Positions 1-45,807 are shown, numbered from the stretch's first letter. The stretch is 45,807 nucleotides of DNA from Promethearchaeota archaeon (GCA_016839765.1 JAEOTP010000088.1:1-45807); one strand, 5' to 3'. The notes: generated from the letters alone by a model not told the origin. Made by a program: numbers and translations.

Positions 1-18
1 AAAAAATGGTCTAAAAAA

Positions 19-1365
19 ATGAAAATAAAAACAAAATCAAGTCTATTAATCGGGATTTTAACATTGGGAATATTTCTAGGATTTTTTGCCTTAACGGTAG
101 GAATGACGCGTGCTAACGATATCACTATTGTATATCCAACAGGTGTAGATGATACCGCAGACATCCAATCAGCTCTCAATGCGGCAGGTCCAGGAGACAC
201 CGTTCAGTTAGCTGCTGGACAATTTTATACGAATGAAATTTTAGTTGAAGATTTTTGTGGTACATTTAAGGGGACAGGTGAGGGTACTAAAATTGATGTC
301 CTTAGAGGATTAAATCCTTCATTACCAGGAGTTTCCATCGACTATCTTACTTATAGTACTCATTTATTTACATTTTTTGGAGGAGATGTACATATCTTGG
401 ATTTAACCTTTGACATTACGCCTTATGAGCCTGCTGAAGTATGGGGTCCTAATAATCCACCTGATTGGTACGATTTATTAGCGGTTATTTTAATAACAGG
501 AGATATAAATTCCCAAATTGAAAATGTTAAATTTACTGGTCATGAAGGCACAGCACTTTATCCAGGCCCTTTTCATCCTATGTTTTCGGTAAAAAGTTAT
601 AACGTCAGAATAGGAGTTGAATATGGGGGAGGTATACCAACAACTGGAAGACATATTATTAGAGATTGTGACTTTGACTCGCTATGGTTAGGTATTACTG
701 CATGGGGTCTAATGAATTGTGAATTGACAATTACCTCAAATTCAATTAAAGGAGGGGCAATCGGAATAATTAATGCTGAAAATACCAATTCAGAAATTGA
801 GATTTCTGGTAATGAGATTGAAGCGGATTTCCTTGCTGGAATTTGGGTAATGCAATTTGCTCCACTCCCCTGCCGGTGGCTTATATCTGGTAATACTATA
901 ACACCGTCAATTTTTGCAGATGGTATCCTCTTAGAGGATTATACAGGAGCAGGAGCACTCAAAGCAACTGTCCGCAATAATGAAATCCTTTTAGATTATA
1001 CATTCGGAGGAATTTGGACATATGGGGTGAAGAGAGCTTATATCTATAGTAACCGTATTAGTGGTATAGGAGGTTATGGTATTGGATTGGCTTTTACCGA
1101 TAAGTGTTTGATTCTTAGCAATCGCATATCGAATTATGGTAATAATGGAATAGCTCTTTTAGAATCAAACAATAATTTAATTCTAGGAAACTATCTTAAA
1201 AACAATGGAGGCTATGGGTTAATTGTGGTGGTAAACCCAGATAATGTCCCCCCCATAGGGGAAAGCAATAAAAATTGCATTATTGGTAATTTATTTGAGA
1301 ATAATGGTATAGGTAATATTTTTGATGAATGTGATAATAGGTACTGGTGGAATTTGGAACGGTAG
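19..1365 (+). CDS. Secreted/cell-surface right-handed parallel beta-helix (NosD/pectin-lyase-like) protein
   Basis: N-terminal Lys + hydrophobic signal/anchor; 'DDTADIQSALNAAGPGDTVQL' cap typical of pectin-lyase folds; many IxxNxI / NxIxGN repeats. Confidence 0.75.
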   Translation: MKIKTKSSLLIGILTLGIFLGFFALTVGMTRANDITIVYPTGVDDTADIQSALNAAGPGDTVQLAAGQFYTNEILVEDFCGTFKGTGEGTKIDVLRGLNPSLPGVSIDYLTYSTHLFTFFGGDVHILDLTFDITPYEPAEVWGPNNPPDWYDLLAVILITGDINSQIENVKFTGHEGTALYPGPFHPMFSVKSYNVRIGVEYGGGIPTTGRHIIRDCDFDSLWLGITAWGLMNCELTITSNSIKGGAIGIINAENTNSEIEISGNEIEADFLAGIWVMQFAPLPCRWLISGNTITPSIFADGILLEDYTGAGALKATVRNNEILLDYTFGGIWTYGVKRAYIYSNRISGIGGYGIGLAFTDKCLILSNRISNYGNNGIALLESNNNLILGNYLKNNGGYGLIVVVNPDNVPPIGESNKNCIIGNLFENNGIGNIFDECDNRYWWNLER

Positions 1366-1427
1366 AATAGGAGAGAACCGCTGACGAGTAATAATTTCAT
1401 TTCCATATATTTGCAATAAAATAATAG

Positions 1428-1487
1428 AGAATGGAGGAATAGGAACCACCTTTTCCTCCTATTCTATTTGTTTTTTTTTTTTTTTTT
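1428..1487 (+). terminator. Stem-loop followed by long T tract (putative terminator)
   Basis: AGAATGGAGGAA can pair with TTCCTCTATTCT (12 bp incl. one G-U); ~17 T follow; lies just after the 19..1365 stop. Confidence 0.6.
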
Positions 1488-1559
1488 AATCAATATGATT
1501 ATTTTTATAAATTTATCCAAGTTAAAATGATGTTTTCTGTAATTTTCAATTTATAAATG

Positions 1560-1620
1560 ATCAAAAACCTTAATTATGAATATATCTAATTTTAATTTTA
1601 TAACATTTTTGTGAAATCTA
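1560..1620 (+). promoter_or_regulatory. Conserved upstream element, copy 1 (BRE/TATA-like promoter of first binding-protein gene)
   Basis: 55/61 nt identical to 4684..4744; contains AAAAACC-TTAATTAT; ends ~60 nt before ATG 1681. Confidence 0.7.
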
Positions 1621-1680
1621 AAAAAAGTATCTATTATAATAATCTTAATTAAATAAGAAATGACCGAAGTGTAGTTTAAG

Positions 1681-3489
1681 ATGAGTACAAATAATAAAAC
1701 ACCAAAGAAAAAACTTCCTAAAAAGGAAGGCCGATTATTAAAGAAAAAGCCAATTGTAATTTTTGGTATAGTGGCTGTTGTAGCTATAGCAGGGATTATT
1801 GGTGGCATATTTCTTTTCATGCAACCATCTGAAGAAAATCCTAACTTGATTATTGGAACAAATTGTGGGATTTGGGGATCAATTGATCCCTTAGGTACAC
1901 AAGTTCCTACAGATTATGATATTATAAGTCAATTTGCTGAAGGTTTATTTGACCATGATATGGCTATTGATAGTTCTTTACTTATTCATAATTTAGCGAT
2001 AAATCATACCTGGAGTAATGATTATCTAAATCTTACCTGTAACCTTAGACAAGGAGTTAAGTTTCATGATGGAACTATATTCAATGCTGTTGCAGTTAAA
2101 TGGAACATTGATAGAATTTACAATTTTTTCGACCTCGGCAAGGCTGGAACATTTTTATTTGATTGGCTTATTCCAAACGGTACAAAATTTATTAATGGTA
2201 CTAAAGTTGCCAATAGTGCTATGAGGCTTATAAACGATACTAAGATTATAGATGATTATACGATTAGGTTTGTTTTAAACAAACCATATCTCCCACTCCC
2301 AGCATTATTGGCTTCTGTTCATTCCTATATCTTGTCACCTGCGTCTACTCCCTATGATAATTTTATTGATACGGATACAGGAAATTTAGTTGGAACTGGC
2401 CCTTTTATCTATGAACAATATATACCAAATGATAGAATAATATTTGCTTCAAATCCATCTTATTGGGGTGGGAAACCTAAGATAAATAAGTTAATTTATT
2501 CAATCATTACCAATAAAACTGCCCGTTATGAAGCTTCATTATCAGGAGAAATTTCAATGCTCAATGGTTTTAATCATTTATACGACCCAACCCCCGATTG
2601 TATTTATTATGATGATATGATCGATGTAGATTCTTTTTTTGATGATCCCTCTATTATAATCCAAGAAGGTCCACCTGTATTCCACTTTACTTATCTAATT
2701 ATGAATAATAAATTAATTAATGCAACTATGAGAGAGGCGATTTCTTATGCTCTTAATTATTCTTCCATTATTCAAGAAGTAATTAATGGACATGGAGTAA
2801 GACTTAAATCTCCCATTCCAGAAGGAATGTTATACTCAAATATAACGGATATTGAATATCCGTATTATAATATCTCAAAGGCAAGGCAAGTTTTGAAAGA
2901 TGCAGGATGGCCTGGAACTAATAATTTAACCGCAAACAACAATATAACAACTGGAAATGAATGGGAAATGTTGGTTACAAACATTACACCACTAGCGACA
3001 TATAATTTTAGTTATACGGAGACAGACATCTTATCTATACTAATTGCGCCTTTATTGGTAAACGACCTTAAACAAATTGGTGTTAAATTAGAGCCAGTTA
3101 TTCGTCAAGGTATAGAGATTTGGTATATTTATACAGAACAATATGGTTATCACCTAAACATGATGGAGCTTAGCATATTAGGATACAATGGTCCAAAATT
3201 TAATGATCCTTGTAGTATAATTAACTGGATGTATTCGAATAAAACAATAGACCTGAATTATGCTCAAGTTAATGATATTCAAGTTCAACTATGGATGGAA
3301 GAGGCACTAGAGGAACCTAACGAGAATACCAGATCACTAATATACTATGACATTCAAAAACGTTTGCTCGAAGAAATATTTCCAGTATGTTACCTTTATC
3401 GTAAAAATTATCTGAGGATTTTCCGATCGAATGTGAATGGATGGCAAGTTCACCAATTTAAATCAAATTTTAAAACGATTTACTTTTAA
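1681..3489 (+). CDS. ABC peptide/nickel substrate-binding protein, family 5 (DppA/OppA-like), N-terminally membrane anchored
   Basis: LRQGVKFHDGTIFNAVAVKWNIDR family-5 signature, VGTGPF, NPSYWG; Lys-rich N-terminus + one TM. Confidence 0.9.
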   Translation: MSTNNKTPKKKLPKKEGRLLKKKPIVIFGIVAVVAIAGIIGGIFLFMQPSEENPNLIIGTNCGIWGSIDPLGTQVPTDYDIISQFAEGLFDHDMAIDSSLLIHNLAINHTWSNDYLNLTCNLRQGVKFHDGTIFNAVAVKWNIDRIYNFFDLGKAGTFLFDWLIPNGTKFINGTKVANSAMRLINDTKIIDDYTIRFVLNKPYLPLPALLASVHSYILSPASTPYDNFIDTDTGNLVGTGPFIYEQYIPNDRIIFASNPSYWGGKPKINKLIYSIITNKTARYEASLSGEISMLNGFNHLYDPTPDCIYYDDMIDVDSFFDDPSIIIQEGPPVFHFTYLIMNNKLINATMREAISYALNYSSIIQEVINGHGVRLKSPIPEGMLYSNITDIEYPYYNISKARQVLKDAGWPGTNNLTANNNITTGNEWEMLVTNITPLATYNFSYTETDILSILIAPLLVNDLKQIGVKLEPVIRQGIEIWYIYTEQYGYHLNMMELSILGYNGPKFNDPCSIINWMYSNKTIDLNYAQVNDIQVQLWMEEALEEPNENTRSLIYYDIQKRLLEEIFPVCYLYRKNYLRIFRSNVNGWQVHQFKSNFKTIYF

Positions 3490-3513
3490 TAACAACATAA
3501 AAGCATTAGATGC

Positions 3514-4506
3514 TTAAGCATCTAGATCAAACTCTTGAAAGAGCCCGTTTGAATTATTAATCAATAGATTGTAGTTATTCTTTGTAGGATAATCATAGCA
3601 CCATAGATAGAAAGTAGCTTGCTCATCTGAATGAATAGAGTTAAATCCTACAATCTGATCAATTCTATTTAGCAAAGTAAGATCATCTTCGTAATAATAT
3701 AATGTGAAGTATGCCCCATTATTTATACGGTCGTCTTGATATATAAAACTAATATAACCCTGTTCATGAGTAATTGTACCAGAAATATTACCATTCATAT
3801 CTATGTATTGAATAATTTCAAGAATGATATCCCCTGCTCGAGTATTGAGAGACCATGTATTATTATGAATATATTGTATATTATATAATTTTAATTCCAA
3901 ATCACCTTCTGTTTGGATAAAACCCGTAATATTACCGTCAACAATACAATCAGAGAGGCCAAATTGAATATCTCCTTTTGAAACGTTAGTAAATATGTTC
4001 CCAATGGAGATACCCCAGGGAACTATTATCTTAACCGCGCCTTGAACATTTACAATTACATTAATGTCACATATTACCTCTGCTTTGAGAGTTACAATTA
4101 TATCAACATTACTTATAAGAGATAATGTTTTACTTTGGTCAATACCTGCTTTAAACTTCATAGTAAAATTAAGAAAACCGCTTGCATTTTCCCATACTAT
4201 ATTGAAATAATCAGAATAAGATTTTTCCGCTAAACCTGAACCAAGCATTTCAAGATTGAGTTCTAATTTTGTAGAATAATCGATTGGTTCATAAGTATAG
4301 CCTATTTCGACTTCTCCTACATCTGTATTAATATTTAATTCTTTCATAAAAGAAGAATTACCAGGGTTATAGTAGAAGGGAATTGATTCTTCAATTATGC
4401 CATAAGGCGCGAGAGTAGTTGATATAATAAAAATAGGGATAGAAATAATTAGAATCATACCGAAAATTATAATTATAGTAATTGCTAATGTAATTTTATT
4501 TGCCAT
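3514..4506 (-). CDS. Membrane-anchored beta-strand-rich hypothetical protein (paralog of 6562..7551)
   Basis: Single N-terminal TM, repeated 'GDI'/'GNIxG' strands; shared motifs with paralog (LNINTDVG/LNLNADIG, KSYxDxFNIxWEN, NNYN). Confidence 0.75.
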   Translation of the reverse strand: MANKITLAITIIIIFGMILIISIPIFIISTTLAPYGIIEESIPFYYNPGNSSFMKELNINTDVGEVEIGYTYEPIDYSTKLELNLEMLGSGLAEKSYSDYFNIVWENASGFLNFTMKFKAGIDQSKTLSLISNVDIIVTLKAEVICDINVIVNVQGAVKIIVPWGISIGNIFTNVSKGDIQFGLSDCIVDGNITGFIQTEGDLELKLYNIQYIHNNTWSLNTRAGDIILEIIQYIDMNGNISGTITHEQGYISFIYQDDRINNGAYFTLYYYEDDLTLLNRIDQIVGFNSIHSDEQATFYLWCYDYPTKNNYNLLINNSNGLFQEFDLDA

Positions 4507-4683
4507 CGATGAATTTGCATGAGTAGATTCTTTAATTAATTATATATATGATAATCTTATTTAAACTATTTCTTGAATACGCATGCAAATCTTAAAAAAC
4601 AAGATAAATCCACCTTAATATTCAAATTTTCCATTAAAAATGGATTATAAAATCAAAACAGAACGGATTTGCCTCCATTAATA

Positions 4684-4744
4684 ATCAAAAACCTTAATTA
4701 TGAATCTATCTAATTATAATTTTGTATCATTATAGTGAAATCTA
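4684..4744 (+). promoter_or_regulatory. Conserved upstream element, copy 2
   Basis: 55/61 nt identical to 1560..1620; ends ~64 nt before ATG 4809. Confidence 0.7.
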
Positions 4745-4808
4745 CAACAATTTTATTAGTAAGAAATAACCTAAGAATTTTTTAAAAAGTTTAATAGTTG
4801 GGGTATTT

Positions 4809-6551
4809 ATGGATGAGAAGGAAATTGGAGTTAAAAAGAAAAAAAAAAAAGAGAAATTTATAACTTTAAATAAAAGACAAAAAATTAGTTTGGGAGCTAC
4901 GAGTATTATTGCAATAGCAGCCCTTGTTACTGGAATTTACTTTTTCTTGGAATTAGAAGAATCTGAAGAGTTTATTTTTAAATGTGGTTTGAGTGGTGCT
5001 CCAGATTCAATCGATCCGCTTAAGAATCCAGGTCCAAGATTTGAAAATCTAATCATTATCGATCAAATTGCGGAAGGGTTATTTACTTACGACCAAAACA
5101 AAACAGATACCCCTATAATTCCTAATCTGGCGCTAGGTGGGTCTTGGAGCCCTGATTACTTAAATTTCACTTGCACACTTAGAACAAATGTCAGATTCCA
5201 TGATGGAACACCGTTTAATGCAACAGTGGTAAAATGGAACTTTGATAGAATTTATAAATTTATTGAAATTATGCCGGATTCTGATACATGGGCTTGGTAC
5301 CCTGCGTATTTGAACTCAGAAGGTAAGCCGATCATAAATCACACTGAAATAATAAATGAATCTACTGTAAAATTTGTCTTAAACCACCCTTATGTTCCTA
5401 TAAGGGATTTATTTACCCTCTGGACCTCGTACATACTTTCCCCGACTTCTACTCCAGATAACGATTTCATCGATATTAGAACTGGAAAGCTAGTCGGAAC
5501 TGGCCCCTTTATTTTTGATTCTTGTGAGGTAGATTTATACGGGGATGGTTTGAAAATAGATATGCATGCTAATCCGGATTATTGGGGAGGGCCACCCTTA
5601 ATTAATAAAGTGTCATTCCTTGCATTATATTCTGGCACAGAGAGAATGGAAAGAATGTTATCCGGAGAGCTTTCATATGCTATGGGATCTCGTAATGATT
5701 ATAGACTCGAAATATACAGAAACGCTACTGGAATTACTGTAGTACCAAAAACAAGATTGAACATCTTTTATCTTGGCATGAATAACAATAAAATAAATAT
5801 CACAATGAGAAGAGCAATTTCCTATGCTTTTAATTATACTCGCCATATTGAAGATTATTGGGGAGGGCACGCAGAGAAACCAAGATCTCCTCTTTCAAAT
5901 AGGATGCGTTATTCTAACTGGGATGATTTTGATGTACCAGATTATAATATTACCAGAGCAAGGCAACTCTTAATAGATGCAAATTGGCCTGGAACAAGCG
6001 GGTTAACCCCCAACGATAATATAACTACTGGAAACGAGTGGGAAATGATAGCAAATAGTCCAACACCTCTAGGAACATATAATTTTTCAACTGTTTGGTC
6101 ATGGATGGATTTCATAGCTAATCTAACAATCGCCGATCTCGAACAGATTGGAGTGAAAGTAAATATTCTTAAAATGGAGCCTGTAGAATTCTGGGATAAA
6201 ATGTATGCAAGTAAACACGATATTTATACGGCGGGATGGGGAGTTACTCGTATGGACCCTGTTGATGTTATCAACCCATTATACTCAAGTAAAGTAGATG
6301 GGGTTGGCAATTATATTAATTTTAATAATACGGAAGTACAACCATGGTTAGAACAAGCTCTTGAAGAATTTAATGAAACCAAAAGAGAACAATTATACTT
6401 TAACATTCAGCAGCATCTTATTGAAAAACTTAATCCAGTCCTATGGTTAGCTCATCCTATAGACTATGATATTTGGGATTCAGATGTAAAAGGTATCCCG
6501 ATAGATGGAGCTCCTTTGAGACTTATCTTAAAATTTTGTTATTTAATTTAG
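4809..6551 (+). CDS. ABC peptide/nickel substrate-binding protein, family 5 (DppA/OppA-like), paralog of 1681..3489
   Basis: LRTNVRFHDGTPFNATVVKWNFDR, LVGTGPF, NPDYWGG; shared NITTGNEWEM segment; poly-Lys + TM at N-terminus. Confidence 0.9.
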   Translation: MDEKEIGVKKKKKKEKFITLNKRQKISLGATSIIAIAALVTGIYFFLELEESEEFIFKCGLSGAPDSIDPLKNPGPRFENLIIIDQIAEGLFTYDQNKTDTPIIPNLALGGSWSPDYLNFTCTLRTNVRFHDGTPFNATVVKWNFDRIYKFIEIMPDSDTWAWYPAYLNSEGKPIINHTEIINESTVKFVLNHPYVPIRDLFTLWTSYILSPTSTPDNDFIDIRTGKLVGTGPFIFDSCEVDLYGDGLKIDMHANPDYWGGPPLINKVSFLALYSGTERMERMLSGELSYAMGSRNDYRLEIYRNATGITVVPKTRLNIFYLGMNNNKINITMRRAISYAFNYTRHIEDYWGGHAEKPRSPLSNRMRYSNWDDFDVPDYNITRARQLLIDANWPGTSGLTPNDNITTGNEWEMIANSPTPLGTYNFSTVWSWMDFIANLTIADLEQIGVKVNILKMEPVEFWDKMYASKHDIYTAGWGVTRMDPVDVINPLYSSKVDGVGNYINFNNTEVQPWLEQALEEFNETKREQLYFNIQQHLIEKLNPVLWLAHPIDYDIWDSDVKGIPIDGAPLRLILKFCYLI

Positions 6552-6561
6552 TTCAACGATA

Positions 6562-7551
6562 TTAAGTTGGGATACTATACAAATTCCAAAAATAATCTCC
6601 ACCATCCCATTTAAATAAAGAGAAATTATAGTTATTTTGAGTAAGAAAATCTTTGGAATAAAAATATATAAAACTTGTTAATGGTAAGGTATCTCTTTCG
6701 AAACCTATCCATGTATTTTGTCCTTCAGCACCAAAACCAGTCTCGTTATACAATATAAATTGAGCCCCGATATTAGGTGAATAATCATTATATATTACTG
6801 TGATGATTCCAGTTTTAGTAATTCCAGTACCGGTAATATTAGCGCCCATTTCTTCAGATTGATATATATCAAAGGTAATGTAACCCACTTCATTAACAAG
6901 CGTTAGTCTACAATTCTGATTATATTGATTGTTATATGCTTTTACCGTTATATTACCATTTTTAACAATTCCAGATATATTGCCTTCAAGGATACAATGA
7001 TGCATATCGTAAATTATATTACCGTTAATAACATTTAAGAGTAAATTATTAACTGTAATTCCCATTGGAACAACTAATTTTATATCCCCCTCCTTGATAG
7101 AAGCATCTATATCAAAAATAATGTCTGCTCGAAGTATAATATTAATGCAAATATTTGCTTGGTGTAAATTTAAAAAATCCAACCACATATCTGATAATAA
7201 ATCTAACGTGAAATTTACTGGAGAGGTTACGTTTTCCCAACCAATATTAAAAAAATCTAAATATGATTTCCCATCTAAGTTTGGACCGCCCAATTCAATG
7301 TATACATCTACTCTTATAATAAAATCAACTGGTTGATTAATATAATTTATATTAATTGTACCTATATCAGCGTTAAGATTCAATTCGCTTTTGACTGGTG
7401 GTGTGGTTGATGAATAAATAAATGTAAGAGATTCATCAATCCTACTAAAATTTGAAAACTCCGCTAAAAGAATAAAGGTCGGAATGCCTATAATTGTAAA
7501 TACAAAGAATAGATATATTATAAAAAGTATGCTTTTATATTTTCTCTCCAT
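6562..7551 (-). CDS. Membrane-anchored beta-strand-rich hypothetical protein (paralog of 3514..4506)
   Basis: Same length, N-terminal TM and motifs as 3514..4506; same convergent position relative to the binding protein. Confidence 0.75.
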   Translation of the reverse strand: MERKYKSILFIIYLFFVFTIIGIPTFILLAEFSNFSRIDESLTFIYSSTTPPVKSELNLNADIGTININYINQPVDFIIRVDVYIELGGPNLDGKSYLDFFNIGWENVTSPVNFTLDLLSDMWLDFLNLHQANICINIILRADIIFDIDASIKEGDIKLVVPMGITVNNLLLNVINGNIIYDMHHCILEGNISGIVKNGNITVKAYNNQYNQNCRLTLVNEVGYITFDIYQSEEMGANITGTGITKTGIITVIYNDYSPNIGAQFILYNETGFGAEGQNTWIGFERDTLPLTSFIYFYSKDFLTQNNYNFSLFKWDGGDYFWNLYSIPT

Positions 7552-7839
7552 TTTTAAAAAATTTGAAAGAATTTTTGTTGCTTTAAGTAATTAGATAAGA
7601 TAGATTTATATTTAAATTAATATTAAAGATATCTCTATAACAACATTGATTGTATTTCATACGAAAAATCATGATTTATTTATATTGAATTTCCTTATAT
7701 TCGAAATCAGATAACAAAATTTTTTATACTGATATCTCTTATAAGCTAATTATTGTAGAAAGGATTAATTTCATTTTTTTGGTGATTCCAAACAATTATT
7801 CTTCAAATCTTTGATCCTTTAGAGCGTTTCTTTTCTAGT

Positions 7840-8838
7840 GTGGCAATAATTATACTATTTGTCTGTAGTCTGCTCTATTTATCCCAAGGGCGTAAAAAAG
7901 AAACTGCCCATGAAAAAACGTTAATGTATGGATTTGCATGTTTTTGGTTTAGTATAGCATTAATACGTGCTTTTTTTTATTTCTCTGACTATTTTTTAGA
8001 GGGAACTTATACTGGTGATCTAAGCGTAATAATTCTAACTTTTGATATTACAAGCTATATTCTTCTTTACTTTTATTTATATTTGTTCATTTATGTATTT
8101 ATTAGTATAATCTCTGTAAATTTAATGTTTATTTGGTTTTCAATAAAATCAAAAAAGGAATTTCAAGCAATATCGTCGGTGGTAACCATTGGCTTTACTG
8201 TTATTATGATAGGATGGGCTTTCGAAACAATTATTATAAAAGAATTGAATCTAATTTCTCCTGTATTACCCCCAATATTCGTGATAGTAGGGGTTATAAT
8301 CGCCGTATTACCATTAATCATAAATCTTGAGTTTTTTTCCAAAGGTTTAGCTAACTGGCTAGTTTTAATCTCCATTATTTTTATCTTGGTATTTTTTGGT
8401 TTGACTGTGTTTACAAATTTACCATTATTTGTTATAAGTCAAGTAATAATTTGGATTTCAACTTTTGTACTGGTTCTGGTAATTATCTATATAATTTCCT
8501 ACTTAGTTAAGAGAGCTAGAACTCCAGAAACTTTTTTGGAAGATAAAAAAGCTGAGCTTAAAGAATTTATAAGGATAATTACTAAACCTTTGGATTTTAG
8601 TATGAAAGAAATAAAATTTTACAGAGATAGAGGATTATGTTTGGTGTGCAAAAATAAAATTTCTGGTTTGACCTATGTATGCCCTAACTGTGATGCATGG
8701 TACTGTATCAAATGTTCTAAAGCTTTAACTGAGTTAGAGAACGTTTGTTGGGGATGTGAAAAACCAATAAATCTGTTTAAGCTCTTAAAATATGAAAATG
8801 AGCCAAGTAAAGAATTTTTAAAAGAAAAAGATAATTAA
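7840..8838 (+). CDS. Polytopic membrane protein with C-terminal C4C4 RING-like zinc finger (start may be upstream)
   Basis: ~7 hydrophobic segments, then C-x2-C-x10-C-x2-C-x4-C-x2-C-x10-C-x2-C. Confidence 0.75.
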   Translation: MAIIILFVCSLLYLSQGRKKETAHEKTLMYGFACFWFSIALIRAFFYFSDYFLEGTYTGDLSVIILTFDITSYILLYFYLYLFIYVFISIISVNLMFIWFSIKSKKEFQAISSVVTIGFTVIMIGWAFETIIIKELNLISPVLPPIFVIVGVIIAVLPLIINLEFFSKGLANWLVLISIIFILVFFGLTVFTNLPLFVISQVIIWISTFVLVLVIIYIISYLVKRARTPETFLEDKKAELKEFIRIITKPLDFSMKEIKFYRDRGLCLVCKNKISGLTYVCPNCDAWYCIKCSKALTELENVCWGCEKPINLFKLLKYENEPSKEFLKEKDN

Positions 8839-8859
8839 ACAAACAGGGATGGGAAATCT

Positions 8860-9108
8860 ATGATTGATTATTTTGTACTAATTGCTTCAATTAGTGATAT
8901 CTATTCTTTATTAAACTTACTTCTCATAATTTTTATTATAATCCCAATCTTTTTCCTAATTCTTATTTCGATTTGGGTTTATAAAGATGCTAAAAAAAGA
9001 GCTATGAATGCCTTTGTTTGGATCTTAATAATTTGGGTAATACCATTTTTTATTGGATTAATAGTTTACCTAAAACTTAGAGATCAGTACTCTACACCAA
9101 GAGTGTAA
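8860..9108 (+). CDS. Small membrane protein, PLDc_N-like (2 TM)
   Basis: IWVYKDAKKRAMNAFVWILIIWVIPFFIGLIVYL pattern. Confidence 0.65.
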   Translation: MIDYFVLIASISDIYSLLNLLLIIFIIIPIFFLILISIWVYKDAKKRAMNAFVWILIIWVIPFFIGLIVYLKLRDQYSTPRV

Positions 9109-9311
9109 TGAATTTTTTCCATCAAGTTTTTTTGATCCATCATCATTTTAATTAATACGGGTATCTATAATTAAATTAAGTGTAATATAAAAAGAAAAGC
9201 TAATTTAAAACGAAAAGTGCTAATTTTAGCTTCTCTATGATCCTCTGGCAATTTTAAGAATATATATAAATAACGAGAATTTAAATCAATTCATTTAACA
9301 TATTAAGAACG

Positions 9312-10538
9312 GTGTTTAGAGTAAAACCTCCTGAAATTTTATTAACTGGAGAAAAGGGAGTAGGTAAGTCGACAATATTGAATCTATTCCCGGGTGAGAT
9401 TATTTTAGAAATAGATCTGAATTTAAATGAAATCATAAAGAAACCAATCAAAATTGAGAATCTAAAGGGAATAAATAAATGTATATTGAGAGATATTGAT
9501 TTAAATGAATTAACTAAAAATCTGATATCGTATAGGGATCTATTAGAATCTATTGACATTATTTGCATTATTACAGATTCAACAAAAACTAATTTGGAAA
9601 GTACTCAACAATCGTATTTAGAATTAAAGAAAAATTTGCAAGATCCTGACTACTATCTTATTGCTAATTTTCAAGATAATAAAAAAATTGCTTTAGAAGC
9701 CGAGAAAATTGAAGAATTATTTGGAGTAAAAACGTATGGATTTTCAGCGGTTCAAGAAGATTCGCATGAGGAATTAAGTACCATTATTGAAGATATATTA
9801 AAATTATCAATTATCCAAAAAGAAGAAACTGATGTAATCCAACCAAAACAGGTACCAAATGATATTAAGATCGTCATATTAAAAGAATCATATTCAAATC
9901 TATGGTCAGAAATGGAGGAAGCCGCAATTTTAGGAAAACGAGGAGATCACATTTTATCTGCAAAAAGATTTTTGAAGGTTGCCTCCCAACTTAAGGAATA
10001 TAATACAGAAACAGGTTTAAACGAAGAAAGAGAAAAATTTGACGTACTATACAATCTATGTAAAGCATGGGAGAGCATGGAACTTGCTGAAGAATATAAT
10101 GAACCTAAAAAGTATTTAGAAGCAATAAATTTCTTTAATGAAGCAAGTAGTCTAACGAATGATAATAGATCAAGATTGTTCATATCAGGAAATTCGAAGT
10201 TCTGTAAAGCTCTACAATTGGGGTTAGAATTTGATATATTGAATGATATTAATGTTAAAGCAAATAATTATCATAAAATAAAAACACTGATTAAAGAGTC
10301 AGCTGATTTATATAAAGAAGCTGGTTTTGAAAATGAAGCAAAATGGGCTTTAGCTACCGCATCTTATTTTAAGGCAACTTGGTATTTAATAAAAGCAGAT
10401 GTAGAGCAAAATTTAGATGAGAAAAAAAAAATACACAATCAAGTTTCTGACTTTCTGAGATCGGCTGCAAAACTATTTGGAGAAGCAGGATATAAAGAAA
10501 AAGAAAAAGAAGTTTTAGATTTTTTGAATTTGGATTAG
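9312..10538 (+). CDS. Divergent Ras-superfamily small GTPase domain fused to alpha-helical (TPR-like) repeats
   Basis: G1 GEKGVGKST, G4-like NFQD, G5-like SAV; C-terminal half with repeated A..F..A helices. Confidence 0.75.
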   Translation: MFRVKPPEILLTGEKGVGKSTILNLFPGEIILEIDLNLNEIIKKPIKIENLKGINKCILRDIDLNELTKNLISYRDLLESIDIICIITDSTKTNLESTQQSYLELKKNLQDPDYYLIANFQDNKKIALEAEKIEELFGVKTYGFSAVQEDSHEELSTIIEDILKLSIIQKEETDVIQPKQVPNDIKIVILKESYSNLWSEMEEAAILGKRGDHILSAKRFLKVASQLKEYNTETGLNEEREKFDVLYNLCKAWESMELAEEYNEPKKYLEAINFFNEASSLTNDNRSRLFISGNSKFCKALQLGLEFDILNDINVKANNYHKIKTLIKESADLYKEAGFENEAKWALATASYFKATWYLIKADVEQNLDEKKKIHNQVSDFLRSAAKLFGEAGYKEKEKEVLDFLNLD

Positions 10539-10557
10539 GAAAAATAACAAATCTTAT

Positions 10558-10812
10558 TTAACCCCCAATCACTTTAGCCCATAATTGTAATGTGTCATTT
10601 TCTTTTAGACCAAACTTTTCAACTGCGTCTCTAATCGATATTGTATTAGGTAATTCCTTTCCGTGATGAACTAAAGTATAGGATCTTTGTTCAGAGCTTA
10701 TTCCACCCATATGTTTTACAACTATATTTATGATACTCTCAATTAGATGTTTTTCATTAACATCAATTCTAATTATTTTAGATCTTCTCGTATCTTCAAC
10801 CGACAATATCAT
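10558..10812 (-). CDS. Ubiquitin-like beta-grasp protein with C-terminal Gly-Gly
   Basis: 84 aa; 'YTLVHHGKEL', 'GLKENDTLQLWAKVIGG' parallel ubiquitin 'RLIFAGKQL', 'NIQKESTLHLVLRLRGG'. Confidence 0.75.
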   Translation of the reverse strand: MILSVEDTRRSKIIRIDVNEKHLIESIINIVVKHMGGISSEQRSYTLVHHGKELPNTISIRDAVEKFGLKENDTLQLWAKVIGG

Positions 10813-10887
10813 AATTTATTCATCAAAAAAATAATAATCTACTAAATTTTATTAGATTTAGATTCGAAACTTCTCACAAAGTTCGAA

Positions 10888-12144
10888 TTATAATTGGTGA
10901 TATTTTTTTTTTAATTCAGTTAAAATTGCATATTTCGGAAATTCTTTTAAAATTGGTGTTATTAGCCTTCTTAAGGGTGTCAATCTCTGAAAATCATCTA
11001 AATCCAAGTCTACTAGATTTTTTAAAGCCAATCCTTTGAACTTATCAGACAACTCGTCTAGATGAGCACTTTTTTGAAATTTTGAGTATAAAAAGCGAAA
11101 GTATCCTTGTAAAAAGCCTAATACTGACGATTTTATTTTTATATCAAACAGCTTATTACCAATATCACTTAAAATATTCTCAAATAAATTTATTGTTTGT
11201 AATTTCTTCTGTTCATCCGGAATATCTGGTTCTAATTTATTTAGATAACTAAATTTTTCAATATTCTCATCTACAATTAAATATAACATTTTCTCAAACT
11301 TTTCTTCTTCTCTAAAATAATAGTCACCACTCCCATCAACTGCCAATTTGAAGAATTTTGTTGGATATAAATCCTCTTCTACAATATTTTGCACAAAATA
11401 GTTAAGTGTTCCAATTTTAATATCATACTTATGAGAAAAATCTTCAGGTAATATATATTCTGGATATTTATTTGGATGATTCAATGAAAGGAATAATAGA
11501 ATTTTATAGAAATCCTCCTCAGATGGGAGTAAATTTTCAATTCTAGCATAGTCTAAGTGATTTACTAAATCTAAAAATATGATTTTAATTTCATCATCAT
11601 CAATTTCACACTTTTCAAAGAAGCTTTTAGCTTTTTTCTTAATATCTTCGATTCTTTCTACATCCTCCTCTAAAATCGTTTGGTAATCCAAATGGTAAGC
11701 TTTCAACATTTTAGAATATTCTAATTCTCCGGATTTAGTAATTCGGTATTCCATATTTTCACTTTCTACAAAATTCTTTTTTATTAGAAGATTTAAATTT
11801 TTCGATAGAGAATGATGATTAATTGAAAGAGGTTTCTCAAGGAAGTCTGACCATTTACAATAATCATTATTGAACAACAGCCAAAGAATAGTATGGTGAT
11901 AATTTCTCTTATTCAAAATTATTTCTGGAGGGTATCTTAGCTTCCTCTCGGATGAGTCTTTGAATCTCAAGTCGGAGTAACGCTTTCTGCCTTCTGATGT
12001 TGCTGTATAAAGCCCTTTACTTTTTTTCTCAGCGTACCCATTTGTTATTAATATATTCATGTATTTTGACAACGTAGCTAAACTAATTTCTAATGGTTTC
12101 TCTAAAAAGTCAGACCAATTGCATTCTTCATTATTATTCAGCAT
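10888..12144 (-). CDS. Protein with tandem winged-helix-like repeats (putative DNA-binding); true start probably further upstream (~12234)
   Basis: Two copies of ILWxLxNN..CxWSDFLEKPLxI...LSKxxNxL...Y..TxxG; first repeat continues upstream of the annotated ATG. Confidence 0.7.
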   Translation of the reverse strand: MLNNNEECNWSDFLEKPLEISLATLSKYMNILITNGYAEKKSKGLYTATSEGRKRYSDLRFKDSSERKLRYPPEIILNKRNYHHTILWLLFNNDYCKWSDFLEKPLSINHHSLSKNLNLLIKKNFVESENMEYRITKSGELEYSKMLKAYHLDYQTILEEDVERIEDIKKKAKSFFEKCEIDDDEIKIIFLDLVNHLDYARIENLLPSEEDFYKILLFLSLNHPNKYPEYILPEDFSHKYDIKIGTLNYFVQNIVEEDLYPTKFFKLAVDGSGDYYFREEEKFEKMLYLIVDENIEKFSYLNKLEPDIPDEQKKLQTINLFENILSDIGNKLFDIKIKSSVLGFLQGYFRFLYSKFQKSAHLDELSDKFKGLALKNLVDLDLDDFQRLTPLRRLITPILKEFPKYAILTELKKKYHQL

Positions 12145-12406
12145 CCAGAGAATGATATACTCAAAGTCTTTCTTTTCGATTCCGGATGGATTAATAATTT
12201 CTTCTGGAGGATAATTTAATTTTTTAGCACAAATATTATTAGAACACCATAGACCGTTAAATTCATATTTACATTATTTATGATATATAAAAATATGTAA
12301 AACATGTTTAAATAGTTAATTTAAACATCAAGATTTCTCAATAAAGTTCTCTTTATCTTTTTTTTAACATTGTTAAGAAATAAAAGTATTTAATTAAAAA
12401 ATTGTT

Positions 12407-13348
12407 TTAAATGTTAAAACCCTCCTCAAAATCATCATATTCCTCTTCAAATCGCTTGATTTCTTCCTCTTTAAGCTTCTTTTTAAGCTCTTTACGCTCC
12501 TTATAAGTATGAGACTCATCATAACGTTTAATATACATTTTTTCGTATCTCTCTCTGAGCTTCTCAACGCTTTCTACTTGTCCAATTTTATCTTGTAATC
12601 CATCTTCAAAAAACCAGTTTCTCTTAAATTCTTTTGCGGGTATACCAACATAAATCCATCCATCTTTTAATTCTTGACCAACAGTAGTGACTGAGTTCGC
12701 TGCTAATACACTACGCCTACCAATATGGGTTCCTGGCATTACTATAGCATGAGACCCGATGCGAACTTCATCTTCTATTAAAGTTTTCCGAATGATTAGT
12801 AAATTTCCGATAATAACACTTGATTGGATAATTGCCCCTTGACCTACCACCACATTCTTTCCAAACTCCATAAATTCCGTGTCGCACCAACCTTCAAATA
12901 AGGAGTTAGAAAATTTTGTTTTAACTCCAAAAACCTTAAAACAGACATTATCTAAAAAGGGAAATGGAAACTTATGGGCAAGCCAAAAAGGAAACCGTTT
13001 AATAGTGCTTCTCATGCTCCAATAACGATAATCTTTATCAGAAGGGTGTCTAAGAAATGTACCCTCACGAGGTTTATGAACCGCATTAACAAATAAAAGA
13101 ATGATTTTAGCAAAAAAAATCGCAGAAAATACTGCTATAATATACATTCCAAAACATAAAAGAGGCAAAAAGGTATAAAAGTGAAGTGGTCTTTTATAAT
13201 CCCATAGCCACTGCCAATATGCCCAAAATATAAGTAAAAGTGGGATAATCGTCGCCCATATAATTATAATATAAAAGATTAAATATCTCTTTCTAACGAG
13301 AACCGTTGGTAAAAATGGTCCAACTCGCATAGTATTAGGTACAGACAT
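12407..13348 (-). CDS. 2-TM + left-handed beta-helix (hexapeptide repeat) acyltransferase-like protein, unit type C
   Basis: Two TMs, HKPREGTFLR..DKDYRYW, FGKNVVVGQGAII, IEDEVRIGSHAIVMPGTHIG, WIYVGIPAK; close paralog of 21883..22725. Confidence 0.8.
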   Translation of the reverse strand: MSVPNTMRVGPFLPTVLVRKRYLIFYIIIIWATIIPLLLIFWAYWQWLWDYKRPLHFYTFLPLLCFGMYIIAVFSAIFFAKIILLFVNAVHKPREGTFLRHPSDKDYRYWSMRSTIKRFPFWLAHKFPFPFLDNVCFKVFGVKTKFSNSLFEGWCDTEFMEFGKNVVVGQGAIIQSSVIIGNLLIIRKTLIEDEVRIGSHAIVMPGTHIGRRSVLAANSVTTVGQELKDGWIYVGIPAKEFKRNWFFEDGLQDKIGQVESVEKLRERYEKMYIKRYDESHTYKERKELKKKLKEEEIKRFEEEYDDFEEGFNI

Positions 13349-13354
13349 ACTTTC

Positions 13355-15232
13355 TCACTCATCTTTAGTTTTTACTAATTTCTTTTTTTTCTCATCAATA
13401 TTAACTTCATGTTCCACTTCAAACTTTTTCGCCCCATCCACATCTCTCTTCATAATTAAATCTCTTCTTTCTTCAGCATACTTATTTTCTTTTAGTTTTA
13501 TTACAGGAATACCAAAATAAATCCAACTGGGTTCAATAACTTGATTGAATAATGTGGTAGAGACAGCCCCTACAAAAGAATCGTGCCCGATTATTGTTCC
13601 TGGAGCAATTGTAGTATGACCTCCGACTAAAACGTAATCATCAAAAATCAATCTTTTTATTACCAAATATTTGCCCACAACCATAGAAGACATAACTGTA
13701 GCCCCCTGCCCTATTAAATTTTTTCTTCCAAAACTTATGAATTCACCGTCGCACCACGCATCATTAAGATGACTCGAAAAATCCATATTTACGCCAAACC
13801 ATTTGAATGCTAATGCATCAATCCAAGGAAGTGGTGAATTTCTCAGAAGCCATAGGGTGATTTTTCTTAGTTGAGTACGGAGCATCCAAAATTCATAATC
13901 AGTATCTCCTATTTCTGCCAAAAATGTGCCCTCTTTAGGTTTATGAATTAAATTTACGAGAATTAACAACAATTTACTAAATAGTAACACTCCCAAAATG
14001 AAAAGATATAACATAGAAATAAGAGATATGGGGAGAAATATAATAGAACTCAGTTTTACTCCCTCCATCGAATATCCATACCAATAAATTGCAACAAGAA
14101 GGCCACTTAACCAGAAAATTGGAAGATAAACCACTAAGAATTTGATATTAATTCTACTAATAGCACTACTCGTTGTAAAGTCTAAAGCCAAATCTTCACT
14201 CGTCAAAGTTGACACATCATTTTGTTCAATTTCTTCACTTATATCAATATCTCCCTTAAAACCCTCTTCTTCATCATCCTCTATTCTCTCTATTATTTCT
14301 TTTGCCTCTTCCTCTTTAACCTTACCGCTCTTCTTCTTTATAAATAGCTCTGGATTTTCGTTTTTCCTTAAATCTTCTTCGCTTAAATCTAGCCAACTCA
14401 TTGTTTTTTTCTTAAAAATCTTACGCATGGGAGCTCCAAAATAAAAATGACGATTTCCTTTAATAACACTATGTTTGACACCACAAGCTAAAGGCAACAT
14501 ATATGCATTATCAGATATCTCACATCCTGGACCAAGCTGATTCATAGCAGCAAGAGTAACATTATCTCCAAGACTAACCTTAAAATAATTAATATTTCCA
14601 AATATTCCAGATACAGTATGACTTGCTAACGAAGAATTAACACCAATATAGCAATTTTTACCAACATCGATAAATTTATCAGAGGCTACTGATTCTTCAA
14701 TAGTGGTTCCTTTTCCTATTTTACTTGTTCCGATAAAATTATAGAACCAGGTTGATAACCAAGGAAATAAACCTTTTCCAAATACATTTTTTCCATATTT
14801 TAATATAAAACTTCTTATATGGTAGTAATTAGCTGTTTTGGAACGAATATTCCTTGGAATAATTCCATCCTTGGAAGGTGAGATTTTTTCTGTTATTTTC
14901 CAGAAAATTTTGGTAATAATTCCAATAAGAAGTAATCTGACGTAATAACCAATAATTAGCACTAAAGGCATAGCTAATAATGCTATTAAGGGCTTAATTT
15001 CAGTAAATATTGCAAAAAAATTGGTAATTCTCAAAAAATAGGGTTCAAAAAATAGAAGAACATAAGAAAAGAATATAAAGCCTGGCACTAACCATGAACC
15101 ATAATAAATAATAAAAAACAAGATAATGTATACATGAAACTGGAGACTCTGTTCTTCCCTAACAACCTCTTCTTCAGTATTATTATCTGAATCTTCATTG
15201 TTTTTTGAATCTTCAGACATTTTAATCATCAA
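13355..15232 (-). CDS. Fused A-B protein: two tandem (2-TM + left-handed beta-helix) units
   Basis: N-half aligns to 23623..24528, C-half to 22725..23630, joined by a charged linker; hexapeptide repeats in both halves. Confidence 0.8.
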   Translation of the reverse strand: MMIKMSEDSKNNEDSDNNTEEEVVREEQSLQFHVYIILFFIIYYGSWLVPGFIFFSYVLLFFEPYFLRITNFFAIFTEIKPLIALLAMPLVLIIGYYVRLLLIGIITKIFWKITEKISPSKDGIIPRNIRSKTANYYHIRSFILKYGKNVFGKGLFPWLSTWFYNFIGTSKIGKGTTIEESVASDKFIDVGKNCYIGVNSSLASHTVSGIFGNINYFKVSLGDNVTLAAMNQLGPGCEISDNAYMLPLACGVKHSVIKGNRHFYFGAPMRKIFKKKTMSWLDLSEEDLRKNENPELFIKKKSGKVKEEEAKEIIERIEDDEEEGFKGDIDISEEIEQNDVSTLTSEDLALDFTTSSAISRINIKFLVVYLPIFWLSGLLVAIYWYGYSMEGVKLSSIIFLPISLISMLYLFILGVLLFSKLLLILVNLIHKPKEGTFLAEIGDTDYEFWMLRTQLRKITLWLLRNSPLPWIDALAFKWFGVNMDFSSHLNDAWCDGEFISFGRKNLIGQGATVMSSMVVGKYLVIKRLIFDDYVLVGGHTTIAPGTIIGHDSFVGAVSTTLFNQVIEPSWIYFGIPVIKLKENKYAEERRDLIMKRDVDGAKKFEVEHEVNIDEKKKKLVKTKDE

Positions 15233-15331
15233 TTTATAATATTGATATCTACTAGTAAAAATGTTTTTAATCTTTACTTAAAATTTCTATTTTATACTTT
15301 AATAGATATTTTTTTTATCTTTTAAAGTTAT

Positions 15332-15769
15332 ATGATTAACAATTTGTGTTTACTATCGGTATTAATCATGAATAAAATGAAGCACATCTGTAATGATTGC
15401 GGAAAATGTTGCCAAAAAACAGAAATGTTGTTATCAGAGCGAGATATTCGTTTAATTGAAGAAAAAATTTTAAACATCACTAGGTATGAATTTACCCAAT
15501 TGAACGAAAAAGGGATTTATCAATTAAAAAATAAAGATAACCACTGTGTCTTTTTAGATATTAAATCTAAATTGTGTAATATATATAAAATCAGGCCACA
15601 GGGTTGCAGATTCTATCCTACAATTTATGATAATGAAAAGAAAATTTGTATTTATGATGAAGAGTGCCCCAGAATCTCGCAATTTTATCTAAGTCATAAA
15701 AAATTTAAAAAAACATGTAACAATATTAAAAAATTTATAAAGAGAGACCTTAAGATAGAAATTACCTAA
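15332..15769 (+). CDS. YkgJ-family CxxCxxCC cysteine-cluster (putative Fe-S/Zn) protein
   Basis: CNDCGKCC, CVFLD, CNIYKIRPQGCRFYP. Confidence 0.85.
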   Translation: MINNLCLLSVLIMNKMKHICNDCGKCCQKTEMLLSERDIRLIEEKILNITRYEFTQLNEKGIYQLKNKDNHCVFLDIKSKLCNIYKIRPQGCRFYPTIYDNEKKICIYDEECPRISQFYLSHKKFKKTCNNIKKFIKRDLKIEIT

Positions 15770-15772
15770 GAA

Positions 15773-16780
15773 TTAAAATATAAGAATTGTTTTGATATGA
15801 TCTCTACTTTTTTCATATGACGTAAAAGCTTCATCAATCTTTTCTAAAGGAAATTGTTTTGAAATTAAATCCTTTACATGGATATTTCCTGATTTTAGCC
15901 CTTCTATTGCCTTATTAAATGGACCACATCTGCTACTATATATCGTAAGCTCCCGTATAACTATGTCTGTTAAATTCATCGGAGTATCTAATCCATGGGT
16001 ACTTTTCATATGAATTTTACCCCGCGTTCTACAAGAAGCAATTATATCTGAAATTGCATTTGGATTTCCAGTAGCATCCACAACTATATCGGTGCCTAAT
16101 CCATTTGTAATTTTTTTAATTTCATTAGGAATATTCTTTATTTTTAAGCGATTTATTAAATACTTCGCACCAAATTTTTTTGCTAATTCAAGTTTTTTAT
16201 CGGAACCATCAATTACGATTAATTCTAAATCCATTAATAGAGCAACCTGAACTATCAACAAACCTAATTTTCCAAGTCCAAAGATAGCTATATTTTTATC
16301 ATTATGGCTAAGGGGCATCGTTTCAAATATCTGATAGGCCGCAGCTAAAGGTTCAATGAAAGTTGCTTCATTAAAATCGATTGAGTCTGGTATCTCATGT
16401 ATTAAGTATGATTCTACAGCAATATATTCTGCAAATCCACCATTGATATCAATTCCTAATGCTTTTCTCGATAGACATTGAGTAAACATCTCTCTTTTGC
16501 AATAATAGCAATTAAAATCTATATTGCTGTTAATTTCGGACACAATCCTTTTTCCTAGCCATGAATTTTCCACCTCTTGTCCGACTTTTACAATCTCACC
16601 AGCAATTTCATGTCCTAAAATAAGTGGAGTTGGTGTTGGTAGAGTGCCTTTCACAATCGCTAAATCGGTACCACATATTCCTGTAGCTTTAACCTTAATT
16701 AATACCTGAGATTTAGTAAGTTCTGGGATTGGAACCTCTTTAACATTAATTTCCTTTCCATCAAATACAGCAGCTTTCAT
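15773..16780 (-). CDS. Zinc-dependent medium-chain alcohol/polyol dehydrogenase
   Basis: GICGTD, LGHEIAG, FIEPLAA, GLGKLG Rossmann motif. Confidence 0.9.
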   Translation of the reverse strand: MKAAVFDGKEINVKEVPIPELTKSQVLIKVKATGICGTDLAIVKGTLPTPTPLILGHEIAGEIVKVGQEVENSWLGKRIVSEINSNIDFNCYYCKREMFTQCLSRKALGIDINGGFAEYIAVESYLIHEIPDSIDFNEATFIEPLAAAYQIFETMPLSHNDKNIAIFGLGKLGLLIVQVALLMDLELIVIDGSDKKLELAKKFGAKYLINRLKIKNIPNEIKKITNGLGTDIVVDATGNPNAISDIIASCRTRGKIHMKSTHGLDTPMNLTDIVIRELTIYSSRCGPFNKAIEGLKSGNIHVKDLISKQFPLEKIDEAFTSYEKSRDHIKTILIF

Positions 16781-17009
16781 AAATAATTAAAATCAATTTA
16801 GAGTTTAATAAATATTAATAAAACATAATTAAATAAATATACAGAACTTAAAGGCAATTAAATAAAGCTATTTTAAAATTATAAGATCCAAGTAATTTAC
16901 ACAAATTATCAATAGCAATTTTATAAAAAATATTTATGAGTCCTAACCAGTTTTAATATATTTCTTGGTTCCTTTAATTCAAGTAACTAATTAACAAATA
17001 AATTGTGAT

Positions 17010-17552
17010 TTGATGAATAAAAAAGTTTTAATTTGGGAGATTATCGGCATAGTTTTTATTATATTTCTAGGTTCATTCATGCATTTTCTTTTTGAATTAA
17101 CAGGATCTTGGCCCCCTATTGGTGCTATAGCAGCAGTAAATGAAAGTACTTGGGAACACTTGAAATTAGGGTATTGGCCCTTGATGTTCTTTGCTTTAAT
17201 TGAATATAAGTTTATAAAAGAAGAGGTTAATAATTTTGCGTTCGCTAAATTTGTGGGCTCGTTATTGATTTTTGGAGTTATTATCATCTTTTTTTATTCT
17301 TATACAGCCATATTAGGAGAGGATTTATTAATACTTGACATATTTAGTTTTATCCTTTCAATAATCATAGCTCAATTAGTAAGTTATAAAATTTTAACAA
17401 TTAAAAGGCTAAAAAATGGTGTTTCTATCATATCATTGGTTGGACTCGTAATTCTGGGATTGTTATTCATATTATTCACCTATTTTCCTCCGCAGATATT
17501 CCTCTTTCAAGATCCTGTATCTGGTGGTTATGGAATAGTAGAACATCTCTAA
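17010..17552 (+). CDS. Conserved membrane protein (DUF6512-like)
   Basis: GSFMHFLFE, VNESTWEHLKL, TYFPP...FQDP motifs; ~5 TM. Confidence 0.7.
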   Translation: MMNKKVLIWEIIGIVFIIFLGSFMHFLFELTGSWPPIGAIAAVNESTWEHLKLGYWPLMFFALIEYKFIKEEVNNFAFAKFVGSLLIFGVIIIFFYSYTAILGEDLLILDIFSFILSIIIAQLVSYKILTIKRLKNGVSIISLVGLVILGLLFILFTYFPPQIFLFQDPVSGGYGIVEHL

Positions 17553-17666
17553 TTCAACTCAAATTTTTCTTATTTTACTTTTTTTTAACTAAATAATTAT
17601 AAACTCAATTTATAACATTCAAAAAATTAACATAATACAGGAAATTTATTTTAAAAAGTCGATTTT

Positions 17667-19322
17667 ATGAAATGTTTTGACTTTGATGAAAGCGTTCAAA
17701 AAGTATTAAATGATTCTTTTTCTGATATTGAACCTACAAACTGGAAGAGATGGTTAGAAATTTCATCCAGTGAAGAGTTTGAAGAATTATGTTTAAAAAA
17801 TTCTGGATTATCTTCTGTAAATGAAATTTTTAAAAGGGCAACTTCTGAAATTACCGATTCAAGAAGTTTTTCTATTAATTTGGAAAAATTTCTTTCTGAT
17901 TATAACCATTCTTATACTCCAATACTGTGTCATACGTCAGGAACAACTGATAGTAAGATTTCAGCTCTTAAGTGGTTCTTTATGTCAAAAAGTGTAACTC
18001 AAAAAAATTGGGCTCCAGGTATGCAAGCCATATTCGAATCAAGCGGATTAGATTCTAAATCTTCTGCTGTAATTTTTGTGCCTTCAAGAATTAAATTAGA
18101 TGGTTTACAATATTATGAAGGACAACCATATATTTCACTTTACTCATCTGAATTTTCTCAAAGGGTAATGCTTTCAATCATTAAACCAAAAACTTACACT
18201 TTTTACGAATATAAAAATTCTAAAAACTTAGATGTAATCTCTAAAATAATAGATATGGATGATATTAGAGTTGTTTCTGCTCCTGCTTTAACCATTTTAG
18301 GATGGGCTGATTTAGAAAAACTTACATTACGCGTACAAAAATCTCTTGATGATTTACCAGATTATAAAAATCATATATTAGAGAATCTCATTTCGATGAT
18401 TAAAAAAGAAGGTATACAAAAAGCATCAAAATTAATTCAAGAAAAGCTTTCAGACAAATTATCTAAGGCGACAATAATATTTAGTATAAGTTCCCTTTCA
18501 GAGCAGAACTGGGCTTTAATAAGAAGGTTTATGAAATGGGAAAAGGGAAGAGAAAAATTTACAAATCTTTATGTAGCATCTGAGATTGGACCTTTCGCAT
18601 CCAGTATCTCTAAAGGGGACTTCGAAATATCTCGTCAAAATAGGTTGTATGTTTTTCCTTTGACATTGCCTGTTATAGAACACCATAATAAAAAACAATT
18701 AATTTCTCGAGCTTCAAACACGACGGGCAAGCTATTAGTGTCAAGAATGGATGGTTCTACCCCCTTAATTAATATCGATTTAGGCGATATTATTACTGTA
18801 AAAGAAAATGAGGGATTACCGCAAATTGATGGAAAAATCATACGATCTAGTTTTAAATTAAAATATGATCTTAAATTATCTGAAAAACTTGCTATACCTT
18901 TCGATTATAACATTTATGCTGGTGATTTTTTCTCTCTAAATGAATTTACAATAAATCAACCAAGAAACTTAATTAATTGCTTAAAAAATGATTGTAATTT
19001 GGAAGTTGATGCGTTATTATTATTAAAGAATAATAAAAAAACCTGGGATTTAGTTTTTCCATCTAATATTCAAGAAAATTGTATGAAAGATAAGAAATTA
19101 ATAGAATTAATTTCTTCATGTCCGCATCAGGAGGAGCTCACTCAAGGAATAATCAACAATTTAATCAATATCTATTTTATTGAAGATCAGCCGGTTGACT
19201 TCTTAGCTACGCGATCAGAAATATTGAATAAAGTTCGTGAAGGACAGGCACCTAAAGGCATATTGAAAAAATGGCCTTTATATGTAATTATTCCCAAAAA
19301 CGATGAGAATAATCTTATCTAA
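17667..19322 (+). CDS. Divergent adenylate-forming enzyme (GH3/PaaK-like ANL fold)
   Basis: HTSGTT P-loop-like motif, YVASEIG (YxxSE) motif, IDLGDII (xxGD) motif in the expected order. Confidence 0.6.
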   Translation: MKCFDFDESVQKVLNDSFSDIEPTNWKRWLEISSSEEFEELCLKNSGLSSVNEIFKRATSEITDSRSFSINLEKFLSDYNHSYTPILCHTSGTTDSKISALKWFFMSKSVTQKNWAPGMQAIFESSGLDSKSSAVIFVPSRIKLDGLQYYEGQPYISLYSSEFSQRVMLSIIKPKTYTFYEYKNSKNLDVISKIIDMDDIRVVSAPALTILGWADLEKLTLRVQKSLDDLPDYKNHILENLISMIKKEGIQKASKLIQEKLSDKLSKATIIFSISSLSEQNWALIRRFMKWEKGREKFTNLYVASEIGPFASSISKGDFEISRQNRLYVFPLTLPVIEHHNKKQLISRASNTTGKLLVSRMDGSTPLINIDLGDIITVKENEGLPQIDGKIIRSSFKLKYDLKLSEKLAIPFDYNIYAGDFFSLNEFTINQPRNLINCLKNDCNLEVDALLLLKNNKKTWDLVFPSNIQENCMKDKKLIELISSCPHQEELTQGIINNLINIYFIEDQPVDFLATRSEILNKVREGQAPKGILKKWPLYVIIPKNDENNLI

Positions 19323-19344
19323 AAAAAAAAAGGAACAACATAAT

Positions 19345-19746
19345 TTATTGCCAAACGGCTAAAATTAAACCCGCGATTATGAATCCAATCAAGTAAAACC
19401 CATATTCTAAAAGAAAAAGCTTTACTCCTCTATCGTTAAAATTATTTTGATTAATTGCAATAGTTGCAACAAATCCTACCCATAAGAGGATACTTATGAT
19501 TAATGCTGATACAATATCATTCATATTAGTGAGATCCATGATAACCTCAATCATTAGAACAGTAATAAAGCTCGTTGGAATCATTATTATCGTATCTCTA
19601 ATAATTTTTGATTTGGGTTCACTCTCTTTACCGACTAATTTTAGCCACATATTCCCGAAGGCAAAAGGAAAATACCAGAAAAAATGAATCAGAAAATAAA
19701 TTATTGCAACCACAACAACAGCTAACCAGTTAATCATCAAAGCCAT
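19345..19746 (-). CDS. DUF1761-family membrane protein
   Basis: INWLAVVVVA...WY.P.AFG..W pattern; 4 TM. Confidence 0.75.
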   Translation of the reverse strand: MALMINWLAVVVVAIIYFLIHFFWYFPFAFGNMWLKLVGKESEPKSKIIRDTIIMIPTSFITVLMIEVIMDLTNMNDIVSALIISILLWVGFVATIAINQNNFNDRGVKLFLLEYGFYLIGFIIAGLILAVWQ

Positions 19747-19851
19747 ATTTTGTCACTTCTTAAATTAATAATTTGTAATTAAAAGGAATATAAATGAACA
19801 ATATTTATTTCTTATTTGTTTAAATTATAAATTAAAATTAATGGGTTTTCA

Positions 19852-20325
19852 ATGAAAGATAAATTCAATTTAGTGGGGACTAAAATAAAACAATTTAAAT
19901 TACCAAACTCAAGAGGCGAAACAAATAGTATTCAGGACTTCTTGGGTCAAAGCGTAGTAATTGTTTTATTCCGGAGTAAAAATTGACCCTATGCTAAAGC
20001 ACATGCAGGAAAACTCGGTGTTGATTTCGATAAATTCAAAGAATACAACGCAATATTATATACGATCTTACCAGATGACCTTGAAAGTGCTAAGAATTTT
20101 GAAGCCAATTTTGCGAAAAATAAATTTCCAATTTATTATGATGCCAAAAAAAAGGTGAATAAAATGTTAAAACAGGAAGTAAAACCTTTAAAACTGGGAA
20201 GGATGCCAGCACTTCTCATAATCGACAAACAAGGGATTATAAAATATGCATATTACAGTGATTCAATGAGTGATATACCAGACAATGAGGAAATTTTTGA
20301 AGTACTCAAAAATCTTAATAAATAA
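19852..20325 (+). CDS. Peroxiredoxin-like (AhpC/TSA, thioredoxin fold) protein with in-frame TGA at codon 45; probable selenoprotein
   Basis: Manual translation: MKDKFNLVGTKIKQFKLPNSRGETNSIQDFLGQSVVIVLFRSKN-TGA-PYAKAHAGKL...KFPIYYD...GRMPALLIIDKQGIIKYAYYSDSMSDIPDNEEIFEVLKNLNK*; TGA at 19984-19986; 157 residues. Confidence 0.8.
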
Positions 20326-20443
20326 ATCCGATTTGGTTCGAATAAGTTATGAAAAATGATTGAATTTTATTCGATTAAGTTAGCCACACTTTACCAAATC
20401 AATCTTCTTTTATTTAGAAATCAAAAAAAAGAGCTAAATATTT

Positions 20444-20920
20444 TTAAATAGATTTTAGCCCTATTGGTGGTCCTACTTGTTTAAATTTATAAATAAGTTG
20501 ACCTTCTGTGGTAAACATATCCCAACCTTGATCTTTTTCAAAACCATGCGCAGATAAAAAATTTTCTGAAAATTTGTTCCTTGCGGATTGTACCATTTGA
20601 TTAATAACTTCTTTTTTTATTTGATTATTTTCAACTAATTCCAATTTGCCTTGCATTGAAATAAAATAATAACTATTAAGATCTGGTTCAAATTTTTCTA
20701 TTGAAATGCATACATTAGGATTATTTGAAAGGATATCCTTCTTTTTGCCATAATCAGTAAAATGAAAATATAAAGTATCATCAATGAAAACATATTGGAA
20801 CGGTGAGATATATGGATATTCATCATCTATGAATGCAATTCTACATAAATTTTGAGAATTGATTGCTTCTTTTATTTCTTTTTCATTCATTTTTGGTAAT
20901 TTAATAATTCTAATACACAT
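20444..20920 (-). CDS. Pyridoxamine 5'-phosphate oxidase-like FMN-binding protein (NimA/Pyridox_ox_2)
   Basis: CRIAF...YPYISP..Y...LYFH...GKK.DILS.NPNVC; start moved to ATG 20920 to avoid overlap with uvsE. Confidence 0.8.
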   Translation of the reverse strand: MCIRIIKLPKMNEKEIKEAINSQNLCRIAFIDDEYPYISPFQYVFIDDTLYFHFTDYGKKKDILSNNPNVCISIEKFEPDLNSYYFISMQGKLELVENNQIKKEVINQMVQSARNKFSENFLSAHGFEKDQGWDMFTTEGQLIYKFKQVGPPIGLKSI

Positions 20921-20933
20921 CACTAACTTAATT

Positions 20934-21830
20934 TTAATTGGATAAAAAACGTGGATCATATTCAAGAAGTTTTATTGCCTTTAAAGCACTCCGTTCTTTA
21001 TCTTTTATTTCTAACATAAGGTCAAAATTATAATTTTTCGTCTTATTAATAAAGGTTTTAAAATGTTCGAGTTGAATATTATCAGCATGACTCGGTTGTC
21101 TTTTTATTTGATGTTGAGAGCTATAGTGTACGATAGGCAAGCCATCTCGTTTATTCCACGTTTGTGTGAATTTGCTAAATACCTCTTCAAAAATTTCACC
21201 TGTATTTAAACATTCATGATGATAAACATCAAAAACAATAGGAATAAAAATTTCTTCATAAATTTCCAGACAATCTGCTAAATTAAAACTTTTATCATCA
21301 TTTTCAATAACATATCGTTTTTTAATTTTAGCTGAAAGCTTATTATATCTTTTGCTGAATCTTTTTTTACTTCCCTTTTTATCACCATAAACACCTCCAA
21401 TATGGGTCATAATTTTAGCTGTGCAATCCAAATTCATTAAATCTAAAACATCAGCATGATATTCCAACTCCTTTATACTTGTATTAACAACTTTATCGTT
21501 TTTAGAATTTAACACCGTATATTGACCAGGGTGCATAGAGATTCTCATATTCTGCTTTTTTATAAAGTTCCCTATTTCATTAAACTTTTCTTTGAAATAA
21601 TCTTGCCATTCAAATTTCATAATAGGATGAGAACCAAATGGTATTAAATCAGATGTAATTCTAAAGAAAAAGATTTTGTTATTTTTATTATATTCAAGAA
21701 TTTCTTGTAAACAATCTAAATTTCCATCTATACTTTCAATTAATCTTTCTTCGGAATAATTTTTCAAACGAAAAGTTCTACTACTTTTACAAGTTAATGC
21801 AAGATTTATGCAAGGATAACCGATCTTCAT
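20934..21830 (-). CDS. uvsE: UV DNA damage repair endonuclease UvsE
   Basis: KIGYPCIN, FRITSDLIPFGSHP, RISMHPGQYTVLNS, IENDD, VFDVYHH, VHYS, MLEIKDKE. Confidence 0.95.
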   Translation of the reverse strand: MKIGYPCINLALTCKSSRTFRLKNYSEERLIESIDGNLDCLQEILEYNKNNKIFFFRITSDLIPFGSHPIMKFEWQDYFKEKFNEIGNFIKKQNMRISMHPGQYTVLNSKNDKVVNTSIKELEYHADVLDLMNLDCTAKIMTHIGGVYGDKKGSKKRFSKRYNKLSAKIKKRYVIENDDKSFNLADCLEIYEEIFIPIVFDVYHHECLNTGEIFEEVFSKFTQTWNKRDGLPIVHYSSQHQIKRQPSHADNIQLEHFKTFINKTKNYNFDLMLEIKDKERSALKAIKLLEYDPRFLSN

Positions 21831-21882
21831 TTTACTTCAATCTATAAATTAATTAATCAAAAATAGAAATACTTTAATTCAT

Positions 21883-22725
21883 TCACACTTGTTTATCTTT
21901 TCGTCTGGTATAGAGTTCTTTGTATTTTTTGCGTAGTTCCTCGATATCATGCTCTTGTTCAGCTATTATTTCTTCTAAACCATCTTCAAAGAACACATCT
22001 CTTTTGTACTTTTTTGCTGGTGCACCGAGATAAACCCATCCTTCTTCTAATTCTTGGCCAACAGTTGTAAGAGAACTTGCAGCAAGAACAGAATCCTTCT
22101 TCATATGAGTTCCCGGCATAACAACTGAATGAGCACCTATTCTAACATTATCTTCGATTATTGTTTTTCTAATTATAAATAGATTTCCAATAATAACTGC
22201 AGATTGAATAACACTCGCTTGACCAACTACAACATTCTTTCCAAATTCAATGAATTCTGTGTCAACCCAGCCTTCAAATAGCGAGTTTGAAAATTGTGTT
22301 TTAACCCCAAACAATTTAAAGCATATATTATCTAAGAAAGGTAATGGAAATTTGTGTGCTATCCATGCTGGCCACTTTTTTATTGTATTTCTAATACTCC
22401 AATATCTATAATCTTTATTCGAGGGGGTCCTAAGAAAGACTCCTTCTCTGGGTTTATGAAAGAGATTAACAATAATAAGTAGGATTTTGGTAAAAAAAAG
22501 GGATACAAATAATAATGAAATATATATTACAAATATGAGAAGAGGAAGAAAAATTATGAAATGAATAAACTTATTGTAATATAATAAGTTCCAATACCAC
22601 CAAAATTCAAATTGGATAACAAAAATGCTAATCCAAATTTGGAATAGATAAAAAATTAAATATTTTTTTTTCACTAAAACATTTGATGTAAAAGGACCAG
22701 CTTTAAGATATGCGGGTACAGACAT
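21883..22725 (-). CDS. 2-TM + left-handed beta-helix protein, unit type C
   Basis: Paralog of 12407..13348 (MSVP...GPF, AHKFPxPFLDN, FSNSLFEGWxDTEF); start overlaps the upstream stop. Confidence 0.8.
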   Translation of the reverse strand: MSVPAYLKAGPFTSNVLVKKKYLIFYLFQIWISIFVIQFEFWWYWNLLYYNKFIHFIIFLPLLIFVIYISLLFVSLFFTKILLIIVNLFHKPREGVFLRTPSNKDYRYWSIRNTIKKWPAWIAHKFPLPFLDNICFKLFGVKTQFSNSLFEGWVDTEFIEFGKNVVVGQASVIQSAVIIGNLFIIRKTIIEDNVRIGAHSVVMPGTHMKKDSVLAASSLTTVGQELEEGWVYLGAPAKKYKRDVFFEDGLEEIIAEQEHDIEELRKKYKELYTRRKDKQV

Positions 22726-23630
22726 TATAATTCTCCCTCCTTATTGTTATTTACTAGTTGTTTCTTATCTTCATCAATATTTACATCTTGTTGAATTTCA
22801 TAGGTTATTTCTTCTTCAACATCTTTGATAAATATTTTATCTCGTCTTTGTTCCGCAAATTTATTTGGCTTATATTTCATGGCAGGGAGGCCGACATATA
22901 TCCAGCCAGGTTCAATAAATTGGTTAAAATTTGTATTAGTAAACGCACCTGTTACCGAATCAACTCCCATGAACGTACCAGGTGCTATATTAGATACCCC
23001 TCCTGCAACTGTATAATCCCCAAATATGACCCTCTTTATGATTAAGTACTTTCCAATAACCATTGAACTCATAACTACGCATCCTTGACCAATTGTAACA
23101 TTTCTTCCAAAATCAATGAAATCAGTATCTACCCATGCATCTTGCAGGTGGCTTGAGAAATCTATTTTAACTCCAAACCATCTAAATCCCCACATTACAA
23201 TCCAAGGTAGTGGCCCATTATTCATAAGCCATAATGCCAACTTCTTTAATTGAACTCGTAGTCTCCAAAACTCAAAATCTTTATCTCCTTTTTCCGCCCT
23301 AAAGACACCTTCCCGAGGTTTATATACCATATTAACGATTAATAGAAATGCCTTGCTAAAAATAGCAATTCCAAAGATAAATATAAAGTATAAAATAAAT
23401 AACCAAAACGGTAGGAGAAACATGGTTATAATCCAATTATCAATAAGAGTAGCGACATCAAAAAAAACAGCAACTGCCATGTATCCACTTACCCATAGAA
23501 TTGGAATATATATTGCCAGAAATTTGATACTTATTTTACTAATCGCACTACTTGTTACAAAATCTATTGTGTAATCTACCCTTGTTTTATTGGATTTATT
23601 ATTGTTGTTTGTGGAATCATCACTATCCAT
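22725..23630 (-). CDS. 2-TM + left-handed beta-helix protein, unit type B
   Basis: DFVTSSAISKISIKFL, DFSSHLQDAWVD, VNIDEDKK match the C-halves of both fused proteins. Confidence 0.8.
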   Translation of the reverse strand: MDSDDSTNNNNKSNKTRVDYTIDFVTSSAISKISIKFLAIYIPILWVSGYMAVAVFFDVATLIDNWIITMFLLPFWLFILYFIFIFGIAIFSKAFLLIVNMVYKPREGVFRAEKGDKDFEFWRLRVQLKKLALWLMNNGPLPWIVMWGFRWFGVKIDFSSHLQDAWVDTDFIDFGRNVTIGQGCVVMSSMVIGKYLIIKRVIFGDYTVAGGVSNIAPGTFMGVDSVTGAFTNTNFNQFIEPGWIYVGLPAMKYKPNKFAEQRRDKIFIKDVEEEITYEIQQDVNIDEDKKQLVNNNKEGEL

Positions 23631-24528
23631 TTATCTTACCTCCACCTTTTTTTGGATCTTTCTTTTCTTTTTCCCTTTTAAGCTGTTCTGCTTTCTCAAA
23701 ATCTTCCTCAGATATTTTTAAGTAATCCATTAATCTTTTTTTAAAGATTCTACGTAATGGAGCTCCAAAATAATAATTATCTCCTTTTAAAAGATTATGT
23801 TTGGTTGCACCCGTCATAGGCAATAGCCAAGAATGATCTTTTAGTTCTGAACCAGGTCCAACACAATTAAAAGCAGCAGCTGTTACATTATCTCCAATTT
23901 TAACTCTAAAATAAGAAATATTACCGAATATACCTTCCACAGCATGAGAACTAATTGCTCCATTAACGCCAAAATAACAATTTTTTCCAATGGTTACAAA
24001 TCTATCAGCACCCACATTTTCTTCTAGAGTTGTGCCTTTTCCTATTTTATTAGCTCCAATGAAATTATAAAGCCAATTTATTAACCATGGAAACGGACCT
24101 CTTATAACAGCATTTTTTGGATATTTAATTACAAAACTACGTATGTGGTAGTAATTTAAAGTCTTACTTGGAATATTTCGAGGTAATATTCCGCTTTTTG
24201 AAGGAGATATCTTTTCAGTGGTCCTCCAAATCCCCCTCGTAATAAGTCCTACAAAGAAAATATGGATCAAATAGCATAAGACTATTACCAAGGGCATGAA
24301 AATTGAAGCTAAGAGTGGTTCTAATTGCGTGAAAAGTAATAGAAAACTGCTGGTATCTAAAAAATATGGTAAATAAAAAAGCATGACATAAACCATAAAT
24401 ATAATCGCGGGGATTAGAAAAGACCCGAAATAGATAATGAAAAATAAAAATAAATACCAATGAAACTGTAAATTAATTTCTTCCTTTATGATTTCGTTAC
24501 TGGTACTACTTTGAGGCGAATTTTCCAT
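23623..24528 (-). CDS. 2-TM + left-handed beta-helix protein, unit type A
   Basis: SPSKSGILPRNI, YYHIRSF, SSHAVEGIFGNISYF, YYFGAPLRRIF match the N-halves of both fused proteins. Confidence 0.8.
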   Translation of the reverse strand: MENSPQSSTSNEIIKEEINLQFHWYLFLFFIIYFGSFLIPAIIFMVYVMLFYLPYFLDTSSFLLLFTQLEPLLASIFMPLVIVLCYLIHIFFVGLITRGIWRTTEKISPSKSGILPRNIPSKTLNYYHIRSFVIKYPKNAVIRGPFPWLINWLYNFIGANKIGKGTTLEENVGADRFVTIGKNCYFGVNGAISSHAVEGIFGNISYFRVKIGDNVTAAAFNCVGPGSELKDHSWLLPMTGATKHNLLKGDNYYFGAPLRRIFKKRLMDYLKISEEDFEKAEQLKREKEKKDPKKGGGKING

Positions 24529-24712
24529 CTCCTACTTCATCAATGCTTTTTTAGTTAATATGTAATAAGTAGAATTAATTTTGTTATTTTTACTGGTTTT
24601 TTAATTATAATGGTTATTAAATTTAAAGATTTTCAAACTCTTGATTTTAGGAATAATATAAATATAAAAAATAAAAGTTTAAAGATTATAAGTTATTAAT
24701 TTTTAAAATTCA

Positions 24713-25546
24713 TTATGTTTTCTTTTCTTTTTTAGAAAACCAAGGGATAAATGAGCTAGTTTTTCTTTTGTATGCAGCATACTCTTCATTCCCTTCAAAT
24801 CTTTTATCTAGAAGTTTTACACCAGATACCTTAATTATTTGAAATGTAATATAAGCTGGTCCTATAAATGTTAAAAAGCCAAATGGAACTGCTAAAGCGA
24901 TTATAAAAAGACCCCACCATTGAGTTACTTCTCCAAAATAGTTTGGATGCATAGAGTATTTCCATACACTCTTCGTCATAATTTTTCCTTGATTTGCTGG
25001 TTCTTGTAGGAACTTATAAAGAGAAAAGTCTGCTATAGTTTCAAAGAGAAATCCTATTAGCCATATAATAGCTCCCAACCATAAAGTTATTCCTCCAAAG
25101 TCTAATAGACTAACTACAGGAGGATTTTCACTTATATTTGTAAACCAAACTGGAATATCAACTAAAAAAACGATAATTCCTTGAAATAAATATACTTTAA
25201 AGAAACTTTTCAAAGCTACATTTGTTTTCCATCTTTCTCGCATTGCTTTATAACGATAATCTTCAGGTTTTCCTCTATTCCTAATATATACATAGCTTGC
25301 TAATCTTATTGCCCAAACTAAAACTAGGCTGGTTACTATAACTTGACGAATGCAAAAAGTTGATGTTAGTATTATATTTACGATTAAACTAGTTGTAGAC
25401 ACCACAAAATAAGCAGGACCATAAAAAATGTCCATAATTGCATTATTCTTCTTTGCGGTTCCAACAATGAAAGCAATAAATATGTAAATAAACAGGGCTA
25501 GAGCTGAATATCCAATTAATATTAACATAGTTTCAATACTTGTCAT
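24713..25546 (-). CDS. DUF1295 / steroid 5-alpha-reductase-like membrane protein
   Basis: EDYRY, FETIAD, WKYSMHPNYFGE...WWG, YAAYKRKTSSFIPW. Confidence 0.9.
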   Translation of the reverse strand: MTSIETMLILIGYSALALFIYIFIAFIVGTAKKNNAIMDIFYGPAYFVVSTTSLIVNIILTSTFCIRQVIVTSLVLVWAIRLASYVYIRNRGKPEDYRYKAMRERWKTNVALKSFFKVYLFQGIIVFLVDIPVWFTNISENPPVVSLLDFGGITLWLGAIIWLIGFLFETIADFSLYKFLQEPANQGKIMTKSVWKYSMHPNYFGEVTQWWGLFIIALAVPFGFLTFIGPAYITFQIIKVSGVKLLDKRFEGNEEYAAYKRKTSSFIPWFSKKEKKT

Positions 25547-25646
25547 AATAACACACGATTAAACTGTAAAATTATATCAAATAGTCAGAAAATACGAGAA
25601 TATTTATAGTTTTTATTTATTAATTAAAGATTTTTATATTTAGGCT

Positions 25647-27473
25647 CTAAAGCTTTTCCTTTTTATCTTCTTCAATATTCACTTCATGTTGAATATCAAA
25701 TTTTATTTCTTTATCGACATCTTTTTTTACAATGATATCCCGCCTTGATTCAGCATACTTATTTGGCTTTAATTTGATTGCTGGAATTCCGATATAAATA
25801 AAGCCAGGTTCTAATATTTGGTTATAAGTTGTAGTTGAGATGGCTCCTATCATAGTATCTCTCCCCACAATAGTCCCTGGAGCAATAGTTGAATGTCCTC
25901 CAATAAGAGCATAATCATCAAGAAATATTTTAGAAATTACGAGATACTTTCCTATTACCATTGAACTCATCAATGTTGCACCCTGACCTACAACAACTTT
26001 TCTTCCCAAGTATAAGAATTCTCCATCACACCATGCATCATATAGATAACTCGAAAAATCCATTTTTATTCCAAACCATTTGAAAGCAAGGACATCTGCC
26101 CATGGAATGGGGCAATTTCTCATGAGCCATAAGACTATTTTTTTTAATTCAGTGCGTAGCATCCAAAATTCATAATCAGTATCTCCTATTTCTGCCAGAA
26201 ATGTACCCTCTTTTGGTTTATGAAGTAAATTAACCAGGATTAGAAAAAGTTTACTATATAAGAAACATCCTAGGATAAAAATAAAATATAATACAAATAA
26301 TATAAATGGTAAAAAAAAAGTAAACATAATCAGATTTTTAACGAAAAACGTGTAGGTATAAAACAACACTGCTACTTGTAGCCCGCTTATCCAAAAAATG
26401 GGTAGATAAACTGCTAGAAATTTTATATTTATTCGACTTATTGCTGAGCTAGTAGTAAAATCAAGATTGTAATCTACATTTTCATATTCAATTTCATTAA
26501 TTTGTTCATTTAGTTTTAGTTGGGTTGAATCAACTTCTTTTTTTTCTTGCTTTTTTTTAATTTTTTTATTCTCCTTATTAGGTTTCTTCATAACTTCTAT
26601 GTTTTCTAAAGAAATTTTATTTTGCTCTAAGTCCTCAGGAGTTAAACCTAAATAGTTCATAACTTTTTTATCAAAGATTTTCCTTAAAGGAATACCAAAA
26701 TAATAATGGTGGTCTCCCTTTACAACACTGTGTTTAGTTGCGGACGCTAAAGGTAATAGATAGGAATTACTATGAATCATTGTACCAGGTGCAATTTGAT
26801 TACTTCCTGCAATAGTAATATTATCGCCTACTTGTATTTGAAAATATGATATATTTCCCCATACTCCGTCTATTAAATGTGTAGCTAAGGTAGAATTGAC
26901 TCCGATATAACAATTTTTTCCGACAATTGCAAACTTTTCGTTACCTACAGATTCTTCAAAAGAGGTTCCTTTTCCAATAACCATTGAACCTATATAATTG
27001 TATAACCAATTCGATAACCATGGAAATAATCCTTTAACAAACATATTTTTAGGATACTTCATAAGGAATGATCTTATATGATAAAATTTCTCCGTTTTAC
27101 TTTTAATATTTCGGGGGATTATACCATTTTTAGATGGTGATTTACTTTCAGTATATGCCCATATCACACGTGTGATTAAGGCAATGAAATATAATCTAAT
27201 AAGATAACATACAATTAAAACGAGTGGCATTGTAAGTAAAGCCATCAGGGGTTCGATTTCTGTAAAAATGGCGATAAAATTTGAAATTTCCAGGAAGTTA
27301 GGTAAAAAATATAAGAAAAAGTACAACATAAAAACTGCGATTGGCACTAAAAATGAGCCTAGATAGTTTGTTAATAATATCATAAATGACAAAATCAGGG
27401 AGTAACTCATTTCTTCCCTGAAAACTTCAGGTTTTAAACTCTTGGATGCTTTACTATTTTTTTTCGATTCCAT
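25647..27473 (-). CDS. Fused A-B protein: two tandem (2-TM + left-handed beta-helix) units
   Basis: Full-length paralog of 13355..15232 with Lys-rich linker. Confidence 0.8.
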   Translation of the reverse strand: MESKKNSKASKSLKPEVFREEMSYSLILSFMILLTNYLGSFLVPIAVFMLYFFLYFLPNFLEISNFIAIFTEIEPLMALLTMPLVLIVCYLIRLYFIALITRVIWAYTESKSPSKNGIIPRNIKSKTEKFYHIRSFLMKYPKNMFVKGLFPWLSNWLYNYIGSMVIGKGTSFEESVGNEKFAIVGKNCYIGVNSTLATHLIDGVWGNISYFQIQVGDNITIAGSNQIAPGTMIHSNSYLLPLASATKHSVVKGDHHYYFGIPLRKIFDKKVMNYLGLTPEDLEQNKISLENIEVMKKPNKENKKIKKKQEKKEVDSTQLKLNEQINEIEYENVDYNLDFTTSSAISRINIKFLAVYLPIFWISGLQVAVLFYTYTFFVKNLIMFTFFLPFILFVLYFIFILGCFLYSKLFLILVNLLHKPKEGTFLAEIGDTDYEFWMLRTELKKIVLWLMRNCPIPWADVLAFKWFGIKMDFSSYLYDAWCDGEFLYLGRKVVVGQGATLMSSMVIGKYLVISKIFLDDYALIGGHSTIAPGTIVGRDTMIGAISTTTYNQILEPGFIYIGIPAIKLKPNKYAESRRDIIVKKDVDKEIKFDIQHEVNIEEDKKEKL

Positions 27474-27927
27474 TTGGAATAAAATCCTTATATAACTTTA
27501 TTACTTAATTAAGATGCTATGTAATTTGTACTTTTACAATGTTTGAATCATTTTTCAAATTACTAAGAATCATATAATAATTATCATAAATTAAAAATCT
27601 TATTTACAATTTTTCTTTAAATATTTTGTGTAAATATAGAAATACGAGCATTTACGACAAAATTGCGACAAAATAATAAATAAAACATAAATTACAAAAC
27701 AGTTAAAAATTAAAGGTTAAAATATCATGTATATCATAGAGCTCTTAAAGCAGTTTATATCAAGCATAAGAAAATTTAATCAATCTCTTAATAAAAACTA
27801 TACAATAATTTTATATTATATTAAATCATTAAGTTCTAGTTAGGTTAAGGCAGAATAAACTAAATTATTGTAATAAAAGCCGATAAAATTTAAATAATAA
27901 TTGTTTTCATAATATTGGAGGAATAGA

Positions 27928-30162
27928 ATGACAGATAATTCTTTTTCATTGATAGATTTGTTTCCAAAATATGTAATCAATTCTAAAGGTGAAAAGAAAA
28001 AATTTGAAGAGACAAGTATCGCCAAAGTGTTAAATAAGGAAACTGGACTTGATATGCATATTGCTGAGAAAGTTGCTGAAGATGTAATTAGAAAAATAAT
28101 CGGCCTTGGAATAGATGAGATTAGAACTAATTATATTAGGGAATTAGTTTGTGTCGAACTAACCCAACGTGGATTAAATAAATATAGAAATCTATTTGCA
28201 CGTGCAATTAATTTAGAAAATATTTCTTTCAAACTTGATGAAAAATTTATTAAACAATTTAAAGGAAAACAACCTAATTGGGGACCTTTAGGTTACATCA
28301 CCTATAAAAGGACTTATGCGCGAATTATAGAAAGGAAAAATCGAAAAGAAGAATTTTGGGAAACAATTCAAAGAGTTGTTGAGGGCTGTTATTCTATTCA
28401 AAAAGAACATTGTATCAAATTAAGTTTGCCATGGAGCGATGAAAAAGCTCAGAGATCGGCTCAGAAAATGTTTGAAAAGATTTGGTATTTTAAATTCTTA
28501 CCCCCCGGACGGGGTTTATGGATGATGGGCACAGAATTTATTGCAAGGCATGGTTCTATGTCGTTAAACAATTGTGGTTTTGCGTCTACAGAAGATATCA
28601 ATCGAAAATATTCGAAAGCTTTCGAATTTGTTATGGATGCTCTAATGTTAGGAGTTGGAGTTGGATTTGATACAAAGGGTGCGGGAAAGATTACAATTAA
28701 GAAACCAAAAGAAAATCATTTTAACTTTCAAATACCTGATAGTAGAGAAGGATGGGTTGAGGCACTCAAATTGACCTTGGAGGCATATTTTCTAGGAAAA
28801 CAAATGCCCAATTATGACTTCTCTCTCGTTCGTCCATCTGGACGCCCCATACGAGGCTTTGGGGGTGTAGCATCAGGACCTGATCCACTAAAACATATGT
28901 TAGAGGATATAAGAAAACTATTAGATAATAGAGTGAACCAATCATTAACTTCTGTTGATATTGTAGATATTATGAATCTTATTGGGAAATGTGTGGTTGC
29001 TGGAAATGTTAGACGGAGTGCAGAGATCGCATTAGGAGATCCGACAGATTTAGAATTTGTTACATGTAAACAGGATGAAAAAAAATTGTATTCTCATAGA
29101 TGGGCAAGCAATAACAGTATTTTTGCAATAAAAGGGTTAGACTATTCTTTTATAGCCGATCAAATAGTTGTAAATGGAGAACCTGGAATTTTTTGGCTTG
29201 AAAATGCAAAAGCATATGGAAGGATGGGAGAACCTCCAGATCATAAAGACAAAAAGGCGGCTGGAGTAAATCCTTGTGGAGAACAAACCTTAGAATCATT
29301 TGAACTTTGCTGTCTTGTGGAGACTTTTCCATCGAATCATGATTCTTATGAAGAATTCCAAGAAACATTAAAATATGCGTATCTTTATTCTAAATCAGTA
29401 ACACTAGTAAATACACATTGGCCTGAAACTAATGCTGTAATGCTCAAAAATAGACGTATGGGAATCTCTCAAACAGGAATAATTGAGGCTTTTATAAAAC
29501 ATGGAAGGAGAAAAGTGCTTGATTGGTGTGATCTAGCATATACATATTTAAAAGACTTAGATGAGGAGTATTCAAATTGGTTATGTATTCCAAAATCAAT
29601 TAAATTAACAACTGTAAAACCAAGTGGTACTGTAAGTCTACTTCCTGGAGTGCCCCCAGGAATTCATTATCCACATTCTGAATATTATATCCGCAGAATA
29701 CGGATATCAAAAAACTCTGATTTGATTGAACATATTAAAGATGCTGGATATAAAGTAGAGGATGACTCTTATTCTCCTAATACTGTAGTTGCTGAATTTC
29801 CTGTCCATGAAGAGTATTTTGATCGTTCTAAAAAGGAAGTTTCAATCTGGGAGCAAGTAGCTAATGCTATAGATTATCAAAAATATTGGTCTGATAACCA
29901 AGTATCCATAACGGTAACTTTCAAACCTGAAGAAAAAAATGAAGTTAAACGTGTATTGGAATTTTGTGAAGATAAATTAAAAAGTGTTAGCTTCCTACCA
30001 ATAAAAGAGCATGGATATAAGCAACCGCCCTACGAAGAAATTACAGAAGAGAGATACAGACAATTATTAGCAAATTTAAAGCCCCTTGATTTAGATGAAA
30101 CAAAAGATCGTGCCATAGGAGAAAAGTTCTGTGACACCGAGTTTTGTGAAATTCGTTTTTAG
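27928..30162 (+). CDS. nrdJ: Class II (adenosylcobalamin-dependent) ribonucleotide reductase with N-terminal ATP-cone
   Basis: YKRTYAR, PPGRGLW, VVAGNVRRSAEI, catalytic NPCGEQ, TTVKPSGTVS, C-terminal CDTEFC; N-terminal VINSKGEKKKFE..I ATP-cone. Confidence 0.93.
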   Translation: MTDNSFSLIDLFPKYVINSKGEKKKFEETSIAKVLNKETGLDMHIAEKVAEDVIRKIIGLGIDEIRTNYIRELVCVELTQRGLNKYRNLFARAINLENISFKLDEKFIKQFKGKQPNWGPLGYITYKRTYARIIERKNRKEEFWETIQRVVEGCYSIQKEHCIKLSLPWSDEKAQRSAQKMFEKIWYFKFLPPGRGLWMMGTEFIARHGSMSLNNCGFASTEDINRKYSKAFEFVMDALMLGVGVGFDTKGAGKITIKKPKENHFNFQIPDSREGWVEALKLTLEAYFLGKQMPNYDFSLVRPSGRPIRGFGGVASGPDPLKHMLEDIRKLLDNRVNQSLTSVDIVDIMNLIGKCVVAGNVRRSAEIALGDPTDLEFVTCKQDEKKLYSHRWASNNSIFAIKGLDYSFIADQIVVNGEPGIFWLENAKAYGRMGEPPDHKDKKAAGVNPCGEQTLESFELCCLVETFPSNHDSYEEFQETLKYAYLYSKSVTLVNTHWPETNAVMLKNRRMGISQTGIIEAFIKHGRRKVLDWCDLAYTYLKDLDEEYSNWLCIPKSIKLTTVKPSGTVSLLPGVPPGIHYPHSEYYIRRIRISKNSDLIEHIKDAGYKVEDDSYSPNTVVAEFPVHEEYFDRSKKEVSIWEQVANAIDYQKYWSDNQVSITVTFKPEEKNEVKRVLEFCEDKLKSVSFLPIKEHGYKQPPYEEITEERYRQLLANLKPLDLDETKDRAIGEKFCDTEFCEIRF

Positions 30163-30325
30163 TTCAAAAGCTTGAATAAATTTACTTCAAATAATAAAAT
30201 TTTAAATTTGAAATCACTTTTTTTGATTAATAAGAATTTAAAGAAAAAATTAAAAGCAATCCAAGAAAATTTATTTTTATCAGAAAAGAATTTTTACAAC
30301 AAAATTTCAAAATAAGTGATTTTTA

Positions 30326-31267
30326 ATGGCTGAAGAAGATCCAGTTGAAGAAATAGAAAAAATGGCTGATAAGGCTGCGAAAAAACCGCGAGCTAAATCT
30401 AGAACTATTCCAAAGGGAAAACAAAAAGCTAAAAAAGCTACTACAAAAAAAGAAGCGGCAGAGGTACCTGCCGAACCTTCGCAAATTGTTTTTAAAAAAT
30501 TTAAAGTAAATTTTTGGAGAACACGTTTACATGATGAAGAGTTAGGGGTACATCAACAACTTAAATACCAAGCAAAGACTCGGTGGTTCAGTAAGAATTT
30601 TGACATTGAGGGAGTAATAGAAGAAGATGATGAAAAGAAGTATATAATAGCTTTTAATAAAGAACAGTGGGAAGAAAGCCCTATAGAAGAAAGAAGACTT
30701 GTGTGTCGTTATTTTACAATTATGGAAGAGACTATGGATGCTACACCTAAAGGAGGAAATTTCAAAGGTGGTGTTGAATTAAGCGTGGCTCATTCATTAA
30801 TCCAGAGTTATGAAATTAAACATGCAGCACCAGTATTTTTCTTTCAAATACCAGGTACAATAAATCTAATACGATGTAATAGAGGATGGAGATTAGTAGG
30901 TACGCGTTGGACTTTTCCACTACTCCCTGAGGACAAAGAGGATGAATTACAAGTGGTTCATGCTAGAGGTGTGGTTGGACCTGGAAGAAATTACAAGATA
31001 TATATAGGTAAAAAACTTATAGCGAGAGTAGACGGGAAGCCAGTACAAAAAGAATTTGAAATAGAATTCTACGATCAAGACTACGCAAAAGATAAAACTT
31101 TTCAGAGATATATGATTTTATTCGGATGTGCCTGTAATTTTATGCATGAAGCTGAGAAAACGATTAAAAGGCTCTACAGAAAAATGAAGAATACAGGAAG
31201 TTCCCCATACAAACCACCAAAGCAAGAATTAGACTTATTTAGGAATCCTAGAATGATGCGTAGATAA
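30326..31267 (+). CDS. Hypothetical protein (charged N-tail; C-terminus loosely Tubby/LURP-one/scramblase-like)
   Basis: Long clean ORF; RNYKIYIGKKLIARVDGK..KEFEIEFYD followed by a hydrophobic helix. Confidence 0.6.
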   Translation: MAEEDPVEEIEKMADKAAKKPRAKSRTIPKGKQKAKKATTKKEAAEVPAEPSQIVFKKFKVNFWRTRLHDEELGVHQQLKYQAKTRWFSKNFDIEGVIEEDDEKKYIIAFNKEQWEESPIEERRLVCRYFTIMEETMDATPKGGNFKGGVELSVAHSLIQSYEIKHAAPVFFFQIPGTINLIRCNRGWRLVGTRWTFPLLPEDKEDELQVVHARGVVGPGRNYKIYIGKKLIARVDGKPVQKEFEIEFYDQDYAKDKTFQRYMILFGCACNFMHEAEKTIKRLYRKMKNTGSSPYKPPKQELDLFRNPRMMRR

Positions 31268-31316
31268 AATATTAAGGAAATTATAAAAAAATTTTTTTAT
31301 TTTTATTTTTTAAAAA

Positions 31317-32084
31317 TTAGCTTAGCATTTGCTTTTTCCAAGCTGTATAGCCCTTAGTTTCTTTTCCTCGATAAATCGCTTTTTTACCAATTTGTTTTTC
31401 ATAGATTGTTTGGAGGGTGTCTTCATCAGCTTCTTTTAATTCTTCTTTTTTAATTTCTTCTTCTATCTCATATTCCTCTTCTATACGTTTGACTCTTTTC
31501 AAAACAGCAAATACTGCGTGATTCCAAAGTACAAACCCTAAGTAAATTAAACCTATTATTACGAGCATTAGTATTCCAATAAATAATACCCATTCTCCAG
31601 GATTGAACTGAAGGACAAATACCCATAATTGCGCAACCCAGTTCCATAGGAATGAAGGGATGATAACTACAATGAGGGTTATGAGAAAGATGTACACACT
31701 TATCAAAGCAACAGCAACAAGTAATCTAAGAGTCGCATAATCTTCATACTTTTTGGCCAGCACTCTATCTTTGAACATTCGTTGGCATAATCTCAATATT
31801 CCTCCTCGGAATAATATGTAAAACAATACTAGCAGAAAAAGATGACCAACAATAATCCCTACGATGATAAGGGCTACGACTCCAGCACCTAAGCTTGCTA
31901 TTTCATCCCAAATTCCTTCTTCAATTAACCAAAATATAATCATTAACCATATACCAAGGATTGTAATGACAGCACCTATAATTATGGCATAATAAATCGT
32001 TCTAGCAATACGTAAATCCCACGTACTATATTCATCTAATGGATCAGGTGCTCTTAATGGTGCTTTTCTAGCTTTTCGTGGCAT
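31317..32084 (-). CDS. Hypothetical membrane protein (4 TM, charged C-terminus)
   Basis: Four hydrophobic segments in two similar pairs; long ORF. Confidence 0.7.
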   Translation of the reverse strand: MPRKARKAPLRAPDPLDEYSTWDLRIARTIYYAIIIGAVITILGIWLMIIFWLIEEGIWDEIASLGAGVVALIIVGIIVGHLFLLVLFYILFRGGILRLCQRMFKDRVLAKKYEDYATLRLLVAVALISVYIFLITLIVVIIPSFLWNWVAQLWVFVLQFNPGEWVLFIGILMLVIIGLIYLGFVLWNHAVFAVLKRVKRIEEEYEIEEEIKKEELKEADEDTLQTIYEKQIGKKAIYRGKETKGYTAWKKQMLS

Positions 32085-32207
32085 AATTTTCTCAACTTAA
32101 ATTATTTTTACATTTCAAATTAGGTTTTCCAAATTATATTATTTTATATTTTATTTTAGTTTATTTGAATATTTTTCCTATTTAAATATTATAGGATTGA
32201 TAAGTTG

Positions 32208-32660
32208 TTATTTTTCATAGGGTGCTTTTAAAATACTATGGCAATATGGGCACTTTTTAGCATCTGGTTTTATATCTTCACCACAATATGGACAGAAGGT
32301 TGTATCCTCAGTAACATCTTCCCCCTCTTCTTCAAGTCGGACTTCTTTTTCCTTTCTCCTTGGTTTAATTTCCTTTCCTGCTTTTTTGAGTACTTTTTCT
32401 TTAGCAGTTAAAGGAATAGCCTCTTCCTCTTTTTCTTCTTCTGTTACAAATGGTTTCTTTGAAAATTTTAACTGTGAGAAACATGTTGGACAGTAGGTTT
32501 TTTGTTTATTAGCATAATAAATTGCGTATACGAGAGCCGCTATTCCTACTGTAGCAACAATTACTATTATCCAAACTGTTTTTTTAGAGGTTTCTAATGG
32601 TTTTCGTACAGGGTTATCTATTTCTTTTTTACAGACGTTACAATATGCATATCGAGTCAT
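32208..32660 (-). CDS. Zinc-ribbon membrane protein (LITAF-like CxxC-hydrophobic-CxxC plus C-terminal zinc ribbon)
   Basis: CNVC...hydrophobic stretch...CPTC; C-terminal CPYCG...CPYC. Confidence 0.7.
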   Translation of the reverse strand: MTRYAYCNVCKKEIDNPVRKPLETSKKTVWIIVIVATVGIAALVYAIYYANKQKTYCPTCFSQLKFSKKPFVTEEEKEEEAIPLTAKEKVLKKAGKEIKPRRKEKEVRLEEEGEDVTEDTTFCPYCGEDIKPDAKKCPYCHSILKAPYEK

Positions 32661-32788
32661 ACTATTTCATCTCAAAATTTTTGAGTATGTTATTTTAAAT
32701 AATAGATTATTTTAATTAAAAAAGTCTTTTAAACCTATAATATATTGTTCTATAAATTATTATTTAATTAACTCAAAATGAACTGAAT

Positions 32789-34102
32789 TTGGAACAAAAT
32801 AAATTTTACATCGAGACTTATGGATGTACTTCAAATAAAGCAGATTCTAACATTATTACAAATCTATTAAATAAATCAAATTACGTACTTTCAACCTTAG
32901 ATGATGCTGATTTCATTATTATTAATACTTGTGGCGTGAAACAACAAACAGAAAATAAGATAAAAACTCGCCTTAAATCTTTGTATAACCTTTTTAGGAA
33001 GAATCCAGCTAAATCTATTATAATTGCTGGTTGCTTGCCTTTTATTGATCATTCATATATAGACGTAATCAGAAAAATCGTGCCTAATTTCTCAGCTATA
33101 GTTGATTTAGACAACATTCATGAATTTCCAAAAATTTTGGGCCGAATTAAGCAAGGCAATACGAATTTAATAATCAAATCTCAAGAACTCATAGATAAAA
33201 CAGAATTTTTAATTGATCTCGCGCCAGGAAAAATTACTGGTATTGTTCCTATTTCTGAAGGATGTCTTGGAGCTTGTACGTACTGTTGCGTAAAGAATGC
33301 TAGGGGCCATCTAAACTGTTATCAGCCTGATAAAATAATTAAAAATGTAAAATATCAATTAAAGCAAGGGATTAAACAGATTTATTTAACCTCTCAAGAT
33401 TGTAGTACCTACAAGTTCAATCACATAGAATTAGTAGATTTAATAAAAGATATCACTAATTTAGATTATAAATTCTTTCTGAGAATAGGGATGCTAAATC
33501 CCAGATTCTTAATTAAAAATTTAGATCAATTAATTACCATTTTTAACTTTAAAAAGGTATATCAATTCTTACATATTCCAATTCAATCTGGAAGTAATAA
33601 TATTTTAGAAAAAATGAATAGATCCTATAGAATTCAAGAAATTATTAATAAAATTGAAATTTTAAGAAAAAGCTTTCCGTTCTTAACGATATCTACTGAT
33701 ATAATATGTGGATTTCCCGGAGAAACTGAAGTTGAATTTAAAAAAACGATTGAACTAATAGAATGGCTAAAACCTGAAATTTTAAATATCTCGAAATTTA
33801 CTCCGCGACCTGGTACTAAGGCAAAAGAAATGAAACAAATTGATGGCAAAATTATAAAAGAAAGATCTAATCGCCTTTCAAAAATATATAGAAAAATTTT
33901 AAGTGATTCAAACAAAGAGTGGGAAAACTGGAAGGGAAAAGTTTTAATGCTTCATGAAGGAGAAAAGAATAACCAAGATTTTGGAAGAAATTATGCTTAC
34001 AAAAACATTATTGTAGCGGATTTTAAAGGTAACTATGGTGATTTTGCTTTAGTTAAAGTATATAAAGTAAGTGGGTCTAATCTATATGCGAAAATTATTT
34101 AG
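32789..34102 (+). CDS. Radical SAM tRNA methylthiotransferase (archaeal MtaB/CDKAL1 type, MiaB-like)
   Basis: TYGCTSN, INTCGVK, IAGCLP (UPF0004); GCLGACTYC; HIPIQSGS; TDIICGFPGET; C-terminal TRAM-like region. Confidence 0.9.
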   Translation: MEQNKFYIETYGCTSNKADSNIITNLLNKSNYVLSTLDDADFIIINTCGVKQQTENKIKTRLKSLYNLFRKNPAKSIIIAGCLPFIDHSYIDVIRKIVPNFSAIVDLDNIHEFPKILGRIKQGNTNLIIKSQELIDKTEFLIDLAPGKITGIVPISEGCLGACTYCCVKNARGHLNCYQPDKIIKNVKYQLKQGIKQIYLTSQDCSTYKFNHIELVDLIKDITNLDYKFFLRIGMLNPRFLIKNLDQLITIFNFKKVYQFLHIPIQSGSNNILEKMNRSYRIQEIINKIEILRKSFPFLTISTDIICGFPGETEVEFKKTIELIEWLKPEILNISKFTPRPGTKAKEMKQIDGKIIKERSNRLSKIYRKILSDSNKEWENWKGKVLMLHEGEKNNQDFGRNYAYKNIIVADFKGNYGDFALVKVYKVSGSNLYAKII

Positions 34103-34123
34103 TTAGTTAGGAAAAAAGTAAAA

Positions 34124-35023
34124 TTAAGTAAAATTAAATTGCTCTAATGCTTTTTGAGCCACTTTATCGCCCCACTCTTGGACAAAATGACCTGCTTCTT
34201 TGATTAAATAAGGCTTAGGACAACCACGAATCACATTCCTTAAATACTTCATTACAGGTAATCCTAAGACAGGGTCTTGCATGCCAACAGCCATAGAGGT
34301 TTCTCCAGACCATTTTTTACTTAAATAATCTCGGGCTTTTCTAGAAATTTCAGCACCTGAAGCATCAGAGTGATCAGGTACTATATTTGGAAATCTACGA
34401 ACACCCGCCTTATATGTGATAGCTGGAAATGGAGCACTGTATGCTGCCCTTTCTTCATCTGTTAAGTGGGGACATACTCGTCCCAATAATCTTCCTGGAT
34501 CCAAATCTGGATGGTTATTATTCCATTCTCGCCAGGCTAAAAAGCTTTTTGATAATGGTATATCCCCCGTTGCTAGGGCAGTATTCATTAATAGAAGTCG
34601 AGAAAATTTTTTTGGTATTTCCATTGGCAATGTAAGACCTATAAGACCTCCCCAATCTTGACAAACTAACGTTATATTTTCAAGATCTAATTCCTTAATG
34701 AATTCTAGAATAGAATTTCGATGAAAATCGAAAGTGTATACTTCTTCCATGACAGGCTTATCAGATCTCCCAAAACCAAAATAATCTGGGGCGATAACGC
34801 GAATTCCTATTTTAAGAAATATAGGAATCATTTTTCGATATAAATAACTCCAAGTAGGTTGACCATGTAAACATAAAAACACTTCTTTAGAATTTTTTGG
34901 TCCAACGTCAATATAGTGCATCCTTAATTCTTCATATCCCTTTAGAGGTTCTAAATAATTAGGTTCATAAGGGAATTCGGGAAGTGTTTTAAACCTCTCT
35001 TCAGGAGTTCTAAGAAATTCCAC
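34124..35023 (-). CDS. Haloalkane dehalogenase (alpha/beta hydrolase, DhlA-like)
   Basis: LRTPEERF, LHGQPTWSYLYRKMIP, nucleophile QDWGG, QDPVLG, AGHFVQE. Confidence 0.9.
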   Translation of the reverse strand: MEFLRTPEERFKTLPEFPYEPNYLEPLKGYEELRMHYIDVGPKNSKEVFLCLHGQPTWSYLYRKMIPIFLKIGIRVIAPDYFGFGRSDKPVMEEVYTFDFHRNSILEFIKELDLENITLVCQDWGGLIGLTLPMEIPKKFSRLLLMNTALATGDIPLSKSFLAWREWNNNHPDLDPGRLLGRVCPHLTDEERAAYSAPFPAITYKAGVRRFPNIVPDHSDASGAEISRKARDYLSKKWSGETSMAVGMQDPVLGLPVMKYLRNVIRGCPKPYLIKEAGHFVQEWGDKVAQKALEQFNFT

Positions 35024-35142
35024 CTTTTACTCACATTTGTGTTTTGAATTTAATATTATCCTTATTATTATAATTTTTGGAAACTTTAAATATAAAGAAA
35101 AATAGACCTAAATGTAAATTCTTTAAGTTAACAGAATATCCA

Positions 35143-35763
35143 ATGAACAAAAATATTTTTTTCCACAGGATAGAAGGAATTATTTTTGGTTCTTTGTCAT
35201 GGACAACAGCATTTTGTTCATTTACTATAGCAGTTGCTTTATATATTAAAGTAGATCCCTCCTATAGTATATTTACACATTATTTAAGTGATTTAGGCGC
35301 AGGAAAAAATTATTCTAATTTATCATTATTTATAGGTCTGGCCCTTACAACAAATTACCAAATTCTATTTTATTATTCTATTGGATTAACATTAAAACAA
35401 AAAAAAAGCAATTGGAAATTAATTAAAATCGCTATGGGTACTGCTATAATTGGTTCTATGAGTTTATTTACGGTCATTCCATTTATATCTGATCCAGGAA
35501 ATCCAAAATTTAATATCATGCATGGAATTCTGGGGGGTATACATTTTGGTCTTATGGCAATTGCATTTCTTTTTTATGGTATAAGTGAGCTTTTAAATCC
35601 TTTTATCTCAAATAAATTTACCATAATATCATTCAGCTCTGCGCTCTTCTACGGCTTAAATTTAATATTCTCTAATATTTATATATTTTATTGGCTCGCT
35701 ATTGTAGGAATATTTTTATGGGTATTTGTACATATAATATTCCTAATAAGATCTAAAGAGTAG
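35143..35763 (+). CDS. DUF998-like membrane protein (paralog of 35916..36656)
   Basis: DPSYSIFTHYLSDLGA, MHGILG; ATG 35143 aligns with the paralog start (ORF open from 35077). Confidence 0.7.
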   Translation: MNKNIFFHRIEGIIFGSLSWTTAFCSFTIAVALYIKVDPSYSIFTHYLSDLGAGKNYSNLSLFIGLALTTNYQILFYYSIGLTLKQKKSNWKLIKIAMGTAIIGSMSLFTVIPFISDPGNPKFNIMHGILGGIHFGLMAIAFLFYGISELLNPFISNKFTIISFSSALFYGLNLIFSNIYIFYWLAIVGIFLWVFVHIIFLIRSKE

Positions 35764-35915
35764 AATTACTTTTACTTAAAAGCATATATTATAAATAAAT
35801 TTTTAAATGATGCTGGGCTTTTTTTTTATCACTCTATACATGGTTAATAGAGGGCTTATAGGAATAAATAGAATACCTTTCAAAAAATATCTTTGAAAAA
35901 ATATCCATAAAAGCA

Positions 35916-36656
35916 ATGTCAAACTTGGATAAGAAATTCTATAAAATCAGCGGCTCAATATTTGGGATCATGGCATGGATTATAGGGTTACCATGTTTAA
36001 TAATAGCCACATTTTTACGAATGGAAGTTGATCCCACCTTCAGTTTAACGTCTAATTATATATGCGATCTAGGAGCTAAAAATTATGATTCACATTATAT
36101 TTTTACAGTAGGCTTTATTCTTAGACAAATTTCTTTAATTCCCTTTTATATCTCATTTGGGATTTTTTTACAAAAAAATATTTATGATAGCTATTTATTC
36201 AAGGCGGCAATAATGGCTGCTGTTATTTCTAACCTTAGCCTAGCGGCTGTTATTCCGTTCCTCTCGGATCCGAACAATCAATTTTTTTGCAATATGCATG
36301 GTATACTTGGCTTTACTTATTTTAGCTTCGGAGTTCTTGCGTTTTCATTATATGGTATAATTGAATTATCAAATCCAAAAATTTCAAACTTTTATACGGT
36401 TATCTCGTTTATAACTGCATTTTTACAAGCTCTATTTTTATTTTTCCCTACAATTTATATAATTGAATGGCTTTTTATTGGCAGTGACTTTTCTTGGGTA
36501 CTAATACACGCAGTGTTTTTATTTAAGAATGAACCTTCGAGTATGAAGCACATTGTATTTTTTGAATTGGATTATTTAGTACATGATTATCAAAACAATT
36601 CAAATCTTTTAAGAAAAAGATCCAAAGAAAAGGAATTTAGACTAGTTAAAAAATAA
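35916..36656 (+). CDS. DUF998-like membrane protein
   Basis: DPTFSLTSNYICDLGA, VIPFLSDP, MHGILG, IEW. Confidence 0.7.
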   Translation: MSNLDKKFYKISGSIFGIMAWIIGLPCLIIATFLRMEVDPTFSLTSNYICDLGAKNYDSHYIFTVGFILRQISLIPFYISFGIFLQKNIYDSYLFKAAIMAAVISNLSLAAVIPFLSDPNNQFFCNMHGILGFTYFSFGVLAFSLYGIIELSNPKISNFYTVISFITAFLQALFLFFPTIYIIEWLFIGSDFSWVLIHAVFLFKNEPSSMKHIVFFELDYLVHDYQNNSNLLRKRSKEKEFRLVKK

Positions 36657-36719
36657 TTAAATTAGATTCCCCTTTTTCAAATTATCATTTATAATATTAA
36701 AAAAATTAGTAGAAATAAC

Positions 36720-37607
36720 TTATTTAAGATCAAATTTTTCTAAGAAACTGGTCAACCTAGCTCGGTGAAATTTCAATCCAAGTTCATCTGGAGGATATCC
36801 AAATGCTAATGCAAATAATTCGGTTAGGTAGAGAATAGGTATATCAAAAGTGTTATTTGATTGAGTTCCAGCCTTTTTTTGGTTTGTATCCATTTGTTGA
36901 AAACATGCAGGACAAATTACAATAAAAGCTTCTGCACCAGCATTAATAGCGCTGTTAAATTTATTTGCTAATACTTGCATTGAAGGTTCCTCCTCAGCAT
37001 TTCCTACTCCTGATCCACAGCAAAGCATTTCCTCTGTATAATCGATTGGTGTTGCTCCTGTTGCGGCTACAAGTTCTCTCAGTTTTACTGGTTCCATAGG
37101 ATCGTCGGTTTGCATAATTTCAGAAGGGCGATTATAGTGACATCCTGTATGGCAGGCTACTTTTAAACCTGAAAATTCATGTTTCACGTGCTCCTTTATT
37201 TTTTCAACACCTAAATCATGTAAAACTTCTACAAAATGTTTAACATTAACACTACCCTTGAATTCTTTCTTAACTGATTTTAAAATTTCATTAATTTTTT
37301 CTTTTTCGTGATCATCATGCTTTAACTCATGATTGACCGCTTTTAAGGTTTGAAAGCAACCATTACATAACGAAACAATGTTCTTCCCTTCTTCTTCTGC
37401 AATTGCAAGATTTCTTGCTCCCATTGCCAACCAACTTGTATGATCTACAGCATGAAAACCTACTGGATCAGGACAACATGCAAAAGGAGCATCAGTAGTT
37501 TTTATTCCGAGAGTATCGAAAACTTTTCGAGCTGAAGCTTCAATAAAAGGGATTCTGTTTCCTATGGTACAACCTTGAAACATTTTATATTCTTCAACTT
37601 TTGCCAT
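36720..37607 (-). CDS. hdrB: Heterodisulfide reductase subunit B (two CCG domains)
   Basis: FQGC, CCPDP, CNGCF, HTGCHYNRP, CCGSG, CPACFQQMD. Confidence 0.92.
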   Translation of the reverse strand: MAKVEEYKMFQGCTIGNRIPFIEASARKVFDTLGIKTTDAPFACCPDPVGFHAVDHTSWLAMGARNLAIAEEEGKNIVSLCNGCFQTLKAVNHELKHDDHEKEKINEILKSVKKEFKGSVNVKHFVEVLHDLGVEKIKEHVKHEFSGLKVACHTGCHYNRPSEIMQTDDPMEPVKLRELVAATGATPIDYTEEMLCCGSGVGNAEEEPSMQVLANKFNSAINAGAEAFIVICPACFQQMDTNQKKAGTQSNNTFDIPILYLTELFALAFGYPPDELGLKFHRARLTSFLEKFDLK

Positions 37608-37727
37608 GACAAAAAATCTCTTTATTTTTTAAGACAATTATATTTGGTTTAATACTAAATTAATTAAAAAATTTGTTAAATCAAATAATAAGGACATTAG
37701 AATAAAATAAAAAAAATAAATAATAAT

Positions 37728-38354
37728 TTAATCAAAAACTTTCCCACAATTACTACAAAAATTGGAAAAGACTGGCAGTTCTGTTCCACATTCAGGACAA
37801 AACTTCTTTTCTAAAGGCTCTGTTGTCTCAGTCTCTTCCACTTCTTCAACTTTAACTTCTTCCTCAGGTAATTCTTCCTCTTCCTCAACTTTCTTTGGTT
37901 TTACCCTTCTTACAAGTGCTCGTCCTATTATGGCAATAACCACTCCACCAAATCCTAACCCTGAACCATAGGTGAATCGATCATAAAGTTCATTTAAAAA
38001 AGCTACTATAGTAGGATCGGTGATCACTCCTGTAAGACGAACTATCTGAGTAGTTATCCAAATAATTAGTGCTAATGTTCCAAAAGCTAAACCAATCCAA
38101 ATAATAAATTTCCCTAGTCTTACTTGGCCGATTACTACTAGAATTGCTCCAGCAATTACAGCAACTCCTCCTAAATTCGCTATCCACCTAAAAATTACGT
38201 TCACAATTACATTGAAAATAGGTTCGTAGTCTGGCCATTCAGTCGCAACTATATTATAAAGTGTTTCAAATATTTGAATACTTCCTTCCACAGCGCTAAT
38301 GATCATTAATGTTCCACCAATTATCAATAAAATAAATCCTGTTTTGTGCTTCAT
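37728..38354 (-). CDS. Membrane protein with acidic linker and C-terminal zinc ribbon
   Basis: 4 TM; FCPECG...FCSNCG. Confidence 0.75.
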   Translation of the reverse strand: MKHKTGFILLIIGGTLMIISAVEGSIQIFETLYNIVATEWPDYEPIFNVIVNVIFRWIANLGGVAVIAGAILVVIGQVRLGKFIIWIGLAFGTLALIIWITTQIVRLTGVITDPTIVAFLNELYDRFTYGSGLGFGGVVIAIIGRALVRRVKPKKVEEEEELPEEEVKVEEVEETETTEPLEKKFCPECGTELPVFSNFCSNCGKVFD

Positions 38355-38493
38355 AAAATTTCTTCCTCACTTAACTTTATATCATTAAAGTGACCTAAAA
38401 CAATTATTACCTATAATTGTTTACAATATTTTTTAAAATTTACATAATTATTTGATTATTCAGTTTGTTAAAAAAGTAATCGTTGGGTCAAAA

Positions 38494-39318
38494 TCAAGTT
38501 AAAGTAATTCGATTAGGATGTGTATAGATATTCATTCTTTTCCCTCTAACAAATCCTATTAAAGTAATACCATAAGCGAATGCTAATCTTATACCAGATT
38601 CGATAGGTGCGGATAATGAAGCAACTATTGGAATCCTTGCCCTAATTGCTTTTAAAATTGAGTCTCCTGTTAATCTACCAGTAGAGGTTAAAAAAACATT
38701 CTCAAAATCATGGTTCTTTATTAAAATTTCACCAATAACTTTATCTATTGCATTATGTCTTCCAATATCCTCTTTTACACTAATTAAATTCCCATCATAA
38801 TCAAAAATTGCAGCCCCATGACACCCCCCGGTTTCTTTAAATAATTTAGTTTGACTCTGCATTTTAATAATAGATGAAAAGATTATTTCAGAAGAAATCT
38901 GGTTGATTTTATTGGAGGTAATCGCCTCTTTTGACTCATGAATTTTTTCTTTAATAAATTTCCGCCATGGTGAAGGAATTCCACAAGTAGTATCAATTAC
39001 TCTACTTACTGGATTCATATCAAAATCATTTAATTTAAAGTCTATTGAATCAACTAAATCAATATAAATATTTCCTTCTATCTCATCGACCTTAATTTGC
39101 TTAATTTCTTCATAATTATTAATAATTCCTATAGAATAAGTAAAACCAACAGCTAATTCCTTTAAGCTATCGGGTAAACAAACAATATTGACTAAAGGCT
39201 CAGAGTTTATAAAAATATCAACGGGATTTTCTATTAAAATAATATCAAAATCTTCTGAGATTTCGCTCTTTTTAATTCTTGTAATATTTACTTTTCTTTT
39301 AAACAAAATAAAAACCAA
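38494..39318 (-). CDS. fdhD: Formate dehydrogenase accessory sulfurtransferase FdhD
   Basis: ELAVGF, TCG, FKETGGCHGAA, EDIGRHNAIDKVIG, TGRL, LIGFVRG..MNIYTHP. Confidence 0.95.
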   Translation of the reverse strand: MVFILFKRKVNITRIKKSEISEDFDIILIENPVDIFINSEPLVNIVCLPDSLKELAVGFTYSIGIINNYEEIKQIKVDEIEGNIYIDLVDSIDFKLNDFDMNPVSRVIDTTCGIPSPWRKFIKEKIHESKEAITSNKINQISSEIIFSSIIKMQSQTKLFKETGGCHGAAIFDYDGNLISVKEDIGRHNAIDKVIGEILIKNHDFENVFLTSTGRLTGDSILKAIRARIPIVASLSAPIESGIRLAFAYGITLIGFVRGKRMNIYTHPNRITLT

Positions 39319-39434
39319 ACAATTCTATTTTTGATTACAAAATATTGAGTAGAGCTTATTAAATAAAGAAATTTCTATTCTAACTTATAAGATTTTTTTT
39401 AAAAAGAGTACCAGATAAAAAATAACATTAGTAT

Positions 39435-40286
39435 TTAAGCAGCAATATACAGTCTTCCATTAGAACTATTTGATATTTCTCCAGTTTTTTTATCAATTTT
39501 AGAATGATTTTTTGCTACAGAGTGGTCACCACTATATTCAATATATTTTCCCGTAATTTTTTCCCCATTTGGTAATTCAATTTCGTTTACTTCTCCAATT
39601 TTCTTAAAAGAGGGCAAAAGTCTTGATATTTTACCTTTAATTACAATTGTTCCTCTTACTTGGTCCGCCCCAGCACATCGATCACTGTCTCCTTCAACAA
39701 TTATTATTCCACCATGACTATGGATACCCAAAAATGCTCCTGCGCTACCACAGATCAATTTTGGAAACCTGTTTCCAGGTTTAGATCCATTAACCCATGC
39801 TAATGTTTCATTTCCTACTTTTCCTTTTACTTTTATTGTTCCATTTTTCATTCCCTGCCAGAACCCTCTATATGCGGCTCCTACATAATGACCAGCATCT
39901 CCATTTATTTCTAATTCTCCTCCTTGAAGCATCGCACCTGCCCAATCATCAGCATTTCCATTAACAGTAATTTTTCCACCGTTCATCTGATTTCCAACAT
40001 GCATTCCCACATTGCCATTTACAACTATTTCTCCACCACTCATTTTCTCTCCAATACGTTTCACATTTGACAGATCCCCCTCAATGATAATTTTCGTATC
40101 ATTAATATCAGTTGATTTTCCTGATATATCAAAAAAATCACCTAATTTGACTACTTCTTTCCCATGGTATATTGCCAATTTTTTTATCTCTGCTATAGTT
40201 TTGCCAACTAAGTTGTCTGGTGTTATGATATCTGCTTCTAAGGGAAGTTCTGGTTTCTTTTTTAATTTTAACTTGATTTCTGCCAT
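39435..40286 (-). CDS. fwdC: Formylmethanofuran dehydrogenase subunit C
   Basis: PLEADIITPD, GXGXG beta-helix repeats, GAAYRGFWQGM. Confidence 0.93.
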   Translation of the reverse strand: MAEIKLKLKKKPELPLEADIITPDNLVGKTIAEIKKLAIYHGKEVVKLGDFFDISGKSTDINDTKIIIEGDLSNVKRIGEKMSGGEIVVNGNVGMHVGNQMNGGKITVNGNADDWAGAMLQGGELEINGDAGHYVGAAYRGFWQGMKNGTIKVKGKVGNETLAWVNGSKPGNRFPKLICGSAGAFLGIHSHGGIIIVEGDSDRCAGADQVRGTIVIKGKISRLLPSFKKIGEVNEIELPNGEKITGKYIEYSGDHSVAKNHSKIDKKTGEISNSSNGRLYIAA

Positions 40287-40289
40287 GAT

Positions 40290-41618
40290 TTACTCACCAA
40301 GCTTTTCTTTTACTTTAATAATTAATTTTTCTAATATTTCTTTATCAGAAATACACTCACCTGGAGCATTTTTTACTTTTCTTAGTCTTAGAGGGACACT
40401 ATCCATACGATAAGCTGTACCTTCACATTCTATTCCCGCAAATGCAGCGGGTAAAACTACATCTGCAAATGCGGAAGTAGGTGTTTCATGAGGGTCAATA
40501 GAAATCAAAGGATGTTTAAATAAGTTTTTTACTGCAGCAGCAGGGAAATTACTTGCAGGATCAGAAGCTACAATCAATGAAGAATCAACTTCATCTTTAA
40601 TAAGTAAATCAACTGAGGAAAATTCTCCTGGATTATATCTGGGATAACCTCTAGAAAAGTCAATAGAATAAGCATATCCAGTATTCCATGTAAAAACTTG
40701 ATTTGCTCCGGTAACATTATAATGTCCTCGCATTGGTTCTAATAGAAATTTTGTATGATCATTTAATTCTCTTGTCAAACAAATAGCCGCATCAATATTT
40801 CTGTGATGAGCTAAAGTTTGAGTTAAACCCATTCCAAAAAATATAACTCCAAAATTACATAATTTCAACATGTCAACTAATTCTCTTATCTTCTCAATGG
40901 ATACTCCCGAAACTTCCTTTACATCTAATTCAACGCCTCTAAGCACCGCTCTTATCGCATTTATTAATTCATAATCTTCATTAGGTTTAACTTGAATAAA
41001 TAGATCAGCAATTTGAGCAGTATGAGTATTCCTTGGATCAACAACTATAATAAATCTGTCGTTTCTTCCGTCTTTTCTGAAATACCCCCTAACAAATTCA
41101 CTATACCTCCCTAAATGCCTTGGATGGGCATGAACTGGATTACTCCCCCAAAAGATTACTAAATCTGCTCTATTTTTATACTCTCCTAGTGTAGATAAAG
41201 GAGCGCCTACATCTTGTATTGCTAATAATGAAGGACCGTGGCAAACTGAGGCAGTATTATCTAAAATAGCCCCTAAGATTTCTGCTAATTCAACTCCTTT
41301 ACTCTGTGCTTCACATTCCGTTGATGAGAATCCATACAGTAGTGGTCGTTTTGCTTTTACTAAAATATCTGCTGCCGCATCTATCGCCTCATCCCAAGAA
41401 ACTTCTTTATGTTCTCCATTTGTTTTTATTCTTGGTTTTAAATATCTGTGACCACTAGGATTTGAAGAGAAAAATTTTTTTGTTCCAATTTGACAACCAT
41501 TTCTAACTTCTATAACTGAATCTTCTTTAATATCAATATCTACTTCAAGATCGTCGCAAAGCGTGCCACAAAAGGGGCAAACTACATCATAAATCGTTTT
41601 TATTTTTCTTTCTACCAT
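40290..41618 (-). CDS. fwdB: Formylmethanofuran dehydrogenase subunit B (Cys-ligated Mo/W-bis-PGD)
   Basis: CPFCGTLCDD, DNTASVCHGPS, NRADLVIFWGSNPVHAHPRH, MRGHYNV, GTAYRMD. Confidence 0.95.
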   Translation of the reverse strand: MVERKIKTIYDVVCPFCGTLCDDLEVDIDIKEDSVIEVRNGCQIGTKKFFSSNPSGHRYLKPRIKTNGEHKEVSWDEAIDAAADILVKAKRPLLYGFSSTECEAQSKGVELAEILGAILDNTASVCHGPSLLAIQDVGAPLSTLGEYKNRADLVIFWGSNPVHAHPRHLGRYSEFVRGYFRKDGRNDRFIIVVDPRNTHTAQIADLFIQVKPNEDYELINAIRAVLRGVELDVKEVSGVSIEKIRELVDMLKLCNFGVIFFGMGLTQTLAHHRNIDAAICLTRELNDHTKFLLEPMRGHYNVTGANQVFTWNTGYAYSIDFSRGYPRYNPGEFSSVDLLIKDEVDSSLIVASDPASNFPAAAVKNLFKHPLISIDPHETPTSAFADVVLPAAFAGIECEGTAYRMDSVPLRLRKVKNAPGECISDKEILEKLIIKVKEKLGE

Positions 41619-41621
41619 CTA

Positions 41622-42017
41622 TTATGCCTCTCGTAATCGTTTCATTAATTCTAATGCATCTAACACCCTTCCACTCCTCATAACCTCAACCTTAGCTTTC
41701 ATTCCCTTATAAGTAGGAGTTCCACAAGCTTGGGAATCAGGATTAACTAATTGATTTGCCCAAGGGCCCATTGGAATGAAAATTATGCCCGGATGTGGCC
41801 CTTCTTCCGAAATGGTAGAATAAACTACCACTTCACCATGATCGGTAATAACCTTAACTGGTGTACCCACCAAACAATCTAATTTTTTGAAATCATCTTT
41901 ATCAAAAGTACAGATGGCTGCTGCTCGAACGTTTTCCTTTGTAGTTTTCCCGCCTTCAAGTGCTACTCCTTGATTAATTGTCCTTCCAGTTAATAAAATT
42001 AAATTATTTAAACTCAT
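41622..42017 (-). CDS. fwdD: Formylmethanofuran dehydrogenase subunit D
   Basis: LTGRTINQG, IFIPMGPWAN, GTPTYKG. Confidence 0.93.
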   Translation of the reverse strand: MSLNNLILLTGRTINQGVALEGGKTTKENVRAAAICTFDKDDFKKLDCLVGTPVKVITDHGEVVVYSTISEEGPHPGIIFIPMGPWANQLVNPDSQACGTPTYKGMKAKVEVMRSGRVLDALELMKRLREA

Positions 42018-42739
42018 TCTTGTTTCTCCTCTTTTTCACTCCGTCTTAAAGTCTTTAATCTTTCTAATAAAGGTTCCCAAAACATTTCGCTGAATTCCCC
42101 AGATGTTTTAGCATCAGTAATTTCCAATTTTACTGCACCCGTAGGACATCCATTATCACATGCTCCGCAAAAAATACATTTTTCTTCATCAACAACTACG
42201 TTTGGAACTGTTTCCCAGCCCTTATCAGATTTTTCCGGAATTGTTATTGCTCCAGATGGACATACTTCGTAGCATGTTTGACATCCGCCAGGACATTCTT
42301 CATCGACAATACTTATTTTACCATCTGTATATTGTTTAGCAACCCTTTCAGTTCCATTGTAGCTAGTAATCTTTTTAGCTTCAAATTCTAGTTTTGGAAC
42401 AACATGTTCTTTTACAATTTGAATTTCTTCTTGCTCAATTACATTGCCATCTTTTTTTATAGTTAGAGCACTAAAAGGGCACATATAGACACAAGTTCCA
42501 CAAAATACACATTTTTTTGGATCATATACTTCTGGTATAATATCTTCGAGTGTAGGAAATCTACGTGATGTTCCCACCGGACCTCTTGAAATTGCATCTT
42601 TTGGACAAACACGAGCACAAGTTCCGCAGCCAACACATTTAGTTTTATCTAAAATTAATTCTAAACTTTCAGTTAAGAATTGAACTTTTACATGTTCAAT
42701 CTCTTTACTAATTGATCTTGATATTTTTGGAAATGAAAT
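42014..42739 (-). CDS. Polyferredoxin (four 4Fe-4S motifs), FwdF-like; proposed ATT start at 42739
   Basis: Frame is open 54 codons upstream of the GTG at 42577 and adds CVGCGTCARVCP; GAGGTG lies 6 nt before ATT. Confidence 0.8.
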   Translation of the reverse strand: MSFPKISRSISKEIEHVKVQFLTESLELILDKTKCVGCGTCARVCPKDAISRGPVGTSRRFPTLEDIIPEVYDPKKCVFCGTCVYMCPFSALTIKKDGNVIEQEEIQIVKEHVVPKLEFEAKKITSYNGTERVAKQYTDGKISIVDEECPGGCQTCYEVCPSGAITIPEKSDKGWETVPNVVVDEEKCIFCGACDNGCPTGAVKLEITDAKTSGEFSEMFWEPLLERLKTLRRSEKEEKQE

Positions 42740-42749
42740 TTTCTACACC

Positions 42750-43007
42750 TCATTCAACTTCTAAAAATTCTAATTTGATAGCATTTGCAGGGCAAAATTT
42801 AATACAAACGCCACATCCGTCACAATTATAGGTTCTATTACCATTATAGATATCATAAGCCATCCCATTTTTGACTAAAATCACAGCATTCTCTTTGGTT
42901 AAATAACCCATTTGCTTTAATTGATTAAAATTTATAGGACATGAAGTTACACAGATATTACATCCTATACAGTCGTTTTTATTTATTTTTAATCGATAAA
43001 CTTGCAT
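42750..43007 (-). CDS. 2x[4Fe-4S] ferredoxin (FwdG-like)
   Basis: CIGCNICVTSCP and CDGCGVCIKFCP; first gene of the fwd cluster. Confidence 0.88.
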   Translation of the reverse strand: MQVYRLKINKNDCIGCNICVTSCPINFNQLKQMGYLTKENAVILVKNGMAYDIYNGNRTYNCDGCGVCIKFCPANAIKLEFLEVE

Positions 43008-43260
43008 AATTTATGCCTCTTTTCTGATAGGATTTGCCATTTTCTTAATTTTTTGACACACCAGTTATAATATCCTATGGAAAATATGTATTAAACTTAA
43101 TTTTTAGAAAGTACTGTATTTTAAAAAATTTAGTATATCAAATATTAAGTCGTAGATTTTAAAATCACTTCATTAATCAAAAAAACAACATATTATTTTA
43201 AAAATTTTTATTGAATGAAAATTTCATGTAAACGTCTTCCTAAAGATAGGATTAATGATT

Positions 43261-43509
43261 TTAGAAGCTAGGAGTTTTTAGATTTAAAATTTGATGCTTG
43301 GGTGGGTTAAAAATCCATTCATTTTTACATTTTTTAGAACAAAAATAATGCTTTGCAGGTTCTTGAGTGATATTTATAAAGACAAACTTATAAGGTCTAT
43401 CATAATTTCTCTGATACTGCTTTACTCGTTTTCCACATGATTCACAGCTTCTTTTCAAGAGAATCATACTTTCATTTACTTTTTCTGCGGACTCATTAAA
43501 CAATTTCAT
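43261..43509 (-). CDS. Small TRASH/MYM-like zinc-binding protein
   Basis: CESCGK ... HYFCSKKCKNEW. Confidence 0.6.
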   Translation of the reverse strand: MKLFNESAEKVNESMILLKRSCESCGKRVKQYQRNYDRPYKFVFINITQEPAKHYFCSKKCKNEWIFNPPKHQILNLKTPSF

Positions 43510-43748
43510 TTTTTTGAATTTCTAATCTTTTCCATTTTATCTTCTTTTACTCTTAATAGAATTCTAGTTTACCTATAAAATTATTGTTTCTGTTTATAAT
43601 AAATAAGAAAATGAATTAATTACATAAGCTTTCAAAATTTTGAAATTAAAAATTATAAAACATATATTTAAATAATTTACGGCAAAATCAAAAATTAAGT
43701 TAAATAATAGCTATTTTTGAACAAATATTAATTGGGGGTAAAATTAAA

Positions 43749-45404
43749 ATGGTTTATGATGTATTTACGTTTCTTGTTGGAGGTAAAGCTGGAGAAGGTG
43801 TAAAAAAAGCTGGTTCTGTTGCCGCGCATGTTTTTTCAAGCATGGGTCGCCATGTGTTCCAAATGGACGATTATATGAGTTTAATTAGGGGTGGTCATAA
43901 CTTTTCGGTTATAAGTAGTGCTATCGTACCAGTTACCAGTCAGTATTCAAAAGCTAATGTTTCAGTAAATTTTGATAAAATAAGCTATGACAAACACAGT
44001 AATGATTTAATCAATAATGGTTTAATGATCTACAATTCAGATGATATTGAACATGTGCAAGGTATTGGAATTCCTTTAAGTTCAGAGGCAAAAAAGTATC
44101 CATTAAAGAATTTAATGTTTGGAGTGGGTGCTGTTGCAGTATTATCTGCCGCGATAGGGTTTGATAAAAAAAGAATGAACCAAATCATAAGAGATGAATA
44201 TCCTAGGGGCATTGAAGATAATATTGCTTATGCAGATACAATCTATGATATGATTTATCCAACGTGTTATAATAAATTTTCATTAATTAAGGGAGATATA
44301 AAAAGACCAATAGCTTCTGGAAATGAAGCGATTAGTTTCGGAGCGATCGCAGGAGGTTTAGATATATATTATGCATATCCAATGACTCCTGCATCATCTA
44401 TCTTACACTTTTTAGCTAGTCATGCTGAAGATTTTGGTCTAGCAGTTGTTCACCCGGAAAGTGAAATTGCTGTGATTAATATGGCATTAGGGTCTGCCTT
44501 TGCTGGAGCAAAATCAATGGTTGGAACTAGTGGTGGAGGGTTTGCTCTTATGGCTGAAGGAATCTCATTGGCAGGTATTACTGAAACTCCTATAGTGATA
44601 GTTTTATCGATGAGACCTGGTCCAGCAACGGGAGTTGCGACATATACAGAACAAGGAGATTTAGGTTTTGCCCTTAATGTGGGTCATGGAGAATTTTTAC
44701 GGATTGTTGCCTCTCCTGGAACTATTGAGGAAGCCTTTTATTTGACTTCTGAAATGTTAGACTTAGTATGGAAATTTCAAACTCCAGGTATTTTATTAAC
44801 AGAAAAACATTTATCTGAAAGTAGTATGACTGTTGATCTTGATATTCGGAAGGCTAAATGGGCACAACCAAAAGCTCATGAAGGTGGAAATTATTTTCGA
44901 TATCTAGATACAGATGATGGAATTTCTCCACTTTTATTTCCACCTAATAAAGAAATAATTAAATATAATTCCTGTGAACATGATGAGTTGGGAATAACAA
45001 CCGAGGAACCAGAAATAATTGAAAAAATGCATAATAAAAGAAAAAAGAAAGTCGATGCGCTCATTAATCACTTAAAAATTCTAAATACGGTTAATATCTA
45101 TGGTTCGGGAAAACCTTTTATATTTACATATGGTTCAACAACAATGAGTGTACTTGAAGCATTAAGATATGGAAAAGTAAATGCTACTGTAATTCAACCA
45201 ATCTATTTAAATCCATTACCTGTGTGGATTCTTAGTGAGTATAAAGAAGAACGATCTATAGTGGTAGAAATGAGCTCAATGGGACAATTTTCTCATTTGC
45301 TTCAAGAAAAGGTTGGAATTAACTTCTATTCAGAAATCAGGAAATACGATGGAAGGCCATTTGATCCAATAGAATTATCCAATAAACTCATGGAGGTTAT
45401 ATAA
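43749..45404 (+). CDS. 2-oxoacid:ferredoxin oxidoreductase alpha subunit (gamma-alpha fusion, KorA-like)
   Basis: GGKAGEG, IRGGHN, GNEA, YPMTPASS, ESEIA, TSGGGF, RPGPATG. Confidence 0.93.
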   Translation: MVYDVFTFLVGGKAGEGVKKAGSVAAHVFSSMGRHVFQMDDYMSLIRGGHNFSVISSAIVPVTSQYSKANVSVNFDKISYDKHSNDLINNGLMIYNSDDIEHVQGIGIPLSSEAKKYPLKNLMFGVGAVAVLSAAIGFDKKRMNQIIRDEYPRGIEDNIAYADTIYDMIYPTCYNKFSLIKGDIKRPIASGNEAISFGAIAGGLDIYYAYPMTPASSILHFLASHAEDFGLAVVHPESEIAVINMALGSAFAGAKSMVGTSGGGFALMAEGISLAGITETPIVIVLSMRPGPATGVATYTEQGDLGFALNVGHGEFLRIVASPGTIEEAFYLTSEMLDLVWKFQTPGILLTEKHLSESSMTVDLDIRKAKWAQPKAHEGGNYFRYLDTDDGISPLLFPPNKEIIKYNSCEHDELGITTEEPEIIEKMHNKRKKKVDALINHLKILNTVNIYGSGKPFIFTYGSTTMSVLEALRYGKVNATVIQPIYLNPLPVWILSEYKEERSIVVEMSSMGQFSHLLQEKVGINFYSEIRKYDGRPFDPIELSNKLMEVI

Positions 45405-45406
45405 TA

Positions 45407-45807
45407 ATGGAAAGCTTAAAAACTAATGCTTCAATCACATGGTGTGCAGGATGCGGCAATTTTGCAATACTTACTGCTGTTAGAAAAGCAATCTTACAAC
45501 TTGAAGAAAAAGGATTGAAAAGAGAAAATATTTGTATATCTGCTGGTATTGGATGCCATGCAAAGATATTTGATTATTTAAATCTAAGTGGTTTATATTC
45601 ATTACATGGCAGAGACATAGCTACAGTACAAGGAATGAAACTTGCTAATCCTGATTTGAGAGTCATAACGTTTTCAGGAGATGGGAATGCTTTAGGGGAA
45701 GGATTAGCTCATACGATGTTTGCCGCTAAAAGAAATCAAGATATGACATTAATTTTGCATAATAATGGTGTTTATGCTCTCACTACAGGACAATTTACCC
45801 CCTTGAG
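45407..45807 (+). CDS. 2-oxoacid:ferredoxin oxidoreductase beta subunit (partial, runs off the window)
   Basis: Manual translation MESLKTNASITWCAGCGNF...GIGCHAK...LHGR...SGDGNALGEG...NNGVYALTTGQFTP (TPP-binding motif). Confidence 0.93.
   Translation, partial: MESLKTNASITWCAGCGNFAILTAVRKAILQLEEKGLKRENICISAGIGCHAKIFDYLNLSGLYSLHGRDIATVQGMKLANPDLRVITFSGDGNALGEGLAHTMFAAKRNQDMTLILHNNGVYALTTGQFTPL

Follow-up and report, generated by a model that had tools for sequence, protein, structure and literature searches.

Gene layout and unit types

The window, which is the whole stretch of 45,807 nucleotides analysed here, belongs to a Lokiarchaeia (Promethearchaeota) genome that is 96% complete. Six ORFs were found on its minus strand, encoding eight units composed of two TM helices and a left-handed beta-helix (LbH), and these units were of three types, designated A, B and C. 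AB1 (13355-15232) is a fusion of a catalytic-type unit A (residues ∼20-310) and a His-less unit B (residues ∼345-620). It comprises 625 aa when read from TTG. The database gene call P0121 begins instead with the ATG at 15220 (621 aa), which is the probable true start. C1 (12407-13348, 313 aa), a His-less unit C that closed the ring in the complex model described below, lies 6 nt downstream of AB1. In another cassette the three units are encoded separately: the free-standing catalytic-type unit A2 (23623-24528) overlaps by 8 nt with the His-less unit B2 (22725-23630), and the stop of B2 overlaps by 1 nt with the start of the His-less unit C2 (21883-22725). AB3 (25647-27473) is an intact and conserved A-B fusion without a C gene of its own, which presumably uses C1 or C2 as partner.

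In each unit a hydrophobic hairpin of two helices precedes the hexapeptide repeats, and each carries a P-x-x-G...Y/F-W/H-x-R helix, a P-F/L-P-W/F motif, the hexapeptide coils and a Y-x-G-x-P end. The identities were ∼50-58% between A units, 53-67% between B units, 62% between C units and 34-43% between B and C, and those of A with B or C were 17-27%. In a quick unit tree, in which the units of Pls (epsilon-poly-L-lysine synthetase) formed long branches of unusual composition, the three types appeared as separate clades, and AB3 clustered with the AB1-type fusions. The ORF coordinates, the unit identities and the clades confirmed the six minus-strand genes, eight units and three types that had been described in a sequence-only reading of this DNA. 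Its statement that no adenylation or carrier domain is fused to the system also held for every one of the six genes. The dN/dS values against orthologues were ∼0.02-0.13 in all six genes, the lone AB3 included, with dS near saturation in the more distant pairs; all six genes are under purifying selection.

Three further units were located elsewhere in the same genome, a pair D+E on contig C59 and a single unit F on contig C33. D (with His) and E (without His) are encoded on the minus strand at C59:27522-28373 and 26781-27518 (L001:9523-10365 and 8782-9519), directly upstream of a tandem metallophosphoesterase, and the pair was also observed in genomes of family f2. F is a lone His-bearing unit on the minus strand at C33:135519-136331 (L002:9520-10332), with an NDP-forming acyl-CoA synthetase-like gene and a glycerophosphodiester phosphodiesterase-like gene as neighbours. 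This phosphodiesterase recurs close to F at three f2 loci, together with a GlpA-like oxidoreductase triad (recognised by eye in the sequence), and this neighbourhood is a weak hint at glycerol-backbone substrates.

Neighbouring genes

The most constant neighbour of the cassettes was a CxxCxxCC (PF03692) gene, which in the window is divergent from AB1 (15332-15769, plus strand) and was beside the cassettes in 21 of 21 genus-level loci. It was not seen in loci of other families, and the linkage may be inherited synteny only. A gene for a DUF1295 protein (steroid 5-alpha-reductase-like membrane protein; 24713-25546, minus strand) between AB3 and A2 was shared with close relatives only (4/21 loci). 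The neighbours conserved across the compared loci, namely the CxxCxxCC protein, a Zn-dehydrogenase, a class II ribonucleotide reductase, an AlaX-like protein, a C-N hydrolase and, in f2, GatD/E-like genes, made up no coherent pathway and gave no pointer to the substrate. The ribonucleotide reductase of the window (27928-30162) is a monomeric class II enzyme, and those of relatives have 922-1242 aa (L031, L032, L041, L042) and possibly contain inteins. A tandem winged-helix protein is encoded downstream of C1 (10888-12144), an adjacency that was not kept in relatives.

A histidine confined to unit A

Among 190 aligned units, a histidine in the LbH was present in 48/48 A, 4/4 A' and 8/8 A0 units, and in none of the 37 B, 35 C and 7 BC0 units. 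It follows the S/T of the third coil in A units, and B and C have Ser or Ala in that position. In the AB fusions, all 65 had His205 in A and all 65 had Ser at the same position of B. No other LbH histidine was invariant. The predicted catalytic His205 of unit A1 lies in a LASH motif (codon 14618-14620, minus strand), and the corresponding codons are 23946-23944 in A2 (His195) and 26879-26877 in AB3. The best solved match of the profile of His-bearing units was E. coli galactoside acetyltransferase (GAT), with an E-value of 6.7e-21, and the conserved histidine fell on GAT His115. It was reported that the H115A mutation of GAT abolishes ∼90% of the activity, and that the site is located between subunits (PMC12775004). 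In one Streptomyces Pls sequence the same column is occupied by Trp in C1, Phe in C2 and His in C3, the last within a QTH motif. That the catalytic histidine is confined to A was absent from the sequence-only reading. The alignments thus give good support to the view that one unit in three, A, would be catalytic and that B and C would be non-catalytic.

The histidine pattern also bears on whether the system is a transferase at all. The gamma-carbonic-anhydrases of mitochondrial complex I (CA/CAL) form an LbH heterotrimer that includes pseudo-enzyme subunits, and gamma-carbonic anhydrase requires three His zinc ligands. The units might accordingly be regarded as a structural or regulatory LbH ring, or as a heterotrimer of this kind, because two of the three units are pseudo-enzymes and because gamma-carbonic anhydrase and complex I CA/CAL subunits were among the sequence matches. 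We consider this very unlikely, since the single invariant His, found in A only, sits exactly at the acetyltransferase catalytic position, and since respiratory genes were not found nearby. Unlike complex I CA/CAL, the present system has integral membrane hairpins, no zinc-binding His triad and no link to a respiratory complex. Gamma-carbonic anhydrase itself was ruled out as a candidate, because there was no zinc His triad and the one invariant LbH His was in A only.

Probable assembly of A, B and C units

By a library-wide profile search, a natural single-chain C-A-B protein of 797 aa (MHA1292881.1) was found in Promethearchaeota genomes (P0242, P0392), as was a second type that is N-terminally short (P0243). 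The predicted fold of the C-A-B fusion (pLDDT 79, pTM 0.81) had sugar O-acetyltransferases as its top shape matches in the PDB by Foldseek, and it matched Pls-type proteins in the Atlas with a TM of ∼0.5 over 470-485 residues. Complex modelling, which covered AB1+C1 only, gave a closed ring with an ipSAE of 0.83, against 0.00 for the best control; the mark reached by AB1+C1 is also attained by 58 of 80 solved pairs and by 2 of 110 mismatched pairs. The PDB is rich in LbH trimers, so likeness may account for part of the AB1+C1 score. At least 80% of the contacts were in agreement between runs, and the partner pLDDT was at least 81. In the model C contacts A and B alike, TM helices included. According to the contact list, the C loop after the His position meets A and the corresponding B loop meets C, and His205 of A was absent from the A-C contacts, an absence that the modelling tool flagged as uncertain. 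We infer from the model that the single site may be located at the A-B interface with His205 facing B, which would explain A-B as the usual fusion. The K/R counts favoured a position of the LbH on the cytoplasmic side, and this charge bias suggests that the LbH domains face the cytoplasm. Neither sequence search nor Foldseek returned a solved structure of a full TM-LbH ring.

The splitting of the His among the units, the same split in Pls, the natural C-A-B fusion and the closed-ring model together make it highly probable that A, B and C would form a heterotrimer with one active site, and there is good support for its homology to the terminal region of Pls/PosA. An obligate A:B:C heterotrimer had been proposed from the sequence. 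The natural fusion and the AB1+C1 model spoke for the heterotrimer, but not for the word obligate, as family f2 has an A gene with one B/C-ancestral gene. The two-gene systems (A0+BC0 and D+E), whose stoichiometry may differ, and some f2/f4 loci where two His-bearing units are paired, were counted against the best explanation.

It could instead be supposed that A, B and C are paralogues which each form a homotrimer independently and are simply encoded in one cluster, as the scattered single units of other Asgard families must work alone and F occurs as a lone unit in the present genome. But B and C were His-less in every case and never occurred without an A-type gene in loci uncut by a contig end; moreover, A-B, C-A and C-A-B fusions exist, and the AB+C model passes where the controls gave 0.00. 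Independent homotrimers are therefore hardly credible.

Distribution and evolution

The family was present in 41/41 genomes searched of the order (Lokiarchaeia), often in 8-17 copies. The cassettes in 20 genus loci took the forms (A)1-3-B-C and AB-C. Two or three A genes preceded a single B and C in 6 of these loci, a tandem B or C in none, which fits shared scaffolds with exchangeable catalytic subunits; the expansion into several isoforms, as suggested by the sequence-only reading, was thereby supported. A lone AB was also observed in G010 and G018. The units had been described as always in the order A, B, C. This did not hold, since a paralogous locus carries a C'A' fusion followed by B', which is a cyclic permutation, and since the natural fusion runs C-A-B. 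It is the cyclic order that is conserved, together with the ratio of one His-bearing to two His-less units, where three units are encoded together.

In family f2, which includes two single-contig genomes, there are five units, A0+BC0, D+E and F, and a separate B is absent. BC0 branches before the B/C split in the tree. The B/C-ancestral subunit of f2 (L048:7684-8988; orthologues in L050, L052 and L057) is extended at its C-terminus by 100-160 aa that match no Pfam family. Other Asgard families contain one to six scattered single units, all His-bearing, so that the A-B-C synteny proposed as a check across Asgard genomes gave way to lone units in other lineages. Given the two-gene form of f2 and these lone units, the A:B:C form with its three types is an elaboration, specific to one lineage, of a single membrane unit bearing the His.

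Bacterial three-unit relatives with one His and without A/T domains were also found, located by glycosyltransferase/sugar-nucleotide genes or by FemAB-like/EamA genes, so that a form without carrier is not restricted to archaea. The His is in the middle unit in P0345 (L120:6001-8043), P0360 (L121:3511-5562), P0364 and P0376, which belong to glycosylation-type operons. One bacterial three-unit protein is fused to a short-chain dehydrogenase.

Relationship to Pls/PosA

It was reported that the repeats of Pls/PosA consist of a TM hairpin, helices and an LbH with a beta-hairpin insert, three times over, and that in an AlphaFold model of the PosA terminus three LbH sit on top of six helices in a threefold pseudo-symmetric arrangement (PMC10522769). 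The present system likewise has three tandem units of a TM pair and an LbH, here across genes and in the natural fusion P0242. As in Pls, one unit is His-bearing and two are His-less, in the cyclic order of the His unit and then two His-less units. Pairwise profile alignments (hhalign) of the units with the Pls terminus were at 95-98%. On the basis of the shared His column, these alignments and the common architecture, the homology to the Pls terminal region is real though distant, and the resemblance pointed out in the sequence-only reading was borne out, in shape (TM ∼0.5) as well as in profile and His pattern. In contrast to Pls, the chain is split over one to three genes with <20% identity, the His unit is first (or middle) in gene order rather than last, the catalytic subunit is multiplied into isoforms, and adenylation and carrier domains are absent. 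The best match to TIGR02353 (Pls) was 44.8 bits per protein against a cut-off of 423, and 0 of 8 genome matches were over the cut-off. Although the system is a relative of the Pls/PosA terminal region and would work like it, the lack of A/T domains and the scores far below the cut-off show that it is no Pls/PosA synthetase.

Neither a carrier (PCP/ACP, PF00550) nor a phosphopantetheinyl transferase (PF01648) was found in the 96% complete genome, which makes Pls chemistry with a PCP-bound amino acid unlikely. Of the two activities that had been put forward, acyl transferase or polymerase, the second lost ground on the same account. A Pls-type carrier supplied in trans was considered as a candidate, and none was found in the genome. 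The genome's AMP-binding enzymes matched the Pls A domain with E-values of 1e-19 or weaker, and none of them lies in the window.

A Pls-like polymerase or amide ligase without carrier is conceivable, in which activated amino or organic acids would be joined to a polymer or lipo-amide that passes through the bundle of six TM helices. The donors would be CoA thioesters or adenylates from a free-standing enzyme, or aminoacyl-tRNA. One such enzyme might be the GH3-like adenylate-forming enzyme encoded between the cassettes (17667-19322, plus strand), a single-copy gene with a TSGT loop and no Pfam or NCBIfam match. It lies within the locus here and in 7 relatives, and an AlaX-like editing gene was found near 13 of 20 related loci, though it is absent from this window. 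The Pls-like architecture with one His-bearing and two His-less units (PMC10522769) and the Atlas matches would agree with such an activity. However, the GH3-like gene was patchy in Lokiarchaeia, being present in 13/24 genus genomes and 0/11 f2 genomes, all of which have LbH units, and in 5 genomes this gene and the cassette were on separate contigs. In addition, the lone His-bearing units of other Asgard have no adjoining ligases in the flanks read. Together with the missing PF00550 and PF01648, these observations render a carrier-free polymerase improbable. As an obligatory "missing adenylation domain", the GH3-like gene was ruled out by its distribution.

Relationship to acetyltransferases

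YvoF (NF058585) was the best NCBIfam match of the A units, with 27-59 bits against a cut-off of 300, and the E-value for AB1 was 3e-16. YvoF is the heptaprenylglyceryl/archaeol O-acetyltransferase of Bacillus and Halobacteria. Its substrates in Bacillus and Haloferax are glycerol-ether lipids (PMC9179154), and the Bacillus enzyme loads a lipid acetyl carrier (PMC12345273). Like the present system, it is an LbH acetyltransferase of the MAT/GAT group that works at the membrane (PMC9179154, PMC12345273). YvoF is a single, membrane-associated protein of ∼170-190 aa, whereas the system here is integral and heteromeric; as the matches were also below the cut-off, the system is not YvoF proper. The sequence-only reading knew of no characterised archaeal system like this. 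This is still so for a TM heterotrimer, but an LbH lipid acetyltransferase has been characterised in an archaeon, namely YvoF of Haloferax, which is the closest functional precedent (PMC9179154).

The best YvoF match in the genome (70 bits) was a four-TM plus LbH protein on contig C32 (3376-4461, minus strand), whose gene clusters with glycosyltransferase and radical SAM genes; it is a candidate lipid or glycolipid acetyltransferase. One protein encoded on contig C61 (1794-2960, minus strand) has two PlsC-type acyltransferase domains, a bacterial-type lipid acyltransferase in an archaeon.

The soluble enzymes GAT (LacA) and MAT share with the system the LbH fold, the His at the position of GAT His115 (A units only), a C-terminal G-x-P motif and an inter-subunit site. 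Unlike it, they are homotrimers with three sites and without the TM hairpin, and A lacks the Trp of the NVWIG motif. The units also matched the WcaF, HpsU, WbbJ, Vat and CatB profiles weakly, so a membrane-anchored acetyltransferase of WcaF/HpsU/Vat type was considered, which would N- or O-acetylate membrane proteins, exported glycans or small hydrophobic toxins. The expansion of A isoforms would fit a range of substrates of this sort. Glycan-synthesis genes were not conserved around the Loki loci, however, and retention of the family in every genome of the order searched looks more like housekeeping than detoxification. A non-lipid acceptor is thus unlikely, if still the foremost of the alternatives to lipid-directed acyl transfer.

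Proposed mechanism

The lack of a carrier in the genome, the patchy GH3-like gene, YvoF as best match, a GGGP-synthase-family gene in the genome and the charge bias all pointed to an acyl-CoA-dependent transferase acting on a membrane-bound acceptor, i.e. a lipid or lipid-linked glycan, which we regard as somewhat better than an even chance. Because the GGGP-synthase-family gene is present, glycerol-ether acceptors can exist. In the proposed mechanism, six TM helices would form a pseudo-threefold membrane ring that carries three cytoplasmic left-handed beta-helices. Unit A would give the single general-base His, and B and C, having lost theirs, would provide the opposite wall of the site and the scaffold. 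Acyl-CoA (acetyl or longer) would bind between adjacent beta-helices, in the manner known from galactoside/maltose acetyltransferases and from YvoF. The His of A would then deprotonate the hydroxyl (or amine) of an acceptor held in the membrane, most likely a glycerol-ether lipid, a lipid head group or a lipid-linked sugar, to which the acyl group would be transferred. The products of extra A or AB genes would make use of common B/C or C subunits, and the resulting isoforms probably have different specificities. The CoA donor, the lipid-type acceptor and the sharing of subunits are all deduced rather than observed.

A bolder proposal is that Lokiarchaeia possess a combinatorial membrane synthase, whose exchangeable A subunits pick different long-chain acyl or aminoacyl donors for hybrid ester/ether lipids or for a carrier-free polyamide. 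No such biosynthetic route is known in archaea, and the Pls polymerase domain would have been recruited from this free-standing form. We rate this as a long shot.

Significance

No paper describing the system, on TIGR02353 or on an Asgard LbH acyltransferase was found in the literature. The polymerisation domain of Pls/PosA was reported to have no solved structure (PMC10522769), and none was found here by sequence or Foldseek. The system is a conserved, undescribed enzyme architecture related to the known Pls/PosA terminus and LbH acetyltransferases, and its chemistry is probably ordinary acyl transfer. The Asgard series of lone His units, two-gene pairs, A:B:C rings and a single-chain fusion offers a testable handle on the Pls/PosA domain. 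It predicts that Pls acts as a single domain whose only active site lies at the QTH His of C3. The split genes permit reconstitution subunit by subunit, whereas the fused Pls does not. The family was present in every one of the 41 Lokiarchaeia genomes searched, and this points to a novel kind of membrane modification among archaea that are related to the eukaryotic ancestor.
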